This document shows, piece by piece, positions 1 to 64,000 of a stretch of DNA of 64,000 nt. The first letter of the stretch is position 1, and every line of letters begins with the position of its first letter. The stretch is taken from contig CALLDL010000004.1 in the NCBI GenBank assembly GCA_937998305.1, positions 7,103 to 71,102 on the forward strand, written 5' to 3'. A model generated the notes under the pieces. That model was not told the origin of the DNA and did no database searches. It saw only the letters and a program-made list of their open reading frames with translations. The position numbers and the translations under genes were made by a program. The stretch is from an uncultured Desulfobacterales bacterium. GTDB lineage: Bacteria; Desulfobacterota; Desulfobacteria; Desulfobacterales; UBA11574.

Positions 1-43
1 AGCGCTCAGTTTAGGTGAAAATTAAGGGGGCCAAACTTGAATC

Positions 44-1051
44 TTAAGTCTTGGTCCGGAGCAGTTGGTGATATGCTCGGGACAGCTTGATAAATTTGTC
101 GTGGTCACCGCCTTTGTCTGGATGAAGCTTTTGAATCCGTTTACGGTAAAGTCGGACCAGGTCTTTGCGGGTCATTTTTTTCAACTCTTCCGGCGTTTCT
201 TTGAACAGGGCACCGGCCTCCTCCAGATTGGCTTTCCGGGATTTAAACGAAGAGCGATAGTCCCTTCGACTGTTGATAAACGTTCGAATGTATTCTTCAA
301 TAAATGATTTTGGAGCATAGTCGTAATCGAAATACATGACAGCATAACGAACAAGATATTCATTCAGACTGTCACCGGTTTCCATGCCCCCCCAGAACGC
401 CAGGTCGCTGTTCAGACGACAAATTCCCTCCACAAAGTGCTCATCCACCGCCTTTTGCTCCAGCAATTTGGGTGCGGTTTGGGCAAACCACTGGGTGAAG
501 AAATCCTGAAGGTTAAAAATGACATATGCGTAGGTTTTATATTCTCGGACCGCCAGGATTTTTTCCATCTCCATGAACATTTGTTCGATTTCATCTCTGG
601 ATTTATCCGTTAGAACCTGGAACAGCTTATGCGGCACGCAGGCAATGTTCTGTTGATTCGTTCGCCCGCATCGTAAGTAGAGGATTCGACGCTGATCAAA
701 GATGTGAAACTCTGAGGGTGCCGCCGTTTGTTTTGCACTTGGCACTTGTCGATGTTTCAGATTTTTTTGCCGGTTTCTAAAGGTTTCTATAGATCTTCTA
801 ATGTCCGGATCCAGAAAGTGCCAGAAAATATCTTCCAGCTCATCGTTTTCCAGATAAACATCCATATCAATAAGTTGTTCTTCCACAGATTCGTTGATGT
901 AAAACGAATTTCCACCCGGATAAACGATGTATTGGGCTGGATCGATCCCGAGGTCAACCAAATTCCGACTCAAAAATTGATTCTTGTGTAAATAGGATTC
1001 TCGAATGGAATAATGCGTCTGACCATTAATTTTCCGTTGTGCAAGATACAA
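44..1051 (-). CDS. J-domain (DnaJ-like) protein; C-terminal J domain, N-terminal region unknown
   Basis: 335-aa ORF. The C-terminus LYRKRIQKLHPDKGGDHDKFIKLSRAYHQL carries the HPD tripeptide of J domains. TTG start with AAGGA about 9 nt upstream. Confidence 0.6.
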   Translation of the reverse strand: MYLAQRKINGQTHYSIRESYLHKNQFLSRNLVDLGIDPAQYIVYPGGNSFYINESVEEQLIDMDVYLENDELEDIFWHFLDPDIRRSIETFRNRQKNLKHRQVPSAKQTAAPSEFHIFDQRRILYLRCGRTNQQNIACVPHKLFQVLTDKSRDEIEQMFMEMEKILAVREYKTYAYVIFNLQDFFTQWFAQTAPKLLEQKAVDEHFVEGICRLNSDLAFWGGMETGDSLNEYLVRYAVMYFDYDYAPKSFIEEYIRTFINSRRDYRSSFKSRKANLEEAGALFKETPEELKKMTRKDLVRLYRKRIQKLHPDKGGDHDKFIKLSRAYHQLLRTKT

Positions 1052-1099
1052 GATTATATTTCCTTTTGGCGATGGTATTTTTAACTTTCACATGCCGTC

Positions 1100-2209
1100 T
1101 CATGCGTCTTCAATATAAATCCGTTTGACTCGACTGGATACGCCACAGGTCAACTCATAGGGTATGGTTCCGATGCTTTGGGCAACATCCAGGGCTTGGA
1201 TAACGCCTTGGGGTTCTTCACCCCATATAACGACTGGATCACCGGGGTTTATCGGATCATCCCCGACATCGATCATAATGTGATCCATGGTGACCCGGCC
1301 GACCAATGGGTAGCGTTTTCCTTTGATCAGAACTTCTCCGATATGGGTCAGACTTCGCTGAATTCCATCGGCATAACCGATGGGAAGAACAGCGATGGTT
1401 GTGGGTTTTTCCGATGTCCACTGCCTGCCGTAACTTACCGGAAAATTGGCCGGGATTTTTCTAATATGTGCCACAAATGTTTTCAGGGTCATGACCTGTC
1501 TTATTTTTATTGTGCGGGTGGTTTCTGATGACGGATAGTGCCCGTACAACAAAATACCGGGTCGAACTGCATCAAATGTGCTTTCAGGCAAATCCAGAAC
1601 CGCTCCGCTATTGGCCATGTGAATGATGGCCGGTGTTTTGCCTTTTTCTTTCAATCGGGAAAGAATGTCCTGAAATCTGGACAGCTGAAGGTTTGCGTAG
1701 GTTTTGTCTGTTTCGTCTGAAGTGGAAAAGTGCGAATAGAGTCCCTCCCAAACACAGTGTTTGGACGACATAAGCACGTCCAAGAAGTCGGGTTCCCGAT
1801 CAAAAAGGACGCCGATTCTCCCCATGCCGGTTTCCACATTCACATGCACACTCGCCGGTTGTTTCTGTCCGGCCTTTTCAATCCAGCGAATGTCTTCTAT
1901 CCCGAATAGACTGATTCTGAAGCCGGCTTTTATGGCCTCTGAAATTTCATCAGGGAACAGTCGCCCAAAAATCAGTATCGGGTGGGATATTCCGCTGTCT
2001 CGCAATTCCATAGCTTCTTGAAACTGTGCTACGGCAAATCGTGTATAACCTTCTTTTACAAGGCGTTTGGTTACGGCAACGGCACCGTGGCCGTAGGCAT
2101 TGGCTTTTACCACCGGGATGATCTCAGATGGGGCCACTTTTTCTTTGATGGCGTTTATGTTGTGAACCAGATTGTTCAGATTAATTTCAGCGAATGTTTT
2201 TGTACTCAT
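1100..2209 (-). CDS. alr: alanine racemase
   Basis: 369 aa with the PLP-lysine motif VVKANAYGHG near the N-terminus and typical Alr length. Confidence 0.9.
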   Translation of the reverse strand: MSTKTFAEINLNNLVHNINAIKEKVAPSEIIPVVKANAYGHGAVAVTKRLVKEGYTRFAVAQFQEAMELRDSGISHPILIFGRLFPDEISEAIKAGFRISLFGIEDIRWIEKAGQKQPASVHVNVETGMGRIGVLFDREPDFLDVLMSSKHCVWEGLYSHFSTSDETDKTYANLQLSRFQDILSRLKEKGKTPAIIHMANSGAVLDLPESTFDAVRPGILLYGHYPSSETTRTIKIRQVMTLKTFVAHIRKIPANFPVSYGRQWTSEKPTTIAVLPIGYADGIQRSLTHIGEVLIKGKRYPLVGRVTMDHIMIDVGDDPINPGDPVVIWGEEPQGVIQALDVAQSIGTIPYELTCGVSSRVKRIYIEDA

Positions 2210-2255
2210 TGATTCACCTTTTGAATATGGGTTCCGATTCGATTATTAAGATGGG

Positions 2256-2465
2256 CTAGGGTTTCAATATCATGTTATCGATCAAGCGAGCTTCCCCGAT
2301 TCTTACGGCAAGGGCCATCAGGGCCGGTCTGTCGATGGTTTTCATATCATCAAGGGTTCCCGGATGGGATCGGATCAACTTTGCTGCTGTGTCGATAATT
2401 TTAGCGGCATCCGGAGCGAACACTGCACTGACACTTTTTTTGGAGCAGTTCAAGGTCTCTTTCAA
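2256..2465 (-). pseudogene. orphan C-terminal fragment resembling pantoate--beta-alanine ligase (PanC)
   Basis: 69-aa ORF ending ALMALAVRIGEARLIDNMIL, like the conserved PanC C-terminus (..G.ARLIDN). The roughly 200 N-terminal PanC residues are absent. Confidence 0.4.
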
Positions 2466-2540
2466 AATTCATGGGATAGGTCTCTAAATCTTCGCCAGGG
2501 CCGAACTGTGTAGAACTCACTAAATTAAATGAAAAATATG

Positions 2541-3011
2541 TTAGTTGACAAATAGAACAGAGATATCCTTTGCCAGATTGAAAACTTTTTGAGAAATACT
2601 TCCCAACAAGAAATCTTTAATTCCGGATACTCCCCTTTTTCCCATGACAATAATGTTATAATCGGACTGGGCTTCTTTTATAATATCTCTTGCAACGCCG
2701 CTTTTTTTGAGTTTTGCTTTAATGGTGATATTCTTTTCTCCAAATCCGGCATCCATCAGTATGGTTTTACTTTTTTGTAAAGCTTTAGTAACCAGCTCTT
2801 TCTTTTTTTCTTCAAGCAGACAAAAAGAGCTTTGTTGAGATGTAAAATAAGGCGTTAGCTCCGGACTGTTCATTTCGCACATGGTTGCGGTGTCTTGAAC
2901 AACGTTAAATAGGGTGATCCGGTTATCAGCGGTAAAAGTATTTGCCACAAATTCAACCGCGCGTATCGCATTTTCAGAATCATCAATCGCCACCAATATT
3001 TTTTTAGCCAT
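2541..3011 (-). CDS. universal stress protein (UspA family)
   Basis: 156 aa; KKILVAIDDSENA at the N-terminus and IIVMGKRGVSGIKDFLLGSISQKV (the ATP-binding G-x2-G-x9-G-S pattern) near the C-terminus. Confidence 0.85.
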   Translation of the reverse strand: MAKKILVAIDDSENAIRAVEFVANTFTADNRITLFNVVQDTATMCEMNSPELTPYFTSQQSSFCLLEEKKKELVTKALQKSKTILMDAGFGEKNITIKAKLKKSGVARDIIKEAQSDYNIIVMGKRGVSGIKDFLLGSISQKVFNLAKDISVLFVN

Positions 3012-3163
3012 CTATCATATCCTCCTTCATATAAATACCAGTTTGTGTTCACATTACGTATGCCAGCTTGTTCTGATAACTTCAAGGGAATTTCATTTGT
3101 TGGGTAAAATTCTTAATAAGAAGATAAGAATTATTTATAACCTAAACTCGACCATCCTGAAGG

Positions 3164-3275
3164 GTTTCAAATAGTGACAATTTTTTGCATAATTAAATCC
3201 TATCCATTAGCAACATTATCAATGTATATTTATTTGTAATTATTGCTTTATTATAGCCCTGTCACTATTTGAAAC
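3164..3275. repeat. perfect 16-bp inverted repeat GTTTCAAATAGTGACA / TGTCACTATTTGAAAC separated by an AT-rich spacer
   Basis: Arms read directly at 3164-3179 and 3260-3275. The element lies in the usp upstream region. Confidence 0.7.
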
Positions 3276-3471
3276 GCTCCATTTAGGTCTAATTTTATAA
3301 TGCTGAAACATGGATTGATAGGGGCTGAGGTGAATCAATGGGATATGCGGGCAGTTTAACGTCTTGCCCGGGACTAAAGACTACAACCGCTGCTGCAATG
3401 TGCAACTCTGGGTATCGTAAAACGTTTCATATTGTTCACCTCCTGTTGTTTTATAATTGCGATGATGGTGT

Positions 3472-3711
3472 TTATGTTGTGATATCTTTCAGTTTTTCAC
3501 CAGCCGACGGAGAAATCGAATAGTATGGATCCATGCTGGCCGGCGATACGGGTTCACCTGCAATCGATTTTTGTAAGTGTTTATGCCGGCAATGTAAACA
3601 TGTCCAATATTCCCAATGTCTTTTACAGGCATGATCCAAACAATTTCTGTAGTAGGGACAAAATACATTTCTATATCCCTTGGACTGAAGAGGTTTTCTG
3701 AATTTTCTCAT
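3472..3711 (-). CDS. small Cys/His-rich hypothetical protein
   Basis: 79-aa ORF with AAGGA 9 nt upstream of the ATG and a cluster CPYYRNCLDHACKRHWEYWTCLHCRHKH. No family recognised. Confidence 0.35.
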   Translation of the reverse strand: MRKFRKPLQSKGYRNVFCPYYRNCLDHACKRHWEYWTCLHCRHKHLQKSIAGEPVSPASMDPYYSISPSAGEKLKDITT

Positions 3712-4072
3712 TACTGAATTCCTTATCTCTGATCAATATTTACTGGCATATAGGAACATAAAATATAGATAATACCACAATGTGGTTATGTCAACTTGTT
3801 TTTGAAGCCTTTAATGGTTGTATAATTGGACGTTTCGATAGAATTGTCATACTTGCCTTCAACCTCTTATCCCATCTAATTGATTACAATTTTTCTGCAC
3901 TTGCTTCAAGGTAGTCTGACATGCGTCAGCCGTGAGTTTCATGCCCCTTTCACCCTTTTGTTATCCAGCACGCTATATTCCTCGGTAAATTGCAAAACAT
4001 CAATGACCTGCAGCATTTCATCGACCTGCTTCGTGCTAGGCCTTTTAGCAATATTGGGGTGAGAAACTTGAG

Positions 4073-4582
4073 TTATAATTCTTCCATATCGAATTCTTTG
4101 AAATCAAACCAATATCCAGTATTTGTGATGTAGTCCAACTCAGCCTGAACCGCGGCAATGTGGTTTTCTTCAATCTCCAGAAACCGGGAAAACATCTTTT
4201 GACCTTCATCGGTCATTTCATTGACCATTTTTTCGTAAAAATTACTGGTTTCAACTTCTGCTTGAAGGGCTCTGCTGAGAATGACCTTTACGCTGCTAAG
4301 ATCCTTTGTTGACATATGGGCCTTGATTTTATCGGTTTCTTTCTGAATGATTTCCTTTGAGGGAACAGCGGATATCAGCTTCTCGGCTGACAGTTTCCCT
4401 GATTTTCGCCACAACCTGAGTCTCTCCATCAAATAGTCGAGGTGATATTGCTCGTCATCTCCCATCATTTTAAAAAATCTTTGACCTTCCGGATCATGAA
4501 CACTTTTAGCGGCATCCCGATAAATATCCCGTATTTTTGTTTCATAATCGATGGCTGTCTGAATGGCTTTTTCCATTTCCAC
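4073..4582 (-). CDS. ferritin-like / rubrerythrin-family diiron protein
   Basis: 169 aa with two E-x-x-H helices (DDEQYH and EIEENH) in a four-helix-bundle-like layout. Confidence 0.7.
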   Translation of the reverse strand: MEMEKAIQTAIDYETKIRDIYRDAAKSVHDPEGQRFFKMMGDDEQYHLDYLMERLRLWRKSGKLSAEKLISAVPSKEIIQKETDKIKAHMSTKDLSSVKVILSRALQAEVETSNFYEKMVNEMTDEGQKMFSRFLEIEENHIAAVQAELDYITNTGYWFDFKEFDMEEL

Positions 4583-4879
4583 GGTTTTTCTCCCCTTTTA
4601 AAAAAACATATGGTTTTAAAGCATATTCTCTCATTTAATCAAATTTCATGCCATATTTGAGAGCGATATTTTCAGGCTCCTATATATCAATATTATCAAC
4701 CAATTGGATGATTTTACAAATGAAGGGGTGTGTTACACAGGCTGGATGGACACTTTTTTGAGACAATATGTCTCATATTGTGTATCGAAATTTACTTGAA
4801 TAAGACTTGTCCAGGTGACATTAGTTGAGGCTTCAGCTGAGTTAAAGGGTGCGAATTTGAGTTATAAAAAACAAGGGGA

Positions 4880-6442
4880 TTAGGCAGTGTTATTTACAAT
4901 CAAGTTCTGTGCGGTCATTTCTTTGGGTATATCCAAACCAAGTAGAAACAAAACCGTTGGTGCGATATCCGATAGTTTGCCATGGCCAATAAGCCGCTTG
5001 TCCTTGGAATCATTGGCAAGGTAAATGACATCAACGGGGTTCAAGGTATGGCTGGTTTTGGTCATGCCGGTCTGATCATCGACCATCTGTTCGGAGTTGC
5101 CATGATCCGATGTAATGAGAATATGGGCATCAATTTCGAGCAGGCGGTTGACAATTCTGCCGATACAATCGTCCACTACCTCGATAGCTTTTATGGCGGC
5201 CTCCAAGTTACCGGTGTGGCCGACCATATCTCCGTTGGCAAAATTTACGGCAATAAAGTGATAAGGGTTGTTACGGAGTCTTTTAAGAAGTTCATCGGTA
5301 ACATTGTAAGCCTCCATCTCCGGGTGACTGGCAAAGGTGGCTGGATCGAATCGGCTCGGAACGTCGACCTGATCCTCGTTTGGGTATGGGGTTGTTGTCT
5401 TCCCGTTAAAAAAACTCGTAACATGTCGAAATTTCTGGGTTTCGGCAATTCGCAGCTGGCGAAAACCTGCATGGGAAATCACCTCGCCGAGGAGGTGTTC
5501 CATGCCTCCACCCGTGTCCATAGCGCCCAGCATGTAGTTCGTAAATTCATCCCAGTATCGTGTCAGGCCAACATAAGTTATATCTCGAGTTGTTTTTAGT
5601 TTCCCTGGATATTTTGGATCAACAAAGGCCATGGAGAGCTGAATTGCGCGATCCTGCCGGTAGTTGGTGTGCAAAATACAATCGTTATCCCTGACACCGT
5701 CATAGTTGCCGATCACGTAAGGGGGAATATATTCATCAAACATTTCCACATTATCCGGGGTCCTGTCATTTTCATATGATTCATTAACCGCGGTTTCAGC
5801 ATTTAAGGCTCGACGACCTTCGCAGGCGACAATGCAATCAAAGGCAATATCGGTCAATCTCCAGTTCCTGGAACGGTCCATTCCGTAATATCGACCCATT
5901 ATAGTACCAATGAAGCATCCGCCGACCTCGTCCATCACCTGATTGAGCTTTGCCAAATATTCCAGACAACTTCGCGGAGGTGTATCGCGCCCGTCTAAAA
6001 AGGGATGGATGATAATGGGACCATCGGGATATTCTATCCTTGCCCGCCGCATGATCTTAAAGAGATGTTCCTGATGGGCATGTACGCCTTCGTCCTGGAG
6101 CAAACCGAGCAAATGAAGACGGCTTTGGTGTTCCTTCCAGTTGTTCACCAGCTCTTTCCACTTTTTTACTCCAAAAAGTTCCCCTGTGCTTAATCCGTCG
6201 TCAATACGCTTGAGTTCTTGAATGACGATTCTGCCGGCACCCATGTTTAGGTGTCCCACTTCCGATGATCCCTGATATCCATCTGGAAGGCCAACAGGTT
6301 CTCCGGCACAGTCTAAAAGTGTCCATGGATAGATGGCTTTGTACAGGTCGATATTGGGTGTCTTGGCGGCAAGTACGGCGTTGCCTTGTGCGATTTCGCT
6401 ATATCCCCATCCGTCACGAATGATCAAGCATACAGGCCGCAT
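4880..6442 (-). CDS. gpmI: 2,3-bisphosphoglycerate-independent phosphoglycerate mutase
   Basis: MRPVCLIIRDGWG at the N-terminus and ITSDHGNSE near the C-terminus. Start set at the ATG preceded by AAAGGAG (6442) rather than the ORF-track start at 6460. Confidence 0.9.
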   Translation of the reverse strand: MRPVCLIIRDGWGYSEIAQGNAVLAAKTPNIDLYKAIYPWTLLDCAGEPVGLPDGYQGSSEVGHLNMGAGRIVIQELKRIDDGLSTGELFGVKKWKELVNNWKEHQSRLHLLGLLQDEGVHAHQEHLFKIMRRARIEYPDGPIIIHPFLDGRDTPPRSCLEYLAKLNQVMDEVGGCFIGTIMGRYYGMDRSRNWRLTDIAFDCIVACEGRRALNAETAVNESYENDRTPDNVEMFDEYIPPYVIGNYDGVRDNDCILHTNYRQDRAIQLSMAFVDPKYPGKLKTTRDITYVGLTRYWDEFTNYMLGAMDTGGGMEHLLGEVISHAGFRQLRIAETQKFRHVTSFFNGKTTTPYPNEDQVDVPSRFDPATFASHPEMEAYNVTDELLKRLRNNPYHFIAVNFANGDMVGHTGNLEAAIKAIEVVDDCIGRIVNRLLEIDAHILITSDHGNSEQMVDDQTGMTKTSHTLNPVDVIYLANDSKDKRLIGHGKLSDIAPTVLFLLGLDIPKEMTAQNLIVNNTA

Positions 6443-6617
6443 GGCTGCTCCTTTCAACAATTTTTTATCAAAATATTTTTAAAGCCTATTAAAAAGCAAT
6501 GTCAAAAAAAAGGAATAGATTTTATTTCGATAAACACCCTCGAACGTTCACTCATCGCCATATATTTTTCAAAATTTAAACGAGAGCAACCTCGATCAAC
6601 AAGGAGCCTGGTTTCGA

Positions 6618-7517
6618 TTATTCACTTGGTTTCAAAAGAACCCGGTATTTTTTTACAAAGTCGACCGGATGATACGATAATTTCGCTTTGCGAAGTCCTT
6701 CATTACCGAGATCCTGCTCACGATTAACGAAATCAAATTGTTCGCCGTGATGTTCAAGAAACATCTGGTTAATTGCCTGATATGCACCTTTATAATCCGG
6801 GTTTCCTTTTTCGAAATGGATCACGATCGTATCTTGCGACAGTTGTTCGGCAATGGTGTAGGCAACCATTTCTTGGCCGACCAAAAGCGCACCGCCGGTT
6901 AGGCCATAAAGCGTTTCCGGGTTATCGAGAATTTTTGAAATTGCTCGGTTTTCAGCGGACAGAGCTTCGGACGACTCGCAATCCCGCCAAGTGCACCAAT
7001 CTTCCTGCATGGCCAGGGCCATATCGATCATCTTTGCATCAAAAGGAACGTATTGATAATCGTATTTTTTTTTGAATTGGTTCACCAGGTTCTTTTTTTT
7101 ATGAAAGCGATTGCCTTTTAGTGCCATGAGTTCTTTAACATCGTAAATGTAATCCCAGTGCGCTCTTTCATCCTCACTTCGAATACGGTCTTCGATATTT
7201 TTCTCCCATACCCGAAGCAATTCTTCAGGGATACGGAGAAAGGTGATCGGTTCGTCGAAATATTTGTCAAAACATCGGCTCCAGTCCATGTCCGTCCATG
7301 ACCCTATCGGCGCCCAAAACACTTCACTTGGAATCGTCTGTTTTATCCAGACCACATCATCCGACCATGCCCAATAAAGTCCATACTCATCCGACCATCC
7401 CCACAGATTAACAAAGCTATAATCGGAAGACTTCTGGGGGCATCGGTTAAATATATCCAAATATTCATTTTGCTTATTCAAATTGATCGTTTCAAAGTTT
7501 AGCGTCATTCGGCTCAT
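6618..7517 (-). CDS. DUF2156-like protein (lysyl-phosphatidylglycerol synthase C-terminal domain fold)
   Basis: 299 aa. The N-terminal SDYSFVNLWGWSDEY pattern resembles the DUF2156/MprF C-domain family from memory. An alternative start exists at 7508. Confidence 0.5.
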   Translation of the reverse strand: MSRMTLNFETINLNKQNEYLDIFNRCPQKSSDYSFVNLWGWSDEYGLYWAWSDDVVWIKQTIPSEVFWAPIGSWTDMDWSRCFDKYFDEPITFLRIPEELLRVWEKNIEDRIRSEDERAHWDYIYDVKELMALKGNRFHKKKNLVNQFKKKYDYQYVPFDAKMIDMALAMQEDWCTWRDCESSEALSAENRAISKILDNPETLYGLTGGALLVGQEMVAYTIAEQLSQDTIVIHFEKGNPDYKGAYQAINQMFLEHHGEQFDFVNREQDLGNEGLRKAKLSYHPVDFVKKYRVLLKPSE

Positions 7518-7641
7518 CCTTAATAATAATGTTTGACCTTCGATTTATATATTTTATAGGTATAAATCAAGCGTTATTCCAGTACGCCATCCCTTGATTA
7601 TTTTAAGTGGGGCAGAGCCCCCGGTTTAAAATGCAAAAGGA

Positions 7642-7657
7642 CGGCATAGATATTGCT
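7642..7657 (+). promoter_or_regulatory. candidate sigma-54 (-24/-12) promoter
   Basis: CGGCATAGATATTGCT has GG and GC at the canonical spacing (consensus TGGCAC-N5-TTGCW). It lies about 65 nt upstream of the ATG at 7723. Confidence 0.4.
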
Positions 7658-7722
7658 AATGTTAATATGTCTTTTCTGATTCTATAACATTGTAATACGA
7701 TTTTATTTTCGGGAAATGATCC

Positions 7723-8841
7723 ATGAGAAAACATCTTGTGCTTGTTGGTGGCGGCCATGCCCATATGGTCACACTTGCAAATCTTCGAGTATTCATTGAA
7801 AAAGGTCACAAGGTCACGGTTATCGCCCCTTCACCATACCATTATTACTCCGGTATGGGGCCTGGTATGCTCGGTAGAATCTATACTCCGGATGACATCC
7901 GTTTTTCCACACAGCATGTGGTGAAAAAACAGGGCGGCACTTTTGTTCTCGGAAAAGCCGTTCAGGTGGACCCGAAGGGTAAAAAACTGATCCTTGAATC
8001 CGGTGAAACAGTCCCTTATGATGTTCTTTCATTTAATGTCGGAAGTTATGTTCCAGAAAACAGAATTATGGGCACTGCCAGGGATGTTTTTACCGTAAAG
8101 CCGATTGAAAAACTTATTGATGCTCAGAAGCGTATTTTAGAGCTCGCTTCTCGTAAGAAAATAACCATTGGCATCGTCGGCGGCGGACCGTCTGCTGCCG
8201 AAATCGCCGGCAATGCCTGGCGGCTGACACAGGATTATGGCAAAAACAAACCCAGGGTCCGAATTTTTGCAGGAAAAGATTTTATGTCGCGATTCCCGGT
8301 TAATGTTAAAAAAAAGATTTCCAGATCGCTCAAAAGACGTGGCATCGAAATTCGGGAATCCGAATATGTTGAGAAAATCAAAACCAATGAGATTATCCTA
8401 GAATCGGGGGAAAGCTACGATACGGATGTTATCTTTCTGGCTGTCGGTGTTAAACCGTCACCGATTTTCAAGGAATCGGATCTGCCCATCGGACCGGACG
8501 GCGGATTGCTGGTCAATCAATACCTTCAAAGCACTGAATATCCTGAGATATTTGGAGGGGGTGACTGCATTTATTTTAAAAACCAGCCGCTCGACAAAGT
8601 CGGTGTCTATGCTGTACGGGAAAACTCAGTGCTATATCAAAACCTTATGGCATCGCTTGAAGGGAGGGCGCTTCAACCCTTTGATCCCGGAGGGGATTAC
8701 CTCCTGATATTCAATATGGGGGACGGTACGGGGGTTTTGCGCAAAAAGTGGTTGATCTCTGATGGAAAACTCGCCTTTAAGATTAAAGATTATATTGATC
8801 GAAGATTTATGAACAAGTTTCAACAAATTGAAAAAAAGTAA
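7723..8841 (+). CDS. FAD-dependent pyridine nucleotide-disulfide oxidoreductase (NDH-2-like)
   Basis: 372 aa with two dinucleotide-binding motifs, LVLVGGGHAH and IGIVGGGPSAAE. Confidence 0.75.
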   Translation: MRKHLVLVGGGHAHMVTLANLRVFIEKGHKVTVIAPSPYHYYSGMGPGMLGRIYTPDDIRFSTQHVVKKQGGTFVLGKAVQVDPKGKKLILESGETVPYDVLSFNVGSYVPENRIMGTARDVFTVKPIEKLIDAQKRILELASRKKITIGIVGGGPSAAEIAGNAWRLTQDYGKNKPRVRIFAGKDFMSRFPVNVKKKISRSLKRRGIEIRESEYVEKIKTNEIILESGESYDTDVIFLAVGVKPSPIFKESDLPIGPDGGLLVNQYLQSTEYPEIFGGGDCIYFKNQPLDKVGVYAVRENSVLYQNLMASLEGRALQPFDPGGDYLLIFNMGDGTGVLRKKWLISDGKLAFKIKDYIDRRFMNKFQQIEKK

Positions 8842-8965
8842 CGGTATAATTTATCAAACAATTTTATCTGAATTATCGTCTTTTTTGAAAACACATAGCG
8901 TTAGCTCAACACATAATATTGATGCAAAGGACCTCAAGAAATGGAGCTAACTACTGGAGATTATT

Positions 8966-9181
8966 ATGGGAAAACATGACATTCTGGTGTTCAAGCCGTA
9001 TCCTTTCAAGGTAGGTGAGAAACTAAACATCGAAGAGGGACCCCGCAGGGGTGACTGGGAAGTGATCGGTATCAGTGAACATAAAGTTAAACTCCGTTGT
9101 CCGGTTTCGTTTCGGGAGTTCGAATGGCGCCATTTTTGCTACTTCGTTGAGGAGCGTAAAGGGGCTATTTGGCCTCAATGA
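8966..9181 (+). CDS. small hypothetical protein
   Basis: 71-aa ORF in an otherwise empty gap, with GGAG upstream. No recognisable motif. Confidence 0.35.
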   Translation: MGKHDILVFKPYPFKVGEKLNIEEGPRRGDWEVIGISEHKVKLRCPVSFREFEWRHFCYFVEERKGAIWPQ

Positions 9182-9293
9182 CAGATCAGAGGGAGCATTA
9201 CATCCTTTCTCATGTCCATAACACTTTGAAATAAAAGCGTCCAGAGACTCAAAGATTCTGTGGATGGCATGGTTATCCGAACCGTTTTTGGGG

Positions 9294-9507
9294 GTACGTG
9301 TTCACCGGGTACGCTCCCCCGCTTCACTTTGGTGTCTGCGTGTCTGGTCATTTCAATAACTTAGCAGCGGTGGCATTCCTGCCTCCTCCGCGTTCTCCCG
9401 CGAAAAGCATGCGGGAGCTGCGGTCTCCCCCACTGCTAAGTAATTGAAATGACAAAGCCACTTTGTCAATATCGTTACACGGGGAAGCGTACCCGGTGAA
9501 CACGTAC
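9294..9507 (+). repeat. family A nested-palindrome element, copy A1
   Basis: Outer arms GTACGTGTTCACCGGGTACGC / GCGTACCCGGTGAACACGTAC; middle stem GTCATTTCAATAACTTAGCAG / CTGCTAAGTAATTGAAATGAC; apical hairpin CTCCCGC-GAAAAGCAT-GCGGGAG. Confidence 0.85.
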
Positions 9508-9560
9508 TTCTGGGGGACATGAAGAATTTATCTAACTTTAAATAATATTAAAGAATAATT

Positions 9561-10145
9561 GTGGAATTTATAAGAATTCTTGCCATTGCAGTGGCTCTGG
9601 CCATGGATGCTTTTGCGGTTTCAATAGCGATCGGTGTAAACTTAAAAAATGTCAATTCGAGACAATTGTTCCGTTTGTCCTGGCATTTCGGACTGTTCCA
9701 AGCCCTCATGCCAATTATCGGTTGGAGTGCGGGTTTATCTATACGGCGCTATATTGAACATTACGATCATTGGATCGCTTTCGGCTTGCTGGCATTTGTG
9801 GGCGCCCACATGATTAAAGAGGCCTTCCAGGATGGTAAGGCCGAAAAACCGATAAAAGATTATACAAAAGGAATGACATTGGTGATGCTTTCGGTGGCAA
9901 CCAGTATTGACGCTCTTGCTGTGGGCTTCAGTCTATCTTTGCTGAAGATATCGATTTGGATGCCGGCCTTGATTATTGGCATCGTAGCAGGTACATTTAC
10001 CCTCATTGGAATGCGGATTGGCGAACGCATCGGCGCTGCCAAGCGGTTAAGTCTTTATGCCGAAACCATCGGCGGGGTTGTTTTGATAGGTATCGGACTC
10101 AATATTTTACATGAACATGGTGCGTTATTCGCTTTTTTAAACTGA
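9561..10145 (+). CDS. mntP: manganese efflux pump MntP
   Basis: 194 aa, multi-TM, with the MntP/DUF204 signature AIAVALAMDAFAVSIA repeated as SVATSIDALAVGFS. GTG start. Confidence 0.85.
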   Translation: MEFIRILAIAVALAMDAFAVSIAIGVNLKNVNSRQLFRLSWHFGLFQALMPIIGWSAGLSIRRYIEHYDHWIAFGLLAFVGAHMIKEAFQDGKAEKPIKDYTKGMTLVMLSVATSIDALAVGFSLSLLKISIWMPALIIGIVAGTFTLIGMRIGERIGAAKRLSLYAETIGGVVLIGIGLNILHEHGALFAFLN

Positions 10146-10174
10146 ATCGTATGGCTACAGTCAGCTAAATAACG

Positions 10175-10420
10175 GTATGGGTTCACGGGGTGTGCTCCTC
10201 CGTTTCACTCCGGTGTCTATGTGTCTGGTCATTTCAATGACTTAGCAGCGGTGGCATTCCTGCCCCCTCCGCGTTCTCCCGCGAAAAACATGCGGGAGCC
10301 GCGGTCTCCCCCACTGCTAAGTCATTGAAATGACGAAGCCACTCCGCCAACCCGCCTGCCATGCATGGCACGAGCGGGCAGGTATCGTTACACGAGGAAG
10401 CACACCCCGTGAACACATAC
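10175..10420 (+). repeat. family A nested-palindrome element, copy A2
   Basis: Same architecture and orientation as A1. Outer arms GTTCACGGGGTGTGC / GCACACCCCGTGAAC. Carries an extra internal palindrome TGCCATGCATGGCA. Confidence 0.85.
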
Positions 10421-10443
10421 AAATAACGCACGGAGGGATATCG

Positions 10444-11208
10444 ATGTCGATACTTACAATGGGAATCATCGCCAGCACACTGGCTGGCCTGGCTACCGGT
10501 GTTGGCGCCTTGCCGGCGCTTGTTTTTAAGAGTGTTTCCGATAAGATTCTAAATACCATGCTTGGGGGGGCTGCAGGCGTGATGCTGGCAGCCACTTCTT
10601 TTTCGTTAATTGTTCCAGGGATAGAATATGGCAATCAGGCATGGCCGGGTTATGGTGTTTATATCGTTGTTTTTGGGATGCTGTTTGGTGCTGTCTTTTT
10701 AGACCGTATTGATAAATGGCTGCCCCATGAGCATTTTGTCCTCGGACATGAAGGCCCTTCCAGTTCCTTGAAAAGAATTTGGCTCTTTATCATTGCCATT
10801 ACCATTCACAACTTTCCTGAGGGACTTGCAGTGGGGGTTGGGTTTGGAAGCGGAGATATTGGGGCGGGAACCAGTCTTGCCATCGGAATCGGGCTTCAGA
10901 ACATGCCGGAAGGTTTGGCTGTTGCCATGCCTTTGATCGGCCTGGGTTACAGCCGATGGCGCGCTATAGGTATCGCTACTTTGACAGGACTGGTGGAGCC
11001 CATCGGCGGTGTTCTGGGGGTTGCAGCCGTCACCGTTTTTAACCCCGTCCTCCCGTTTGGCCTGGCGTTTGCAGCCGGCGCCATGTTGTTTGTTATTAGT
11101 GATGAAATTATACCGGAAACCCATTCCAAAGGAAAATCGCGTCTAGCAACCTTTGGTGTCATGATCGGATTTGTGATCATGATGGCGCTGGACAATCTTT
11201 TGGGATAA
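10444..11208 (+). CDS. ZIP-family divalent metal (zinc) transporter
   Basis: HNFPEGLAVGVGF and QNMPEGLAV motifs. Start moved to the ATG at 10444 (GGAGGG upstream), because the longer ORF would read through repeat A2. Confidence 0.85.
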   Translation: MSILTMGIIASTLAGLATGVGALPALVFKSVSDKILNTMLGGAAGVMLAATSFSLIVPGIEYGNQAWPGYGVYIVVFGMLFGAVFLDRIDKWLPHEHFVLGHEGPSSSLKRIWLFIIAITIHNFPEGLAVGVGFGSGDIGAGTSLAIGIGLQNMPEGLAVAMPLIGLGYSRWRAIGIATLTGLVEPIGGVLGVAAVTVFNPVLPFGLAFAAGAMLFVISDEIIPETHSKGKSRLATFGVMIGFVIMMALDNLLG

Positions 11209-11232
11209 TTCTCCCTAAAGTATTATTTTGAG

Positions 11233-11390
11233 AATGAAGGTTGATGAACTCGTAAAAAGTCAAAATTCGACGCCAAAGTAAAAAGCCTCAAATTCCCCCG
11301 CATAAAACCAGCGGGATAAAAAGGAGTGCAAATTTCAGGGAATGCAGCGCAGCGCAGAAGTTGGACTTTTTACGAAGCCGTCAAGGTTAA
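11233..11390. repeat. family G inverted-repeat element
   Basis: Arms TCGTAAAAAGTC (11250-11261) and GACTTTTTACGA (11364-11375), extended imperfectly to about 25 bp. Intergenic. Confidence 0.55.
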
Positions 11391-11477
11391 TCTTCTGTGA
11401 TAATCAGTATCCTATTAAGATCTTCGGGTTGGAATTCTTCGATGATCTTACCTTATTGTCTACGACGGGAGGACACC

Positions 11478-12428
11478 ATGGATCAAGATATATATGATGT
11501 TATTATTTTAGGTACCGGACCTGCCGGGCTTCAGGCGGCCATCCATGCTGCACGGACCAAAGTTTCGGTTTTGGTTATGGGACGCGAGCACAAATCGAGT
11601 CTTTTTAGAGCCCATGTGGAAAATTACTGTTGCATCACTGGAATTTCAGGGGGAGAACTTCTCCGACAGGGTGTCAAGCAGGCACTGGATTCCGGAGCCC
11701 GTTTTTTACATGAAGACGTTATAAAAACATCGAAGGACAATGAGGAGTTTATCGTTGTTACTGAAAGTGACAAAACCCTAAAGACACGAACCCTTATTAT
11801 GGGCATGGGGGTTTCCCGGAACCGTCTGGGCGTTCCCGGTGAAAAGAAATATTTCGGACAAGGCGTGAGTTACTGTGTGGACTGCGATGCAAATTTTTAC
11901 AAAGGCAGCACGGTGGCCGTGGTTGGCAATGAATCGGCCGCAGTTTCAGGGGCATTGACACTGTTGTTTTACGCAGACAAAGTCCATCTCGTTTCTGATG
12001 AACTTCAGGTTTCCGAGCGGCTTAAATATCAAATTCAAGAATCGGATGTTGATATTCATCTCGGACATAAGGTTACAGAGATCATTGGTGATAATACCGT
12101 TAGAGGTTTGATTATGAACAATGGTCAAAAGTTGAATGTGGATGGCGTATTTATCGAGACTGGTGCCAAGGGAGCGGTGGAGTTGGCCGCGACATTAGGT
12201 GTTGCTTTGGATCCTGAAAAGTTTCAATATATTGTTACGGATAAGCAGCAGCAGACCAATATCAAAGGCATTTACGCCGCCGGAGACATATGCGGGCCGC
12301 CGTGGCAGATGGCCAAAGCTGTGGGGGAGGGCTGTGTCGCAGGTCTCGCTGCAGCCAAATATGCAAAAAAGATGAAAAAAAATCAACCCAAGGTTGAATC
12401 AAGACCGCTTTTGTCCAACGACACATGA
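11478..12428 (+). CDS. thioredoxin-reductase-like FAD-dependent disulfide oxidoreductase
   Basis: DVIILGTGPAGLQAA FAD motif, redox pair CVDC in the position of the TrxB CATC, and AAGDI near the C-terminus. Start at the ATG at 11478. Confidence 0.75.
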   Translation: MDQDIYDVIILGTGPAGLQAAIHAARTKVSVLVMGREHKSSLFRAHVENYCCITGISGGELLRQGVKQALDSGARFLHEDVIKTSKDNEEFIVVTESDKTLKTRTLIMGMGVSRNRLGVPGEKKYFGQGVSYCVDCDANFYKGSTVAVVGNESAAVSGALTLLFYADKVHLVSDELQVSERLKYQIQESDVDIHLGHKVTEIIGDNTVRGLIMNNGQKLNVDGVFIETGAKGAVELAATLGVALDPEKFQYIVTDKQQQTNIKGIYAAGDICGPPWQMAKAVGEGCVAGLAAAKYAKKMKKNQPKVESRPLLSNDT

Positions 12429-12731
12429 TGTCCCTGGCCCCGGGTAACCTTCACAGATCCAAGGTCTGACAGGATAGATTTTACACAACGCATTTTCCAT
12501 ACTGTATTTCAGAAAGGGACAAGGTGCTGCGTTATACTCGGTATTTTCGATTTCTCCGGAATATTCGTTCCTAACAAAACCATATAAATCAATAAAATCC
12601 TCAAAGTTCATGTCCAGATAATCCGCAGCAAGGCGAGGATCCAGTTCAGACCATGGAATGCCAATCTTTTTACAGCAATTTCCGCATCTTTTGCAGTTGA
12701 ATTTCATTGTCATATTATCGTACGGCACCAA
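12399..12731 (-). CDS. YkgJ-family Cys-cluster (putative Fe-S/Zn) protein
   Basis: CKRCGNCC (CxxCxxCC) N-terminal signature. The start is ambiguous (GTG at 12731, or ATG at 12713 or 12707). Confidence 0.65.
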   Translation of the reverse strand: MVPYDNMTMKFNCKRCGNCCKKIGIPWSELDPRLAADYLDMNFEDFIDLYGFVRNEYSGEIENTEYNAAPCPFLKYSMENALCKIYPVRPWICEGYPGPGTSCVVGQKRS

Positions 12732-12746
12732 AATACAAAGTGATCT

Positions 12747-14159
12747 CTATTCAGATTCGTAAATGTTTGAAGCGATATCCGGGAAATTTTTTAAAAAACG
12801 GTATAATGTGGCCCGTCCCACACCCAGATATCTTGCAGCTTTGGCCTTATTTCCGCCGCTTCGAATCAGAGCTTCTTTTACGATTTTCGAATCCAGCCTC
12901 AGAGACGGTCCACGGGATAACCGATTATTTTCCTTCTTTTTCAATTCCATAGGGAGGTGAACAGGTTGAATAATTTTTCCTCTGGATTTTATAAGTGCAT
13001 AATGAATGGCACTTTGAAGCTCCCGGACATTCCCGGGCCAGGGGTAATCAATCATAACGGATAGCGCGCTTTCGGAAATGCTTTTTGTTTTTTGTCCTTT
13101 ATAAGCGATTTTTTCGAGAAAGTTGTTGACGAGGAGAGGAATATCATTTTTACGCTTTCTCAGCGGCGGTAAATGAATGGGAACCACGCTGATCCGATAG
13201 TATAAATCATCACGGAAATTCCCCTTTTCCACTTCGTGTTTCAGGTTTCGATTTGCAGCGCTGATAATTCGAACATCCACTGAAATGGTTTTTTCACCCC
13301 CCACCCGTTCGAATTTGCCTTCCTGTAGAACCCTCAGCAACTTTGCCTGCATCACTTTGGGCAAATCTCCTATTTCGTCCAGAAACAGCGTGCCGCCGTT
13401 TGCCATTTCAAATCGGCCCTTTCTGTCTCTCAAGGCTCCGGTAAAAGAACCCTTCACGTGACCGAAAAGCTCGCTTTCCAGCAATCCCTCGGGCAGAGCC
13501 CCGCAATTGACCGGTACGAAAGCTTTATGCACACGTAGGCCTTCGTTATGTATGGCATGGGCTACCAGTTCTTTTCCGGTACCGCTTTCTCCCTGAATGA
13601 GGACAGGAATATCAACTTCAGTAATCTCTCTTATCATCTCGAAGATGTCTTTCATCTTCGGGTCGCGTCCGATGATTCCGGAAAAGCGATGCTCATCCAA
13701 TTTTTGATGAGTAATGTCTTGAACGGTTCCAAGGGAGCGTAACGGGTTTCCATTCGCATCGTATATGGTCCGACATTTTTCATGCACATATTTCAATGTA
13801 TTGTTTTTAAGGAGCAGCCTGTGAACCATATCATAGCCTGTCTTTTTTTTTAATGAATCCTTAAACGCCTTGTCTACAGCCTTCTTGTCTTCAGGATGCA
13901 CGGAATCGAGAAAGGCTTCATAAGTTGCCCCAAATTCTTGAGGATTTGAATCAAAAATACGATAAATTTCGTCGGACCAATATAACGTATCGTTAACCAA
14001 ATCCAATTCCCAATGCCCTATATTTGCGATCCTTTCGGCTTCTTTCAATCTCTCTTCGCTTCTTTGAATGGCTTTTTTGCTTCCTTCCAGCTCTGCGATC
14101 TTTTTTTTCAGTACAGCAATCTTTTTTTCCAATTCTTTATAGGTTGGTTTTCTGCTCAT
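12747..14159 (-). CDS. sigma-54-dependent transcriptional activator (coiled coil + PAS + AAA+ + Fis-type HTH)
   Basis: Walker A GESGTGKE, a GSFTGA variant of the GAFTGA sigma-54 contact loop, and a C-terminal AARYLGVGRATLYRFLK HTH. Confidence 0.9.
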   Translation of the reverse strand: MSRKPTYKELEKKIAVLKKKIAELEGSKKAIQRSEERLKEAERIANIGHWELDLVNDTLYWSDEIYRIFDSNPQEFGATYEAFLDSVHPEDKKAVDKAFKDSLKKKTGYDMVHRLLLKNNTLKYVHEKCRTIYDANGNPLRSLGTVQDITHQKLDEHRFSGIIGRDPKMKDIFEMIREITEVDIPVLIQGESGTGKELVAHAIHNEGLRVHKAFVPVNCGALPEGLLESELFGHVKGSFTGALRDRKGRFEMANGGTLFLDEIGDLPKVMQAKLLRVLQEGKFERVGGEKTISVDVRIISAANRNLKHEVEKGNFRDDLYYRISVVPIHLPPLRKRKNDIPLLVNNFLEKIAYKGQKTKSISESALSVMIDYPWPGNVRELQSAIHYALIKSRGKIIQPVHLPMELKKKENNRLSRGPSLRLDSKIVKEALIRSGGNKAKAARYLGVGRATLYRFLKNFPDIASNIYESE

Positions 14160-14502
14160 GGAAAGATTCTCCGAACCCTTTGGAATAACCGTTCATTCAA
14201 GATCATCGTTTCAAAAGGCGTTAAGATTAATAAGTTGCTTTGGGTTTTGAATAATAAGAATGCGAGGCGTTATTTAAAGAGTCAATAAGATTTAGGGATC
14301 AAAATTTGCAACTGCTGATATTAACTATATTTTCTATACACTTTTGATGAAATTTGTCAATGGAAATCTGAAAAAGATGTTCGCTGGTATACGTATTTTG
14401 AAGGATCATAGAGAATTGACATGTTCATAAAATCATACTATTAACTAGCATAACATTATAACGGGTTAACCTGTTCATATTCCAAAAACAGGGTGATATA
14501 TT

Positions 14503-15105
14503 GTGGAAAAAGCGTCTGTTTTTAAAGAAACATATCAAAATTATTTGGATCGGATTGGCAAAATTGATCTCGATTCAAGAGCCGAAAAATTAGGGGGGCG
14601 TGTTGAAAAAGATGAGATGGTTCTTTCCTTTTTCGGGAAACCTTACAGGATATCAAGCCGGGGGATAACAGACCCGTCCGGCAAACAGCCGCCTATGGGA
14701 ATCAGTGTCGTTCTATGCAAATACTTGCTTCTATGTCCGGATATACCTTCTCTGGACAAGGAATGGGCCTCCTATAGAGACTTTAAAGATACCGCTCCTT
14801 TGGTTCATAGCTTCGTGAATCATACAGAACGACCGATTGTCCGAGATTATTCGAATCGCCTAAAAGATCTGGCAGCGGCATGTGAAAAACTTGGTGGGAG
14901 AGATCCGGGTTTAGATCTTAATTATCAACTTATCATGAAACTCTATCCGCTGCCGAAAGTTCCCGTGCTTTTACTTTTTGATGATGTGGATGAAGAATTT
15001 CCGGCCCAGTGCAAGGTTCTTTTCGAAAGACGTGCGGAACATTACCTGGACCCCGAGTGTTTGGCGATTGTAGGCACGCTTCTTAATAATTTTCTGAAAA
15101 ATTAA
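14503..15105 (+). CDS. DUF3786-like protein
   Basis: 200 aa with a GTG start. The overall pattern resembles DUF3786, a family often found beside corrinoid/methyltransferase genes. Assignment is from memory only. Confidence 0.45.
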   Translation: MEKASVFKETYQNYLDRIGKIDLDSRAEKLGGRVEKDEMVLSFFGKPYRISSRGITDPSGKQPPMGISVVLCKYLLLCPDIPSLDKEWASYRDFKDTAPLVHSFVNHTERPIVRDYSNRLKDLAAACEKLGGRDPGLDLNYQLIMKLYPLPKVPVLLLFDDVDEEFPAQCKVLFERRAEHYLDPECLAIVGTLLNNFLKN

Positions 15106-15115
15106 AGTGGATTTG

Positions 15116-16153
15116 CTAAATTCCATACCTGTCCCGCAGCCGGTGTGATAATTCCTGCACAACCTGAAACGCCTTTTCAACGGTCTTTTCTCCGTCTGGG
15201 TTGACCAGACAGCAGGTTGCCGGAGATAAGAGACTTCTCGATATTAAAAACTCTTTATCGATGCCGTTAACATCCAATAAATCCCACAACGCTGACAGCC
15301 TTGTTTCCAGCGAACCGATATCTTCAGCTTCAAAAGGCTCAAAATTTGTGGGTACAATCCCCCATGCAATGACCCCGCCGCGGTCAAGGAATTGTTTTAT
15401 CGATCCAGAATACGATGAAAATACTTCTCCATTTTGGTATATATCCAGAGAAAGGATGTCAAGATCAAGATTCAAAAGGAAATCCCAGTCCGGATTTCCA
15501 CACAAATGAATACCGCGAGGTCTTTGCACCATAGAGAAAAAGTGCTCCAGATCGTCTTTGGCCTTTATGTTGTCATAACCCGAAAGTGCACTGAATAAAA
15601 ATTGCAGTCCCGGTTCATCAACAAACATAAATGCATTAGGATTCATTTTTTGAAGCCTTTGCAGCTGGACATTGATGCGCTTTGCCATAAATTCGAGCAT
15701 AAAAGAACGTATGGTGTCTTCAAAGAGAATCGGTCGGTCATCCTGGTCAAGTATATTTAAGCCAAAACTGACGGGTCCTTCCAGTTGCCCTCTTATGGCA
15801 GGTCGGTCGGAAAGGTTCATTTCTAGAAATTTATGATAAACTACCGAATACGCTTTGCTGATGTCAAAGTATTCAGGTTCGTCAAAATGGGCCATGGTCT
15901 CTTCAAATTCATTGATAAACTTATCCATGGAAAAACGAAGGGTTCGTTTTTCCATATCCAGAAGAATCCCGGGGAAATGTTCGGCGGCCTGAACATACAT
16001 GTCTTCATAGTAGCTGACGTGTGGCAGCTGAGGCCAGAATGGAATATCCATGGATAGGGCGAATTCGAGTGCCCTGTCAGCATCTTTATGAGGCATGACA
16101 GCCATGGCGGTTGTATTAAGATCTCCGGGGATTGTCATAACATTCCTCTTCAC
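15116..16153 (-). CDS. URO-D / MtaA / MetE-like (uroporphyrinogen decarboxylase superfamily) protein
   Basis: 345 aa. TIM-barrel-like pattern with FVDEPGL and IHLCGN segments reminiscent of methylcobamide:CoM methyltransferase/MetE-like enzymes. Confidence 0.5.
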   Translation of the reverse strand: MKRNVMTIPGDLNTTAMAVMPHKDADRALEFALSMDIPFWPQLPHVSYYEDMYVQAAEHFPGILLDMEKRTLRFSMDKFINEFEETMAHFDEPEYFDISKAYSVVYHKFLEMNLSDRPAIRGQLEGPVSFGLNILDQDDRPILFEDTIRSFMLEFMAKRINVQLQRLQKMNPNAFMFVDEPGLQFLFSALSGYDNIKAKDDLEHFFSMVQRPRGIHLCGNPDWDFLLNLDLDILSLDIYQNGEVFSSYSGSIKQFLDRGGVIAWGIVPTNFEPFEAEDIGSLETRLSALWDLLDVNGIDKEFLISRSLLSPATCCLVNPDGEKTVEKAFQVVQELSHRLRDRYGI

Positions 16154-16221
16154 AAAATATTTTTCCGGATAGCTACACTGTATTGGCGTTGCTGAAAATA
16201 AAGCATGCGAAAAATGAGTTT

Positions 16222-17589
16222 TTAAGAAAAAAAGATTCTCGCCAATTCTTTTTCAGAAAGTATCTTTTCCTCTCGTACAATGTCGATGATGGTTTTGCCC
16301 ATTTCATGGGCCTTGTTTGCAATGGTAGCGGCCTTGTCATATCCGACATGGGGCACCAGATAGGTTGCCATGGCCAGGCTTTTTTCGATGTTGGCGGCAC
16401 ATTTTTGTCGATTGGCGCGAATCCCACTGATACATTTTTCAGCTAAAAGCTTGGTTCCAGAAGAAAGAAAGGCTATGGATTGCAGAAGGTTATAGGCAAT
16501 CACCGGCAGCATTACATTTAGTTCAAAATTGCCCGCCTGTCCGCTTATGGTAATTGTGGTGTCGTTTCCCATGACCTGAGCGCATACCTGAATGACAGCT
16601 TCCGGAATAACCGGATTAATCTTTCCGGGCATAATAGAAGACCCGGGTTGAAGAGAAGGGATCGATATTTCACCCAGCCCGCACCTGGGCCCGGATGCAA
16701 GCCATCGGATGTCATTGCAAATTTTAACCAGACTGCCGGCGATGGTTTTTAAGGCGCCGCTGGTTTCGACTGCAGCGTCCTGTGCGCCCTGGGCTTCAAA
16801 ATGGTTTTCTGCTTCCCTAAAGTTGAATTTTGAATGTTTCGAGATCAGGACAACAACTTTTTTTGCAAAATCAGGATGGGTGTTCAAGCCGTTTCCAACA
16901 GCGGTTCCGCCCAGGGCAAGTTCTGAGAGATGGTCTTGGGCGGTCTCAATTCTTTTTATGGCAAGCGCTGTTTGTCGTTCATATCCTGAAAACGCCTGAC
17001 CCAAAAATATGGGTACGGCATCCTGTAGATGGGTTCTTCCAATTTTTTTCAGATCTTTAAATTCGACGGCTTTATCTGAAAGGCTTCTTTTGAGACTGAC
17101 CAATGAAGGAATAAGATTCTTTTTAATAAGGGTTAATGCAGAGATATGGATGGCAGAAGGGATAACGTCATTGCTTGATTGTCCGAGATTGACATGATCA
17201 TTGGGATGAACCGGAAATTTCCCTCCTTTTTTCCCTGTAACAATTTCGTTTGCCCTTGATGCGATGACCTCGTTCACGTTCATGTTCGTTGAAGTGCCTG
17301 ATCCAGTTTGAAATACATCCACCACAAACTGGTCGTCCAATTTTCCTTGCATAATTTCCTTGGCGGATGTCACAATGGGTTCTGATACCTTTTTGTCAAG
17401 AAGGCCCAGTTCATGGTTCACCATTGCAGCACATTGTTTTATGAGAGCAAGAGAATAAATAAATGAAGCGTGAAATCTAAGATCGCTGACAGGAAAATTG
17501 TTAACCGCCCTCTGGGTACTTGCTCCAAAATACGCATCTTCCGGAACTTCTATGGTTCCCAATGAATCTTTTTCTTTTCTGTATTTCAT
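16222..17589 (-). CDS. aspartate ammonia-lyase / class II fumarate hydratase family lyase (AspA-like)
   Basis: Signature GSSIMPGKINPVIPE (the NPV.PE form is typical of AspA), plus TGSGTSTNMNVNEV and HPNDHVNLGQSSND. Confidence 0.85.
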   Translation of the reverse strand: MKYRKEKDSLGTIEVPEDAYFGASTQRAVNNFPVSDLRFHASFIYSLALIKQCAAMVNHELGLLDKKVSEPIVTSAKEIMQGKLDDQFVVDVFQTGSGTSTNMNVNEVIASRANEIVTGKKGGKFPVHPNDHVNLGQSSNDVIPSAIHISALTLIKKNLIPSLVSLKRSLSDKAVEFKDLKKIGRTHLQDAVPIFLGQAFSGYERQTALAIKRIETAQDHLSELALGGTAVGNGLNTHPDFAKKVVVLISKHSKFNFREAENHFEAQGAQDAAVETSGALKTIAGSLVKICNDIRWLASGPRCGLGEISIPSLQPGSSIMPGKINPVIPEAVIQVCAQVMGNDTTITISGQAGNFELNVMLPVIAYNLLQSIAFLSSGTKLLAEKCISGIRANRQKCAANIEKSLAMATYLVPHVGYDKAATIANKAHEMGKTIIDIVREEKILSEKELARIFFS

Positions 17590-17607
17590 AATAAACGCAT
17601 TCCTTAT

Positions 17608-17790
17608 TTAGTTTCCATCCAGAAATGGCCCTTTTCCGCAATCTCTGCGTCAATCTGCGGAATTGCTTGTGCGGCGTACAACTTGTACGCCTCCGCGCAA
17701 TTCCTTGATTTCCTTGACTTTGCGAAAAATTGCTAATTTCTGCATTGGAAACTTAAATTGTGTCCAATATAGATTTATGGATGGACACTA
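17608..17790 (+). repeat. family B structured element, copy B1
   Basis: About 183 nt. TTAGTTTCCATCCAGAAA ... TTTCTGCATTGGAAAC ... TTATGGATGGACACTA with internal hairpin GCGTACAACTTGTACGC. Two further copies lie in this window. Confidence 0.8.
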
Positions 17791-17809
17791 TTTAATAAAT
17801 TTGCTTACG

Positions 17810-18379
17810 TTAGATTAAGGCCATACCTTCACCCGGATAAATGGTGCGATCCTCTAGCGGTGTTGCCTTTTTGACTTCCGGCCAATGACCGGCTTGAGGA
17901 GCGACACCTTCTTCGGCAATTGCCGTGGGATTTTTGTCTTTCATCTTGGGAGACTTTCGTATGTCCAAACCGGCAACCGGTGCGCTGAACTCAATGGGGA
18001 TATTGTTCGGATCAAAAGCATAGATTGAATGAATAAACCCATGATCGATAACTTCCGAAACCCAAAATCCGGCTGTTTCAAGTTTGTCCTTAAGTTCCCA
18101 TAGATCATCATCACTTTCAACACCCAAAGAAACATGGTCAAATATAAAGGAACCTCTGACCGGCATGCCATGATCTTTTTCGGGCATTTTTTCGACGTCA
18201 GGCCACTCAAAAAAGGCAATCATGTCATACTCGGAAAGTTCAAAAAAATAATGTCTGTATTTCGGCCCGCCGAGTCCCGCCACAAGGCGCAATCCCAACA
18301 AATCCCGCCAGAATCGAATGGTGGTATCCATATCTCGGGTAGCCATTGCCAGATGATTAATCCCTGTGTATTTTGCCAT
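17810..18379 (-). CDS. VOC-family (glyoxalase/bleomycin resistance/dioxygenase) protein
   Basis: N-terminus INHLAMATRDMDTTIRFWRDLLGL and a second FDHVSLGV half-domain. Confidence 0.8.
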   Translation of the reverse strand: MAKYTGINHLAMATRDMDTTIRFWRDLLGLRLVAGLGGPKYRHYFFELSEYDMIAFFEWPDVEKMPEKDHGMPVRGSFIFDHVSLGVESDDDLWELKDKLETAGFWVSEVIDHGFIHSIYAFDPNNIPIEFSAPVAGLDIRKSPKMKDKNPTAIAEEGVAPQAGHWPEVKKATPLEDRTIYPGEGMALI

Positions 18380-18534
18380 CTTACCGTCCTCTTAAAAAAG
18401 ATAATTCATTCCGCTCTCCAAGGCGTAGGCTCTCCGTGCCGGAGGCTGATAAAAGGATATCATAAAAACTCACCAACCCTTGTCCTTAGAATACAATAAC
18501 TGTGCCAGCCCGGGAAACAAACTTGTGAAATATT

Positions 18535-18550
18535 TGGCATGAGCATTGCA
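18535..18550 (+). promoter_or_regulatory. sigma-54 (-24/-12) promoter
   Basis: TGGCATGAGCATTGCA matches TGGCAY-N5-TTGCW at every conserved position. It lies about 140 nt upstream of the ATG at 18693. Confidence 0.6.
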
Positions 18551-18692
18551 TTTAAATTAAAATAAGTTTGGTATGCGAATTATTTCTTGGGTCGTTTATA
18601 GATCGTCATAATCTTTTACTCGTCAAAAAACGAATTGTTTTTGTAACATATCGTATCAACCTTTTTATAAACCCATTCATAGGAGGTGCAAC

Positions 18693-18899
18693 ATGTCGCC
18701 CAAACGGTATAAAGTTGAAACATCCTGTCCTCAATGCGGATGCAGTGCTGTTACACATCTGTCTACACAAGAAATCAAAGAAAGATATGGAGATGTAGCA
18801 AATGTTGAAATGGATTGTGGCGAATGCTTAATCAAGTATGAGGCTGATATGAAAACTGCATGCCCTGAATGGGATAAGGACTGTAGAATAAAAGAATAA
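18693..18899 (+). CDS. small zinc-ribbon-like Cys-rich protein
   Basis: 68 aa with GGAGG upstream. Cys pairs CPQCGC ... CGEC ... C..W...C. Confidence 0.5.
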   Translation: MSPKRYKVETSCPQCGCSAVTHLSTQEIKERYGDVANVEMDCGECLIKYEADMKTACPEWDKDCRIKE

Positions 18900-18925
18900 T
18901 TCAAGATTTCGAAAGGCATGAAAAA

Positions 18926-19405
18926 ATGATTTATGACTTTACTGCAGACGACGTGTTTGAGATGGCTGAGGAACTTGAAAGAAATGGCGCTAAATTTTAT
19001 GGAGATGCCGCTCAAAACGCAGACAACCCTGAGTACAAAAAGCTTCTTGTTGGGCTTGCGGAAATGGAAGTCGAACATGAAAAGACATTTGTAAATTTAA
19101 GGTCGCAACTGTCGGGAAATGAAAAAGCATTAACGGCGTTTGACCCTCAAAATGAATCCGCCCTTTATCTTAAGGTTCTGGCAGATACCAAGGTGTTTTT
19201 TGAAAAAAAGATTGATTTTTCATCCATGAAAAGTGTCCTCAAGGCAGCCATCCTTGCTGAAAAAGATTCCATCGTTTTTTATCTTGGCATGAAAGAAATG
19301 GTCCCTGAACAGTATGGGAAGGATAAACTTGACAAGATTATCGAAGAAGAGATGGACCACATAAAAATACTCAGCAAAGAACTGGTTGCCCTGAAGAATC
19401 AATAA
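18926..19405 (+). CDS. ferritin-like / rubrerythrin-family diiron protein
   Basis: 159 aa with E-x-x-H helices EMEVEH and EEEMDH. Confidence 0.7.
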   Translation: MIYDFTADDVFEMAEELERNGAKFYGDAAQNADNPEYKKLLVGLAEMEVEHEKTFVNLRSQLSGNEKALTAFDPQNESALYLKVLADTKVFFEKKIDFSSMKSVLKAAILAEKDSIVFYLGMKEMVPEQYGKDKLDKIIEEEMDHIKILSKELVALKNQ

Positions 19406-19594
19406 GGATCTTGTTTCATAATACAAATGTGTATCAATATTTAATGTGAGACAATTTTTAGACTTTTGGAATGCTTTTAATACAGTTTCGTTTTCATGTT
19501 TTTGTCATTTCCTTTTAAAAAGACCTGACCACCGAACTGGAAAAAATGAATAAAGATTGATTAAAATTTTGATAGCTTATGGAGACCCTGATAC

Positions 19595-19810
19595 GTGAGA
19601 CGCTGCAATTATAATATTAAAAAAACATTGAATCTAGTGGATGAAATGATCAGAGTCGCAGATAAGGGCGACATTGAGCGAGAAGATAGCGGCTGTGGTA
19701 TTCTTTACGGTGTATTGCGTGATTCGGCCTATAAAGTGAAAAAACTGGCGGAACAGGAAAAAGAAAAACACATAGCAAAAGGGTGGTGGATGGAAGAGTC
19801 CGACAGCTAA
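19595..19810 (+). CDS. hypothetical protein
   Basis: 71-aa ORF with a GTG start and GGAG upstream. No family recognised. Confidence 0.3.
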   Translation: MRRCNYNIKKTLNLVDEMIRVADKGDIEREDSGCGILYGVLRDSAYKVKKLAEQEKEKHIAKGWWMEESDS

Positions 19811-19894
19811 AAAATGGCGAGAGATGTATTGTATCACTGGTAGCATTTAATTTTTTAAAAATAACTAACAAACACATAAAAGGAGGCGTTTAAT

Positions 19895-20467
19895 ATGGCG
19901 TTAAAAGGGACCCAAACAGAGAAAAATCTTTTAACTGCATTTGCAGGGGAGTCGCAGGCAAGAAATCGATACACCTATTTTGCCAGTCAGGCTAAAAAGG
20001 ATGGCTATGTTCAAATATCTGATATATTTATAGAAACAGCCAATCAGGAAAAAGAGCATGCCAAGCGGTTTTTTAAATTTTTAGAGGGCGGAGAGGTTGA
20101 AGTCGCTGCGGCATTTCCAGCCGGAGTTATTGGAACGACCTTCGAAAACCTGAAAGCAGCCGCGGCAGGAGAACATTATGAGCATACCGAGATGTATCCC
20201 GGTTTTGCCAAAGTTGCCCGCATGGAAGGGTTTGAAGCCATTTCTGAGGTTTTTGATGCGATTTCAGTTGCTGAAAAACAGCACGAGAAACGGTATGTTG
20301 ATCTTGCCGCCAACATAGAGGCCGGAAAGGTATTTAAAAAAGACGAAACCGTAACTTGGCGATGCCGAAACTGCGGATATCTCCATGAAGGTGAGCAGGC
20401 TCTGGAATTGTGTCCGGCTTGTGCACATCCCCAGGCCCACTTTGAACTGCTTGGTGAAAACTGGTAG
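19895..20467 (+). CDS. rbr: rubrerythrin
   Basis: N-terminus TEKNLLTAFAGESQARNRY, a diiron four-helix domain, and a C-terminal rubredoxin-like CRNCG...CPAC. Confidence 0.92.
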   Translation: MALKGTQTEKNLLTAFAGESQARNRYTYFASQAKKDGYVQISDIFIETANQEKEHAKRFFKFLEGGEVEVAAAFPAGVIGTTFENLKAAAAGEHYEHTEMYPGFAKVARMEGFEAISEVFDAISVAEKQHEKRYVDLAANIEAGKVFKKDETVTWRCRNCGYLHEGEQALELCPACAHPQAHFELLGENW

Positions 20468-20607
20468 GGCTGGTTTAGACGGTTGAACCTGCAGGCCCGT
20501 TTACCGGTAACCCTTATTCGGTAAAGGATGTGATGAATTTAATGTCTCTGATTTTAACTGTCATTAAAAACAATCGAAATATTTTATTTTAAAAGGAGGA
20601 AAGAGAA

Positions 20608-20982
20608 ATGGCGGAAAAACTTGAAGTTTATAAATGTGAAATTTGTGGAAATATCGTAGAGGTTCTCCATGGTGGTGGCGGAGAGCTGGTGTGCTGTGGG
20701 CAGCCCATGGTCCAGATGGTTGAGAACACGGTTGATGCAGCCAGAGAGAAACATGTGCCGGTTATTGAAAAAGTTTCGGGCGGCATAAAAGTTAAAGTCG
20801 GTGATGTTCCGCATCCTATGGAAGAAAAACATTATATTGAATGGGTTGAAATCATAGCAGACGGTAAGGCTTACAGACAATTTCTCAACCCCGGGGAGGC
20901 CCCTGAGGCAACATTTGATATGGAAACCGATCAAGTTACAGCACGTGAATACTGCAACATCCATGGTTTGTGGAAAGGATAA
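20608..20982 (+). CDS. dfx: desulfoferrodoxin (2Fe superoxide reductase)
   Basis: Desulforedoxin-like centre I (CEICGN...CCGQPM) plus centre II residues ([18 protein letters not shown]). Confidence 0.92.
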
Positions 20983-20987
20983 TATCG

Positions 20988-21503
20988 ATGCTATCAGATA
21001 GAATGCAAAAAGCACTCAATGGGCAGGTGAATGCCGAACTTTATTCTTCTTACCTATACTTGTCGATGAATGCCTACTTCAAATCTGTTAATCTTGACGG
21101 GTTTGCCAGCTGGATGAATGCACAGGCTCAGGAAGAACTAATGCATGCCATGAAACTTTATGAGTTTATCAATCAACGTGGTGGGAGAGCTCTTCTCGCT
21201 GCAATTGAAACACCTCCCGCCCAATGGGATTCTCCTCTGGCTGTGTTTGAAGACACGTTAAAACATGAACAGAAGGTGACCGGGCTCATCAATGGCTTGG
21301 TTGAAATTGCTATGGAAGAACGTGACCATGCGACACAGATATTTCTCCAATGGTTCGTGACCGAACAGGTAGAAGAAGAAGAGAGTGTCGGTAATGTGCT
21401 GGAGCAGCTCAAACTGCTGGGTGATGCCAAACAAGGTCTTTTTATGATGGATCGAGAACTGGCAACACGACAGGCTCCGGATATGCCCATTGAATCAGAA
21501 TAA
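20988..21503 (+). CDS. ftn: non-haem ferritin
   Basis: LNGQVNAELYSSYLYLSMNAYF and AQEELMHAMKLYEF ferroxidase-centre helices. Start at the ATG at 20988. Confidence 0.88.
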   Translation: MLSDRMQKALNGQVNAELYSSYLYLSMNAYFKSVNLDGFASWMNAQAQEELMHAMKLYEFINQRGGRALLAAIETPPAQWDSPLAVFEDTLKHEQKVTGLINGLVEIAMEERDHATQIFLQWFVTEQVEEEESVGNVLEQLKLLGDAKQGLFMMDRELATRQAPDMPIESE

Positions 21504-21541
21504 AGAGCACGACATTTACCTGAAAAGGAGGTGATCTTATT

Positions 21542-21697
21542 ATGCCTAACTGGAGATGTTCAAACTGTGGGTATGCGCTAGAGACCGATGCACCACCGGA
21601 TCAATGTCCTTCTTGTAAAGAAAAATGTGAATTTCTTGACAATACCTGTTATACGCCGGATTGTGAATTTGAGGGCACTGACAAACGAATAAAATAA
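21542..21697 (+). CDS. small rubredoxin-like zinc-ribbon protein (51 aa; below the ORF-track cutoff)
   Basis: Hand translation MPNWRCSNCGYALETDAPPDQCPSCKEKCEFLDNTCYTPDCEFEGTDKRIK. CxxC...CxxC resembles the rubrerythrin C-terminal domain. GGAGG lies upstream. Confidence 0.55.
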   Translation: MPNWRCSNCGYALETDAPPDQCPSCKEKCEFLDNTCYTPDCEFEGTDKRIK

Positions 21698-21726
21698 GGT
21701 GGCATAGCGCTTAAGGAGAAAATATA

Positions 21727-22158
21727 ATGGCTAAAGTACTTGTTGTATGTGCCACAAGAACCGGAGAAACTCTTAAAATCGGTGAACTCATCGCCGAAGG
21801 TATTCGGGTGTCCGGTCATGAAGCAAATGTGGTAAAGATCAATACAATAAAAAAAGAAACCGATTTACAGGGGTATGACGGCCTTGTATTTGGATCGGCC
21901 ACGTATCATGGCGATATGATTCAGACCATGAAGACCGCTCTTTTTCTTGCTGAAAAGGCTGGCCTTGAAGGGAAAGTGGGGGGTGCTTTTGGTGCATTTG
22001 GATGGAGTGGAGAAGCACCGGATCGCATTTTCGACACCATGAAAAATATTTTTAAAATGAATATGGTTGGTGGTCCGTTGAGGCTCAAAGCGAGTTCTCT
22101 GGGCGGAGGGGTCCAGATGGCTCAGGACTATGGCCGTGAAATCGCCGAGAAGTTATAA
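21727..22158 (+). CDS. short-chain flavodoxin
   Basis: 143 aa; FMN phosphate loop VVCATRTGETLKI; GWSGEA segment. Confidence 0.85.
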   Translation: MAKVLVVCATRTGETLKIGELIAEGIRVSGHEANVVKINTIKKETDLQGYDGLVFGSATYHGDMIQTMKTALFLAEKAGLEGKVGGAFGAFGWSGEAPDRIFDTMKNIFKMNMVGGPLRLKASSLGGGVQMAQDYGREIAEKL

Positions 22159-22254
22159 TTAGGGTTTTTGGCAACAGTATAGTTCTTTTAGAGGCCTAAA
22201 GTTCCAAGATGGTTTTATTTTAACTACTTTACAATGTTTAAACAGGAGAAGATT

Positions 22255-22440
22255 ATGTCTACACCGCAACATTGCCCGGGGTTTCAAAATTTTAAGACCT
22301 TAAAATCATTTGCATGCAAATGCCCGAGTTGTGGCCAAGAAGTGGAAATTTTTTCAGATGAGTTTGACAGAACCCATGTGTGCGAGGGCTGCAAAGAGCA
22401 GATAGACTTTACCCAGTGCACGCTGGAAGGGGCGGCATAA
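22255..22440 (+). CDS. small Cys-rich protein
   Basis: About 61 aa from the ATG at 22255 (AGGAGAAG upstream). Motifs CPG...CKCPSCG...CEGC...C. Confidence 0.45.
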   Translation: MSTPQHCPGFQNFKTLKSFACKCPSCGQEVEIFSDEFDRTHVCEGCKEQIDFTQCTLEGAA

Positions 22441-22786
22441 CTTACCGACTCTGATTTCAGCAGCCCATGTATACTTTTCTTAAGTTGTGAATAAATCATA
22501 GTTTGGCAATGATTCTAAAATGTTCTGAATTTTTGTCGCTACTTGGGCAGGGCAGACTGCTCCAAGAAACGACTGTTTCTATGTATCGTGAATTCCTGAA
22601 AAATCCGCCTTCAATCTAAACCGAAACGGTATTTAAGCTTTGATTTTATAGCTTTTTCAGAAACGGATCATTTTCAAACAGATAAAGATATTATCTCAAG
22701 TTTCACATCCAAAAACTTCAGTAACTTTAATACAGCGTAGCAGGTCTTAATAAATCTATTTTAAGCCTAGTGCATCAAATGTTTTT

Positions 22787-22966
22787 TAGAACCTATCTCA
22801 AAAACAATCTAAGTTCCCATGGCGGCGTTGTGGAACGGTTCAAAATGCTCACATACTATGTGTATGCTCCGCTTTTTCACCGCTCCACGCCCCCGATTCT
22901 CGGGATTTCGCAACGCTCAACTTGCTTTTTGTTGAACTCTAACCTTATTTTTGAGATTAGGCTCTA
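22787..22966 (+). repeat. family C MITE-like element, copy C1
   Basis: Terminal inverted repeats TAGAACCTATCTCAAAAA / TTTTTGAGATTAGGCTCTA. The interior is near-identical to the inverted copy at 34929-35072. Confidence 0.8.
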
Positions 22967-23027
22967 GTAATGTCCGGTGTGAAACTTGAGAATATATTTG
23001 TATGCTGTATTTAAAAAGGAGATGCTC

Positions 23028-24341
23028 ATGGATGTGGTATTGCTTTCGCGTTTGCAGTTTGCGGCCGCCACCATGTTTCACTTTTTATTTGTTCCTTTTA
23101 CCCTCGGTTTATCGTTTTTGGTGGCCTATATGGAAACCAAATACGTCAAGACCGGGGACGAAACCTACCTTCGCATGACAAAATTTTGGGGCAAGCTGTT
23201 CCTCATTAATTTTGCCGTGGGTGTCGTCACCGGGATAACTTTAGAATTTCAATTTGGAACCAACTGGTCCCGCTATTCAGCTTTTGTCGGGGATATCTTT
23301 GGTTCCCTTCTGGCTATCGAAGCAACCACTTCCTTTTTTCTGGAATCGACCCTCATCGGTGTTTGGATTTTCGGCTGGAAAAAACTCTCCAAAAAGGCTC
23401 ACGCTGCGGTGATGTGGTTGATTGCTGTTGCGTCAACCTTTTCGGCGGTCTGGATACTTATCGCCAATGCCTGGATGCAAAACCCGGTTGGATATACCAT
23501 CCGGGACGGCCGGGCCGAACTGGTTGATTTTGCTGCTGTTTTGTTTCAAAAATACGCCATCTTTAAATTTGTCCATACGGTCAGCGCCGCTTATGTGCTG
23601 AGCGCCTTTTTTGTCATGGGGGTTAGCGCTTATCATTTGTTAAAAAAACAACATATCGATTTTTTTACGCGATCTTTCAAAATCGCTCTGGGATTCGGCA
23701 TCATTTTTTCTTTTATAGTGGTCATCATGGGTGACATTAACGGTGTCATCGTTGCTGAAAAACAGCCCACCAAGCTCGCGGCAATGGAATCTCTCTGGGA
23801 AACCACCACCCGGGCGCCGGTCTATTTTTTTGCTCTTCCGGATGAAGAGAACGAAAGAAATAAAATTGAAATCGGCGCCATACCCGGTGTGCTTAGTTTT
23901 CTGGTCAAACACGATATCAATGCAAAGATACAGGGCTTGAAGGATTTTCCCAGGGAGGAAAGACCACCGGTGTTAATTACATCTTTTGCCTTTAAAGGGA
24001 TGGTCGGCCTGGGTTTTTACTTTATTATAGCTACCATTCTCGGCTGGTGGAAACGCAACCGACTGGTGGACAGTCCTAAATATTTAAAGCTCATGCTGTT
24101 GTCCATTCCCCTGCCGTATATGGCTTGTGAACTGGGTTGGGTTGTGGCAGAAGTGGGTCGTCAACCATGGATCGTGTATGGTCTGATGAAGACGTCTGAT
24201 GCAGCCTCTCCCATAGCTACATCTCAGGTATTGACTTCGCTGATTGCGTTTATTGTGGTGTATGGTTTGTTGGGTGTTACCGGATTTTATTTGATTGCCA
24301 AAAACGCTTTGAAGGCTCCCGAGCTCACCACCGACAACTAG
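23028..24341 (+). CDS. cydA: cytochrome bd oxidase subunit I
   Basis: N-terminus LSRLQFAAATMFHFLFVPFTLG and GWVVAEVGRQPW near the C-terminus. Start at the ATG at 23028 after AAGGAG. Confidence 0.92.
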   Translation: MDVVLLSRLQFAAATMFHFLFVPFTLGLSFLVAYMETKYVKTGDETYLRMTKFWGKLFLINFAVGVVTGITLEFQFGTNWSRYSAFVGDIFGSLLAIEATTSFFLESTLIGVWIFGWKKLSKKAHAAVMWLIAVASTFSAVWILIANAWMQNPVGYTIRDGRAELVDFAAVLFQKYAIFKFVHTVSAAYVLSAFFVMGVSAYHLLKKQHIDFFTRSFKIALGFGIIFSFIVVIMGDINGVIVAEKQPTKLAAMESLWETTTRAPVYFFALPDEENERNKIEIGAIPGVLSFLVKHDINAKIQGLKDFPREERPPVLITSFAFKGMVGLGFYFIIATILGWWKRNRLVDSPKYLKLMLLSIPLPYMACELGWVVAEVGRQPWIVYGLMKTSDAASPIATSQVLTSLIAFIVVYGLLGVTGFYLIAKNALKAPELTTDN

Positions 24342-24383
24342 CAATCCGAAAACCCCGGCGATATAAAAATACTGGAGGAGAAA

Positions 24384-25412
24384 ATGGTTTTACAAACGAT
24401 ATGGTTTTTTCTATGGGGTCTTTTATGGGCGATATTCTTTATGACGGACGGATTCGATTTTGGGATCGGAACGCTTTATCCCTTCTTGGGCAAAACCGAT
24501 CGGGACAAACGGATTATGATTAATGCACTGGGACCCTTGTGGGACGGAAATGAAGTGTGGCTGATTACCGCCGGAGGGGTTACTTTTGCAGCCTTTCCCC
24601 TGGTATATTCTGTTATGTTTTCATCTCTTTATTCAGCGTTGATGCTGATTTTATTTGCCCTTATTCTTCGGGGTGTTTCTTTTGAATTTCGCGGCAAAGT
24701 CGATGACCCCCGCTGGCGAAAGATCTGGGACACCTGCATTTTTGTTGGAAGCTTTGTGCCTGCACTCCTTTTTGGCGTTGCCTTTGCAAATATTTTCCAG
24801 GGCATTCCCTTCGATCACAATGGGGTCTACCATGGAACACTCTTTACACTGTTAAATCCATATGGTCTTTTGGGCGGCATTCTCTTTGTTCTCCTTTTTA
24901 TGATTCACGGTGCTTTGTGGATTTCCATAAAATCAGAAGGAGATCTCCAAGAAAGAGCTATTTCCACTGTCAAAAAACTCTGGCCGATCCTTCTTGGAGT
25001 GGCGGTTATTTTTTTAATCGCCAGCAAGTTCTCCACCCGTCTGTATGATAACTATATTGAACATCCCACTTTTTTTATCGTCATAGTGATGACGGTTCTC
25101 GCGCTTTTGAGCGTCAGATTTTTCCTTGTGAGGAAAACTTTTTTCAAAGCCTGGTTCGCTTCAGCATTGACCATTGTGGGCGCCACGTTTTTCGGCGTGA
25201 TCGGGCTTTACCCGAACCTGTTTCCCTCCAGCCTGAACCCCAGGTACAGCCTTACCGCATACAATGCCTCTTCAAGTCCTTTAACATTGAAAATTATGCT
25301 GATTGTTGTTATAATTTTTATCCCTGTTGTCATCGGCTATCAAATTTGGGCATATAACCTTTTTAAAGGCAAAGTGACGGAAGAGGATCTTGCCCATGAT
25401 GAAGCCTATTAG
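24384..25412 (+). CDS. cydB: cytochrome bd oxidase subunit II
   Basis: 342 aa, polytopic, N-terminus DGFDFGIG, immediately downstream of cydA. Confidence 0.9.
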   Translation: MVLQTIWFFLWGLLWAIFFMTDGFDFGIGTLYPFLGKTDRDKRIMINALGPLWDGNEVWLITAGGVTFAAFPLVYSVMFSSLYSALMLILFALILRGVSFEFRGKVDDPRWRKIWDTCIFVGSFVPALLFGVAFANIFQGIPFDHNGVYHGTLFTLLNPYGLLGGILFVLLFMIHGALWISIKSEGDLQERAISTVKKLWPILLGVAVIFLIASKFSTRLYDNYIEHPTFFIVIVMTVLALLSVRFFLVRKTFFKAWFASALTIVGATFFGVIGLYPNLFPSSLNPRYSLTAYNASSSPLTLKIMLIVVIIFIPVVIGYQIWAYNLFKGKVTEEDLAHDEAY

Positions 25413-25447
25413 ATATTAGTGTTTTAATCTTTGTGAAAGTTACGCTT

Positions 25448-25789
25448 ATGAAATCAAAAATTGTTGTGTTGTGGGTCGTGTTCGTGCTTGTTTATGGTGG
25501 CGTCATCTTTGCTGGTATTGAAAAAAAAGGCCCGGAACAAATAACCCTTGACGGAGGCCAAAAAGGCGTGGTTGGTTTTCCCCATCGACAACATCAAACG
25601 ACGCTGGGTGACTGCAACATCTGTCATAATATATTTCCCCAGAAGTTGGGCGTCATCGAGGATTTGAAAAACCAGGGCAGACTGGCGAAAAAACGGGTCA
25701 TGAATCATTGCAGGGCGTGCCACCGCAACCGGGTCAAGCATGGCCAAAAGGCCGGCCCGACTTCCTGCCAGAAATGTCATAAAAAATAA
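25448..25789 (+). CDS. triheme cytochrome c7 (PpcA-like, cytochrome c3 superfamily) with signal/anchor
   Basis: Three CxxCH motifs (CNICH, CRACH, CQKCH). FPHRQH precedes haem I and the protein ends CQKCHKK, as in Geobacter PpcA. The start could be GTG at 25433. Confidence 0.8.
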   Translation: MKSKIVVLWVVFVLVYGGVIFAGIEKKGPEQITLDGGQKGVVGFPHRQHQTTLGDCNICHNIFPQKLGVIEDLKNQGRLAKKRVMNHCRACHRNRVKHGQKAGPTSCQKCHKK

Positions 25790-25803
25790 AAGAGGTTTAG
25801 CTG

Positions 25804-26781
25804 ATGATGATTCTTGGATTTCAAGGGAGTCCCCGAAAAAAAGGAAACACCAACTATCTTTTATCCGTCTTCATGGACGAGGCTGAGATTTTAGGTGCTC
25901 AAACCCGTATCATTAATGTATCCAAAAAAAATATTGTGCCGTGTATAGGCTGCGGTTATTGTGAAAAGAAGGGCTACTGTATCACTACAGATGATGATAT
26001 GACCAATGAAATCTACCCGTTGCTTCGGGAGGCGGATGTTGTTGTTTTGGCGGCGCCCATATATTTTTATAACGTTCCCGCTCAGCTAAAGGCCCCCATC
26101 GATCGTACTCAGACGCTATGGTCCAGGAAATATAAGTTGAAACTGACCGATCCGGCGAGACATTACCGGCGTGGATTTCTTCTTGCCCAAGGTGCGACAA
26201 AGGGAAAGAATCTTTTTGAAGGTGTCGACCTTACGGCAAAATATTTCTTTGATGCGGTGGGAGCGGGGTTCAACGGGAGCTTAACCTACCGGCACATAGA
26301 ATATACCGGGGATATGGAAAAGCATCCCACCGTTCACAAAGATGTGACAGCTTCCGTGAAGGAACTTCTGGCCCCTCTTTTGGGCAGAAAAAAAATATTA
26401 TTCGCCTGTCGGGAAAACGCCTGTCGAAGCCAGATGGCCGCAGCATTTGCGCAACATCTTGCCGGTGATAAATTTGAAGTTATTTCAGCCGGCAGCGAGC
26501 CTGTGGAAAAAATAAATTTGGATATGGTCAAGGCCATGGCGGAAAAAGGGATCGATATGGGATTTCGCAAAACCCGATTCCTGGATAAGGCGGCATCAGA
26601 GTTGCAGCCGGATATGATCATTACCATGGGTTGTGATGAAGCATGTCCTTTTATTCCAGGTATGCAGCGGCTGGACTGGGATCTACCCGATCCGGCCGGA
26701 AAACCGATGGATGTTATGCGCAATGTTCGTGACGAAATTGAAAAAAAGGTTAAAGCTCTTGTCAACAGCACATTGAGCTAA
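25804..26781 (+). CDS. fusion protein: iron-sulfur flavoprotein-like FMN reductase + LMW-PTP/thioredoxin-type arsenate reductase domain
   Basis: N-terminal half has GSPRKKGNT plus the compact cluster motif CIGCGYCEKKGYC. C-terminal half has the CRENACRS (C-x5-R-S) P-loop and ITMGCDEACP. Confidence 0.8.
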   Translation: MMILGFQGSPRKKGNTNYLLSVFMDEAEILGAQTRIINVSKKNIVPCIGCGYCEKKGYCITTDDDMTNEIYPLLREADVVVLAAPIYFYNVPAQLKAPIDRTQTLWSRKYKLKLTDPARHYRRGFLLAQGATKGKNLFEGVDLTAKYFFDAVGAGFNGSLTYRHIEYTGDMEKHPTVHKDVTASVKELLAPLLGRKKILFACRENACRSQMAAAFAQHLAGDKFEVISAGSEPVEKINLDMVKAMAEKGIDMGFRKTRFLDKAASELQPDMIITMGCDEACPFIPGMQRLDWDLPDPAGKPMDVMRNVRDEIEKKVKALVNSTLS

Positions 26782-26802
26782 AAAATTAAAAGGAGAAATA
26801 TC

Positions 26803-27351
26803 ATGCCCGTTCAGTTGAAAGTCAAAGACATGATGATTCCCATAGGTGATTATGCAGTTACAACTGCCGATAAACCTCTGAAAGAAGCCGTTCCAGAGCT
26901 GATGAAAATCTATTGTCAGGTGGAAACTGGAAAATGTACGGAAGCAGGACACAGAACCAGCCTTGTCCTTGATGCTCAGGGTGAACTTGTGGGGATTCTC
27001 GATTTTAAAAGCATTTTAGAAGTGATGATTCCGGAAATTGCAGGAGGAATCAGCGGAAAATTGCATGCACTGGGTGTTTCAATCGCTTTTGCAGAAGCCG
27101 ATGCCCATGACATGGACCATGCAAAACACGGGTTTAGATCCAGAGTCAGACAGAACGCGCAAACCCATGTTAGAGACGTGATGCTTAAAATAAGAGGGAC
27201 CATAGATGCCGACGCCGGATTTCTGGATGCCCTTAAAATGATCTACCGCAACAAAATTACCATTTTACCCGTGTACGAAGAGGAGAAACTGGTGGGCGTT
27301 CTGCGGGATTCAGATCTGTTTCTGGTTGCAGCAAATGTTCTTATAGAATGA
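26803..27351 (+). CDS. CBS-domain pair protein
   Basis: 182 aa with two CBS-like repeats (..GELVGILDFKSIL.. and ..EKLVGVLRDSDL..). Confidence 0.7.
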   Translation: MPVQLKVKDMMIPIGDYAVTTADKPLKEAVPELMKIYCQVETGKCTEAGHRTSLVLDAQGELVGILDFKSILEVMIPEIAGGISGKLHALGVSIAFAEADAHDMDHAKHGFRSRVRQNAQTHVRDVMLKIRGTIDADAGFLDALKMIYRNKITILPVYEEEKLVGVLRDSDLFLVAANVLIE

Positions 27352-27383
27352 TAAATTTTGAAATGATACTTAAGGAGGAATAA

Positions 27384-27590
27384 ATGGCCGAACCTGAAGA
27401 GATGTATCAATGTCAGCAAGTTAGTTGTGGATATATTTATAACCCTGACAAGGGAGATCGAAAAGGAAAAATTCCCAAAGGGACCCAGTTTGCCGATTTG
27501 CCGGACGACTGGAAATGTCCGGTGTGCGGTGCTGGAAAGAAAATGTTCAAACCCCTTGCCGGGCCCGGCTCAGTTGCGGCAGGTGGTTAG
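27384..27590 (+). CDS. rubredoxin, type-2-like (C-x4-C first motif)
   Basis: [18 protein letters not shown]...DDWKCPVCG. The first Cys pair is spaced C-x4-C rather than C-x2-C, as reported for Desulfovibrio Rd-2. Confidence 0.75.
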
Positions 27591-27597
27591 AATTTGA

Positions 27598-27650
27598 TCA
27601 TACCTGAAGCGTCCTTGAAATGGATTTATTTCAAAGGACTAAACCATTAC
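27598..27650 (+). repeat. family D leader motif, copy D1
   Basis: CATACCTGAAGCGTCCTTGAAATGGATTTATTTCAAAGGACTAAACCATTAC. Ends 28 nt before the rubredoxin ATG. Confidence 0.75.
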
Positions 27651-27678
27651 ATAAATTCAATAAAAGAGGAGGGTTCAA

Positions 27679-27837
27679 ATGGACAAGTATGTATGCACGA
27701 TTTGCGGTTATGTTTATGATCCGGAACAAGGTGATCCTGACAATGGTGTTGCTCCGGGCACAAAATGGGGAGATGTGCCGGATGACTGGGAATGTCCGGT
27801 ATGCGGCGCATCAAAAGATGATTTTGAAAAAGAATAA
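27679..27837 (+). CDS. rub: rubredoxin (52 aa; below the ORF-track cutoff)
   Basis: Hand translation [53 protein letters not shown] textbook rubredoxin, with GAGGAGGG upstream. Confidence 0.9.
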
Positions 27838-27855
27838 TAAAAGGACGGGAGGAAG

Positions 27856-29046
27856 ATGAGACCTGTAGAAATAACAAAGGGAATCTATGATGTTGGCGTT
27901 ATTGATTGGAACATCAGGGATTTCCACGGATATTCGACTTATCGAGGTACCAGTTATAACGCATTTTTAATCGTCGATGAGAAAATCGCACTCATCGACA
28001 CCGTCAAGAAGAATTTTTCTGATCAACTAATTGATAATATTTCAAAAATTATCGATCCGAAAAAGATAGACTATGTCATCAGCAATCATACGGAAATGGA
28101 CCATTCCGGCGGGTTGCCACGGGTGATGCACAAAGTTGGTGAGGACAAGGCGCTTTATTGTTCAAAAATGGGCGCCAAAAATCTGGCCCGACACTTTCCT
28201 CAAAAGTGGAATTATCATGCGGTTGGTACCGGCGAGGAGTTGAGTCTGGGAAACCGGACCTTGACATTTCTCGAAACCCGAATGCTTCACTGGCCGGACA
28301 GTATGTTTACCTACCTGAAGGAAGACAAAATTCTCTTTTCCAGTGATGGTTTCGGACAGCATTATGCAGGGCATGAAAGATTCGATGATCAGATCGGAGA
28401 CGATATCATGCTTCACGCAAAAAAGTACTATGCTAATATTTTACTTCTTTATTCACCGTTGGTTCTAAAGCTTTTGGATACGGTTGCCCAACTGGGCCTT
28501 GAAATCGATATGATATGTCCGGATCACGGAATCATATGGAGAAAAGATCCGGGCAAGATCATCAATGCGTATGCAAAATGGGCCAAACAGGAGCAAGAGA
28601 AAAAAGCTGTCGTGGTCTACGACACCATGTGGCACAGCACTGAAGCCATGGCCGATGAGATTGCAGCGGGAATCGCCGGTGAGGGGGTATCGGTAAGACC
28701 GATACATATACGAAGCTCCCATCGCAGTGAGATTATGACGGAAATTCTCGATGCCGCGGCCATCGTTGTGGGATCGCCGACACTTAACAACCAATTGTTT
28801 CCCACGGTCAGTGATTTTCTGGTTTATATGAAAGGGCTCAAGCCTTTAAACAAAATCGGTGCCGCCTTTGGTTCTTACGGGTGGAGCGGTGAAGCGGTCA
28901 AGCTGATCAATAAAGAACTCGAAGCCATGAAATTCGACGTCATCGATCCCGGTATCAGAATTCAGTATGTTCCGGAAAAGAAGGGATTGGGAGCCTGTTT
29001 TGAACTGGGCAAAAAAATCGGACAGTCAATAAACAATAAAATATGA
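27856..29046 (+). CDS. roo: flavodiiron protein (rubredoxin:oxygen oxidoreductase / FprA)
   Basis: Metallo-beta-lactamase-like domain with HTEMDHSGG (H-x-E-x-D-H) plus a C-terminal flavodoxin domain (VVVYDTMWHSTEAMA). Confidence 0.92.
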   Translation: MRPVEITKGIYDVGVIDWNIRDFHGYSTYRGTSYNAFLIVDEKIALIDTVKKNFSDQLIDNISKIIDPKKIDYVISNHTEMDHSGGLPRVMHKVGEDKALYCSKMGAKNLARHFPQKWNYHAVGTGEELSLGNRTLTFLETRMLHWPDSMFTYLKEDKILFSSDGFGQHYAGHERFDDQIGDDIMLHAKKYYANILLLYSPLVLKLLDTVAQLGLEIDMICPDHGIIWRKDPGKIINAYAKWAKQEQEKKAVVVYDTMWHSTEAMADEIAAGIAGEGVSVRPIHIRSSHRSEIMTEILDAAAIVVGSPTLNNQLFPTVSDFLVYMKGLKPLNKIGAAFGSYGWSGEAVKLINKELEAMKFDVIDPGIRIQYVPEKKGLGACFELGKKIGQSINNKI

Positions 29047-29234
29047 AAATACCGTCTGTTGATCTGGATCGATGCAATTTGTGCGGCGCTTGTATTGAGG
29101 TCTGCCCTATGGTTTTCAGACTCAATGATGCCGGATATATTGAAGTAATCGAGCTATCCTCTTATCCGGAGACGGAAGTCAATGAGGCAATAAAATACTG
29201 CCCTGAAGATTGTATCTACTGGGAAGAGGATTAA
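29043..29234 (+). CDS. small [4Fe-4S]/[3Fe-4S] ferredoxin
   Basis: 63 aa; CNLCGACIEVCP ... CPEDC. 4-nt ATGA overlap with roo. Confidence 0.75.
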   Translation: MKIPSVDLDRCNLCGACIEVCPMVFRLNDAGYIEVIELSSYPETEVNEAIKYCPEDCIYWEED

Positions 29235-29334
29235 ACTCGACAATCGCTCAATTTAGGTTAAAGGAAAGATGGCGTGCTTGATATGAAGAAGATGGTGTTG
29301 CTTGTGTTTAACGGTGACTCGATGTGTTTTAATT

Positions 29335-29386
29335 ATACCTGAAGCTCCTTTGGAATCGATTTGTTTCAAAGGACTAAACAATTACT
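29335..29386 (+). repeat. family D leader motif, copy D2
   Basis: ATACCTGAAGCTCCTTTGGAATCGATTTGTTTCAAAGGACTAAACAATTAC. Ends 39 nt before the ATG at 29426. Confidence 0.75.
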
Positions 29387-29425
29387 TTCGGATTATTTAA
29401 GCCCGGAATTTCACGGGGCAAACAA

Positions 29426-30103
29426 ATGGGCAGCAGGCAGCTCAAAAAAATACTTCCGGCACTTTTAAAAAATGAAGAATTTGAAAAGAGCCTTGAAGAG
29501 ATCTGCCTCATGCCGGCTCGTAGGGTCGTCAATCCGCTTTTTTCCTTTTTTTACAATGCGGACGAATTGATCAAATGGCGTGCAGTTACGGCAATGGGTG
29601 TCGTAGTTGCGCGTCTTGCCCATGAAAATCTTGAGTCTGCCCGCATCGTCATGCGGCGACTCATGTGGAATTTAAATGACGAATCCGGAGGGATAGGCTG
29701 GGGCTCTCCAGAAGCCATGGGAGAAATCATGGCGCGTCATGACGGACTGGCCAGGGAGTATGCTTGTATGCTTGTATCCTACATTAACGAGGCAGGCAAC
29801 TTTCTCGAATATGAGATGCTGCAACGTGGGGTGCTCTGGGGATTGGGCAGACTTGCCCATACGCGTCCTGAACTTGTTCGGGATGCAGCAGCTTATCTTT
29901 CTCCTTTTATGCGATCAAAAGATGCTGTCCATCGTGGTCTGGCAGCCTGGCTGGCTGGGGCGATACCTTCAGAGATGACAAAATCCTTACTCAAACATCT
30001 GGTCACCGACAAAGCAAGAATAAACATCTTCATCAACATGAATCTGGAGGAGCGTACCGTGGGGCAACTGGCTGACGAGGCGCTTACTCGCACTGTTTCT
30101 TAA
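29426..30103 (+). CDS. HEAT-repeat-like protein (resembles the DVU0298 family)
   Basis: 225 aa, all-helical, with a WNLNDESGGIGWGSPEAMGEI segment. Family name recalled from memory, unverified. Confidence 0.45.
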   Translation: MGSRQLKKILPALLKNEEFEKSLEEICLMPARRVVNPLFSFFYNADELIKWRAVTAMGVVVARLAHENLESARIVMRRLMWNLNDESGGIGWGSPEAMGEIMARHDGLAREYACMLVSYINEAGNFLEYEMLQRGVLWGLGRLAHTRPELVRDAAAYLSPFMRSKDAVHRGLAAWLAGAIPSEMTKSLLKHLVTDKARINIFINMNLEERTVGQLADEALTRTVS

Positions 30104-30126
30104 AAAGTATTCATCATAGATCCACA

Positions 30127-30242
30127 AGTATTCAGAGGGTGTGCTTTCCCGTGTAATAATACTGGCGGAATGGCTTCATCATTGAAATGACCAGACACGT
30201 AGACGCCAGAGTGAAACTGGGAAGCATACCCTCTGAATACTT
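30127..30242 (-). repeat. family A element, short inverted copy A3 (lacks the apical domain)
   Basis: The reverse complement aligns to both A1 flanks (..CGTCTACGTGTCTGGTCATTTCAATGA..). Outer arms TTCAGAGGGTGTGC / GCATACCCTCTGAA. Confidence 0.75.
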
Positions 30243-30293
30243 ACATTGATCCGACTATTGAGTTCTGCTGACAATTACGGTTGATGAATTGTT

Positions 30294-31265
30294 ATGTTAC
30301 CCATTCGCGACACAATATCTTCCAAAAATTATCCGATTGTAAACAATACAATTATCGGTATCAACGTTGTCCTTTTTCTGTTTGAGATGTCCCAGGGGGC
30401 CCATTTAGACCGTTTTGTTTATATTTACGGCCTGGTTCCCGCCAGATACTCAGTGCCACAAATTGCATCTTATTTTACCACCGGTCAGCAGCTTCTGTCT
30501 TGGCTCTCTTTCATGTTTCTTCACGGCGGGTTCTGGCATCTTCTGGGCAATATGTGGTCTCTTTACATCTTTGGCGATAACGTCGAAGATCGTCTGGGTC
30601 CTTTTCGGTACCTTGTTTTTTATCTGCTGTGCGGCATTACATCGGGTCTTTCCCATCTTCTTTTCAATCTTCATTCCAATATACCCACCATCGGGGCCAG
30701 TGGCGCTATTGCAGGTGTCATGGGGGCTTATTTGATTCTTCATCCCAATTCCAAAATATTAACCTTGATTCCCATTATCTTTATTCCGTGGTTTGTTGAA
30801 GTTCCCGCATTTTTCTTTCTGGGCCTTTGGTTCGTTCTTCAGTTTCTAAATGCGGCAGGCAGCCATGGGAATATTGGCGGAATTGCATGGTGGGCTCATA
30901 TCGGTGGGTTCGTTTTTGGAATCGTTTTGTTAAAGATTTTTCTTGCGTTACCCGAAACCGGGGTTAGCGGTAAAATGCGTCGTGTCACTGCTAAAAGAAA
31001 AACGCACCGCCTTCAGGTTGTTCGGCCCGGCGGCCTTGGAAAAGATCCCCACCTTTATGGAACCATTGACATTACGTCATTCGAGGCGCTTGCAGGAACA
31101 CAAAAACTAATCAATATCCCAAAAGGATTCCAAAAACGGATTGTTAAAGTGATTGTTCCTTCCGGCGTGAAAGAAGGAAGCAAACTGCGTTTAAAAGGCT
31201 TGGGTAAAACAGCATCCGACGGCCAACGGGGAGATTTGTATCTTAAGGTAATGATAACATCTTGA
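30294..31265 (+). CDS. rhomboid intramembrane serine protease fused to a DnaJ C-terminal-like domain
   Basis: Rhomboid catalytic GASGAIAG and AHIGGF. The C-terminal ~80 aa (EALAGTQKLINIP...KLRLKGLGK...RGDLYLKV) look like a DnaJ CTD. Confidence 0.8.
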   Translation: MLPIRDTISSKNYPIVNNTIIGINVVLFLFEMSQGAHLDRFVYIYGLVPARYSVPQIASYFTTGQQLLSWLSFMFLHGGFWHLLGNMWSLYIFGDNVEDRLGPFRYLVFYLLCGITSGLSHLLFNLHSNIPTIGASGAIAGVMGAYLILHPNSKILTLIPIIFIPWFVEVPAFFFLGLWFVLQFLNAAGSHGNIGGIAWWAHIGGFVFGIVLLKIFLALPETGVSGKMRRVTAKRKTHRLQVVRPGGLGKDPHLYGTIDITSFEALAGTQKLINIPKGFQKRIVKVIVPSGVKEGSKLRLKGLGKTASDGQRGDLYLKVMITS

Positions 31266-31579
31266 TTAAAATAGCTGAGACCTCGAGGTGTTTTTATTTG
31301 TCGGATCGCTCCATGGATAATCCTTTTTTAAACCGCGTGAACTCGTGGCAAGGGCTCGTAAAGAAAGAACAGGAACCAATCTTTGAAAAATCAATAGGTT
31401 CGCTGTACAATCTGCAATTTCTTTTAAAGATCCGATTTCGGTATGCGCCTGTTTTTTCTAACGATCCCCAAGCCACTCAAACAGCACCCGCTTTAAAAAA
31501 GGATCATCCATTCCGCTTTCCAGGGCGTAGGCTAATATCCAATGATTTAGAAGAAAAATTCCCCGATTCATAGAATAGT

Positions 31580-32353
31580 TTAAAATGAATGAAGATACCA
31601 AAGTAAAACCTTCTCTCCAAAGAAAACATATGACATTGCACCAATGGAAAGAAATGGGCCGAATGGGATGGCAAATTTCAGATTTTTCCCCTTTAGCAGC
31701 ATAACTATTATTCCCACGAAAGTCCCTGCAAGCGATGCAACAAAAATGGTAAAGATAACCCCTTTCCAGCCGATAAAGGTTCCAATCATCCCCAGAAGCT
31801 TGATGTCCCCACCCCCCATGCCTTCTTTACGGGTGATGAGACTGTATGTCCATGCGACGAGCAAAAGGCTGCCCCCTCCCACCAGCAAACCCAGCAGCGA
31901 GGATTTAAACGTCATTGCGGGTAGAACAAAAGAAGCCGCAAGGCCGATGGGAATCCCCGGGAGCGTGATAATATCCGGGATGATTTTATGATCAATGTCA
32001 ATAAAGGTGATGACCAGCAGCGATGAAATAAAAACAAAGTATACGACACCTTCCAGAGTCAGACCAAACATGAAAAGAATAGCGATGGCAAGAATTCCGG
32101 TCATCAACTCAACCAAAGGATAGCGAAGTGAAATGGGTGTCTTACAGTTCCGGCACCGGCCTTTGAGCCATAAGTAGCTAAAAACAGGAATGTTGTCATA
32201 AAATTGTATGGCACTGTTGCATTGCGAGCAGAATGATCGGGAAGGATTTATAATCGATGTTGAGGATGGCAGTCGATATATGCAAACGTTTAAAAAACTT
32301 CCAATGCACATGCCGAACATGAAAACCAGGCTGACGAATAAAACGTTAATCAT
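31580..32353 (-). CDS. pilD: prepilin peptidase / N-methyltransferase (type IV)
   Basis: Zn-finger-like CSQC...CRNC, the LRYPLVEL segment and the catalytic GGGDIKLLG motif. Confidence 0.88.
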   Translation of the reverse strand: MINVLFVSLVFMFGMCIGSFLNVCIYRLPSSTSIINPSRSFCSQCNSAIQFYDNIPVFSYLWLKGRCRNCKTPISLRYPLVELMTGILAIAILFMFGLTLEGVVYFVFISSLLVITFIDIDHKIIPDIITLPGIPIGLAASFVLPAMTFKSSLLGLLVGGGSLLLVAWTYSLITRKEGMGGGDIKLLGMIGTFIGWKGVIFTIFVASLAGTFVGIIVMLLKGKNLKFAIPFGPFLSIGAMSYVFFGEKVLLWYLHSF

Positions 32354-32492
32354 GTTTTATGCGATGTCCTCTTGAATTTCTGATGAGATAATAGTAAGTG
32401 CACACTTTAGGGTGAATGTTTTCGTTTATATATGGAGTTTCGTCTCGTGTCAAAGCAACTTTTAAAACGTACGGGAGAAAGGGGTAGATGCT

Positions 32493-33170
32493 ATGAGTAT
32501 GAATGTGGTGGAAAGGATAGATGAATTTGTTAAGGTCAGGAATGTGCTTGCAAGTGTTTTTGACAAAAGCGGTTTGGAAGCCTTCATACCGGAACTTATC
32601 CGGACAAATCCTGAGATAAAAATTTTTTCAACTGGCGGCACGTACAAAAAAATCAAAGAAATTCTCGGAGACACGGCGGATTCCTGCCTGACACAGGTTT
32701 CGGATTACACGGGTCAGCCGGAAACTCAGGGTGGTCTAGTGAAGACTCTCGATTTTAAGATATATCTCGGACTGCTAACCGAAACCTACAATGACGCCCA
32801 CAATGAAGATATCCGGCGAACAGGTGCTGTTCCCATAGATATGACCCTTTGCAACTTATATCCTTTTAAAGATACCATTTCAACAGCAGGGGTGACGGTT
32901 GAAATGGCTCGCGGTAATATAGATATTGGCGGGCCGTGCATGATAAGAGCGTCTGCAAAAAATTATATAAGGGTTGCATCGGTGGTCGATCCATCGGACT
33001 ATTCGGCGATTTTATCAGAAATGAATTCAAATAACGGCTCTATATCGCTGGGACTTCGCTACCGTCTTGCCCAAAAGGCATTTGACCACACAGCCGTTTA
33101 CGACCGGACCATCGCAGATTTCTTGGGCTCCAAGACAATTGATGAAGTGGCTGGGTGTTACACCTTATAA
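32493..33170 (+). CDS. purH: IMP cyclohydrolase (MGS-like N-terminal module of PurH) as a separate gene
   Basis: VLASVFDKSGL, FSTGGT, GNIDIGGPCMIRASAKN and the linker LAQKAFDHTAVYD all match the PurH N-terminal domain. The ORF stops where the AICARFT domain would begin. Confidence 0.8.
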   Translation: MSMNVVERIDEFVKVRNVLASVFDKSGLEAFIPELIRTNPEIKIFSTGGTYKKIKEILGDTADSCLTQVSDYTGQPETQGGLVKTLDFKIYLGLLTETYNDAHNEDIRRTGAVPIDMTLCNLYPFKDTISTAGVTVEMARGNIDIGGPCMIRASAKNYIRVASVVDPSDYSAILSEMNSNNGSISLGLRYRLAQKAFDHTAVYDRTIADFLGSKTIDEVAGCYTL

Positions 33171-33390
33171 ACGGGTAGCAAAGTCTGTTTTTTATACCAC
33201 TACCGCTTCAGGTATAATTAAATTTTTGCTGAAAGAACTCGTGAACAAGGGCTCGTAATGAAAGAACCTGCCCAGACGATTAATAAAGGTTTTTGCTTTA
33301 ACAGGGGGGTCATCCATAACGTTAAATGGCCTATGGTTCTTTCAAAACGATTCCTAATTCACCCAGACAGCTTCCAGACAAAAATTGAAT

Positions 33391-33442
33391 CATACCTGAA
33401 GCTTGTTTAAAACCGATTTGTTTCAAAGAACGAAACTATTAC
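33391..33442 (+). repeat. family D leader motif, copy D3
   Basis: CATACCTGAAGCTTGTTTAAAACCGATTTGTTTCAAAGAACGAAACTATTAC. Ends 36 nt before the ATG at 33479. Confidence 0.7.
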
Positions 33443-33478
33443 GAAAATTTTAATGGTCTTCAAAAAAAGGAGAAAAAA

Positions 33479-34729
33479 ATGGCTGAAGATTTAAAGAAAA
33501 TGTATCGGACAATAATGGACGATCACTTTCCACCTGGGATGGAGATTAGTTTTGTGGATCAGGATAAAAGACAAACCCTTTTTTATGAAAAAGTGGCCTG
33601 GACCATCGATAACATACAAAAAGGGCTCAGATACGGTGAAAATCCGGGTCAGGAAGCCGCACTTTACAAACTGATCAATGGAAATCTGGCTTTAGGAGAA
33701 AGCGAATCGATTCAGCCGGGACAGCATCTGGCTTCAGACATTGAGCTTTTGCAATCCGGCAAACATCCCGGCAAAACCAACCTGACCGATGCAGACAACT
33801 CTATGAACATTTTAAGATATTTTGTGGATAAACCCACAGCTGTCATTGTCAAGCACAACAATCCCTGTGGGGTTGCCCGCTCTGATACATTGGTAGATGC
33901 GTATCTAAAGGCAAACATGGCAGACAGGGTGGCGGCATTTGGAGGATGTATCGCCGTAAACCGGGCTGTAGATCAGGCAACGGCGGAAGCCATCACCGAA
34001 CAATACGCTGAAGTCGTTGTTGCACCCGATTTTGAAGACGGTGTAATGGACATCTTTGCAAAGAAAAAAAACCTCAGGGTGATACGTATCGGTAATATCA
34101 ACAGGCTGCAGAACTTTGTCGGGCAAAGATGTGTGGAATTCAAGAGCCTGATTGACGGCGGTATCATCGCCCAGTGGTCATTTGTGCCGGCAGCCCGGAC
34201 AAAGGCAGATCTAAAACTTGCCGCATGCGATTATAAAGGTAAGCCGTATCAGGTTAACCGAGAGCCCACAGAACAAGAATACAACAACCTGCTCTTTGGA
34301 TGGCTTGTGGAATCCGGCATTACATCCAATTCCGTCATTTATGTCAAAGACGAGGTTACCGTCGGCATCGGTACCGGTGAACAGGACCGGGTGGGTGTTG
34401 CCGAAATTGCAAGGGACAAGGCCTACCGAAAGCTGGCGGACCGTTACTGCTTTGAAATGCATAATATTTCCTATAATGATTTGAAAGATGAAGATAAAAA
34501 AGCAGAAATTGATGCTAAAGTGGCCGATGAAAAAGGCGGACTGATCGGCTCCGCCATGGTCAGTGACGCCTTTTTCCCTTTTAGAGACGGTATTGATGTC
34601 GGCCTGAGAGAGGGGATTACTTCAGTGATTCAACCGGGTGGATCTGAAAATGACTACCAGTCCATCGAGGCCTGTAATGAAGTCGGTGCGACAATGGTCT
34701 ATACAGGGCAGAGAAGTTTCAAACACTAA
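33479..34729 (+). CDS. purH: AICAR formyltransferase (C-terminal module of PurH) as a separate gene
   Basis: LRYGENPGQEAALY, VKHNNPCGVA and the C-terminal QPGGSENDYQ...VYTGQRSFKH. Own RBS AAGGAGAAA. Confidence 0.88.
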   Translation: MAEDLKKMYRTIMDDHFPPGMEISFVDQDKRQTLFYEKVAWTIDNIQKGLRYGENPGQEAALYKLINGNLALGESESIQPGQHLASDIELLQSGKHPGKTNLTDADNSMNILRYFVDKPTAVIVKHNNPCGVARSDTLVDAYLKANMADRVAAFGGCIAVNRAVDQATAEAITEQYAEVVVAPDFEDGVMDIFAKKKNLRVIRIGNINRLQNFVGQRCVEFKSLIDGGIIAQWSFVPAARTKADLKLAACDYKGKPYQVNREPTEQEYNNLLFGWLVESGITSNSVIYVKDEVTVGIGTGEQDRVGVAEIARDKAYRKLADRYCFEMHNISYNDLKDEDKKAEIDAKVADEKGGLIGSAMVSDAFFPFRDGIDVGLREGITSVIQPGGSENDYQSIEACNEVGATMVYTGQRSFKH

Positions 34730-34914
34730 TTTGCTTCCATCCATAAATGGCCTTTTTCCGCAATCTCGGCGTTAATCTGCGGGATTCCTTGTGCGACGTA
34801 CTAAAGTACGCCTCCTCACAATTCCTTGATTTCCTTGATCTTGCGCAAAAATTCTCATTTCTGGATTGGAAACATAATAATGCCCAATATTTATTCGTGG
34901 ATGGACACTAATTG
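34724..34914 (+). repeat. family B structured element, copy B2
   Basis: Aligns along its length to B1 and B3. Its 5' end overlaps the purH-C stop codon. Confidence 0.8.
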
Positions 34915-34928
34915 GGATTGAATCACAC

Positions 34929-35072
34929 TAGAACCTATCTCAAAAATAAGATTAGGGTTCAGGGCAAGGCGTAGAGCGGTGAAAAAGCGGAGCATACACG
35001 TAGGATGTGAGCATTTTGAACCGTTTCACAACACCGCCATGGGCACTTAGATTGTTTTTGAGATAGGTTCTA
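34929..35072 (-). repeat. family C MITE-like element, copy C2 (inverted relative to C1)
   Basis: Perfect terminal inverted repeats TAGAACCTATCTCAAAAA / TTTTTGAGATAGGTTCTA. Ends 6 nt from the stop of the VWA gene at 35079. Confidence 0.8.
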
Positions 35073-35078
35073 TATGTT

Positions 35079-36080
35079 TCAAGGTCTTGTGCTGTTCAGC
35101 CCCACAAAGGTACCACCGTTTCTCTGGCATAAAGCGCGCATAAGAGTGGCAAATCGTTCGCCGGTGTTGCCGCGTTGGTTCGTTTGTTCCATAACGACCG
35201 GAAAACCAACGGCATGGATCCGGACCCGACGAGAACCGTCTTTTTCTGTCTTGTTAATTCTGTCCACTTCATTGATGACCGGCTGGATAGCGGAACCGCT
35301 GAATTCATCACCGAATACATAAAGGCTTATTTTTTTATCTTTTGAATAGAACATATTGATCGCGGCGGTAATTCCTTCTACCGGGCTGCTGTTGCTGAAA
35401 GAGTTCCAAGTGCGCAGGGCTGAGATGATGGCCCTGCGCCGGGCCGGGGTGTCCGGTATCCATTTCCCGGCATACTGGGAAAACAGGAAATTTCCCATAT
35501 CGTTCATTATCTGGATGCCTTTGACTTTCGGATAGATTTCGAGCGTCTCCCGCATTTTTTTCTGGACCAGGCTCCAGGCATTTCGCTGCATGCTTCCGGA
35601 TGTGTCGATAATAAAAACGATGTACTCACTGTCCACGGGAATACCACCTACCGAACGGGTTATTTTTTTAGGAAGGCTTTTATAAAGCCGCTTCATTTCT
35701 TCGGTCAGCTCCTGACGTGCAAGGGCCAGTTTGCCTTCAATAATATTTTGAACCATAGCATCGTCTTTGGATCCTGCAAATCGGCCTTTAATCGTCGACA
35801 GATCGCCCTGGAGCCGGGCAAGCTTTTTCTTATCTTTTGACAGCTGAACCTTTTTAGCCGTCAATTCGCGGTTCAGGATTCGGGTGTCACCTTGGATTTC
35901 AAACAGTTCGTTTTCCAGGCGAACAATCTCAGCCTGCATGTTTTCTTTGATTTCTTCAATGACCACCGGTTCAGCAAATTTGGACAGTACAAACAACAGA
36001 ATAATAGCACCGAATCCGCAGCAGATACAGTCAAGAAAGGAAAGGCTGAATATATCTATGTCCCGTCTGTGTTTTTTCAT
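35079..36080 (-). CDS. ExbD/TolR-like TM helix + coiled coil + VWA-domain protein (paralogue 2)
   Basis: N-terminus KKHRRDIDIFSLSFLDCICCGFGAIILLF (basic N-terminus and an Asp inside the TM). Heptad-rich region, then VWA with the MIDAS motif FIIDTSGSM. Confidence 0.75.
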   Translation of the reverse strand: MKKHRRDIDIFSLSFLDCICCGFGAIILLFVLSKFAEPVVIEEIKENMQAEIVRLENELFEIQGDTRILNRELTAKKVQLSKDKKKLARLQGDLSTIKGRFAGSKDDAMVQNIIEGKLALARQELTEEMKRLYKSLPKKITRSVGGIPVDSEYIVFIIDTSGSMQRNAWSLVQKKMRETLEIYPKVKGIQIMNDMGNFLFSQYAGKWIPDTPARRRAIISALRTWNSFSNSSPVEGITAAINMFYSKDKKISLYVFGDEFSGSAIQPVINEVDRINKTEKDGSRRVRIHAVGFPVVMEQTNQRGNTGERFATLMRALCQRNGGTFVGLNSTRP

Positions 36081-36111
36081 AGGGTTAAATCCATGTCATC
36101 CGGCGTTGTCC

Positions 36112-37203
36112 TTACGGCCAGTTTTTCGAGGGACAGAAAAAAGATCCCTTGGTTTTCTTGGCCAAACGCCAATAGACGTCAGCAGCCATGGGATCCCCCT
36201 CCATGGGATAAAGTATGATGTTCACCGGCACCCTTTTAGGCAGTTGCGAAATTGCTTCGTTAAACAGACTTACCCGTTTTTTACTGGAAACCCTTGTTCG
36301 CCATGGCTTGCTGCTTCCCATGGTCGGCAAACCATCGGTAAGTAAAAATATGTTGTCCGGGGTCGGTTTCATCTCGTTGATCGATTTGATCGCGCTTATC
36401 AGACTGGTTCCTTTTTCCGGAACCAGCCGGTACAAACTTTCTGCCGAAAGGTTTAATGGGTCCATCGCGCCGGCATCCAGCCAGGTTCCTTTTGAATGTT
36501 CAAGCAAAGGGCGTGCGGTTTCGTTAAATATGTATATTTGAAATTGACTGGTTGAAGGAAGCTGGGTGATCAGCCAGTTCATGGTTTTCACTGCCTGTTG
36601 CCATTTGGGAGCGCTTATTTTCTGAACATTTTTTAAATTGCGCCGGCGGATAATCCCGACAACGGTTTCATCCAGCATACTGGCTGAGACGTCCAGGAGA
36701 ATAAAGATCCGCTTTCCCCCCATTTTTAAATCCGTAAGGTACTGGCGATCTCCCTGCCCTGGAAACGGGCGCAATCTGGAACCTATGTCATCCTGTGTTT
36801 TGGCCCCGGCTTTCAACCGCCGAAGCTCCTCTTCAAGAGATCTTAAATCATCTTTTAACTTATTGATGTGTGTTTTGCTTGCAAGGGTGTCCTTGTCTCT
36901 ATCCGCCAGTTCAACCTTTTTTTCATTGAGTATTTTTATAATTTCGCGGGATCGTCCCTGTGTGGTCACCAGGTCGGCATCAATTTCAGAAAGGATGTTG
37001 CGAGACTCAACCAGTTTTTTTTTATCGTCCAAAACCTGCTGTTCTATTTTGTTCACTTGAGCACGCAAATCCGACGTTACGGCGTCCCGTCGATGAGCGC
37101 TTTTGGCGTTTACCACGACAAATAAAAGAATAATCGCCCCTAACCCGCAGCAGATGCAGTCAATGAAAGATAAGCTGAATACATTTAATTTTCTACGTTT
37201 CAT
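36112..37203 (-). CDS. ExbD/TolR-like TM helix + coiled coil + VWA-domain protein (paralogue 1)
   Basis: Start set at MKRRKLNVFSLSFIDCICCGLGAIILLF (ATG at 37203, 11-nt overlap with the upstream gene). Coiled coil, then VWA with MIDAS ILLDVSASM and LLTDGLPT. Confidence 0.75.
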   Translation of the reverse strand: MKRRKLNVFSLSFIDCICCGLGAIILLFVVVNAKSAHRRDAVTSDLRAQVNKIEQQVLDDKKKLVESRNILSEIDADLVTTQGRSREIIKILNEKKVELADRDKDTLASKTHINKLKDDLRSLEEELRRLKAGAKTQDDIGSRLRPFPGQGDRQYLTDLKMGGKRIFILLDVSASMLDETVVGIIRRRNLKNVQKISAPKWQQAVKTMNWLITQLPSTSQFQIYIFNETARPLLEHSKGTWLDAGAMDPLNLSAESLYRLVPEKGTSLISAIKSINEMKPTPDNIFLLTDGLPTMGSSKPWRTRVSSKKRVSLFNEAISQLPKRVPVNIILYPMEGDPMAADVYWRLAKKTKGSFFCPSKNWP

Positions 37204-38608
37204 CGGCTTCCAAGCAGGCAATGAGTCGTATGGTTTCTCGGGATGTCCCAAGGCGAACGATTTGGCCAAGTTCGAGTATAGCACTCCCGTTGATCTGTCG
37301 ATTATCTACAAATGTTCCCTGACTGCTGAAGTCCGTTAGAACAATACGGTTATCTTCGCGCTGAACCGTACAATGCTTTTTGGAAACATCGGATGATTTC
37401 GCTTCAACACGAATGCCTTTTCCAAAAGGGTAATGATCGCAGCCGATGATGAGAGGTTTTTCGGAGACGGGATAGGCCACATCGCGATAGAGTAAATGTG
37501 AGGGGTTTATCGTATGGGAGGTTTGATAAGAAATAGCTCGGGAAGTTGTAGATTCTGTCTGCTGCCAGGGACGGCTGGTAAAAAAAGATGCCCCATTTTT
37601 AAAGTGTCGATCGGTCAACGGGTCCCGGAGTTTTAAAACTCCCAGAGCACCGGCTCCGGGTTCGAGTTCAATGATTTTGCAGTTTTCTATTTCTAAAAGT
37701 TTATCCTTTAATCCCGGCAGACAGGCGACTCGATGGGTCGTTTGAAGGACGGTCAAGAGATTGTTTTTACCATGGTCATCTCGCATTTTTTCAATGAATC
37801 GGCAAATTTCATCATATATCTTCTCGCTCTTTTGAAACAATACATCACGCAGAAGAGTAATACGATAAGAATTTTTTCCATGGGATAATTCAAATAAAAA
37901 GGAGGGTTGGTTTTTAAAAATATCAAGGGCAGATGCCAGGCGGTTATAAAGTTCCTGTTCCGTTGCGGCCTGATGAAGGGGATCGAATCTTGTGGCATGA
38001 ACAAATTCTTCAGCAATGGTTTCCACCCAGCTCCGGTATAGCTGTTCCAGGCTAATTTCCTCGAATGTCACCGAGTTTTTCGCTGTTAGATATTCACCCT
38101 GATGAAGATAAGTGATTTCGAATCGGTGCAAATGGATGTCCAGGTGCAACAGCATTGCATTTGGATAAGCGTGATATGATGCGGCTATGGGCAGGGATAC
38201 AAAACCTTTAACGGGTATGGAAAGCTCCTTGGCCATACCCAGAATAAGTCCCAGCTGTTCTTTGCTGTAAAAGTTGGGTACAGCGATGATCATCTCATCG
38301 CCATACTGTTTAACGATTTCCCAGACGTGAAATAGATGGGTGTATGCGATTTCAGCATGATTTTGCGCATGTCGGTTCTTCTGTTTTAAAGGTTCCGTAT
38401 TCAATTGATCCCAGAATCTGTTGATGACTTGAAGTGGAAAGAGGTGTGCCTTGTCTGATGCCGGTTTTCCGACGAGCAGACGCTCTTTTTCCGGTATGGC
38501 GAATCCGGGACTTTCTTGTTCCTGTCCGTCAACGGTTAACAATCTTATTGGATTGTCCCCGGCAACCAGGATTCCGGAATCGGCGAGTTCAAGCCCTAAA
38601 AGTGTCAT
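37193..38608 (-). CDS. degenerate Hsp70/actin-fold protein with a C-terminal divergent FHA domain
   Basis: Hsp70-like order of segments (LGLELADSG; AVPNFYSKEQLGLILGMAKELSIPVKGFVSLPIAAS; LHLDIHLHRFE) with the nucleotide-binding glycines lost. C-terminus has VSKKH..LTDFSSQGTFVDN, FHA-like. Confidence 0.65.
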   Translation of the reverse strand: MTLLGLELADSGILVAGDNPIRLLTVDGQEQESPGFAIPEKERLLVGKPASDKAHLFPLQVINRFWDQLNTEPLKQKNRHAQNHAEIAYTHLFHVWEIVKQYGDEMIIAVPNFYSKEQLGLILGMAKELSIPVKGFVSLPIAASYHAYPNAMLLHLDIHLHRFEITYLHQGEYLTAKNSVTFEEISLEQLYRSWVETIAEEFVHATRFDPLHQAATEQELYNRLASALDIFKNQPSFLFELSHGKNSYRITLLRDVLFQKSEKIYDEICRFIEKMRDDHGKNNLLTVLQTTHRVACLPGLKDKLLEIENCKIIELEPGAGALGVLKLRDPLTDRHFKNGASFFTSRPWQQTESTTSRAISYQTSHTINPSHLLYRDVAYPVSEKPLIIGCDHYPFGKGIRVEAKSSDVSKKHCTVQREDNRIVLTDFSSQGTFVDNRQINGSAILELGQIVRLGTSRETIRLIACLEADET

Positions 38609-38721
38609 TTGTTCACCCTGTCAAATGGATTTTTTGGTATAAATTCATGGTATATGGTCACGAGGAGGCACACCCCGTGACCACCGTATCGTGTCGAAAG
38701 ATGCCATTTCTGGATGGACAC

Positions 38722-39525
38722 TCATTGTGTATGCAAATGCCTGGTCAATCTCTCTTCACAATATGCTTCTGTTTCCAAGACATATCTTTCCTGAAGCAGC
38801 TGCAGCTGGTGCAGCATAAACATGAGAACAATGCTGATAAGAAGCGCGATCAAAGTTGAGTTAAACGCTACCCCCAGGCTGCGGGTAACACCGAAAATTT
38901 CTCCTTCAATGGCCTGATGCGCCAGCCCAAGTGCATCTCCAATGCCTCGTACCGTGCCGATAAATCCGATGGAGGGAATGGCCCAGGCAATATATCTAAT
39001 CATGGACAATTCAGATTCCAATCGTTCACCTTCGGCCGAACAGTAGGCATGGGTTGCATCTGCGACATCCTGAATATTTTTTGTTGAACTAAATCTTTGC
39101 AAACCGGCCAGCAATGCTCTGGGAAGCAACCCGTTTTGTTGATACGTCGGCAGTGCTTGAATTTCCCGGGACAGTTCCCGGGTATCTTCAGGCAATATAC
39201 GAACCCCTTCGGCTAAAGGAATCAAACCCTGTTGTAACAGCGAACGGTGTCTTATGGTGGTAACAGCCTTAAACGCCATTATGGCCAGCGCCCAAAACAT
39301 GAGAACAAAACAGGCTTCTTGCTCATAATCGCGGATCAACACATAGGCAGAACGTTCGGTTGTTTGCGTTTTGTCTTTTTGGAGCATCTCAGCCTGACGG
39401 GTCAGAATGGCGTCGGCATTTGGACGAATGATGCCGACGTAAACGGCATGAACAAAAATGATAATCAGAATCAGAGAGAAAAGCTGGTAAATAAACTCCA
39501 TGGATATCGGTAATGTTTTTTTCAT
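38722..39525 (-). CDS. MotA/TolQ/ExbB-family proton-channel protein
   Basis: 267 aa with three TM segments. AIPSIGFIGTVRGIGDAL fits the G..GTV.GI signature, followed by GVAFNSTLIALLISIVLMF. Confidence 0.8.
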   Translation of the reverse strand: MKKTLPISMEFIYQLFSLILIIIFVHAVYVGIIRPNADAILTRQAEMLQKDKTQTTERSAYVLIRDYEQEACFVLMFWALAIMAFKAVTTIRHRSLLQQGLIPLAEGVRILPEDTRELSREIQALPTYQQNGLLPRALLAGLQRFSSTKNIQDVADATHAYCSAEGERLESELSMIRYIAWAIPSIGFIGTVRGIGDALGLAHQAIEGEIFGVTRSLGVAFNSTLIALLISIVLMFMLHQLQLLQERYVLETEAYCEERLTRHLHTQ

Positions 39526-39570
39526 AGTGAATTCTCGATGTTGATTTTACTTGCTAATAAGTAAATTAGA

Positions 39571-39788
39571 TACTCGACATACCCTTACCAAAGGAAATGT
39601 AACCGAAGCCTTCTCACAAGTGCCTAAAGTTTGAAGTGAATTAAAGTGCCTAAAGTTGAGGTAGCGCTAGCGCGCTGTCATTAAAATATAATTGGCTAAA
39701 AATTTCCTCAACTTTATCTCACTTTAGCCACTATTAACTATTTCTGTTTTAATATCAAAGTCAGCATATCAGTAAAAAATGTCGAGTA
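39571..39788. repeat. family E inverted-repeat element inside the cluster
   Basis: 10-bp termini TACTCGACAT / ATGTCGAGTA. Internal direct repeat AAGTGCCTAAAGTT x2 pairs with CCTCAACTTTATCTCACTTTAGCCAC. Central palindrome AGCGCTAGCGCGCT. Confidence 0.6.
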
Positions 39789-39862
39789 GGATTTGTACTT
39801 CTTAGTAAAAAAGTTTTCCGGTCTGCAACGCGTTGTTGGCGACGGATTCGAAACTAAAAGTG

Positions 39863-40195
39863 TCAGATATCGTATGGAAAATCAACACCCTGATCTGCCG
39901 GAATCGTTTCTGACGGAACGAACGGTTTTACCGGTTTTGTCTTTTTGGGAACATTTTTCTCTTGTGTCAACGTCTTTGGTTTGTTTGTATCTTTATGGGT
40001 TTTTGAGGCATTATCAACGGAAACATTGTTCGACGGTTTTTTGGGGTCATTTTGGGCAAAATAGGTTGATCCTGAATGTTGTCCGAGCGGTACGTTTAAT
40101 TCATAAAAGAATCCTGTCGGCACAGTTCCTGCCCATGTCGCTCCAAAAAGACATGTCCCCAATAAAGCAATTGCTATAAAAAATCTGTTTACCAT
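39863..40195 (-). CDS. small secreted/anchored Lys/Pro-rich protein
   Basis: Start at MVNRFFIAIALLGTCLFGATWA (signal or anchor), 2 nt after the upstream stop. K/P-rich spacer KPKTLTQEKNVPKKTKPVKPFVP. C-terminus ADQGVDFPYDI. Confidence 0.55.
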   Translation of the reverse strand: MVNRFFIAIALLGTCLFGATWAGTVPTGFFYELNVPLGQHSGSTYFAQNDPKKPSNNVSVDNASKTHKDTNKPKTLTQEKNVPKKTKPVKPFVPSETIPADQGVDFPYDI

Positions 40196-40197
40196 GG

Positions 40198-42309
40198 TCA
40201 TTTCAAATATCTGCAAACCCGAAAACCGACATCCTCACGTTTGTCATCACCGTAACTGCGATAGGCCAGTCTCAAGGTGTTGATACTTCCATGTTTCCAG
40301 CTGGATCCTCTGATCACATGGTGTTTACCGTTTTTGGGTCCGGTTGGGTCCACATATGTTTTTTCGGGATCATAACTGTAAATTGAATAAAAATCGTGAC
40401 ACCATTCTGCTACGTTACCGCCCATATCATACAACCCCAGGGTATTGGATTTAAATTTTGCCGGCGGAGCTGTTGTTACATATTCGTCATTGTAACCTTC
40501 GAGAACGGTGGGAAGCAAGTTTTTTGCGGATTGATCCAAATAATTTCCGGATAGTTGAACGGGAGGAAATTTGTTTCCCCATGGATATTTCGAAAATGCA
40601 TGTTTACCGGTAAACCGGGCACAGTACTCCCACTCTGCTTCGGTAGGCAGCCTGTAACCGGTATTTAACGGCTCGACGGCAGTCAACGTGTTCCCTTTTT
40701 TAACATAAGCCGGTGGCAGTGACGCTTTGGCGCTGAGCCAGTTGCAGAACCGGGCAGCCTGTTCCCAGGTGACTCGAACCGCGGGCTGGGCAGAATTGTT
40801 CAGACTCTGTGATTGAAAAAAGCCTGAATTGTGTTTGGCCAAAAATTCCTTGAATGCGTGGTTGGATACTTCTTTAAGGCCCATGTAAAACGGCCGTTTT
40901 AGTATGACCTTTCTAAGGGTTTCATTGGATCTGTGACCCTGTTCTCTGCGTGAAGATCCCATGGTGTAGGACCCGGGCTGGATTAATTTCAATCTGTAGC
41001 CTGTTTGAGTTGTAATCACCAGCGGTTCAGTTTCTTTGGACGCCCCCTTTTTCTTGAGCGCAACTTTCAATTGTTTTGGAAACCCGGGTTGGGGGGTGAT
41101 GCGGATTCCATAGGGATGAAAGCCTTTTTTATTGAATTCCAGTTTGTGTTCCACGGCGATCAGATTTAATTTTTTCGGAACAATGCCCCATGATTTGCCG
41201 TCTATTATCAGTTTGGTGTCGGGCGGTTCAACCGACAGGTGGACGATACCTCGTTTGGGTTTTAAATTCACATTGAGCTGTTTTGGTGCAGCCGATACAA
41301 CTTGTACGTTACGGTTTGTTTTTTTATAACCGGCCTTTGAAATTTGAACAACATGATGTTTGTCCGGAGAAAGATCGAGTGTCAGCGGTGTCTGACCGAC
41401 AAAAGCCCCGTCAATTATGATATTGGCTCCGGCGGGTTTGGTTTTGATCGTCAATTTGCCGTCTGCCGGCTGAAGCCGTACGTCTTTTATTTCTTGGGGT
41501 TCATTCAATTTTACATCCAGATGGTGTTTCCATGTTTTAAAACGATCGGCACTGATCTCAAGAAGATAAGACCCAGGCGACAGTTGAGTGTGTAAAGGGG
41601 TTTTCCCGAAGGATTTTCCGTCGATCAAAACATTTGCGTCCAAAGGCACGGAACTGACAATGATATCCGACCAACCCGGAAGCAGCGCCAGGTTAAACTC
41701 CTGAAATTTGTCACAGCCATGCACGGTAACATCGGTCTGAAAGTTTTGATAATTCTCGGCACCAATTTCAATTTTGTGCAGACCCGGCAGTATTTCAAGA
41801 TTCTCTATGGGGGTGTTTCCAACCACAGTACCATCGATATATACTTGTGCGCCTAAAATGTTACTTTCTGTATCACCCGAATCATAGGCGCGAATCATCA
41901 GGCGACCGGGACGTTCTTGCATCTTTAGACGCAGGTTCTGCCGTTTTTCATCGCTGACCCAAAATGTATGGTCAAGGGGTAAAAAACATTCTCTGAGAGC
42001 CTCCATCGTGTATTTTCCGGGACGCATCAAGTAATAGTTCCCGATTTTCGGTGTCAGGATACTCCCTGAAAACACAATACGTTCCGGAACCGGCTCGATG
42101 TCTATCACTACCTGACGGGCAGTGAAGACAAACCAGGTCGAGAGACAAAGAAAAATCAGGACGATTCCAATAAGAACGCCGACAACCCATTTAAAAATGA
42201 TAAACGGCTTTGGTCTTTTAGATGGCGGCTTGGACCGAAAGGATATCGGTTCGATTTTTATAGGCGTTTTCTCTCCACCGTTGTTTTGGATTGTGTCTGT
42301 CAATGTCAC
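40198..42309 (-). CDS. membrane-anchored PEGA-repeat protein with a C-terminal FGE-sulfatase (SUMF1-like) domain
   Basis: One TM (FIIFKWVVGVLIGIVLIFLCL), 4-5 PEGA-like repeats (e.g. VLIDGKSFGKTPL..LSPGSYLLEISADRFK), then RVTWEQAARFCNWLS, GYRLPTEAEWEY, GLYDMGGNVAEWC and IRGSSW. Confidence 0.85.
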   Translation of the reverse strand: MTLTDTIQNNGGEKTPIKIEPISFRSKPPSKRPKPFIIFKWVVGVLIGIVLIFLCLSTWFVFTARQVVIDIEPVPERIVFSGSILTPKIGNYYLMRPGKYTMEALRECFLPLDHTFWVSDEKRQNLRLKMQERPGRLMIRAYDSGDTESNILGAQVYIDGTVVGNTPIENLEILPGLHKIEIGAENYQNFQTDVTVHGCDKFQEFNLALLPGWSDIIVSSVPLDANVLIDGKSFGKTPLHTQLSPGSYLLEISADRFKTWKHHLDVKLNEPQEIKDVRLQPADGKLTIKTKPAGANIIIDGAFVGQTPLTLDLSPDKHHVVQISKAGYKKTNRNVQVVSAAPKQLNVNLKPKRGIVHLSVEPPDTKLIIDGKSWGIVPKKLNLIAVEHKLEFNKKGFHPYGIRITPQPGFPKQLKVALKKKGASKETEPLVITTQTGYRLKLIQPGSYTMGSSRREQGHRSNETLRKVILKRPFYMGLKEVSNHAFKEFLAKHNSGFFQSQSLNNSAQPAVRVTWEQAARFCNWLSAKASLPPAYVKKGNTLTAVEPLNTGYRLPTEAEWEYCARFTGKHAFSKYPWGNKFPPVQLSGNYLDQSAKNLLPTVLEGYNDEYVTTAPPAKFKSNTLGLYDMGGNVAEWCHDFYSIYSYDPEKTYVDPTGPKNGKHHVIRGSSWKHGSINTLRLAYRSYGDDKREDVGFRVCRYLK

Positions 42310-43934
42310 ACCTTAATGTTACAAATTATGGATACGCGCAACGATGTCTGGCCGGGTTTCACGGTGATTTTCAGCCGGACATCCTGGTATCCGTTGCGTG
42401 AGCCGACCACGGTGTACGTGCCGGGTCTTAGCGATAATTCGCGAAAGGTAAATTTGCCGAGTTTTCCGATTTTATAAACGGCGATTTCCGTAAGGTTATC
42501 AGACTCGATTATCACTTTAACAGGAGTTCCGGCGATATCCACCAAGGTTTTTAGCTCGTTTAATCGGGCGTTTAAATGTGTGCCCCTTTGTTCCAGTTTC
42601 TCGGCCTCCTCGATCAAACGTATCGCATTTTCAAGCTGCCGGTCCGATTCCATGACGTCGGGTTTTTCAAGAAAAAATGCAATTCGTTTAGCAACCTGAA
42701 TGTGTTCCAAAGAGCGTTTTTTACCCTGGACGGCAAAACTGATATTAGGATCAATTTTAAGAACTGTCAGATAAGATTTAAGGGCCTGTTCCCAATTTTC
42801 AGCCTGTTCGGCAGACATTGATTTTTGGCGAAGTTTTTCAATTTTATCTAACCGGATGGCCTCGTCAACCTGCAATAAAGCGCTTTTTACTTCACGTGAT
42901 TGGGGTTGGAAAGATTTTGCCTTTAAAAGCGTTGTTCTGGCGAGTTGATAATGGCCATTGTGATATGCCGTCAGCCCATCCGACATGAGTTTCTGAAACT
43001 GTTCGTCGACGATTTTTTCTTTCATCCGGATTAAGCCGTTTTGAGCTTCCCTGGATTCAGGGTCCAATTGCAGTGCCCTCTGAAAATCGGCATGTGCAAA
43101 AGCAAACCGATTATTTTCTTCATGGTTTTTCCCCGATTTTACCAGACGGTTCACTTCATCAAGCTTCTTGGCCCGTTCCAAATTCCGCCGGGCGGATTCA
43201 TCTGACGGTTGAATCTTTAAAGCCGTAGAAAATTTTTGTTGGGCAATGACACTGTCACCATTTTCAAGAGCCTTCTGACCTTCGTCTGTCAGTTTTTGAA
43301 ACACGGTTCCGGTGTTACTGATCAACTCTTTTGCTATATTGGCGGCTTGAGCATATTTTTCAGCTGCAGCAGAAAACGAACGATCCAAAAGCAGCCGGTC
43401 TCCTTCTTCGCTGAGGGCTGTCATGGTTTCATATTCTTCACCACCCCATACGGAACCCTCTTTTTCTTCTATCTCATTTTTAAGTTTCAATAACTTTGCC
43501 AATTCCTTGTCTGCCGTTTCTTTTTCCCGTTCAAATTTGGCAGTGTCGACGGTTTGCATTGATTTAATCGCTGGTTGTCGCTCTAGGGGAACGAAAACCG
43601 GTTCTGTCGTGGTGCCGACCCGCTCTTTGTTTGTCTTGGGAACATTCAAATCCTGTTTTTTTAAAATCCCGGTTTCCGAAGATTCTGTATGTTCCGTGTT
43701 TTTAGCCAGATTCACCGGATGTTTTGATAAATGGCGAATAAGAAAAAGACCCCCTGTCACCATTGAAGTAAGAATGATGAGAAGCAATAAAACGGTGATA
43801 GAGGTTATTCGAAAAGAGCGATCCGAGTCAGGCTGGTCATTCCCTTGGTGCACCTCAAGGGGCGTGATTATTTCCACGCCAAAATCTGAAGCCTCTTTAC
43901 CTTGAGGAGGTTGAGTGGGTGTGTCGGACGGCAT
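42306..43934 (-). CDS. membrane-anchored TPR-repeat protein with a C-terminal PEGA-like domain
   Basis: TM ITVLLLLIILTSMVTGGLFLI and several TPR-like A..F..AL...P repeats. The C-terminus LRPGTYTVVGSRNGYQDVRLKITV is PEGA-like. 4-nt overlap with the downstream gene. Confidence 0.75.
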   Translation of the reverse strand: MPSDTPTQPPQGKEASDFGVEIITPLEVHQGNDQPDSDRSFRITSITVLLLLIILTSMVTGGLFLIRHLSKHPVNLAKNTEHTESSETGILKKQDLNVPKTNKERVGTTTEPVFVPLERQPAIKSMQTVDTAKFEREKETADKELAKLLKLKNEIEEKEGSVWGGEEYETMTALSEEGDRLLLDRSFSAAAEKYAQAANIAKELISNTGTVFQKLTDEGQKALENGDSVIAQQKFSTALKIQPSDESARRNLERAKKLDEVNRLVKSGKNHEENNRFAFAHADFQRALQLDPESREAQNGLIRMKEKIVDEQFQKLMSDGLTAYHNGHYQLARTTLLKAKSFQPQSREVKSALLQVDEAIRLDKIEKLRQKSMSAEQAENWEQALKSYLTVLKIDPNISFAVQGKKRSLEHIQVAKRIAFFLEKPDVMESDRQLENAIRLIEEAEKLEQRGTHLNARLNELKTLVDIAGTPVKVIIESDNLTEIAVYKIGKLGKFTFRELSLRPGTYTVVGSRNGYQDVRLKITVKPGQTSLRVSIICNIKV

Positions 43935-44015
43935 AGTTGAACGTCTCGGAAATTCTACAACCTAATGAAATTATAGATTAAATTTTGAGGCTTGAGCGCT
44001 TGCCTCGAATATAGA

Positions 44016-44166
44016 ATAATGGAATGGTGGAATACTGGAAGGTTGGTTTTTAAAAGGATATTATCTGTTTTTAGTTTTATCGTTATCACAAATTTTACCA
44101 TTAACCCAACATTGCATTATCCCAGAATCCATTATTCCATAATTCCAGCATTCCACCATTCCAATT
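44016..44166. repeat. family F inverted-repeat element
   Basis: Arms ATAATGGAATGGTGGAATACTGGAA (44016-44040) and TTCCAGCATTCCACCATTCCAATT (44143-44166). Lies in the gap between two cluster genes. Confidence 0.6.
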
Positions 44167-44203
44167 GTGAGCGAAGCGAACTAAGTTCATTTGATGCTCG
44201 ATT

Positions 44204-45436
44204 TTATTCTGAGCCTTCGGATGTTGTCTTTTCTTTATGTTCCGATGAGATATCCGGATCAAAGCCGGTTTCTGTGATATATATCTGTCGCAGCAATTCG
44301 CGCCAGTGTTTAAATTGTTCTTCGGCGGTTCCGGTCAGCTCATACTGCTTGCCTTCGAATTCCATGACAACGGGCTGCATTTCACTGCCAAACGATTCGC
44401 TCAACTCCTTGATTGCTGCCGAGTGGATTTCAGCTTCTTTAGTAACATTAAACCCGTTGACGATCACCTGGCCGCCGATTAAAATCATACTCATCTGAAG
44501 CGCGCCGGTGTTGTTGACTTCTCCCGCATTCAGTGCAATAGCACCTGCCAGTAGCAACATGCCGACCAACTTTTGATTTAAGGCGTTACGTTTAATCTCC
44601 TTGATAGCCTTAATTTCTTCATAGTTGAGCTTGCGCCAGTTCTCATAAGAAGACCAAATATTTGCATAATATTCTTCATAATACTCATTCAAGGTGTCCA
44701 CATACATGTATTCCCGCTCCCGTATCTTTAGCAGACGGATCATTATGGTGTCTTCATCGGCAGGCAGGCGATTGACGGCGATGAGATTTTTTTTATCTTT
44801 GGTCAGATATCCATTGTAGACGGATGGCGCAAAGTCTTGTGCAAATTTTAATTTCGAGACGGTACGGATGTTCTTGATCTCTTCAGGGGGCAGCTTCACG
44901 AGATAAGTGGCGATATCATTGGAGATGGTATTGTATAGATCCTGATACACATCTTTTTCTCCGGCTCGATTTCCCGAATAGAATGCCAGAGAGGCTTCGG
45001 ATTTATATTTTTTGCTGAACCAGGTTTTCCGGGTCGCATCCGTCACATCGATTTGAAGTATCAAGTGCTCTCCGTTGGATTCAAGAACTTTACCTTTGAC
45101 CAGAACGTCGATACTTTCCGTTTTACCTGGAAGGGCACGCACTGCGCCCCAATAGCTGCTTTGCTGCATGGTGCTTTTCAAATGATACGGCATGAAATGA
45201 CGTTCTGCTTTTCTGATTTCTTGACTGGTATGTTCTTCTTTGGCTTGCTCTTCTGTAATTTTGTCGGATTCAAAAACCAGGATGCCGACATCGAGCAGTT
45301 GCTCTTCTAAGATTTCTTCTTTGGCTTTCATTATTGTCGTAGGACCGACCTTTTGAGCATTAAAGGTGGCACATCCTGTGAACAAAATTAAAATCAAAAT
45401 CATTAATAAGAGGTTATGATGAACGCTAAATCTCAT
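44204..45436 (-). CDS. lipoprotein of unknown function with a C-terminal Gly-rich hydrophobic segment
   Basis: Start set at MRFSVHHNLLLMILILILFTGC (lipobox LFTGC). Late segment LVGMLLLAGAIALNAGEVNNTGALQMSMILIGGQVIVNG. Confidence 0.6.
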   Translation of the reverse strand: MRFSVHHNLLLMILILILFTGCATFNAQKVGPTTIMKAKEEILEEQLLDVGILVFESDKITEEQAKEEHTSQEIRKAERHFMPYHLKSTMQQSSYWGAVRALPGKTESIDVLVKGKVLESNGEHLILQIDVTDATRKTWFSKKYKSEASLAFYSGNRAGEKDVYQDLYNTISNDIATYLVKLPPEEIKNIRTVSKLKFAQDFAPSVYNGYLTKDKKNLIAVNRLPADEDTIMIRLLKIREREYMYVDTLNEYYEEYYANIWSSYENWRKLNYEEIKAIKEIKRNALNQKLVGMLLLAGAIALNAGEVNNTGALQMSMILIGGQVIVNGFNVTKEAEIHSAAIKELSESFGSEMQPVVMEFEGKQYELTGTAEEQFKHWRELLRQIYITETGFDPDISSEHKEKTTSEGSE

Positions 45437-45458
45437 CTTAGCACACACTTTAATGGCC

Positions 45459-46352
45459 TTACTTGCGCACATTTTTTTTATATTGTTCATATTCTTTCCA
45501 GAGCTTTTCCTTAAGTTCAGGATCGGATTCTTTTTCTGCCGCTTCGCGAAGCTGTCTGGCCACGATGTCATCATCTTCAGGGTCGTAACGATTTTTAGGA
45601 TGTCGTTGGGAACCTTCCGCTCCTTCCCGGGATTTGTCTTTATCAGTCAATGTGGTGTCATCCCTGCCTTCTTCAGAGTTATTTTCCTTTCCGGCTTCTA
45701 GGCCGCTTTTTTCTTTTTCGGTTTCTTTCGGTTCTTCGGATGAATCCTGACGGGAATCAGCGGTTTCTGCTTTTGAATCGGTATCTATCTCGATGCCCTT
45801 GTCACGCAGGCGTTGTGCCGCAGCTGCAGCCTCTTGGGCCAGATCCTGCAGTTTTTCTGATGATTTTGTCTGGATCAAATCCAATTCCTCGAGCAGCATC
45901 TCATCGAACTCGGCCAGGGAACGGTCGAGTTGGCGGTCCAAGACGGTTACTTTGTCAACTACCTGTTCCTCGGGAATGGAAGGGTCCAGCATCGCGGAAG
46001 TATCATCAGAAGATGATGCCCCGTAAGTTGCTTTTCGGGTATTATATTTAGCGCTAAGTGCTTCCAATTTATCCACTTTTTCCCGGTTTTCAGCAACCAT
46101 GGCCTGCACTCGAATTAAGTACGTATTATAATCTTTTATGATATCCGGTAATATATCCTCGGATTTTTTTAACTTTTCCAGCTCAAAAGAGATGCGTTCC
46201 TCGGTGGCCATACTGATACGTAAATCCTTGCGTGCCGATTCAAGGGCCGATTCAATTTTTTGCATCGAGGCAGCATATAGGCTGGTAGACAGCACAAGCA
46301 ATAACACTTTGGCCAGAATAACTTTCCACCATTTGGGATCGTTTATGATCAT
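45459..46352 (-). CDS. secreted coiled-coil / acidic low-complexity protein
   Basis: Signal-like VILAKVLLLVLSTSLYA, heptad-rich middle and an acidic S/E/K tract. Conserved-looking C-terminus DDDIVARQLREAAEKESDPELKEKLWKEYEQYKK. Confidence 0.55.
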   Translation of the reverse strand: MIINDPKWWKVILAKVLLLVLSTSLYAASMQKIESALESARKDLRISMATEERISFELEKLKKSEDILPDIIKDYNTYLIRVQAMVAENREKVDKLEALSAKYNTRKATYGASSSDDTSAMLDPSIPEEQVVDKVTVLDRQLDRSLAEFDEMLLEELDLIQTKSSEKLQDLAQEAAAAAQRLRDKGIEIDTDSKAETADSRQDSSEEPKETEKEKSGLEAGKENNSEEGRDDTTLTDKDKSREGAEGSQRHPKNRYDPEDDDIVARQLREAAEKESDPELKEKLWKEYEQYKKNVRK

Positions 46353-47177
46353 TATTGAAACCCGTTCGTTTTGAAATCATAAAATGTATCTGAAAATAAT
46401 AAAAAATTACATTTGCATTTGCTAAATATAAGAAATTTGAGGAGTTGTGTCAAGATGCGCGAGGTTTTGCCTCGGGTAGTGGATCAATTTGGGTAAAAAA
46501 GGATAAGTATATAATAGTGAGGTATTGGTAAGTAAACACAAAGTTTGAATCCATCAAGCTTGGGGCTTACTCAATTAGATATCACAAGGGAAAAAGAATA
46601 AAATTAGAATATAGAGATTGCATCCCGCATGATTAAAAAGCTTTTCATTTTATCAATTTTCATTAATATCATATTATCGTCATTTTTTGCGGTATATTCA
46701 TATAAAAGGGGAGGAATTTCATATATTTCAAAAAGAGTATTCTCAAGTGAGACAAAAGCAAATAATTCACCCAAACCGTTGTTAAAAAAATACTATAATG
46801 TAGATTTCTGACTTAAACTTTCAATTCAGACCATCCTATTATGCTTTTAAATTTGCCGAAAAATTTCACTTCGAAACCTTGAAAAACTGCTGAGACTGTC
46901 GAAAAAGTTTAATTAATGCATTTTTGTGAAATTTGCATATAATAATATCAATCACTAAAAAATCTACTAAGAACCCTTTTTGATTTATTGTGAATTTTGG
47001 GATATAGGTCAATATGGGACGATGATGATATGTTAACTTTTTCGTCTTCTCAAAATAAATTCAGCACAACCGGAGGCTGAGAAGAAGGGAAAATTGACTT
47101 AAAAGTGAATAATTAATAATCAAGATGCAACCCTGGATGCTTCTCAAGGACTATTTAAATGAAAAGGGGACAGTCAA

Positions 47178-48140
47178 ATGATCAAGGAAATTACCACGCA
47201 GGAGCTTAACACAGAAAACTTCATCGATGAGAAGGTTAAAGAAATCCAACAAGTTGTTGGGGAAGGAATGGGGATCAATGCGCTCTCGGGAGGCGTCGAT
47301 TCGTCCACGGTTACGATGCTCGGCCATCGCGCCCTGGGGGACCGCCTTAAGACCGTGTTTATCGAAAACGGTCTTATGCGTGAGGGAGAGTCCGAAAAGG
47401 TTGCCGGTCTTTTTAAAAAGCTTGGGGTCACGGTTGACGTTGTCGATGCACAAAAAGAATTCTTTGCCGCACTCGAAGGAATCACGGATCCGGAAGAAAA
47501 GCGCGAAGCGATTACCCAGGCTTTTTACCGAGACGTATTCGGACGCCTCATCAAGGAAAGTGGCGCAAAACACCTTCTCCAGGGAACCATATTGACCGAT
47601 ATCGACGAGACTATCGCAGGAATAAAACGGCAGCACAATGTCTTTGAGCAGCTCGGAATCGACCCGAAAGAGGCTTTTGGCTATCACATCATCGAACCGC
47701 TCATTCAGCTTCGCAAAGACGGCGTTAGAAAGGTTGGTGAGGCTCTGGGGCTCCCGGCAGAAGCCTTTGACCGCATTCCATTCCCGGGTCCGGCACTCGC
47801 GGCACGTGTGATCGGTGAAGCAACCCCGGAGCGCATCGAGACGGTTCGAAAGGCAACCGTTGTGGTCGAACGGCTGCTCAAGGAAACCGGTGCATTCCAG
47901 TATATGGGGATCCTACATGAAGACCGCGTGACCGGCATGCGTGACGGATTGCGTGATTTTGGTCAGCAGATCGAGGTGCGTTGCTGGGAGAGTGTCGACG
48001 CGCGAGTTGCAACACCGACGCCGCTTTCTTTCAAAATCCTCGAGGAACTCGCCAGTGAAATTATCCGCGATGTGCCAGGCATCGTTAGCGTCACGTACAA
48101 CATTACACCGAAACCCCCTTCAACGATCGAAGCGGTCTGA
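47178..48140 (+). CDS. GMP synthase ATP-pyrophosphatase (subunit B-like, no GATase domain)
   Basis: PP-loop ALSGGVDSS, PFPGPALAARVIGE, and the dimerisation-domain ending VTYNITPKPPSTIE. Confidence 0.8.
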   Translation: MIKEITTQELNTENFIDEKVKEIQQVVGEGMGINALSGGVDSSTVTMLGHRALGDRLKTVFIENGLMREGESEKVAGLFKKLGVTVDVVDAQKEFFAALEGITDPEEKREAITQAFYRDVFGRLIKESGAKHLLQGTILTDIDETIAGIKRQHNVFEQLGIDPKEAFGYHIIEPLIQLRKDGVRKVGEALGLPAEAFDRIPFPGPALAARVIGEATPERIETVRKATVVVERLLKETGAFQYMGILHEDRVTGMRDGLRDFGQQIEVRCWESVDARVATPTPLSFKILEELASEIIRDVPGIVSVTYNITPKPPSTIEAV

Positions 48141-48176
48141 CGACAACGAAAGCTTTGGCAGCCTGAAATGCGCGGG

Positions 48177-49694
48177 TTACGAGATAAAAAGATCTTTAGT
48201 AGAGAAGTTGGGATCACTCGTTAGGTTCACGCCGAGTCGCCTCAATCCGGCCTCATCCCCCGGTGTCGGGATATGGGTCATATGGACTTCACACCCATGG
48301 AGTTCCTCCAATTTTTCCATGGCTAACTGGGCGGCGGGATTGGCGGTCGCGCTGATGCTGAGGGCGATAAGGGTTTCCACCAGGTCGAGGCTGAGGGTCT
48401 TTTCATTGAGCACCTTGGTTTTGAGATCTCGAACCGAATTGACGATGTTGGGCGGGAGCAATTTAATCTTGTCCGGGATTTCGGCTAAATTCTTAATGGC
48501 GTGTAAAATAAGGCTTGAAGCCGAGTGAAATTTCGGTGAGTTGTTTCCGGTTACGATGATGCCGTTTCCGAGCTCGATGGCCGCACCGCAAAAAATACCT
48601 TCGCTGCCTTTACCGCTCTCCAGGCCTTTTATGGCCGCGTTGCGCGCCGGTTCGACCACTCGCCGGTATTCCAGTTCCAGGTTGAAGTCTTTAATCAAAA
48701 GCTCTACCCGTTGAACCGTTTCCTTGTCCGTCAAACCCATGACATATTCGCATCGATAGCGGAAATACCGTCGAATAATTTCCTGTTTGGCAGCTTCCTG
48801 TGTCGCTTCATCGTTCGTGATGGCAAAGCCAGCGCGATTGACCCCCATGTCGGTGGGGGATTCGTAAAACGGTTCGCCGCCCATTATTTTTTTCAATATT
48901 CGTTTCAGAACAGGAAACACCTCCACGTCACGATTGTAGTTGACTGTCTTCTGATTATAAGCCTCCAGATGAAAAGGATCTATCAGGTTAAAATCCCTGA
49001 TATCAGCGGTGGCGGCTTCATAGGCCACATTCACCGGGTGCTTGAGAGGCAGATTCCAGATCGGAAAGGTTTCGAACTTGGCGTAACCTGCGAAAATACC
49101 CCGTTTGTATTCATGGTATACCTGGGAAAGGGAGGTGGCCAGTTTTCCGCTGCCAGGTCCGGGTCCGGTCACGATGACCAGGGGTTTATCTGTTTCGATA
49201 TATTCATTGGCGCCGTATCCTTCATCGCTTACGATCAGATCGATATCCGTAGGATACCCCTTGGTATACTGATGGGTGTAAACCCGGATGTTTCTTCTTT
49301 CCAGTTTATTTTTAAACTGCAGGGCTGACGGCTGGTTTTCAAAACGGGTAATTACAACTCCTAAAACGTCGATTTCCCAACCCCGGAGATCGTCGATGAG
49401 TTTGAGGGCGTCGGAATCGTAGGTAATACCGAAATCAGCCCGCATTTTTTTCCTTTCGATATCGCCGGCATAAATGCAAAGCAGAATGTCGGCCTTGTCT
49501 TTTAACGCCTGAAGAAGCCTCATTTTTACATTGGGATCATAGCCCGGTAACACCCGGGACGCATGATAGTCAAATAAAAGCTTGCCGCCGAATTCAAGGT
49601 AGAGTTTATTGTCAAATTTTTTCGCACGTTCGAGAATTTCAGATATTTGCTCCTGGATATATTTCTCATTGTCAAACGCCATATTTGCTGCCAT
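48177..49694 (-). CDS. DUF1846 / UPF0371-family protein
   Basis: 505 aa. N-terminus FDNEKYIQEQ..ILER......KLYLEFGGKL.FDYHASRVLPGYDPN matches my memory of UPF0371. Confidence 0.65.
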   Translation of the reverse strand: MAANMAFDNEKYIQEQISEILERAKKFDNKLYLEFGGKLLFDYHASRVLPGYDPNVKMRLLQALKDKADILLCIYAGDIERKKMRADFGITYDSDALKLIDDLRGWEIDVLGVVITRFENQPSALQFKNKLERRNIRVYTHQYTKGYPTDIDLIVSDEGYGANEYIETDKPLVIVTGPGPGSGKLATSLSQVYHEYKRGIFAGYAKFETFPIWNLPLKHPVNVAYEAATADIRDFNLIDPFHLEAYNQKTVNYNRDVEVFPVLKRILKKIMGGEPFYESPTDMGVNRAGFAITNDEATQEAAKQEIIRRYFRYRCEYVMGLTDKETVQRVELLIKDFNLELEYRRVVEPARNAAIKGLESGKGSEGIFCGAAIELGNGIIVTGNNSPKFHSASSLILHAIKNLAEIPDKIKLLPPNIVNSVRDLKTKVLNEKTLSLDLVETLIALSISATANPAAQLAMEKLEELHGCEVHMTHIPTPGDEAGLRRLGVNLTSDPNFSTKDLFIS

Positions 49695-49742
49695 GCTCTC
49701 TCCCTTATTCTATTATAAAATGAAAACCTCCCGGTTCTTCGA

Positions 49743-51401
49743 CTATTGCGCCTTATTTGCCATGGTGTAGGTCGAAAAGCCGCCGCTTAAGTTTCTGGAC
49801 TTAAAACCGTTTTGAACCAGAATTCTGTGCCCCAGATATCCCCTAAAGCCTATGCCACAAAACGGAATGTAAGTTTTTTGTTTATCGAGTTCGGATAGTC
49901 TGCTTCTGAGTTCATCGATATAAATATGCAAAGCGCCTTCGATCTTTCCCACACGGTTCAACTCAAATTTGGTGCGAAGATCTATCAAAATCGCACCGTT
50001 TTTTTGAAGCTTTTCAAGTTCATCCCAATGAACGATTTCCATATCCCCTTTAAGAATATTGGCAGCCACAAAGCCGCATATATTGATAGGGTCTTTTGCC
50101 GATGAATACGGGGGAGCATATGCCAGTTCCAGTTCTTGGAGGTCGTAGACGGTCATTTTTGCCCGAATGGCAGTGGCAAGCACATCGATTCTCTTGTCCA
50201 CCCCCTTTTTGCCCACGATTTGAGACCCCAGCACTTTTCCGGTGCCTGGAGAAAAAAGAATTTTAATCGATGTGTTGGTGGCACCCGGGTAATAGCCGGC
50301 GTGGGAACCGGAATGGGTGTAGGAAACAAGATAGGGAATGTCGTGCTTTTTCAAAAATTTTTCGTTGGCGCCGGTGGATGCCAGGACCATATCGAACACT
50401 TTTACCACCGAAGTCCCCAGTGTTCCGGTAAAGATGGACTTTCTGCCCAAAGCATTGTCTGCAGCAATTCGCGCCTGTTTATTGGCAGGTCCTGCAAGGG
50501 CGGTCAGTGTGGGAAATCCCGTGACGACATCTCTGACCTCCACCGCATCTCCCACAGCATAGATATTGGGATCGGAAGTCCTCATGGTGTCATCAACCGA
50601 AATGCCACCTGTGGGGCCTATTTTCAGATCAGCCTGTATGGCCAGTGTAATTTCGGGTCTGATCCCTACGGAAAGCAGCACCATGTCACATGCAATTTCG
50701 CGTCCTTTTTGCGTGGAGACTAAAATCCGGTTATTTACTTTTGAAAATGATTTTACGCCGTTTTCAAGCTCGAGTTCCACGTTTTTGGCTTCAAGATGTT
50801 CATGAATCAGGGCCGCCATTTCATAGTCCAAAGAAGGCATCACCTGGTCGAGCATTTCCACGATGGTCGTTTTAACGCCTCTCTCGGTGAGGTTTTCGGC
50901 CATCTCGAGGCCGATAAAGCCGCCGCCCACCACAACGGCGCATCGGGGATTGCGCTCATCCACAATCTTTTTGATTCGGTCTGAATCGGGTACATTTCGA
51001 AGGTGAAAAATATTTTCCAGTTCAATGCCCTCCAGAAGCGGCTTGATGGGTTCGGCCCCGGGAGATAAAATAAGCTTGTCATAACTTTCCCAGTATTTTT
51101 CCCCTGTAATGGTATTTTTTATCTCAACTGCTTTTTCTTTGGAATTGATACCAACGACTTCGGCGAAGATACGCACATCAATGCTATAGCGCTGTTTGAA
51201 TTGTTCCGGTGTGGCCAAAAGAAGGTGATCGCGCCTTTTGATGACATTTCCGATATAATAGGGAAGTCCGCAGTTGGCAAAGGAGATATATTCTCCCCGC
51301 TCAAAAACGACAATTTCAGCATCTTCGCTCACTCTTCTCGCCCGGGCCGCCGCTGTAGCGCCTCCGGCAACTCCACCAACAATAACCAGTTTAGCACCCA
51401 T
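49743..51401 (-). CDS. CoA-disulfide reductase / NADH oxidase-family flavoprotein with a C-terminal rhodanese domain
   Basis: LVIVGGVAGGATAA; redox Cys in SFANCGLPYY; second GGGFIGLE; rhodanese loop FCGIGFRG. ATG at 51401 after GAGGGA. Confidence 0.85.
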   Translation of the reverse strand: MGAKLVIVGGVAGGATAAARARRVSEDAEIVVFERGEYISFANCGLPYYIGNVIKRRDHLLLATPEQFKQRYSIDVRIFAEVVGINSKEKAVEIKNTITGEKYWESYDKLILSPGAEPIKPLLEGIELENIFHLRNVPDSDRIKKIVDERNPRCAVVVGGGFIGLEMAENLTERGVKTTIVEMLDQVMPSLDYEMAALIHEHLEAKNVELELENGVKSFSKVNNRILVSTQKGREIACDMVLLSVGIRPEITLAIQADLKIGPTGGISVDDTMRTSDPNIYAVGDAVEVRDVVTGFPTLTALAGPANKQARIAADNALGRKSIFTGTLGTSVVKVFDMVLASTGANEKFLKKHDIPYLVSYTHSGSHAGYYPGATNTSIKILFSPGTGKVLGSQIVGKKGVDKRIDVLATAIRAKMTVYDLQELELAYAPPYSSAKDPINICGFVAANILKGDMEIVHWDELEKLQKNGAILIDLRTKFELNRVGKIEGALHIYIDELRSRLSELDKQKTYIPFCGIGFRGYLGHRILVQNGFKSRNLSGGFSTYTMANKAQ

Positions 51402-51796
51402 TTTTTCCCTCAAATATGTTTATATGTTTCTATATGATACATAATATAGACATTAAGGATTAAAATCAAGCAAGCACTTTTGGGTGAAAGATTATTCGAA
51501 CAGCGGCGCTGTCCAAGTCATCTGTCGTTTGTTTCTTTTGCTGAAAAAACGAGAAGATCGACAAACTTCTGGCAAAATGCCCGCCATGAAATTTTTTTTG
51601 CCTCTTCTGCCGCGGTTTGTTACATAATGCCAAGCATTCAAATATTCTATTCTCAACAGCCGATTCATAAAATTAACCCCAAATAATTGGACAACATAAG
51701 TCAAAAACAGACTTGATCCCTGCTCTCGCTCAATTTGACAATCCATGATTTGGATTATAAACTATTAAATTGTGTTATGGATTGGAGAATGATTTG

Positions 51797-52921
51797 ATGA
51801 CCTTAAAACCAGACTTCGGAACATTGGAAAAAAGAATCAGGGATCTGGAAGAAGCGCTGCAACAGTGCAGGCAGGCCGGTAAGTCCGTGAGCGAAGCCGA
51901 AGAGACGTCCCGGGCGCTTTTTAATGCGACGTTGGAGTCCGCGATTCTTATTGATACCAAAGGTACAATCCTCGCCGTTAACGAAGTAGCGATTTACAGA
52001 CTGGATAAGCTCAATGTCAACATCATCCGAATGAATATTAATGATGTCCTCCCTTCGGATGTTGCTATACAAATAAAAAATAAGATCGATGCGGTCATAA
52101 GCTCGGGCGAACCGATTCAGTTTGAGAATGAAAGTGAAGGATCTCTGTATGCCAATACGATCTATCCGTTATTTGGAAAACATGGGAATGTCCAAAAGGT
52201 GGCGATTTACACAAGGGACGTTACTGTTCAGAGACAGGCCGTGGAAGCGCTAAGGGAAAGTGAGGAAAAATTTCGGAGCATCAGTTCTTCAGCCCAGGAT
52301 GCACTCATAATGATGAGCAACAGGGGAAATATTACGTATTGGAATGAGGCTGCTGAAAGAATCTTCGGGTATACAAAAAAAGAAGCCATTGACAGGGACT
52401 TGCACTGGCTACTGGTTCCGAAAAAATACCTCGAAGCTTTCACGAAAGGATTCGAAAATTTTAAGGAAACCGGTCAGGGCAGCGCAATTGGAAAAACGAT
52501 TGAAATGTCGGCGCTTAGAAAGGATGGAAGGGAATTTTCCATGGAACTTTCCTTGTCTTCTTTTCAACTCCAGGGCCAATGGCATGCTTTGGGAGTTATT
52601 CGAGATATCTCCGATCGAAAGAAGGCTGAAAAAGAACGGTTACAAAAGGAAAAACTGGAAGGGGTACTCGAAATGGCCGGCGCTGCCTGCCACGAATTGA
52701 ATCAACCCCTGCAGATCATTTCAGGGTATTATAAACTTTTAATAAAGGATATCCCGGATGATCATTCCCTCAATGCAAACGTTAAAATAATCCAAGAACA
52801 AATCTATAAAATGGGAGAGATTACAAAAAAGATAATGAAGATCACAAAATATGAAACCAAACCCTACACCCATGGCAGTATAATCATTGATATCGATAAA
52901 TCATCAAATACGATTACATGA
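51797..52921 (+). CDS. PAS-PAS sensor protein with a DHp (HisKA-like) H-box but no ATPase domain
   Basis: Two PAS-like blocks, then AGAACHELNQPLQIISGY. Only about 75 aa follow, with no N/G1/G2 boxes. The start could be TTG at 51770. Confidence 0.65.
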   Translation: MTLKPDFGTLEKRIRDLEEALQQCRQAGKSVSEAEETSRALFNATLESAILIDTKGTILAVNEVAIYRLDKLNVNIIRMNINDVLPSDVAIQIKNKIDAVISSGEPIQFENESEGSLYANTIYPLFGKHGNVQKVAIYTRDVTVQRQAVEALRESEEKFRSISSSAQDALIMMSNRGNITYWNEAAERIFGYTKKEAIDRDLHWLLVPKKYLEAFTKGFENFKETGQGSAIGKTIEMSALRKDGREFSMELSLSSFQLQGQWHALGVIRDISDRKKAEKERLQKEKLEGVLEMAGAACHELNQPLQIISGYYKLLIKDIPDDHSLNANVKIIQEQIYKMGEITKKIMKITKYETKPYTHGSIIIDIDKSSNTIT

Positions 52922-53146
52922 GGGGGATAAGAGACATCTTATAATGGACAGGGTCAAAATCCGATCAGCTTTTACATTTTCCGCGCAAACTGATAGGCAC
53001 GTTTTTACCTTTTTCAACTCTTTCCTAAAATGAAAGCTTTGATAAAATCCTTAGAGAACAAACACTCGACCTCTTGAACCTCTGAATTATTGACCTTTTT
53101 CTCCCAACTCATCGGGAGAAAAATCAAATTTTAAAATTAGGGCCCT

Positions 53147-54025
53147 ATGGATCGTTTGGTTGGCGTAATCCTGATTGCTGTATCTGCGTCGTGCTTTGGT
53201 GCAATGGCCATTTTTGCTCGCCTGGCCTATGAAGCAGGTACAGATCCGATTACGGTTCTATTTCTACGCTTTACCATTGCCGCCATCTTTATGGTTACGG
53301 TCATGGCAGTGAAAGGAATTGCTTTTCCCCGGGGGCGGACTCTGATAAGCCTTACACTCATGGGGGCACTCGGATATGTGGGGTTTTCCCTTTCTTTTTT
53401 CACGGCTCTAACCATGGCCCCTGCGGGGCTGGTTGCAATCCTTCTTTACCTTTACCCTGCGTTTGTTACGATATTGGCAACGATTTTCCTTAAAAAACCG
53501 GTGACGATACTTAAATGTGTAGCCCTTTCCATGACCCTTGGGGGAACGATACTGATTATCGGACTGGACAGCGGTAATGGACAGGTCCTTGGAATTGTGC
53601 TGGGTATAACAGCAGCAGTTCTGTATTCAATCTACATCATTGTCGGCAGCAAGGTCATCCTAAATGCCGGTGCCTTTCCCGCTTCAACTGTTGTCATAAT
53701 TTCAGCAGGTGTGGTTTTCAGCGGAGTCGTTGCCGTAAAAGGCGTACAATTCCCGATAACGTTGACCGGGTGGGTTTCAGTGTTTGCCATTGCCTTGGTT
53801 TCAACAGCCCTTGCCATTGTAACATTTTTTGCCGGTTTAAAAAAAATCGATCCTGCAAATGCTTCCATGATTTCCACCTTGGAGCCTGTGGTCACCATTG
53901 CGCTGGCTGTGGTTGTTCTTGGAGAGACAGTGACGATACCCAAAATTCTGGGGGGTATAATGATTCTTACAGCAGTGGTTCTTTTGGCAAGGAGCGAGGC
54001 CCACGCGCAAGTTTCAGGAGGGTAA
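53147..54025 (+). CDS. DMT-superfamily (EamA-like) transporter
   Basis: 292 aa with about 10 TM segments in two similar halves. Confidence 0.8.
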   Translation: MDRLVGVILIAVSASCFGAMAIFARLAYEAGTDPITVLFLRFTIAAIFMVTVMAVKGIAFPRGRTLISLTLMGALGYVGFSLSFFTALTMAPAGLVAILLYLYPAFVTILATIFLKKPVTILKCVALSMTLGGTILIIGLDSGNGQVLGIVLGITAAVLYSIYIIVGSKVILNAGAFPASTVVIISAGVVFSGVVAVKGVQFPITLTGWVSVFAIALVSTALAIVTFFAGLKKIDPANASMISTLEPVVTIALAVVVLGETVTIPKILGGIMILTAVVLLARSEAHAQVSGG

Positions 54026-54080
54026 TGGAGGCTGAATCAAAAAGAGCCTGACCTGATGATGGGTATTTAAAAGTTTCCGT

Positions 54081-54120
54081 AATGAACTGCCCCGCGGCTT
54101 GCCGCGGGGCAGTTCATTTT
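54081..54120 (+). terminator. rho-independent terminator
   Basis: Perfect hairpin AATGAACTGCCCCGCGG-CTT-GCCGCGGGGCAGTTCATT followed by TTTATTT. Confidence 0.8.
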
Positions 54121-54473
54121 ATTTCAGACCGTTTTTTTGATATTCAGCTCAATGTGATGATTTTAGCCTTAAATATTCAAACTTGGATAACAGTAGTCGG
54201 TTGACAATTCCGCTATCTTCAGGTATTTGAATTACAACTGGTGGTATCTGGATGAAAATCGCCGTATTTTTGAGATAGATTCTAATAAGAAAATACAGGA
54301 AAAGTTGTTCACAATAAATGAGAAAGGAAATGTTTATGATCTATCGGTGTGATGCGGCCAAGGTAAAGGAAATCATAAAAATTCGAAGTTTTCGAAGTAA
54401 AATTGCACAAGTAAAAAGTCTCTTTGGTTGTAGCACAAACAAAAAATTCAATATATTAACCATCTGGAATTAT

Positions 54474-54812
54474 ATGTTGATTTTTATTTTGCTGTTTTTT
54501 TGCTTCGTAACATCAGGCTATGCCATAGATGTTACCCTCAAATGGACTCCGAATAATGAGTCAAACTTAGCGGGCTACACAGTTTTTTATCGTCAAGAAG
54601 GTCAGTCATATAATTACATCAACCCATACTGGGAAACCACAGACCCCACGTGTACTATTTATGATCTGGATGAAACTAAAACGTATTATTTTATAGTAAA
54701 AGCATTCAGTACTGAAGGTTTTCAAAGTGGTAATTCCAACGAAGTTTGTCTTGAAGCAGGAACAACGACAGGCAATTAGCCGCCAATAGCAGACGCAGGC
54801 CCAGACCCGGCC
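54474..54812 (+). pseudogene. truncated secreted fibronectin-type-III protein gene
   Basis: Signal MLIFILLFFCFVTSGYA plus one FN3-like domain. The frame ends at TAG within ..GN*PPIADAGPD.., where such proteins usually read NQPPIADAGPDQ. Homology stops shortly after. Confidence 0.5.
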
Positions 54813-55482
54813 TGTGCGGTTTCGCATATGCACCACAAACATTCACAAATTTTTATTTTCGGTTGTTTTCCTAGAGTCGATGCCCTTTCAAATATGTATT
54901 GGCATAGGCCATTGTCAAAGAGCAAAATTTAAATCTAAAATGTTTCAGACAGACCAAGATAGCATTGATCGACATTCGAAAAAAAAGAAAATTCGAAATC
55001 AAATCAAAATGGACTCAATTGTTTTGCTGTTTTCAACCATAGCCGTAACCGGTCTGGCTGTTTTCATTATCTTTTGGTTGTTTGTCGTTCATATAATTTA
55101 AAGGCATTACCCTCAAGGTGAGACCTTTGTAAAACAGCCCTTTTTGCCCGATTTCTGTGTTAGGCTCAAATTTTAACCTTCAAAATGCTCAATGTACTCT
55201 TGTGGTTAAGATTTTCGCCTTCCCCTACAGGCCTAAGGCTTGAACTCGAACAAAAATTTCTATTTTTAAAAGGTATCCGCAATTCAATAGGATTAAAACA
55301 TGTGAGGAAGAAGATAACAGCAATATGCTCTGCGAAAGAGTTAGAAATTGATGTTTTTTCGAAATCCGCTATAGATCGAAAGGGCATTGAACATTTAAAA
55401 CGGCTGAGACAAGAGTAGTATTTCGGGCTTTAGATTACGAATTATACACTCGTAGCCTTCAAAAAGTGAAAGGAGAAAAAAC

Positions 55483-55752
55483 ATGAACAAAGCAGATTTA
55501 GTAAACGAGGTTGCCAAAGTCGTCAAAACCAAAAAGGATGCCCAGGCGGCCGTGGACGTTGTTCTTTCAAGCATTGCCGAGGCACTAGGGAAAGGAGACG
55601 CCGTATCATTGGTTGGGTTCGGCACATTTAAGGTGGCAGAGAGGAAGGCGCGTAAAGGCAGAAATCCTCAGACAGGGGAAGAGATATATATTGCGGCAAG
55701 GACGGTGCCAAAGTTTGTTGCAGGAAAGGCTTTAAAGGAAGCTGTGAAATAA
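55483..55752 (+). CDS. hup: HU-family DNA-binding protein
   Basis: MNKADLV...[24 protein letters not shown]. Classic HU. Confidence 0.92.
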
Positions 55753-55776
55753 TTATTTGTTTGTAGATAACCGATA

Positions 55777-55808
55777 AAGGCAGAGTCAATATGACCCTGC
55801 CTTTTCTA
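55777..55808 (+). terminator. rho-independent terminator
   Basis: AAGGCAGAGTC-AATAT-GACCCTGCCTT followed by TTTCTATTT. Confidence 0.7.
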
Positions 55809-56128
55809 TTTGTACGCCCGGCAGGGCGCACTCACTTACCCTAAGTATCATGGCCCTTAAATTTTTTGTAATATTATTTTATAGTTTGGGCAAATCCGTT
55901 TACTCATCCCTACAAATCCACAAGATGATGGATTTCTCGAATGGAGATGCCATGGATCATATAAACCTCACACGGATACGACTGTGACCAGAAACGAGCT
56001 AATCCGTTATGCGGGACGAAGATGATTTGCCTCCTGTCAGTTTCAACATATTGCCAACCTAAAGATGAGAGTTTGTTCCATATTTAACCATACTGAATGA
56101 TCATCAAAAACCATGAACAACAGAGTGA

Positions 56129-56168
56129 TGCACAGAAAAATGTGCATCAATGCACAGTTTTTTGTGCA
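56129..56168. promoter_or_regulatory. two tandem TGCACA-N6-TGTGCA palindromes (candidate activator-binding sites)
   Basis: TGCACAGAAAAATGTGCA (56129-56146) and TGCACAGTTTTTTGTGCA (56151-56168), offset by 22 bp. Confidence 0.5.
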
Positions 56169-56274
56169 TTTTTTAATTCCATATGCTTTTTAATTCCCCG
56201 AACGTTATAACCAACTTCTCATAAACAGCCAGAAAATAAGGATTTTTGCCACTCTATACCCACAAAACAGAATT

Positions 56275-56290
56275 TGGCACATATGTTGAA
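56275..56290 (+). promoter_or_regulatory. weak sigma-54-like -24/-12 element
   Basis: TGGCACATATGTTGAA. The -24 is perfect, but the -12 reads TTGA instead of TTGC. About 45 nt upstream of the ATG at 56333. Confidence 0.3.
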
Positions 56291-56332
56291 TAGAATTCCA
56301 TTTAATACATCCTTCCTAAAGGAGTAAATGTT

Positions 56333-56740
56333 ATGAAATTCAACGTTATGTTCGTTGACGATTCAATGAGTGTTCTTGAATCTCTGCAATGGTTGTTCAA
56401 GGATGAACCTTATTATCTATTTACTTTCGACAACCCCCTTGACGCCCTGAAAGTTATAAGAACATTGGAGTGGGCTGTTGTCGTTGCGGATCGATCAATA
56501 CAGAAAATGGATGGTCTTGAATTTTTGAAAAGGGTTCAGGTAGATTCGCCTCATACAATGGGGATAATCATGAGCGACGATAATGAAATTACCGGAAAAC
56601 TTGATACGTTATATTCCGCATGCGGTTATCGATGGGTCAAGAAGCCCCTGAAGAAAAATGAAATTAAACAAGCGGTGAAGATGGCAATTGCGTATTATGA
56701 AACCAATGTCGACAGCAAAGAGCATGCAACTTCGACCTAA
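56333..56740 (+). CDS. stand-alone response-regulator receiver domain protein
   Basis: 135 aa. VMFVDD acidic pocket, VVVADRSIQKMDG phospho-acceptor region, and a conserved Lys in WVKKP. Confidence 0.8.
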   Translation: MKFNVMFVDDSMSVLESLQWLFKDEPYYLFTFDNPLDALKVIRTLEWAVVVADRSIQKMDGLEFLKRVQVDSPHTMGIIMSDDNEITGKLDTLYSACGYRWVKKPLKKNEIKQAVKMAIAYYETNVDSKEHATST

Positions 56741-56852
56741 ATTGAGCGATTTTCGAGTAACTCAAGTTTCACCCCTCAATATTGCTAAAAAACCTTATAG
56801 CTAGCAGGCTGAAATAATTTTTTTACGGTAAAACATTTCATTCTTAACCTCC

Positions 56853-57038
56853 CTAATTAGTTTCCATCCAGAAAAGGCCCTTTTTCGCAATTTCTGCGCC
56901 TGTCCCGTGAAATGCAGAGCCTATTTTTCTGGGATCAATCTGCGGAATTACTTGACCTTGCGCAATCCCGCCATGGCGGGACTGCATTGGAAGCTTGATT
57001 TGTGCCTGATATAGATTTATGGATAAGACACTAATTAG
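56853..57038 (+). repeat. family B structured element, copy B3
   Basis: CTAATTAGTTTCCATCCAGAAAAGGCC ... ATTTATGGATAAGACACTAATTAG, with CTAATTAG at both ends. Confidence 0.75.
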
Positions 57039-57183
57039 CATGGTTTCAAAAAGATAAATTTTGATGATTATGAAATGAATTTCATAAAAAATGGGAAATA
57101 TTATTCATAATATTTGGCAGTGTTAATATTGTCGGACAAGACAATTATCTGTTATTATGGAAAATATGTCTATCTTGAGAATT

Positions 57184-57199
57184 TGGCACGATTTCTGCT
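57184..57199 (+). promoter_or_regulatory. sigma-54 (-24/-12) promoter
   Basis: TGGCACGATTTCTGCT has GG and GC at the exact consensus spacing. About 270 nt upstream of the CPBP gene. Confidence 0.55.
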
Positions 57200-57467
57200 T
57201 GATGCTTAATTATATTTAATTATAAAGTTAAAAGTATTAACGCAAGTGAGTGCCACTCAACTTCAACACCTAAAAAAAAACCACGTGACGGCCAAGCGCC
57301 TTCAAGGTTATATTTAAAAAGGGAGTTTGAGGTGGCACTTAATAAATGGCTTCTCTGGTGTGCGTGCATCTTATTCTTCGGTCGACCGTATATATTTATA
57401 CATAATTTTAGAATGCACCGAAGTTAATAACGGCATTTAGGGAAGCCTTTATATTTAGAATAACTCT

Positions 57468-58127
57468 ATGCTGATAAACGAAGCCAATTCATACCAAAAA
57501 AGACCTTATATTCCCTATGTATTTCCCTTTGCCCTCTTTGCGGTCTGCATCTATGCGGGTCTTTTCTTCAATATTTCCCAAAGCCTTATGTATCCAATAA
57601 AAACCGTTTTGGTTGCTTTAAGCTTGATTTACTTTTGGAATGTCTACAAACAGGAAATACGATTCTCATTTAGCTGGCTGCCTGTCATCTCCGGAATTTT
57701 GGTCTTCTTTATATGGGTGCTTCCTGAAGGGATGTATCCTCAGATCGGACATTCAGAGTTTAATCCTTATAAACACGCAAGCGGTTATGGTGTATATTTT
57801 ATTATTATTTTCAGGTTGATCGGTGCCACTTTGGTTGTTCCCTTAATGGAAGAGTTATTCTGGAGATCGTTTGCCCTGAGATTTGCCATAAAATCTGACT
57901 TTAAATCCGTGCCGCTCGGGCAGTTTTCATGGATTTCTTTCATCTTCATTTCTATTCTTTTTGGATTAGAACATCAACGTTGGCTTGTAGGGATTTTTGC
58001 AGGAATGGTATACTCAGGTGTTCTCTATCGAAGCAAAAACCTATTTGACCCCATCTTGTCCCATGCAATAACAAATTTCTTGCTGGGCGTGTATGTTCTC
58101 TCAACCCATCAATGGTCTTTCTGGTAA
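57468..58127 (+). CDS. CPBP-family (CAAX-protease-like) intramembrane metalloprotease
   Basis: Motifs PLMEELFWRSF (EExxxR), FGLEHQ and SHAITNF in a polytopic protein. Confidence 0.8.
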   Translation: MLINEANSYQKRPYIPYVFPFALFAVCIYAGLFFNISQSLMYPIKTVLVALSLIYFWNVYKQEIRFSFSWLPVISGILVFFIWVLPEGMYPQIGHSEFNPYKHASGYGVYFIIIFRLIGATLVVPLMEELFWRSFALRFAIKSDFKSVPLGQFSWISFIFISILFGLEHQRWLVGIFAGMVYSGVLYRSKNLFDPILSHAITNFLLGVYVLSTHQWSFW

Positions 58128-58238
58128 TTGAAAAACGAAATGTCAAAATAACATTAAAGGCTTTTCAACCAATCACAGAGTGTCTCGGTTGCAACTACAT
58201 GTCCGGCGCAATATGAATAAAGGAAATGATCATAAAAC

Positions 58239-59444
58239 TCATATGTGAAATGTATCCACTGCTTCTTTCATAAGCTTCCCGATCGCCATCTTTTGAGGAC
58301 ATCCTTGCTCTGCCAATGAATAGTCCAAATTTACCATTTGCAGTCGGATATTTTCAGGAATTGTTTTAAATTGGACGGCGGCGTAATCGTACTCACCGTA
58401 GCTTCGATAATACATGAGATACCGCATCACATCACCGATGGGGACATCCATTTCAACAATGGATTCACAAATTTTTGTACAACCGGCGCAATAATCTGAG
58501 TGTGTTTCGCAAGCATAGCGGTGCAAAAATTCAGTGTCCCGTACGGAGAGGTCGGTCCTGTTCAATGCACTGGCAACATTGGCCTTAAGGATTGTCATGT
58601 TCGGCATCTGCGAACAAATGCTGGCGATATCCGGATTTTGCCAAACTGCCATTAATTTGGCCTGGGCGTCGGTAAATCCTTTTAGTAAAAAACGGCCGGC
58701 CATTTTGAGTTCGGTATCTGTATTTGTCTTAACCGATCCTCCACCCTGGGTTTTCATGGCGGTCAATCCGATGCCCGCTTTCACACAGGCATCTACCGCT
58801 CGCTTCATACGGTCGGTATGCATCAAGCGAAAGTTGTAGGTCATCATAATACCGTCGATCCAGCCAAGCTTTGCCGCTTCCATCATACACGTTTCCATAT
58901 TGCGGTGGGTACTGAAGCCGAAAAAACGGATTTTTCCCGCTGCCTTGGCCTTTTCCGCCCAGGTTTTGGTGCGTTCATCCAATTCATCAATACCGTAGAT
59001 TCCGTGAACAAAATAAAGATCAATATAGTCGGTGTTCATTTTTTCAAGGGATCGATCAAGGAGCCGGGTCATGCCTTTGGGATCCCGGGCGTCGGATTTG
59101 GTCACCAGAAAAATTGTATTGCGATCTTCAGGATATTTTTTAAAATATTTTCCAATGCCAGTTTCGCTGCCGCGTTGATAGCAGTCCGCTGTATCCCAGT
59201 AGGTTACACCCCAACGCATGGCCTGTTTCATCATTATCTGGTTGGAGGCGATGTCAAACATTCCGCCCAATGAAAGTATTGAAACTTTTGCCCCGGTTTT
59301 TCCGAAGGGTCGGACAGGGATGGTTTTTTGTGCTTCGGTTGTGGTTGCAATTTGGCTGACCGGTGCCATGACCGCTCCCAATCCGGCACTGCCGGTAGCC
59401 TTTAAAAAATCTCTGCGGGACCATTTGCCGTCATTTTGCTGCAT
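58239..59444 (-). CDS. Tat-exported aldo/keto reductase with a C-terminal Cys-rich extension
   Basis: Twin-arginine signal SRRDFLKATGSAGLGA, AKR motif GVTYWDTADCY, and C-terminal CETHSDYCAGCTKIC. Confidence 0.8.
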   Translation of the reverse strand: MQQNDGKWSRRDFLKATGSAGLGAVMAPVSQIATTTEAQKTIPVRPFGKTGAKVSILSLGGMFDIASNQIMMKQAMRWGVTYWDTADCYQRGSETGIGKYFKKYPEDRNTIFLVTKSDARDPKGMTRLLDRSLEKMNTDYIDLYFVHGIYGIDELDERTKTWAEKAKAAGKIRFFGFSTHRNMETCMMEAAKLGWIDGIMMTYNFRLMHTDRMKRAVDACVKAGIGLTAMKTQGGGSVKTNTDTELKMAGRFLLKGFTDAQAKLMAVWQNPDIASICSQMPNMTILKANVASALNRTDLSVRDTEFLHRYACETHSDYCAGCTKICESIVEMDVPIGDVMRYLMYYRSYGEYDYAAVQFKTIPENIRLQMVNLDYSLAEQGCPQKMAIGKLMKEAVDTFHI

Positions 59445-59489
59445 TTTGTAACCTCCGTTAATTCTTAATTCTTTTTCAGTATTTCACTT

Positions 59490-59873
59490 AAGTCCTTGAA
59501 CCCTCGACGCCTTGAATCCTTTTTGTAAAAAGCGACCGGCCAGTTTTAGCTCGGTATCGCTGTCGGTATTCACCTGGTGCCGCCCATGTAAGTATTTGCC
59601 GTATCCCAATAGGTCACCCCCCGTTTGAAGGTTTGTCTTAGCACCAGCAAACTCATAAAAGTGTCGAGACTTCCCTCAAAAGCCAATATGAGGACATCTG
59701 TTCAGGTTTTTCCAAACGGCCGAGTCGGTATTGTTTTTGGTCCTTGGGAAGCTTCGGTTAAAGGGTTGAAAGCTGCAAAGATTGCCCCTACACTCGTTGC
59801 ACCGGCTGCTTTCAAGAAGTCTCTTCGGGAGCGGTTGTGTTTTTTATCGACATACAGAATTCTCCATTTTTGA
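59490..59873 (-). pseudogene. decayed tandem paralogue of the Tat-AKR gene
   Basis: Reverse-strand reading gives RSRRDFLKAAGATSVGA..KTIPTRPFGKT*..RGVTYWDTANTY, then jumps to VNTDSDTELKLAGRFLQKGF. It has an in-frame TGA, a large internal deletion, no start codon and a lost 3' half. Confidence 0.7.
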
Positions 59874-59924
59874 GACAGTCTCTGATATTTGAATGGTTGA
59901 AGTAAAAATTTCTCCCAAACATCG

Positions 59925-61874
59925 TTACCGTTTAAGAAGCAATGCGTGTTCAGGAGTTCTTGATTCATTGTCTGCCGTTACCCGAATCGCGCGCTTTCCC
60001 GGGACCGGACACTCGTGTTCGCAAACGCCGCAGCCGATGCAGTGTTCGGGATCGACATAGGGCTGCTGAAGCCGTATCTGAATTTCAATGCGACTTCCCG
60101 GCAACGGGGGTAATTCAAAGGGCAACCCGTCGGCAACCCGTAATCCCCTTTCCCAGTTGCTTACGATTCGCCGCCGTCGATGACCTGTTGACGGTAGAAC
60201 CACGGTAAAATAATCACCTGTGGCAAGTTGATTCATGCCGGGACCGGTGCCCTGAAACTCGATATATAAGGCATCGGCCTTTGCTACAATCAGCTTGGAA
60301 CCCGTATCAATAGTGTTGAAAACTTTACGGGTTCGGATGGCCTTGGGACTCACCGGGCAATTTTCCTGGCAAACGATACAGGGTCTGTCCATTGCCCAGG
60401 GCAGGCATCGGCCCCGGTCGACGAAGGCGGTTCCAATTTTAATCGGTCCCTGATCGGCATAGCGGTTTCTTCCCAGTCGTTCATCTATGCTGATGGGCCG
60501 TATCGCCGCTGTTGGGCAAAGATTTCCGCAGGCAATGCAATTAAACTGGCAACCGCTGGTTCCAATACGAAAATTGAGAACCGGGGTCCACAATCCTTCA
60601 AGACCGCCCTGCAGACCGGCCGGATGGATTACATTGGTCGGGCAAATACGCATGCACTGACCGCATTTGATGCAGCGGGAGAGGAACGCTTTTTCCGGCA
60701 GGGCGCCGGGAGGACGCACCAAAGCCGGCTCCCAGTTTCCACCAAGATGGCCGCTTACCCGAAGCATGGGAATGGCTGCGGCTCCGGATACTGCCGAAGC
60801 TAAAAATTGCCTGCGAGACAGATCCGGTGCGAGAATTTCACCCGAAGCGGACGGAGCGATCTGATACGTCATTAAATTATGACGGCACTCGCTCAGGCAG
60901 TTCATGCACAGGATGCATTCGTTTATTCGAATTTGCGACGTCGGCGAGCACGCACCTTCACAATTCTTTTCACAGAGATGGCAATCAATACATTCATTTT
61001 TTGTTTTGCCCATTCGCCAGATGGCAAAACGACTCAATATACCGAACATTGCGCCCGTCGGACATATGAAACGGCAATAAAAACGCGGCACCGCCAGATT
61101 TAATAATACCGCTGAGAGGAATATGGCTGCAATCAGCCAGGTACCGTCGTAGGCTCGTGGGTTGGTCGAAATGGATACAGCAGTGCGGTCAAGAAGCGGC
61201 AGGATAACAAGGTTTATCGAGCGGTACACCAACGGAATCGGATCCAGCAGTCCGATTTGAAGAGATGCCACCGAAGTTTGATAGCCATTAAATAAAGTGC
61301 TTAACAACAGCCAGACCGAAATGAAGATCAAAAACACAAAGCCAATTTTTTTTGGATTCGCCCGTGTTTGACGCACGGCATTGAGGATCATCCAGGTCAA
61401 TATGACCAAAACCAAGATCCCGAAAAGCAATCGATTGGTTTCGGGTAAACGAATGGAGTCGATTGCCAGTTCGAGCACCGAAACCGTCAAAAGAAAAATC
61501 AGAATCCAATATTTGATCGATTGTCCGGGATGGTATCGATTGAGTTTTATTTTTTCGGCCATTGATTTTTTGCGTTTGGCCAGAAAGCCGACAAACTGGT
61601 GAATGGAACCGAACGGGCATATCCAGCCGCAAAAAAACCTTCCCAGGATTATTGTAAATACGATCGTTGCCAGCCCCCATAAGAGGCCATCATATACCGT
61701 TCGGGTGCTCAGTAGTGTCGCCAATCCCACCAGCGGATCCAGCTGAATCATCCAGTTTACCGGCCAGCCGCGTAACTGCCACCATTGATCCCCAAGGGTG
61801 GTGACCGCACAAAACCATAAAAACAGGACAAAAAAGAAGCCTTGACAGATTCGTCGGGTGGTTACGATATTCAT
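59925..61874 (-). CDS. membrane-bound polyferredoxin (NapH/MauN-like N-terminus + multiple 4Fe-4S motifs)
   Basis: CGWICPFGS in the TM region and six ferredoxin-type Cys motifs (e.g. CIKCGQCMRICP, CIGCGVCEHECP). Confidence 0.8.
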   Translation of the reverse strand: MNIVTTRRICQGFFFVLFLWFCAVTTLGDQWWQLRGWPVNWMIQLDPLVGLATLLSTRTVYDGLLWGLATIVFTIILGRFFCGWICPFGSIHQFVGFLAKRKKSMAEKIKLNRYHPGQSIKYWILIFLLTVSVLELAIDSIRLPETNRLLFGILVLVILTWMILNAVRQTRANPKKIGFVFLIFISVWLLLSTLFNGYQTSVASLQIGLLDPIPLVYRSINLVILPLLDRTAVSISTNPRAYDGTWLIAAIFLSAVLLNLAVPRFYCRFICPTGAMFGILSRFAIWRMGKTKNECIDCHLCEKNCEGACSPTSQIRINECILCMNCLSECRHNLMTYQIAPSASGEILAPDLSRRQFLASAVSGAAAIPMLRVSGHLGGNWEPALVRPPGALPEKAFLSRCIKCGQCMRICPTNVIHPAGLQGGLEGLWTPVLNFRIGTSGCQFNCIACGNLCPTAAIRPISIDERLGRNRYADQGPIKIGTAFVDRGRCLPWAMDRPCIVCQENCPVSPKAIRTRKVFNTIDTGSKLIVAKADALYIEFQGTGPGMNQLATGDYFTVVLPSTGHRRRRIVSNWERGLRVADGLPFELPPLPGSRIEIQIRLQQPYVDPEHCIGCGVCEHECPVPGKRAIRVTADNESRTPEHALLLKR

Positions 61875-61881
61875 GATTTTT

Positions 61882-62874
61882 TTAAATTGATGCCATTACA
61901 GGATTCAATTTGTGATAGTCCGCGGTTCCAATTCCGGCGGCTTCCGCTTTTCCGATGAACGGAAGTTCGTCTAAAGATTTTCCGAGTAAAGATGCGCCAA
62001 ATGCATCGACAGCGACCTGATCCGTACTGACGATCATGGTATTGGTATTTTTAAGGTCCGAAAGAGAGCCTCCGGTGGGACCGTTGGTCATCATGCTCGT
62101 GGTCGCGTCCAGTATCACGAGAGAGGGCTTTACCATCATGGCCAGTTCCATGATAATGTTGTGTATATCCTGGTGAAAGATATTGCGGCGACCCCCCAGA
62201 AGTCCGTACCAGTTTTTCATGATCATGGATGCGCCGCTTCGATGGTGATCTTTAAGTGGCGCCATACCGATCACTTTGGTGATATCCGTAAAGGGTTTGT
62301 AAAGAACCGGCCAATTTCGGATCAATTTTGCGTCTTTGACCGTCATGGGGCTGAACAAATCATTGCGCGGCAATAACACCCGGGCACCGGCACTGCGGGC
62401 GGCATCGGCAATGCCTGTCAAGGAAAAGCAGCTGGCAGGATCATTAATGGGGTTATCCGTTACCAAGACGGATGCGGCGCCGGCCCGAAGACAAAGCTGT
62501 GTCATTTCGGTGATGATCGCAGGATGCGTCGTTGCCGACAGCATGGCCGGAGACGCAAAGGCGGCATTGACTTTAAGCAGCACCCGATCTCCTTTTTTTA
62601 TAAATGCTTCAATACCACCTAAGGATTTTAGTGCCATCCGTAAGGTGGCAACCCTGTCCTCTCCTCGGACAATGCTCATTTTTTGCCCCAGAGCGTGAAT
62701 GGAAAAATCCGGCAGGATAAGGTTTGACTGATCATTTTTTGATAAAGTGGGACCTTTGGAATCATGGAACCAGAAACCCGCGGCACAGGCGGCAGTTATG
62801 GAAATCCCTGCTTTGGCCAATCGATCCAGAAATTGACGCCGGTTCAATCCGCTACTGTTCGGATCGGGATTCAT
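61882..62874 (-). CDS. Tat-signal DUF362-domain protein
   Basis: NRRQFLDRLAKAGISITAACAAG twin-arginine leader. The body (VLLKVNAAF..ATTHP) resembles DUF362 from memory. Confidence 0.6.
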   Translation of the reverse strand: MNPDPNSSGLNRRQFLDRLAKAGISITAACAAGFWFHDSKGPTLSKNDQSNLILPDFSIHALGQKMSIVRGEDRVATLRMALKSLGGIEAFIKKGDRVLLKVNAAFASPAMLSATTHPAIITEMTQLCLRAGAASVLVTDNPINDPASCFSLTGIADAARSAGARVLLPRNDLFSPMTVKDAKLIRNWPVLYKPFTDITKVIGMAPLKDHHRSGASMIMKNWYGLLGGRRNIFHQDIHNIIMELAMMVKPSLVILDATTSMMTNGPTGGSLSDLKNTNTMIVSTDQVAVDAFGASLLGKSLDELPFIGKAEAAGIGTADYHKLNPVMASI

Positions 62875-63919
62875 TCCCCCCCTCTTTTATTCGATGATAT
62901 AATCGTATGGCCAGCGTTTTCGCCTGATTAATGGTTGCAGCTTCCCGAATGCCTGCCAAATACGAACCATGGAAAAAAACTATTTCATAGGTGTCTAAAA
63001 TTTCTATCAATCGAGCACCTTTTATCGACAGCTGCGCTTCAATATTTTTCCCGCCGTATGCTAATAAAAACATTATGTAAGCCGAGGCCAATTCTTTTGC
63101 TTTAACAGGTGTTCTGCGATGGGAGAGATATGCCGTGAGGTTGTGCTCGTCAAATTCATATTCGGCAGTGTAAATCTTATCGAAACCATCATATCCAAAA
63201 GCATCCGAAGAGATTAAGACCATACTGTTTTTTACCAGTTCTTGCTTGGGGAACAGCTCAGTTTCATTGACGGCAGCTATTTTTGCAGGGGTGTTGCGAA
63301 TGAACGTCTCGGCCATCATTTTTACAGGCTGCTGAACCTGTTCGGATACATTGGATGCAATGATTTCTACATAATAACGGCCATGAATCAGAAAGAGAGC
63401 GTTGGGTGTCCTGTAGGCATGTTGAGCCAAACCGAGGGACTCTGCATCTTGCCGGCGCTGGGCGCTGAACACTGAAAAAGCGTTTTGACTGTTGCCCATG
63501 TCATAAACAAAGGCTTCCATCCACAGATCGGTTGCACGTTCATCCCTAAAGCGCTGACTGATCAAACGGGTAAAACCGGCGGACAAGTACAATTCGGCCT
63601 TGCCGTTGATTTTATCGGAAAGATTGCGGGGGTCAAACATCTCCGTTGATGTGAGGGGCTGTATGCCTTCAGGCAAGGGGACAAAGGATGCGTTCGGAGA
63701 CAATTGAGAAGATGGTTTGTCTTTGTCTGGCTTCGGTAAAAGAGCATCTTTTTGCAATATCCCGGGGTTAAATTGGGATTGGGTGATAAATATACCCACC
63801 CCGATAACTATGAGAATGGATAAAATAACCATACTCAAAAACGTTTGCCGCCGACTGTTGTTTTTATTCTCCCGAATCACTGAATCCTCAAACTTTGACA
63901 GTAATTTTGGCAAAGACAC
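62852..63919 (-). CDS. membrane-anchored hypothetical protein
   Basis: 355-aa ORF with a single N-terminal TM (FLSMVILSILIVIGVGIFI). 23-nt overlap with the downstream DUF362 gene. Confidence 0.5.
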   Translation of the reverse strand: MSLPKLLSKFEDSVIRENKNNSRRQTFLSMVILSILIVIGVGIFITQSQFNPGILQKDALLPKPDKDKPSSQLSPNASFVPLPEGIQPLTSTEMFDPRNLSDKINGKAELYLSAGFTRLISQRFRDERATDLWMEAFVYDMGNSQNAFSVFSAQRRQDAESLGLAQHAYRTPNALFLIHGRYYVEIIASNVSEQVQQPVKMMAETFIRNTPAKIAAVNETELFPKQELVKNSMVLISSDAFGYDGFDKIYTAEYEFDEHNLTAYLSHRRTPVKAKELASAYIMFLLAYGGKNIEAQLSIKGARLIEILDTYEIVFFHGSYLAGIREAATINQAKTLAIRLYHRIKEGGNESRSEQ

Positions 63920-63921
63920 TT

Positions 63922-64000
63922 GTACGTGTTCAGGGGGTGCGCTCTCCCCGCGTCACTTTGACGTCTACGTGTCTGGTCATTTCAATGACTTAGCATAATG
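63922..64000 (+). repeat. family A element, copy A4 (cut by the window edge)
   Basis: GTACGTGTTCAGGGGGTGCGCTCTCCCCGCGTCACTTTGACGTCTACGTGTCTGGTCATTTCAATGACTTAGCA aligns to the 5' halves of A1 and A2. Confidence 0.75.

Follow-up and report, generated by a model that had tools for sequence, protein, structure and literature searches.

The window, by which we mean the whole 64,000-nt stretch of uncultured Desulfobacterales DNA that was analysed, has a G+C content of 44%, and the nearest relatives of its MntP and of the neighbouring proteins were proteins of Desulfobacterales MAGs. The mntP gene occupies positions 9561-10145 (GTG start, Pfam Mntp), and the next gene starts with ATG at 10444 (Pfam Zip). 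Repeat analysis located two nested palindromes, A1 and A2, on either side of mntP, as an earlier note on this DNA had described. The two copies have the same orientation and are 89-90% identical over 177 nt. The short distances to the start codons were also as described: A1 is separated from the mntP GTG (9561) by 53 nt, and A2 from the ZIP ATG (10444) by 23 nt. One conserved 18-mer occurred four times in the window, where 0.06 occurrences would be expected. The copies and their parts are as follows.

9294..9507, plus strand: A1, full-length copy of the probable MITE, 214 nt (repeat analysis and fold; HMM score 238)
9286..9293: left target-site duplication of A1, TTTTGGGG (7/8 identical to 9508-9515)
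9508..9515: right target-site duplication of A1, TTCTGGGG (pairs with 9286-9293)
9294..9321, plus strand: left terminal inverted repeat of A1, the 5' arm of the outer helix (28 nt, 96% complementary)
9480..9507, plus strand: right terminal inverted repeat of A1, the 3' arm of the outer helix (arms differ at 1 mismatch)
9347..9373, plus strand: 5' arm of the A1 middle helix, in the core that is near-invariant between species (inverted repeats, alignment)
9427..9453, plus strand: 3' arm of the A1 middle helix (inverted repeats, alignment)
9395..9417, plus strand: apical hairpin of A1, CTCCCGC-GAAAAGCAT-GCGGGAG (sequence, predicted fold)
10175..10420, plus strand: A2, long-form copy of the probable MITE, 246 nt, in the spacer from the mntP stop (10145) to the ZIP start (10444)
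10167..10174: left target-site duplication of A2, AAATAACG (8/8 identical to 10421-10428)
10421..10428: right target-site duplication of A2, AAATAACG (8/8 identical to 10167-10174)
10351..10382, plus strand: GC-rich 32-nt hairpin inside A2, which marks the 246-nt subfamily and elsewhere also occurs alone
30124..30244, minus strand: A3, inverted 121-nt short form lacking its centre, flanked by a stop at 30103 and the start of a rhomboid-family gene at 30294
30116..30123: target-site duplication of A3, ATAGATCC (7/8 identical to 30245-30252)
30245..30252: target-site duplication of A3, ATTGATCC (7/8 identical to 30116-30123)
63922..63994, plus strand: A4, left-end remnant of ~73 nt without a right end (HMM; longer contigs)
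38655..38690, plus strand: probable fifth copy, a right-end remnant of ~35 nt (26 nt at 92%, E 2.7e-5; HMM E 0.84, on its own not significant)

The earlier description of A3 as an inverted short form held, with the extent now set at 30124-30244; this copy lacks positions ~67 to 158 of the element, and both its middle helix and its apical one are missing. For A4, the earlier note had assumed a cut at the window edge, but in longer contigs from this genome it is a truncated remnant with no right end, and the same truncation was present in another, related species (L091). Only short incidental ORFs cross the copies, and ORF starts lie in the flanks.

The MFE folds of A1 and A2 reproduced the three nested helices previously proposed. 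In both copies, a 28-nt outer helix is followed by an asymmetric internal loop, a 27-nt middle helix, a GGCA...TGCC hairpin and an apical CCGCG/CTCCCGC stem. The terminal arms (28-34 nt) were 82-96% complementary and the inner arms (27 nt) 89-93% complementary, and the outer-helix sequences quoted in the earlier note proved correct. Predicted MFE was -122 kcal/mol for A1 and -135 kcal/mol for A2, and the MFE z of about -11.7 against shuffles is a trivial consequence of the palindromic nature of the element. Neither A1 nor A2 had a T-run beyond its ends on either strand, a result that does not fit an intrinsic terminator, and no sigma-70-like promoter was present within A1 or A2. The Rfam check returned zero matches at gathering score over the whole window, and at E<=10 over 9200-10500 it returned noise only (miRNA and bicoid models).

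Direct duplications of 8 bp bordered all three complete copies in the window (A1, A2 and A3). Among 51 full-length copies in public Desulfobacterales MAGs, the flanks of 29 were identical at 7 or more of 8 bp, compared with 0.55% when left and right flanks were paired from different copies. The duplication signal appeared at length 8 alone, with none at lengths 5-7 or 9-11, and the duplicated sites were 72% A+T. An independent set of copies from metagenome contigs carried the duplication in 7 of 17 cases. BLAST matches stopped at identical element positions in every locus, and the terminal inverted repeat (TIR) measured 28 bp, with 0-6 arm-to-arm mismatches in most copies. The 8-bp target-site duplications (TSDs) indicate that the element was inserted by transposition. 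The duplication beside every complete copy had been overlooked in the earlier note.

A MITE is defined by TIRs, a TSD of fixed length and many dispersed copies. The element described here is shorter than ~500 bp, has no coding capacity, and combines TIRs and a fixed-length TSD with dispersed copies and empty orthologous sites. The hairpin elements near mntP are thus very probably copies of a non-coding MITE of marine Desulfobacterales. A MITE hairpin had been one of the options in the earlier note, and it is the one that the TIRs, TSDs, copy number and empty sites bear out. We found no published description of the family in the literature; it is an undescribed MITE, and MITEs themselves are a known kind of element. 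A transposase supplied in trans would move the ~214-nt near-palindrome with its 28-bp TIRs, and staggered cuts of 8 bp at AT-rich intergenic targets would leave the 8-bp TSDs.

The distribution of the family was examined by scanning one genome per species for an 18-mer common to all four window copies. At least 110 genome loci carried copies, many MAGs had multiple loci, and a further 35 loci came from metagenomes. Among the genome matches listed, almost all were Desulfobacterales or 'Deltaproteobacteria' MAGs. The depth of MITE k-mers was 15-40x that of the flanking DNA. The 77 paired-end copies were intergenic, in contexts unrelated to each other, and their orientation to the flanking ORFs showed no bias (17 co-directional, 16 anti-directional, 8 divergent and 6 convergent). 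The insertion sites were thus essentially random relative to genes, an outcome that the earlier note itself had named as speaking against its reading. Short forms of 121, 133, 139, 158 and 184 nt were present along with 75-nt mini-forms, involving several deletion junctions, and solo truncated ends had assorted breakpoints. This indicates that the family decays, also by internal deletion. All 246-nt copies carried the 32-nt hairpin at a constant site and had TSDs of their own; the 246-nt form is a transposing subfamily. One apparent short allele of A2 (L111) was set aside, as its junction to another copy and its different downstream DNA make an assembly chimera most likely.

Compensatory changes in the outer helix, first noticed among the window copies, were real and family-wide. 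In a MAFFT alignment of the 51 full-length copies with the three-helix structure imposed, 93.4% of cells were paired. Changes on both sides were found at 24 pairs, compared with 9.5 +/- 1.8 in column shuffles (0/500) and with 7-13 when the partners were slid, and further pair types numbered 62, compared with 46.9 +/- 2.2 in shuffles (0/500). Calibration of the tool showed that phylogeny alone rarely exceeds these two measures. The both-sides changes fell at 20 of the 28 outer-helix pairs, 3 of the 21 middle-helix pairs and 1 of the 11 apical pairs. Covariation in the inner helices was scarce because these helices hardly vary; the near-identity of the middle and apical helices, also noticed earlier, extended to all 51 copies. 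Covariation is therefore real, and it is limited to the two arms of the terminal inverted repeat, which form the outer helix. Of the earlier proposal that covariation points to selection on the fold, the covariation itself stood, and structured RNA in the leaders of metal genes was not supported, given the confinement to the outer helix and the empty loci of relatives.

Several copies (L002, L079, L074, L056, L005_1811, window A1 and L235_60) carried 3-6 private changes each relative to their genome-mates, and these changes were perfectly mirrored between the arms. Roughly half of the compensated pair types were transversion swaps, such as G-C to C-G, without a wobble intermediate. Both patterns are consistent with one arm having been copied from its partner. 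Imperfect quasipalindromes are known to become more perfect through template switching in E. coli (PMC7202029). One homogenising route here would be intramolecular correction of the quasi-palindrome, either through template switching during replication or through conversion between the arms; another would be selection on both ends by a shared transposase. We believe that the mirrored changes are best explained by such DNA-level processes, which appear to fit the alignment better than stepwise compensation at the RNA level does. Arm homogenisation may be the main cause of the mirrored changes, a proposition on which we stand close to evenly divided, leaning slightly against.

The mismatches that remained were distributed unequally between the strands. 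Counted on the sense strand of mntP and ZIP, transition mismatches were mostly C.A (181 cells) and less often G.T (G.U in RNA; 38 cells); a small number of old mismatches inherited by many copies inflate these counts, and singletons are symmetric. Of 50 copies, 48 retained one ancestral C.A mismatch, at pair 75/139, uncorrected. A mutational bias of the general G>A type was rejected as the source of the C.A excess, as unpaired columns had no G>A excess. The predominance of C.A over G.U on the sense strand argues against an RNA fold of that strand. We do not take the asymmetry as evidence for an antisense RNA. A symmetric DNA-level process alone does not predict strand-asymmetric mismatches.

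The same alignment bears on whether the MITE has been exapted. Its transcript would then work as an RNA module in either orientation, by stabilising mRNA, as an RNase III/E processing site or as a transcriptional roadblock, and selection on the fold would act on the RNA, a proposal already made for the bcr1, ERIC and Correia elements. The predicted hairpins are very stable, the covariation is significant, the core is highly conserved between species, and the mismatch asymmetry would place G.U pairs on the strand opposite A1; compensatory changes also have precedents, in bcr1 (PMC3184786). Against this, the inner helices are without covariation, and transversion swaps make up half of the compensated changes. 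The copies are oriented at random relative to genes, so that every second one would be read in the C.A-rich 'wrong' sense, and the element has neither an internal promoter-like site nor a U-tract. Metatranscriptome contigs do contain MITE sequence, but this RNA evidence consists of multi-copy, unstranded Logan contigs assignable to neither locus nor strand. Relatives, moreover, manage without the insertions. On balance, we judge exaptation as an RNA module to be unlikely.

The distribution of sequence divergence along the element was the reverse of that in typical MITEs, in which the ends are conserved. Per site, copies differed pairwise by 0.21-0.27 over the terminal 7 nt, by 0.10-0.17 over the remainder of the TIR and by ~0.05 over the core. 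Divergence of the core (positions ~40-185) between species was no greater than within one genome, and the host MntP proteins differ by 7-25%. The low core divergence would reflect either recent movement between species or propagation of intact-core copies only. A protein might bind the core, in which lies a one-mismatch IHF-like motif; we take the probability of its occurrence by chance to be ~0.2. Its unusual conservation leaves room for a core function. Variable mirrored ends around an ultra-conserved core make a small, testable puzzle on the evolution of palindromic mobile DNA and its spread between species.

A further reading of this pattern is that the family is recognised or propagated through its fold instead of its end sequence, by a single-strand fold-back intermediate or by active arm-to-arm correction tied to transposition. 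This would explain termini that change fastest yet stay self-complementary through several private mirrored changes per copy, a core near-invariant across species, and G.T-type mismatches on one strand only. If true, the ends of a TSD-generating bacterial transposon would here be recognised by their structure. We consider this rather improbable.

As to the source of the mobilising transposase, an 8-bp duplication is common to the element and the IS66 family, and is also made by other IS families. The 28-bp TIR lies within the 20-30 bp range of IS66 inverted repeats, which begin GTAAGCG and are accompanied by 8-bp direct repeats (PMC11946415). The element termini, GTACGTG in the consensus or GTAAGTG in several copies, agree with the IS66 GTAAGCG at 5-6 of 7 positions (PMC11946415, PMC12888890), and identity to one published IS66 inverted repeat (ISPsk01) was about 8/12 only. 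Unlike the IS66 family, whose members are insertion sequences, the element carries no transposase genes, and its extreme termini are variable. From these resemblances we would tentatively name an IS66-type mobiliser as a candidate, at rather less than an even chance.

To look for a parent element, end HMMs were run over 117 and later 120 loci, in search of two ends separated by 1-3 kb. Neither the genome loci (~0.8 Mb) nor the metagenome loci (~0.7 Mb) contained an autonomous element with ends matching those of the MITE, and every lone end in the scans was a truncated remnant or a mini-form. When ORFs of 200 aa or more were clustered all against all in search of a repeated transposase, only orthologous housekeeping genes grouped together, and no IS66-type TnpC gene occurred in the loci around the copies. 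Viral contigs gave 7 chance 18-mer matches and zero copies, and annotated plasmids (distant mode) gave zero matches. IS1595-family transposases make 8-bp TSDs, and one is encoded in a strain variant (L115); it was rejected as the mobiliser, its ends being unrelated and without an HMM match.

The 8-bp duplication also bears on a different class of mobile palindrome. The intergenic, palindromic and multi-copy character of the family and its strand-asymmetric mismatches recall REP/BIME palindromes spread by RAYT (Y1 HUH) or single-strand hairpin elements in the style of IS200/IS605, and the nested 32-nt GC-rich hairpin by itself looks REP-like. RAYT and IS200/IS605 systems, however, leave no duplication where a precise 8-bp TSD is seen here, a 214-nt element with 28-bp TIRs contrasts with REPs of 20-40 nt, and no RAYT-like repeated ORF lies near the copies; we therefore hold this origin to be very improbable. 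Readings as attC-like, retron or bridge-RNA elements were set aside for their misfit to a TSD with TIRs, to dispersed copies and to the lack of linked genes.

Orthologous mntP loci were compared for the presence of A1 and A2. Two relatives (L118 and L120) with MntP 92-93% identical to that of the window had an element-free locus, with both A1 and A2 missing. The distance from the 71-aa upstream gene to mntP is 67 nt in these relatives, compared to 379 nt in the window, and the 45 nt adjoining the mntP start are conserved in them; in the window these 45 nt lie downstream of the A1 insertion point. An empty A1 allele was also present in an RNA-derived contig from another population, and the orthologous loci of L119 and L122 were likewise without the element. 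L121 and L085 (MntP 78%) share one orthologous insertion of the family, which has its own TSD, is oriented oppositely and ends 136 nt before mntP. L094 is empty at that insertion site and has a different palindromic element. The mntP-ZIP spacer of relatives holds other, unrelated sequence that is partly palindromic. A1 and A2 were fixed in near-identical populations. The idea of a conserved mntP leader element did not survive this comparison of relatives' leaders, in which the element was either missing or at another site in opposite orientation.

A1 and A2 are two separate lineage-specific insertions. A1 landed between a weak terminator-like hairpin (9261-9279, followed by a T-run) and the conserved proximal leader of mntP, and may well lie outside the mntP transcript. 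A2 landed in the short mntP-ZIP spacer, otherwise ~50 nt, and would be inside the probable mntP-ZIP transcript, so that its hairpin would stand 23 nt before the ZIP start in any read-through mRNA. A read-through mRNA over A1 or A2 would carry a hairpin of -122 to -135 kcal/mol. By analogy with other bacterial MITEs, the A2 hairpin could impede or process the mRNA (PMC3184786). Since relatives lack the insertions, the element is not required for mntP or ZIP. Its position beside metal-transporter genes is incidental, because the AT-rich spacers of relatives receive several unrelated palindromic elements.

A cis-regulatory RNA dedicated to mntP and ZIP (a riboswitch-like or protein-binding leader), the functional reading that the earlier note had favoured, is largely refuted and retains next to no probability: A1 and A2 do stand in sense orientation 53 and 23 nt upstream of starts, and mntP is preceded by a copy in a second lineage too, but that copy is opposite in orientation and at a different distance (136 nt), orthologous loci with 92-93% identical MntP are without the element, dozens of copies adjoin unrelated genes, the TSDs prove insertion by transposition, mismatches on the sense strand are C.A and not G.U, and there was no match to Rfam, the Mn riboswitch family (yybP-ykoY) included.

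The identification of the family as a probable MITE has practical consequences. Copies break metagenome assemblies, in which contigs end or turn chimeric inside them. In annotation, copies should be masked as mobile repeats, not recorded as riboswitches, sRNAs or leader structures. The copies are also a source of lineage-specific intergenic variation in abundant marine sulfate reducers, of which the -135 kcal/mol hairpin inserted between mntP and the ZIP transporter gene is an example.

Among described elements, the closest in kind is Chunjie of Geobacter uraniireducens Rf4 (Chen et al. 2008, as summarised in later papers), likewise a deltaproteobacterial MITE of similar size with size variants and stable folds. 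The summaries give Chunjie a length of 178-235 bp, 21-bp TIRs and 9-bp direct repeats, with predicted RNA folds of -98 to -130 kcal/mol and an insertion inside an operon that did not destroy it (PMC3184786, PMC10969869). Chunjie is A+T-rich, whereas the window family has a GC-rich core (~55% G+C), 28-bp TIRs and 8-bp TSDs. In TIR length, direct-repeat length and composition, the window family differs from Chunjie as described (PMC3184786).

Other small, intergenic, imperfect mobile palindromes with short direct repeats are bcr1 of the Bacillus cereus group, ERIC of Enterobacteriaceae and Correia/CREE of Neisseria, which we regard as analogues in function. These elements are often near gene 5' ends and transcribed within neighbouring mRNAs, and bcr1 also has compensatory changes (PMC3184786). 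They differ from the window family in size and are unrelated to it in sequence, and the TSD is 5 bp in bcr1 and TA in ERIC and Correia, compared with 8 bp here. The RNA-level effects of bcr1, ERIC and Correia are experimental, whereas the window family is known from sequence alone. For the mirrored arms, the nearest parallel is template switching, seen in E. coli with short engineered quasipalindromes and inferred here from sequence patterns of uncultured bacteria. In E. coli lacZ QP reporters this process perfects inverted repeats, and it would yield mirrored private changes (PMC7202029).

Several repeat families appear to use the spacers that flank mntP as insertion hot spots. In relatives, the same spacers are filled by a repeated motif (TTTCTTTACGAGCCCTTGCCACGAG...) together with other palindromic elements, and copies of this motif occur in the relatives' intergenic regions in L118 (~3800-3830), L034, L046 and L009 (L-numbers denote loci or contigs from public genomes and metagenomes). 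Three features of the window accompany the MITE, the ~214-nt palindromic mobile element:

9261-9279, weak terminator-like hairpin, inside the segment 9193-9285
10351-10382, GC-rich 32-nt hairpin (CCCGCCTGCCATGCATGGCACGAGCGGGCAGG), nested in A2, the MITE copy in the mntP-ZIP spacer
11234-11391, imperfect palindrome distinct from the MITE, with 40-nt arms that are 73% complementary

The ~95 nt adjoining A1, the MITE copy upstream of mntP, on the left (9193-9285) are missing as well from L118 and L120, two relatives' loci that lack A1 and A2, so the difference between the A1 site and the relatives' empty site exceeds the MITE alone.

The 32-nt hairpin of A2 also occurs as a solitary element, both 3' of mntP in L119 (~3650-3690) and in many RNA/DNA contigs. 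At L078 4048-4286 it is interrupted by an additional insertion. The orthologous MITE copies of the more distant L121 and L085 differ solely in this hairpin, which is present in L121 and absent from L085. The hairpin acts as if it were an independent REP-like unit, mobile or convertible. The imperfect palindrome at 11234-11391 probably represents a second family of multi-copy repeats, because the depth of DNA-metagenome k-mers rises 5-15x at 11249-11300. It is positioned directly 3' of the ZIP stop codon.

The MITE family gives rise to breaks and chimeras in assemblies. Many metagenome contigs stop within the element or change partner there, and at L111 5132-5632 the left half of A2 is joined to the right half of another copy, followed by foreign downstream DNA. 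Genuine copies are also found in a MAG labelled Nitrospinaceae (L009, L010, L019, L021 and L106), which reflects either mis-binning or misclassification, or else transfer beyond Desulfobacterales.

Two further loci carry the following features:

L115 279-1051, IS1595-family DDE transposase gene, in a strain variant of the locus just past the window's right end (past 64000)
L235 60-273, 1395-1608 and 14068-14282, three MITE copies within 14 kb

The L115 gene seems to be broken into two ORFs, of 43 aa and 193 aa. One population carries it upstream of the EmrE-family gene; L112-L114 lack it. It was rejected as a candidate, its ends being unrelated to MITE ends.

One copy, at L015 303-516, has its central segment in the opposite orientation to its flanks, as expected for recombination (a flip) between the middle-helix arms. 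The first two copies of L235 are mutually inverted with a single 265-aa ORF between them, an arrangement like that of a composite transposon.

Follow-up and report, generated by a model that had tools for sequence, protein, structure and literature searches.

A conserved nine-gene cluster that looks like a proton-powered envelope motor with a VWA-tipped central subunit pair

A conserved cluster of nine genes from an uncultured Desulfobacterales bacterium, contained in the 64,000-nucleotide stretch of DNA analyzed here (the window), looks like it encodes a proton-powered, membrane motor-like assembly whose central subunit pair ends in metal-binding adhesion (VWA) domains. We lean toward the reading that the nine genes specify one self-contained trans-envelope machine with a PMF-driven, MotA/ExbB/TolQ-type 5:2 motor as its basis. 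The motor core has been predicted in a single in silico paragraph that carries no name, function or experiment (PMC12204202; MBE 2025, section 8, Fig. 4c-d): paired TM-Asp-VWA proteins encoded beside a tolQ-like gene are modeled by AF3 as a dimer inside a TolQ-like pentamer, and these 'TPH-vWA' proteins are presented as a second vWA family, with Idiomarina loihiensis as the seed and neither tolR nor exbD nearby. The statement of the initial annotation that the cluster matches no described system is therefore out of date, and its proposal of a PMF-driven VWA machine, which fits every sequence test run, had already been put forward there. Set alongside the Idiomarina seed by its published description, the pair studied here likewise has one TM helix per protein that contains a conserved Asp but no SHLS or His motif, C-terminal VWA domains, a heterologous arrangement beside a tolQ-like gene with a conserved pore Thr, and no tolR, exbD or motB nearby. 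In contrast, the published text omits the Hsp70-like/FHA, PEGA-FGE, TPR, lipoprotein, g1 and g5 genes as well as the fixed stalk lengths and the tail motif, and in most loci analyzed here the tolQ-like gene is separated from the VWA genes by g7. The seven conserved partner genes appear to be undescribed, as do the predicted Hsp70-NBD-fold pseudo-ATPase with its partly degenerate FHA domain (g7), the PorK-like FGE domain without catalytic cysteines (g4) and the I-x-P-x-x-hydrophobic tail motif shared by g3 and g4.

The nine ORFs (g1-g9) are co-directional on the minus strand and span positions 35079-46352 (ORF check of the window; Table 1); all those listed in the initial annotation are present and largely carry the domains it assigned. 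The junctions it reported are also correct, with overlaps of 4 nt between g3 and g4 (42306-42309) and of 11 nt between g7 and g8 (37193-37203) and a separation of 2 nt between g4 and g5 (40196-40197). Its description of the genes as tightly packed holds for these three close junctions but not elsewhere, the g2-g3, g5-g6 and g6-g7 gaps measuring 269, 337 and 113 nt, and a single g1-g9 operon is putative, with these three gaps of 113-337 nt weighing against it. Co-occurrence in other genomes is borne out by related loci from Desulfobacterales to Porticoccaceae: gene order and strand are kept in all 55 whose DNA upstream of g9 extends for 9 kb or more, and the flanking genes differ between loci, so that the clustering of the nine genes is far beyond chance. 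Across related loci g6 is 60-97% and g9 50-96% identical, and the cluster adjoins housekeeping genes.

Table 1. Features of the cluster (positions in the window).
Feature	Coordinates	Strand	Length	Basis or characteristics
Sigma-70-like promoter, best match	46425..46453	-		TTGACA-17-TATATT, 11/12
g1, secreted acidic protein	45459..46352	-	297 aa	signal peptide, coiled-coil/low-complexity body
g2, lipoprotein	44204..45436	-	410 aa	lipobox LFTGC, Gly-rich hydrophobic stretch ~290-330; start refined to ATG 45436
g3, bitopic inner-membrane protein	42306..43934	-		TM residues 39-69
g4, bitopic inner-membrane protein	40198..42309	-		one TM helix, PEGA, FGE-sulfatase
g5, small exported Pro/Lys-rich protein	39863..40195	-	110 aa	start refined to ATG 40195
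g5-g6 interval, non-coding	39526..39862	-	337 nt	repeats inside
g6, MotA/TolQ/ExbB-family channel subunit	38722..39525	-	267 aa	PF01618
g7, cytoplasmic Hsp70-NBD/actin-fold and FHA protein	37193..38608	-	471 aa	AF2, Foldseek, Pfam
g8, VWA paralogue 1	36112..37203	-	363 aa	TM Asp, heptad stalk, VWA; start refined to ATG 37203
g9, VWA paralogue 2	35079..36080	-	333 aa	TM Asp, stalk, VWA

The assignment of g6 to the MotA/ExbB channels is upheld by its Pfam score against MotA_ExbB (PF01618; 51.7 bits, cut-off 22.9), and against the TolQ family it scores 25 bits (cut-off 221). The protein has four hydrophobic segments and probably a MotA-like topology. Two threonines, T191 and T224, show no variation in 59/59 sequences; in the alignment they fall on the TolQ motifs GTVWGI and IATAIG, which we take to hold the pore residues Thr145 and Thr178; judged from this alignment, g6 keeps both pore Thr residues of TolQ, and it would form the predicted pentamer of the motor. 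The paralogue g8 begins with a short basic N-tail and a TM helix, from which an uninterrupted heptad stalk leads to a VWA domain detected by Pfam (VWA_3 2.3e-6, passing its cut-off at 28.2 vs 27; VWA_2 5e-5), and the VWA scores of g9 lie below the Pfam cut-off. Both proteins possess the intact MIDAS motif noted earlier: the DxSxS..T..D residues of g8 are conserved, and those of g9 (D159-x-S161-x-S163...S231...D258) are invariant, together with D17, C21, G24 and A25 of its TM helix, in 48 loci and 17 distant representatives (32-50% identity), the g9 family comprising 341 clusters at 50% identity (E<=1e-30). The TM Asp of g8 is invariant in 57/57 sequences. The two proteins have near-identical TM helices, can be aligned over the TM helix and stalk only, and match TolR/MotB topology in that the N-tail is basic and the helix bears its Asp close to the N-terminal end. 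The label 'ExbD-like' rests on this invariant Asp but finds no HMM support, homology of the TM helix to ExbD/TolR being undetected by HMM. Profile searches of the cluster and its flanks returned no TolR, ExbD or MotB domain and, in line with the absence of output domains stated in the initial annotation, no TonB or TolA domain. The predicted coiled coils are matched by a sharp 3.5-residue heptad periodicity in the g8 and g9 stalks (power 1.17 and 1.31 vs a shuffle 95th percentile of ~0.5), which are both unbroken and differ in length by two heptads. Although sequence conservation is lowest in the stalk, the spacing from Asp to MIDAS is fixed over ~120 loci, at 156 residues for g8 (98/119 loci) and 142-143 residues for g9 (94/126 loci).

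The g7 protein joins a degenerate Hsp70-NBD/actin fold (residues 1-345) to an FHA domain (~370-465), in line with its earlier description. The AF2 model of the N-terminal domain (pLDDT 83) resembles Hsp70 NBDs in Foldseek (E ~1e-17, target-normalized TM-score 0.7-0.8, rmsd 3.4-4.3 A), and the profile-to-sequence match to Hsp70 is marginal (SSB1 NBD, E 0.012). In the alignment, DLGGGTFD of Hsp70 corresponds to D157-I-H-L-H161-R-x-E164 and INEPTAA to VSLPIAA; the fold is without the glycine loops, and g7 is predicted to be an Hsp70-NBD-fold pseudo-ATPase. Its FHA domain (Pfam 3e-9) has C390 after G389 instead of the canonical Arg and Q430 in place of the Asn and is, by these substitutions, partly degenerate. 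Common to the cytoplasmic tails of g3 and g4 is the I-x-P-x-x-hydrophobic motif, which reads I23-x-P25-x-x-V28 in g3 (I23 and P25 invariant in 26/26 loci) and I19-x-P21-x-x-F24 in g4 (39-41/43 loci). The g7 gene is absent from 11 loci, all of which keep both VWA genes; the motif occurs in 0/7 and 0/4 tails from loci without g7, compared with 26/42 and 51/64 tails from loci that have it. Since the loci without g7 possibly form one clade, this co-variation may represent a single evolutionary event.

The remaining products also conform to their first description as a secreted coiled-coil protein, a lipoprotein, a TPR-PEGA protein, a PEGA-repeat FGE-sulfatase protein and a small K/P-rich protein (g1 to g5). 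The periplasmic part of g3 comprises a coiled coil, TPR repeats (TPR_2 4e-11) and a C-terminal PEGA/CarboxypepD_reg-like beta domain (CarboxypepD_reg 4.6e-5), and g4 carries at least three PEGA domains (1e-45) followed by a C-terminal, C-type-lectin-like FGE-sulfatase domain (2.3e-43) without the catalytic Cys pair, both positions being deleted or replaced relative to S. coelicolor FGE. The best NCBIfam match of g4 is GldK (132 bits, cut-off 350), and it matches PorK (E 2e-17) nearly as well as the best FGEs (4e-19 to 6e-18). With one N-terminal hydrophobic segment, g1 ends in a conserved helix, DDIVARQLREAAE..DP.L..KLW.EY..YK, whose motif is invariant in 27 loci and is also present in the Porticoccus homologue, itself a lipoprotein; no match to g1 was found in Pfam or the PDB. 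For g2, searches of Pfam, NCBIfam and the PDB gave no match, the AF2 model has a pLDDT of 39, and 2263 homologues were found, most among those listed being 410 aa; Cys22 is invariant in 30 homologues. The C-terminal peptide of g5, PSE.I..D..V.FP.DI-COOH, is conserved in 28 loci and also in an 81-aa Porticoccus homologue.

In the PMF-driven machine that we propose, five g6 copies would form a proton-conducting ring and one g8 and one g9 a heterodimeric axle, whose near-identical TM helices would place the invariant Asp beside the Thr ring of g6. Coiled-coil arms with VWA/MIDAS heads would replace the periplasmic domain of TolR/ExbD/MotB. The heptad count suggests stalks of ~16-18 nm, and because these are offset by two heptads the heads would be staggered, near the peptidoglycan or outer membrane, where MIDAS could bind an acidic ligand via a metal ion. 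Candidate ligands or scaffold components are the g5 C-terminal peptide, the acidic C-terminal helix of g1, g2, and g4 with g3. In type IV pili, PilM is an actin/Hsp70-fold cytoplasmic protein and PilN a bitopic protein with a short conserved N-terminal peptide; by analogy, g7 might dock the tails of g3 and g4, which would link these bitopic proteins to the motor. The analogy concerns the pairing of an Hsp70-fold partner with N-terminal tails only; there is no sequence relationship, and the g7 fold is Hsp70-NBD-like, not PilM/FtsA-like. Our best guess at the output is tethering or remodeling of the outer membrane or cell surface.

The same motor could instead follow MotAB-like mechanics, a tentative reading that we judge less likely. 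The VWA heads would then be a static anchor, like the OmpA-like domain of MotB, with the axle attached to a partner bound to peptidoglycan or the outer membrane (g1, g2 or g5, for example) and the rotating g6 pentamer driving either the g3 and g4 TM helices, as TolA/TonB-like transducers, or the cytoplasmic g7. The probable MotA-like topology of g6, the TolA-like layout of g3 (cytoplasmic tail, TM helix, long helical region, C-terminal globular domain) and the link of the g3/g4 cytoplasmic motif to g7 agree with this, and a spacer or anchor role fits the fixed-length stalks equally well as an arm role; however, neither a His nor an SHLS-type motif occurs in the g3 or g4 TM helix, and the published AF3 reading prefers the VWA pair as the transducer (PMC12204202).

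We consider it improbable that the cluster encodes a Bat-like VWA/TPR complex, with VWA proteins as metal-dependent chaperones or scaffolds and a MotA-like channel that is associated yet mechanically uncoupled. Two membrane VWA proteins and a TPR protein are indeed encoded, but the BatC match of g3 is weak (19 bits, cut-off 175), the cluster and the scanned window ORFs contain no MoxR AAA+ or DUF58 gene, as the initial annotation had argued, and the TM Asp, the Thr ring and the strict co-occurrence of g6 would be left unexplained. ArnA (FHA) and ArnB (VWA) are regulators of the Sulfolobus archaellum, and a comparable membrane signaling module, in which the FHA domain of g7 binds cytoplasmic VWA domains, seems very improbable: the two VWA genes are immediately preceded by the FHA gene, ArnA is among the weak PDB FHA matches (5a8i, E 0.18) and basic residues flank the g8 TM helix on both sides, but the strongly basic N-tails (+4) and the acidic g9 segment after the helix favor an N-in topology, the cluster is without kinase or phosphatase, the FHA domain has lost its canonical Arg and Asn, and the loci devoid of g7 retain both VWA genes. 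Least credible of all is an anti-phage or conflict system, either of the vWA ternary type or a defense motor like that of Zorya, which is MotAB-like. VWA, FHA, Hsp70-like and FGE-sulfatase domains are all known from conflict systems (PMC7159879), but PADLOC returned coiled-coil noise only, and MoxR, GTPase, kinase, PP2C and effector domains are lacking, which sustains the earlier rejection of a vWA ternary system. Moreover, the proteins are highly conserved, in fixed order and beside housekeeping genes, and tblastn with g9 gave no match on plasmids.

We conclude that the cluster belongs to none of the Bat, Agl/Glt, T9SS, Tol/Ton and defense systems; Bat, Agl/Glt and Tol/Ton were the examples of described systems that the initial annotation named. 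With Tol/Ton (TolQ-TolR-TolA/Pal, ExbB-ExbD-TonB) it shares a PF01618 channel with the same two pore Thr residues, a partner-helix Asp near the cytoplasmic end, an envelope-spanning design, and a lipoprotein and a TPR/coiled-coil protein that parallel Pal and CpoB, but it lacks the TolR/ExbD periplasmic domain, TolA/TonB, TolB and an OmpA-like Pal, g6 is far below the TolQ cut-off, and the predicted axle is heterodimeric, its arms being coiled coils with VWA domains. The T9SS/gliding core PorL-PorM-PorK-PorN (GldKLMN) similarly has a 5:2-type motor, a long periplasmic arm and an adjacently encoded non-catalytic FGE-sulfatase-fold protein; g4, however, falls short of the GldK cut-off and is TM-anchored rather than a lipoprotein, GldL, GldM and GldN homologues are missing, and the present motor is of the MotA/ExbB family. 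Myxococcus Agl-Glt combines the TolQ-like AglR with the heteromeric TolR-like pair AglQ/AglS, GltG, whose cytoplasmic FHA domains are predicted to attach to the motor, TPR proteins and the VWA adhesin CglB, whereas in the cluster the axle subunit itself carries the VWA domain, which is not an outer-membrane adhesin, the FHA domain belongs to the soluble Hsp70-like g7, and no Glt homologues were detected. Bat (BatA-E, MoxR, DUF58) also has two membrane VWA proteins and TPR proteins but differs from the cluster, which has a proton channel, TM Asp residues and coiled-coil stalks.

Within the g5-g6 gap, a 14-nt direct repeat (39618-39631 and 39644-39657) is accompanied by an inverted copy (39721-39732), and this gap could act as a promoter or operator within the cluster. 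The equivalent gaps in 12 related loci vary in length and contain none of these repeats. The best promoter match, identified by consensus alone, sits 73 nt upstream of g1.

The window carries nine minus-strand genes, designated g1 to g9 in transcription order, which encode a secreted acidic protein (g1), a lipoprotein (g2), a bitopic TPR protein (g3), a bitopic PEGA-FGE protein (g4), a small Pro/Lys-rich exported protein (g5), a MotA/TolQ/ExbB-type channel (g6), an Hsp70-fold/FHA protein (g7) and two VWA paralogues (g8 and g9). All nine open reading frames lie where the initial annotation had placed them, and the three tight junctions it quoted are correct. Gaps of 269, 337 and 113 nt also occur inside the cluster, so that g1-g9 need not form a single transcript; the best promoter-like match is found 73 nt upstream of g1. 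The cluster is flanked by purH-like, prepilin peptidase, guaA-like, DUF1846 and oxidoreductase genes, the remaining window genes belong to ordinary chromosomal metabolism, and scans for Rfam families and tRNAs returned no matches in the window.

Positions of the gene cluster, refined gene starts and neighbouring features in the window
Feature	Position	Strand	Remark
Cluster g1-g9	35079-46352	-	nine genes
g2 start	45436	-	ATG; gives 410 aa, the length common to most listed homologues
g5 start	40195	-	ATG; refined start
g8 start	37203	-	ATG; refined start
g8/g9, three Cys after the TM Asp	35079-37203	-	D-C-I-C-C-G in both proteins
g5-g6 gap	39526-39862		337 nt
g5-g6 gap repeat, first copy	39618-39631		direct
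g5-g6 gap repeat, second copy	39644-39657		direct
g5-g6 gap repeat, third copy	39721-39732		inverted
purH-like gene, first piece	32493-33170	+
purH-like gene, second piece	33479-34729	+	frame differs from first piece
Oxygen-defence genes	22986-29046	+	upstream

A one-genome-per-species scan yielded 60 loci carrying the cluster, and a search of metagenomes that started from distant g9 representatives added 80 more; the loci were mapped by tblastn and family HMMs, and gene order was counted in the 55 loci with at least 9 kb upstream of g9. The genes proved to co-occur across genomes, a check that the initial annotation had proposed, with order and strand identical in 55/55 of these long loci. 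Both g8 and g9 were present in every one of them, g3, g4 and g6 in 54 each, g2 in 52, g1 in 50, g7 in 49 and g5, a short protein whose detection is limited, in 42. Beyond close relatives the flanking genes are not conserved, and any conserved extra neighbours are only lineage-specific. Among the carriers are Desulfobacterales, Desulfatiglandales and Porticoccaceae; in one of the last, the cultured Porticoccus litoralis, the full set of nine is present in order. At 50% identity, the large g9 family falls into 341 clusters (E<=1e-30), with hosts among marine and sediment Desulfobacterales and Gammaproteobacteria, including cultured Porticoccus, and tblastn of g9 against plasmids gave no match. 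Judged from this conservation, the cluster is a real, widespread and self-contained module.

Assignment of g6 to the MotA/ExbB family was upheld by profile-HMM comparison (51.7 bits against PF01618, cut-off 22.9), and the protein is not a TolQ equivalog (25.2 bits against TIGR02796, cut-off 221). All 59 of 59 sequences keep T191 and T224, which align with the motifs of E. coli TolQ that hold its pore threonines (T145 and T178), and g6 is present in 86/88 loci. The g8 and g9 proteins each have one N-terminal TM segment and a C-terminal VWA domain, for which g8 gives an HMM match and g9 a weak signal (Pfam/NCBIfam), and the residues of the VWA metal site (MIDAS) are invariant in both. They have in common a near-identical TM helix, FSLSF(I/L)DCICCG(L/F)GAIILLF, whose Asp is retained in 57/57 g8 sequences, 48/48 g9 sequences and 17/17 distant representatives (down to 32% identity); Cys21, Gly24 and Ala25 are likewise invariant, and the helix columns contain neither His nor an SHLS motif. 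A strongly basic N-terminal tail precedes the helix and the Asp sits close to the helix N-terminus, the arrangement known from TolR, ExbD and MotB. The description of these partners as ExbD-like, by contrast with the channel assignment, found no support at the level of families, for neither the whole proteins (E<=0.01) nor the isolated N-terminal 63 residues (E<=10) matched ExbD/TolR (PF02472), and no ExbD or MotB HMM match was found in the cluster. The label is thus one of functional resemblance rather than family membership, and the periplasmic part consists of a coiled coil and a VWA domain instead of an ExbD domain. Of the three cysteines that follow the Asp, one is kept without exception as far as the distant relatives, an unusual trait in a helix of the TolR/ExbD/MotB type.

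Alignment of g8 with g9 covers only the TM helix and the stalk that follows it. In both proteins the stalk is less conserved than any other part, yet its spacing is kept: the TM Asp and the first MIDAS Asp are separated by 156 residues in g8 (98/119 loci) and by 142-143 residues in g9 (94/126 loci), so that the two stalks differ by 14 residues, or two heptads. Both show a sharp 3.5-residue hydrophobic periodicity (power 1.17 and 1.31, respectively; shuffle 95th percentile about 0.5) and no power at 3.6 residues, a pattern that indicates one unbroken heptad register over 110-125 residues. From the fixed spacing together with the periodicity we infer that g8 and g9 form a heterodimeric coiled coil, about 16-18 nm long and bearing staggered heads, that would serve as a ruler in the periplasm.

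A full-text literature search for the full domain combination retrieved no relevant paper besides one from 2025 (Mol Biol Evol; PMC12204202). In its section 8 and Fig. 4c-d, this report describes a TM-tethered VWA family (TPH-vWA) that occurs in heterologous pairs tightly beside a tolQ-like gene without tolR/exbD, that lacks the SHLS motif and whose conserved Asp is set by AF3 within the Thr ring of the pentamer; the hosts named are Proteobacteria and Verrucomicrobia, and the paper states neither function nor experiments (PMC12204202). The window pair shares with this family the single N-terminal TM helix followed by a C-terminal VWA domain, the conserved TM Asp with no SHLS/His, the heterologous pairing and the tightly linked tolQ-like gene with its pore Thr and no tolR, exbD or motB. 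The window cluster therefore shows each testable defining feature of the TPH-vWA family, as compared by description; neither the paper nor its supplements give an accession or sequence for the Idiomarina loihiensis seed (PMC12204202). The text does not mention Hsp70-like/FHA, PEGA-FGE, TPR, lipoprotein, g1 or g5 genes (PMC12204202). The initial claim that the cluster matches no named system is accordingly out of date for the motor core, an idea that is not new, having been published in silico in 2025 (PMC12204202); the seven partner genes appear undescribed. What remains novel is the complete conserved nine-gene architecture, the fixed and offset stalk lengths of g8 and g9, the non-catalytic PorK-like module in g4 and the g7 Hsp70-fold pseudo-ATPase with a putative tail-docking motif.

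By Pfam/NCBIfam, g3 consists of TPRs and a PEGA/CarboxypepD_reg-like end, and a PDB sequence search with it matched only generic TPR proteins; g4 has three PEGA domains and an FGE-sulfatase domain. A formylglycine-generating enzyme was rejected for g4, as the catalytic cysteine pair is missing (gap or Ile at both positions in alignments to 6muj/2q17). The protein resembles PorK of type IX secretion (E 2e-17) about equally well as it does real FGEs (4e-19 to 6e-18), and on these alignments its FGE domain is a non-catalytic, PorK-like module. In g7, FHA was confirmed by PF00498 (E 3e-9), and the N-terminal 345 residues have no Pfam match, including none to PF00012 (HSP70). Its AF2 model (pLDDT 83) matches isolated Hsp70 nucleotide-binding domains in the PDB (Foldseek E about 1e-17, target-normalised TM-score 0.7-0.8, rmsd 3.4-4.3 A), and the g7 family profile reaches the yeast SSB1 nucleotide-binding domain at E 0.012. 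The phosphate-2 loop reads D-I-H-L-H-R-x-E where Hsp70 has DLGGGTFD, and Leu occupies the position of the catalytic Glu of the Hsp70 INEPTAA motif, so that the N-terminal domain is a degenerate Hsp70-fold module, probably a non-hydrolysing one. The FHA domain stands at the C-terminus in place of the Hsp70 substrate-binding domain. Of the canonical FHA residues (Gly-Arg, Ser-x-x-His, Asn-Gly), g7 keeps S409 and H412, the Arg after G389 is absent or not conserved, and the Asn is replaced by Q430.

The N-terminal cytoplasmic tails of g3 and g4 are variable apart from a common I-x-P motif, which is I23-x-P25-x-x-V28 in g3 (Ile and Pro in 26/26) and I19-x-P21-x-x-F24 in g4 (39-41 of 43). The g3-tail Thr was ruled out as an FHA ligand because it is not conserved, the invariant residues being I23 and P25. 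In 11 loci g7 is missing altogether and the MotA-like gene abuts g8 (related loci L080, L082, L089, L093, L095, L099, L102, L105, L124, L132 and L139). The motif occurs in 0/7 g3 and 0/4 g4 recoverable tails of these loci, compared with 26/42 g3 and 51/64 g4 tails of loci with g7, a co-variation that is suggestive only, as the g7-less loci may be one clade. By analogy with PilM, which binds PilN, this pattern suggests that g7 may bind the I-x-P tails of g3 and g4.

For g1, g2 and g5 no Pfam or NCBIfam match was obtained, and PDB sequence searches with g1 and g2 found nothing. The AF2 model of g2 is unusable (pLDDT 39), its alignment being shallow with all homologues 74-92% identical. A C-terminal peptide is conserved in each of g5 and g1 from delta-type through gamma-type clusters, and these C-termini are candidate ligands of the MIDAS heads or of the TPR domain.

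The initial annotation had named Bat, Agl/Glt gliding or a Tol/Ton variant as systems onto which the cluster might map; we considered each, and each fails on defining features. A Bat aerotolerance operon was rejected since there is no MoxR AAA+ or DUF58 protein in the cluster, its flanks or the 29 other window ORFs scanned, a Tol/Ton system since the cluster has no TolR/ExbD domain, TolA/TonB, TolB or Pal, and Agl-Glt since it has no Glt homologues. The g4 protein resembles PorK of type IX secretion, but it is TM-anchored with no lipobox and scores 132 bits against a GldK cut-off of 350, and GldL, GldM and GldN have no matches in the cluster; PorK/GldK was therefore rejected as well. The vWA ternary and MoxR-vWA conflict systems are built on a MoxR or GTPase core with kinase/PP2C and variable effectors (PMC7159879). 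No MoxR, GTPase, kinase, PP2C or effector is found in the cluster, PADLOC defence models returned coiled-coil noise only, and the cluster sequences are conserved, not diversifying; this reading was likewise rejected.

The claim of a PMF-driven machine with a VWA arm is as well supported as sequence allows; its motor-core idea is already in the literature. We tentatively put at slightly under an even chance the proposal that the nine genes encode a distinct, widespread and so far uncharacterized trans-envelope machine, unlike Tol-Pal, Ton, Mot, Agl-Glt and T9SS in its axle, its scaffold and its g7 clamp. In this machine, the heterodimeric coiled coil of fixed length, with its two staggered MIDAS heads, would itself be the axle of the motor, it would work on a PorK-like FGE/PEGA-TPR periplasmic scaffold, and the g7 pseudo-ATPase would clamp the I-x-P tails of the scaffold to the motor from the cytoplasm. 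As to output, our best guess, held with low confidence, is that the PMF drives the tethering or remodelling of a structure in the outer membrane or at the cell surface. MotA/ExbB/TolQ motors drive flagella, nutrient import, outer-membrane maintenance, gliding and type IX secretion, and each new motor output has added to the understanding of how proton flow becomes work across the periplasm. If the proposal is true, the accessory architecture and the coupling of the tail motif to g7 would add new biology to what the 2025 in-silico report described. Because axle and output domain are one polypeptide and a separate TonB/TolA-type protein is absent, the system should be simple to study, and the analysis supplies testable parts: the nine-gene list, the invariant Asp, Thr and MIDAS residues, the fixed stalk lengths suggesting a periplasmic ruler, the candidate ligands at the g5 and g1 C-termini and the candidate cytoplasmic docking motif.

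Lineage variants were seen chiefly in the gammaproteobacterial versions (loci L059, L061 and L062 and about 10-19 metagenome loci), in which g7 is shorter (~433 aa) and has no detectable FHA domain, g1 is a lipoprotein and two extra co-directional genes (~217 and ~225 aa, no assigned function) directly follow g9. An M48 peptidase gene lies downstream in 12 loci of this type, and in Porticoccus a TPR/TonB_C-like gene lies immediately upstream of the cluster. Some delta-type loci have an unrelated ATP sulfurylase gene downstream. Three cluster-bearing contigs are labelled Nitrospinaceae, Thermodesulfovibrionia or Nitrospinia (L001, CAXMTB010000016.1; L018; L029). L001 matches the window at 85-96% identity and has flanking genes in common with it, and similarly close relatives of the window are, unlike L001, all labelled Desulfobacterales, which suggests that the three are mis-binned or mislabelled MAG contigs.

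Within the window, the g5-g6 gap contains a perfect 14-nt direct repeat, AACTTTAGGCACTT (minus strand), with copies 26 nt apart, a third copy in inverted orientation and an 11-bp perfect inverted repeat; by chance, 0.01 matches are expected. The corresponding gaps of 12 related loci vary in length and do not contain the repeats; a sigma-54-like reading was dropped because the repeat is not kept in these relatives, and the repeats may belong to an operator or to an inserted element. The purH-like gene (MGS and AICARFT/IMPCHase) is split into two ORFs whose homologous parts are separated by ~400 nt. The pieces are also separate in the close relatives L001, L004 and L034, which may point to a natural split or insertion and not to an error of assembly. 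The upstream oxygen-defence set, typical of sulfate reducers and unrelated to g1-g9, comprises cytochrome bd oxidase subunits I and II, an FMN-reductase/LMW-phosphatase fusion and a flavodiiron-like protein (ODP and flavodoxin).

Follow-up and report, generated by a model that had tools for sequence, protein, structure and literature searches.

Flagella, TonB-dependent uptake, the upkeep of the envelope by Tol-Pal, gliding and type 9 secretion all run on ion-driven 5:2 motors. The locus described here, from an uncultured Desulfobacterales bacterium, raises the question of what could serve as the axle of such a motor where a single gene of the MotA/TolQ/ExbB family stands beside two genes for membrane-anchored VWA proteins. 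The window, that is, the whole stretch of DNA that was analyzed, is 64,000 nucleotides long, and the genes that bear on the question lie together on its minus strand (Table 1).

The first-pass annotation of this DNA had described two related open reading frames at 35079-37203, and both were found on the minus strand at those coordinates. The N-terminal strings quoted from them, KLNVFSLSFIDCICCGLGAIILLFVV and DIDIFSLSFLDCICCGFGAIILLFVL, are present, as are DVSAS (residues 171-175) and LLTDG (287-291) in paralogue 1, and DTSGS (159-163) and FGDE (256-259) in paralogue 2. The start of paralogue 1 was placed at the ATG at 37203 (MKRRKLNVF...), and an upstream GTG was dismissed, because its homologues are 363 aa long; a conserved W-P forms the last residues of the protein. 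The codons of Asp15 and of the MIDAS residue D171 in paralogue 1 occupy 37161-37159 and 36693-36691, while those of Asp17 and D159 in paralogue 2 occupy 36032-36030 and 35606-35604. The supposed paralogy held up well, with a BLASTP E of 4e-16 across the N-terminal 142 aa and a profile-profile (hhalign) E of 1.2e-33 over 312 columns, in which the MIDAS residues fall in register. Judged by these alignments, the two proteins are true full-length paralogues.

Table 1. Genes of the VWA-pair cassette, in order of their position in the window.
Feature	Coordinates	Strand	Length	Characteristics
VWA paralogue 2	35079..36080	-	333 aa	stub MKKHRRD, TM helix with Asp17, helical stalk, VWA
VWA paralogue 1	36112..37203	-	363 aa	stub MKRRK, TM at about residues 9-31, VWA at about 160-363
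Hsp70-NBD-like/FHA protein	37193..38608	-	471 aa	cytoplasmic, without TM segment
MotA/TolQ/ExbB-family channel protein	38722..39525	-	267 aa	Pfam PF01618; predicted pentameric partner
Small exported protein	39863..40216	-	up to 117 aa	hydrophobic signal-like N-terminus
PEGA/FGE protein	40198..42309	-	703 aa	inner-membrane-anchored; one TM near residues 36-54
Membrane-anchored TPR protein	42306..43934	-	542 aa	TM at about 48-66; C-terminal PEGA/CarboxypepD_reg-like beta domain
Predicted lipoprotein	44204..45442	-	412 aa	lipobox LFTGC
Exported protein	45459..46352	-	297 aa	coiled-coil region, acidic tail, signal-like N-terminus

The VWA pair always occurs together and adjoins a single MotA/TolQ/ExbB gene. 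In the window, the product of this gene scores 51.7 bits against Pfam PF01618 (MotA_ExbB; cut-off 22.9, E 9e-14), and its residues P184, T191 and T224, which align to P138, T145 and T178 of TolQ (8odt), are invariant in 72/72 orthologues. When E. coli ExbD and TolR were used as phmmer queries, no ORF of the ExbD/TolR kind came up, either in the window or within 10 kb on either side in 80 loci, with the reservation that a very divergent ExbD may escape a test made with two E. coli queries; the ExbD query was itself compared with PDB 6tyi and differed from it at one residue. The single weak match in the window, at 18926-19405, was considered as a hidden ExbD/TolR (E 0.012) and rejected, as it has neither a TM helix nor the Asp motif; by eye, it reads as a ferritin/rubrerythrin-like helical protein.

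In their TM helices, the two VWA families carry the common motif FSLSFLDxxxCGFGA. The Asp within it, whose conservation the annotation had proposed as a check, is invariant wherever the N-terminus is intact (99/99 paralogue-1 and 73/73 paralogue-2 homologues), and it lies towards the cytoplasmic side of the helix in both proteins. Among 91-99 diverse paralogue-1 homologues, of 28-51% identity, F13, D15, G22 and L26 never vary, and the same is true of S14, F15, L16, D17, C21 and G24 in 73 paralogue-2 sequences. Twelve representatives that lack the motif either start beyond the position of the Asp or have unrelated N-termini, and a substituted Asp within an intact TM motif was found in none of them. 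Neither paralogue has a His inside the TM helix.

The annotation had gone further and likened these N-termini to those of ExbD and TolR, naming a lack of significance in profile comparison as grounds for giving up the idea. The resemblance is indeed not significant: the VWA paralogues have no match to Pfam ExbD (PF02472) at E<=1, a search of the PDB with the TM profile at E<=10 returned no ExbD, TolR or MotB, E. coli ExbD and TolR score -0.7 bits with the same profile, and hhalign against ExbD gives a probability of 1.4% (P 0.036). The sole local hhalign alignment puts the family Asp on ExbD Asp25, and the E. coli helix quoted for this residue agrees with PDB 6tyi chain Y. The lack of significance counts against demonstrable homology, not against an equivalent role.

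Beyond the membrane, the AF2 model of paralogue 1 (pLDDT 89) consists of a single helix at residues 8-133, a disordered linker at 134-153 and a VWA fold, with pLDDT >90 across the VWA domain. Foldseek matches this fold to the VWA domains of CLCA1, ITIH1 and BatB (E ~1e-7), and with Pfam VWA_3 the protein scores above the cut-off (28.2 vs 27 bits). For paralogue 2 the Pfam VWA matches are all sub-threshold (E 0.0015-0.0023), and a VWA fold is predicted for it from these weak matches together with its profile alignment to paralogue 1. The MIDAS residues are D171, S173, S175, T266 and D290 in paralogue 1, and D159, S161, S163, the Ser in FSNSSP and D258 in paralogue 2. That they form a conserved DxSxS...T/S...D set was confirmed in both families: in paralogue 1, D171 is retained in 90%, S173 in 100%, S175 in 93%, T266, the lowest, in 80% and D290 in 98-100% of homologues, and DTSGS and G257-D258 are invariant in the paralogue-2 family. 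The long stalk and the VWA domain that the annotation had described are borne out, and the heptad periodicity of the stalks is only modest (z 1.7 and 2.6 vs shuffles). Over 73 loci the distance from Asp to MIDAS stays within 154-157 aa in the one paralogue and 141-145 aa in the other.

Because the VWA proteins carry the TM Asp, the lone ring gene retains the TolQ pore residues and an ExbD/TolR gene was not found, the replacement of ExbD/TolR by the pair as motor axle is well supported by context. We put at roughly 65% the probability that the VWA proteins provide the axle (the trans-pore helices) of an inner-membrane motor of the 5:2 type, which is driven by protons and has the adjacent MotA/TolQ/ExbB protein as its pentameric ring. 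It is unlikely, by our estimate, that the VWA proteins instead sit beside the MotA-like ring as membrane-anchored periplasmic proteins of the BatA/BatB type, with a TM Asp that serves helix-helix packing or some other role. Such an arrangement would suit the Foldseek matches, among them BatB (3ibs) and a Bacteroides aerotolerance VWA protein (4jdu), the weak BatC-like match of the TPR protein and the lack of significant similarity to ExbD. However, the MoxR ATPase and DUF58 of the Bat operon are missing from the nine cassette genes, and a MotA/TolQ/ExbB gene that stands alone, with its pore Thr residues intact but without ExbD/TolR, would be left with no axle. The whole TM motif is also extremely conserved in both paralogues and across at least six phyla, which suits a functional helix under tight packing more than it does a passive anchor.

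For the axle reading, we infer both the 5:2 stoichiometry and the heterodimer from co-occurrence. With TM motifs that are almost the same, either paralogue could fill both axle positions, and the axle might then be a homodimer of one of them, or there might be two alternative homodimers, with a separate role for the other paralogue. This is improbable to about the same degree as the Bat-like arrangement, as both VWA genes are present in 78/80 loci, these being all the loci not cut by a contig end, in a fixed order and with reading frames that often overlap or abut; stalk length is strictly conserved within each family and differs by 10-15 residues between the two; and predominantly heterologous pairs are reported for such proteins (PMC12204202). 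Co-variation of the two stalk lengths, used as a heterodimer test, gave no signal (r 0.15), because both lengths are nearly invariant.

The orientation of the pair was judged from the charges that flank the TM helix. In the two families the N-flank carries a net charge of +2.7 and +2.3 and the C-flank one of -1.2 and -1.7, and R3/R4 of the basic N-terminal stub are conserved. The positive-inside rule thus predicts an N-in/C-out topology and, therefore, periplasmic VWA heads, in agreement with the annotation, which had placed the VWA domains outside the cytoplasm. An inverted topology, with cytoplasmic heads that join the Hsp70-like/FHA protein in a VWA-chaperone module for signalling or conflict, has very little probability in our view. 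VWA domains are combined with FHA or Hsp70 components in known cytoplasmic conflict systems (PMC7159879), and the FHA gene stands directly before that of paralogue 1, its last 11 nt overlapping the start, but the basic stub and acidic C-flank of both families speak against this orientation. Furthermore, 15 of the 72 related loci that have both the MotA-like gene and VWA1 keep the rest of the cassette without the FHA gene, and the signal, lipoprotein or N-terminal TM segments of the other cassette proteins point to the envelope.

The FHA protein, the structure of which was predicted with database homologues, has an Hsp70 NBD-like fold from residue 1 to about 345 and an FHA domain at about 370-465, at its C-terminus. 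Thr115 of the MotA-like protein, in the conserved ILPEDTRE loop, was considered as an obligatory phospho-Thr site for this domain and rejected, because FHA-containing loci have T, A, S or V at this position. Loci that carry the FHA gene were seen to differ from those that lack it at L111 and R120 of the MotA-like protein; the FHA-less loci have a distinct shared loop sequence in this protein and look like one clade, so that the difference is confounded by descent.

Upstream of the ring gene, the cassette continues with proteins of the envelope. The PEGA/FGE protein has four PEGA domains and an FGE-sulfatase/GldK-like domain (Pfam PEGA 1e-45, FGE-sulfatase 2e-43). The small exported protein and the predicted lipoprotein have no family match; the former is weakly conserved, and homologues of the latter lie upstream of the TPR gene in 45/80 loci. 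The exported coiled-coil protein is conserved in 41/80. The order MotA-(FHA)-VWA1-VWA2 was found in every locus with enough flank, and the synteny spans Desulfobacterota, Gammaproteobacteria, Kiritimatiellia/Verrucomicrobiota, Acidobacteriota, Planctomycetota and Myxococcota. The family counts 1545 clusters at 50% identity and at least 593 species-level genomes, and cultured carriers include Steroidobacter agaridevorans and Peristeroidobacter agariperforans. A role in anti-phage defence, like that of Zorya, in which a MotAB-like sensor would act with effectors, is scarcely credible: PADLOC gave a weak match of the MotA-like protein to ZorA (E 0.011), but none to ZorB, ZorC/D or ZorE and no other component above coiled-coil noise, no nuclease or other effector domain was found, and the same gene order across at least six phyla speaks for an envelope system conserved by vertical descent and not for a variable defence island.

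If the VWA pair is the axle, one copy of each paralogue would enter the pentamer, and protonation and deprotonation of the two Asp residues would drive relative rotation, by analogy with ExbBD, TolQR and MotAB. In the periplasm, the two helices, each about 100 residues long, could then pair to form a stalk with a fixed length of roughly 15 nm, and the two MIDAS VWA heads may use a metal ion to bind an acidic residue on a partner in the periplasm or the outer membrane. With the partner held in this way, proton flow would become a pulling or turning of that partner. Likely partners would be the co-conserved envelope proteins of the operon, namely the PEGA/FGE protein, the TPR protein, the lipoprotein and the acidic coiled-coil protein, while the Hsp70-NBD-like/FHA protein might be an optional regulator or anchor at the cytoplasmic face of the ring.

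A wider proposal, to which we give somewhat less than even odds, is that the pair may be the core of a complete trans-envelope machine of at least nine genes in at least six phyla, with an envelope function outside Ton, Tol, Mot, Agl and T9SS. Its parts would be a ring driven by the PMF, an axle of fixed length with two MIDAS heads that "grab-and-pull", partners of the PEGA/FGE, TPR and lipoprotein types and, in the cytoplasm, the Hsp70-NBD-like/FHA protein as a regulator. An axle that itself bears a stalk and two metal-dependent heads would be a direct drive from inner-membrane energy to the outer envelope and would need no TonB/TolA adaptor. The full cassette also gives concrete candidates for the load of the motor and for its cytoplasmic control.

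The design of a VWA-headed axle is not new, and the annotation's remark that it knew of no ExbD-VWA fusion was out of date. Paired "TPH-vWA" proteins that adjoin a lone tolQ and have a conserved Asp were described in June 2025 (PMC12204202, Mol Biol Evol), where the same motor model was predicted and AF3 complexes placed the Asp pair inside the Thr ring. The present pair is a further example, likened to the TPH-vWA proteins by features and context and not by sequence to the Idiomarina loihiensis reference. As in the published proteins, a single TM helix with a conserved Asp tethers the VWA domain, a heterologous pair is encoded directly beside a tolQ-like gene without tolR/exbD, there is no TonB/TolA SHLS/His motif, and the distributions overlap in Proteobacteria and Verrucomicrobia. 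In contrast, the present member comes from Desulfobacterales and its family extends to Acidobacteriota, Planctomycetota and Myxococcota. The published description covers ring and axle only, and no mention of an Hsp70-like/FHA protein, a PEGA/FGE protein or a coiled-coil stalk was found in its main text; our literature search found nothing else on this cassette, and no mutant phenotype or experiment on the VWA axle family. What this work adds is the nine-gene envelope cassette, conserved in at least six phyla, and the rigid length of the stalk.

Among the known systems, the ExbB-ExbD and TolQ-TolR 5:2 motors resemble the present one in that the ring is a Pfam MotA_ExbB protein with the TolQ-equivalent Pro and two Thr, and in that the partner starts with a basic stub, followed by an N-in TM helix whose Asp lies close to the cytoplasmic side. 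They differ in that the TM segments of the VWA pair have no significant sequence similarity to theirs, in that the periplasmic alpha/beta domain of ExbD/TolR is lacking and a helix of about 100 residues followed by a VWA domain stands in its place, and in that no third subunit of the TonB/TolA type was identified, the force-transmitting element here being fused to the axle itself. With the MotA-MotB and PomA-PomB stators, the present system would share a pentameric channel and a dimeric, Asp-bearing axle with a periplasmic extension, all of them predicted here; it has no OmpA-like peptidoglycan-binding domain or flagellar gene context, and its ring protein is nearer to TolQ than to MotA. The BatA/BatB proteins are likewise paired, membrane-anchored periplasmic VWA proteins of similar VWA structure, encoded in an operon with a TPR protein, but they are accompanied by MoxR and DUF58, whereas the present proteins have the Asp motif, a long stalk and a MotA-like neighbor. 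Finally, the GldKLMN machinery of T9SS and gliding and the Agl-Glt machinery of Myxococcus are trans-envelope machines with a 5:2-type motor and TPR proteins, the first with the FGE-like GldK and the second with the VWA adhesin CglB (PMC9946355). The PEGA/FGE protein scores 132 bits against the NCBIfam GldK model, far under its 350-bit cut-off, and an NCBIfam search of the cassette found no GldL, GldM or GldN; unlike CglB, which is an outer-membrane lipoprotein, the VWA domain is here fused to the motor axle.

Every string that the first-pass annotation quoted from the two adjacent genes VWA1 and VWA2 was found in their ORFs. Since the close homologues of VWA1 are all 363 aa long, its start was placed at the ATG at 37203 (MKRRKLNVF...) that overlaps the final 11 nt of the gene upstream. 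BLASTP aligns the two products over the N-terminal 142 residues only (30% identity, E 4e-16), and the profiles of their orthologue families align over 312 columns (E 1.2e-33), pairing DxSxS with DxSxS and LLTDG with FGDE; judged by these profiles, VWA1 and VWA2 are paralogues over their full length. An AF2 model of VWA1, made from 91 diverse homologues (mean pLDDT 89), has a single unbroken helix at residues 8-133 that comprises the TM segment and about 100 more residues, then a disordered stretch (134-153) and a confidently modelled alpha/beta domain (~160-363), which Foldseek matched to the VWA domains of CLCA1, ITIH1, BatB and the calcium-channel alpha2-delta protein (E ~1e-7). The two stalks show modest heptad periodicity (z 1.7 and 2.6). 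Pfam VWA_3 scores 28.2 bits on VWA1 against a cut-off of 27; the Pfam VWA matches on VWA2 are sub-threshold, so VWA2 is called a VWA protein on the strength of its MIDAS motif and the alignment of the two profiles.

The family is large, with 1545 clusters at 50% identity (E<=1e-3), and is carried by at least 593 species-representative genomes. The TM Asp, which had been expected to be conserved, is invariant in 91-99 VWA1 homologues (28-51% identity) and 73 VWA2 sequences, the selection having made use of the TM motif itself; the 12 representatives that lack the motif either begin past the Asp or have an N-terminus of unrelated sequence, and a substituted Asp within an intact TM motif occurs in none of them. 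The VWA1 consensus in this segment is FSLSFLDxMxCGFGAVxLLF, where F13, D15, G22 and L26 never vary and C19 and G20 hardly do. The MIDAS residues are conserved in both families and not strictly invariant in VWA1 (D171 90%, S173 100%, S175 93%, T266 80%, D290 98-100%); in VWA2 the invariant positions are S14, F15, L16, D17, C21, G24, DTSGS and G257-D258. The net charge of the flank N-terminal to the TM segment is +2.7 and +2.3 in the two families and that of the C-terminal flank -1.2 and -1.7, a bias that gives a predicted N-in/C-out topology with the stalk and VWA heads in the periplasm. Across 73 loci from at least 6 phyla, the spacing of the TM Asp and the MIDAS Asp is 154-157 residues for VWA1 and 141-145 for VWA2, with an offset of 10-15 residues between the paralogues. 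This near-constant distance points to a ruler-like stalk of fixed length (~15 nm per 100 helical residues), as would suit a device needing to reach a set layer of the envelope.

The neighbouring MotA-like protein lies with the FHA protein immediately upstream of VWA1. Its residues P184, T191 and T224 align to P138, T145 and T178 of E. coli TolQ, the pore residues around the TolR Asp, and are invariant in all 72 orthologues. A phmmer search with the E. coli sequences of ExbD and TolR found no ExbD/TolR-like ORF, whether in the window or in 80 related loci covered out to 10 kb on either side. The reading with most support is a 5:2-type motor with a MotA-like ring in which VWA1 and VWA2 provide the pair of trans-pore helices that bear the Asp, on the grounds of the invariant Asp, the charge bias for N-in topology, the ring's pore residues, the missing ExbD/TolR and the obligate co-occurrence of the pair. 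The motor proposed at first pass is supported in function and context and unproven as to homology and assembly.

The resemblance of the N-termini to ExbD/TolR, on which that proposal drew, was not significant in profile comparison, although the family Asp does fall on ExbD Asp25 in an 11-column hhalign alignment (VFSLSFIDCIC / INVTPFIDVML; probability 1.4%, P 0.036). Pfam ExbD has no match to the pair at E<=1, a 40-column TM profile from both families retrieves no ExbD, TolR or MotB from the PDB at E<=10, and the same profile, scored with filters off, gives -0.7 bits against E. coli ExbD (query verified against 6tyi) and TolR. As a TM segment of ~25 residues holds little signal, these results deny demonstrable homology, not an equivalent role. 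The pair lacks the ExbD/TolR periplasmic domain, and VWA1 and VWA2 were not filed as members of that family.

In the proposed motor, ring, VWA1 and VWA2 would assemble as 5:1:1, protons would drive rotation and the two stalks would pair together, while the MIDAS would capture an acidic ligand borne by a partner in the periplasm or outer membrane. The proteins conserved alongside the pair (PEGA/FGE, TPR, lipoprotein and acidic coiled-coil) are candidates for the load. As the sole cytoplasmic component, the Hsp70-like/FHA protein may have an accessory role at the ring's cytoplasmic face, as regulator or anchor.

Features of the cassette and other genes of the window
Feature	Position	Strand	Remarks
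VWA2	36080-35079	minus	ORF, adjacent to VWA1
VWA1	37203-36112	minus	ORF, adjacent to VWA2
FHA protein, 471 aa	37193-38608	minus	no TM segment
MotA-like (MotA/TolQ/ExbB-family) protein, 267 aa	38722-39525	minus	PF01618, 51.7 bits vs 22.9 cut-off
PEGA/FGE protein	40198-42309		
TPR protein	42306-43934		
Lipoprotein, 412 aa	44204-45442	minus	upstream; conserved in 45/80 loci
Exported coiled-coil/acidic protein, 297 aa	45459-46352	minus	upstream; conserved in 41/80 loci
Lipoprotein, ~220 aa	12254-12919 of related locus L078		3' of VWA2 in 37 loci, apparently mainly gammaproteobacterial
Rhomboid/DnaJ_C-like fusion	30294-31265	plus	
purH	32493-34729	plus	two ORFs

The order TPR, PEGA/FGE, (small protein), MotA-like, (FHA protein), VWA1, VWA2 holds in every locus with enough flank and was found in Desulfobacterota, Gammaproteobacteria, Kiritimatiellia/Verrucomicrobiota, Acidobacteriota, Planctomycetota and Myxococcota. 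When the neighbouring ORFs were clustered all against all, the two lipoproteins and the 297-aa protein joined the cassette; none of the three matches a Pfam or NCBIfam family. One full cassette (47% identity) lies in a MAG labelled Klebsiella pneumoniae (CAMAXE010000004.1) and is as in environmental Gammaproteobacteria; the label looks doubtful.

Over its N-terminal 345 residues the FHA protein resembles the Hsp70 nucleotide-binding domain in fold (Foldseek E 1e-16 to 1e-14; TM-score 0.7-0.78 at 3.8-4.7 A against isolated NBDs), a likeness that Pfam and NCBIfam miss. By eye, its FHA domain has IIGC and SSQGT and lacks the usual Gly-Arg and Asn-Gly, which makes classical phospho-Thr binding doubtful. 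The gene is missing in 15 of 72 related loci, where the rest of the cassette is kept. The MotA-like protein has a conserved cytoplasmic loop at residues 105-122 (ILPEDTRE..R), in which L111 and R120 are invariant in 56 aligned loci having the FHA gene; the 14 aligned loci that lack it have Gly in place of L111 and mostly E, Q or A in place of R120 (Arg in one). This difference could mark a candidate contact site, a reading qualified by the common, distinct loop sequence of the FHA-less loci, apparently one clade.

Elsewhere in the window, purH is split inside its AICARFT_IMPCHas domain: a 225-aa ORF holds the MGS-like IMP cyclohydrolase part and profile positions 1-60, and a 416-aa ORF with its own ribosome-binding site holds positions 65-311, with a 308-nt spacer between them that matches no Rfam family. 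Another gene encodes a fusion of a rhomboid protease domain (Pfam 1e-33) with a DnaJ_C-like domain (5e-9) at the C-terminal end.

The view at first pass that an ExbD-VWA design was undescribed proved wrong. A 2025 paper in Mol Biol Evol (PMC12204202) predicts it, stating almost exactly the same hypothesis, so that the design is already described, computationally only. Its TPH-vWA homologues, which have no known phenotype, tightly co-occur with tolQ homologues without tolR/exbD and are predominantly in heterologous pairs; their conserved Asp sits in a "trans-pore helix", and AF3 models set the Asp pair inside a Thr ring. The main text does not mention an FHA domain, Hsp70, PEGA, sulfatase/formylglycine or a coiled coil, and our literature search found no further paper on the cassette and no experimental work on the system. 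What appears to be new, at the level of description, is the extended cassette together with the fixed length of the stalk, in a widespread and mechanistically attractive system whose central idea is already published. VWA1 and VWA2 are a further example of this recently predicted design, being alike in architecture, context and taxonomic range, as compared by description, to the TPH-vWA proteins with their Idiomarina loihiensis reference.
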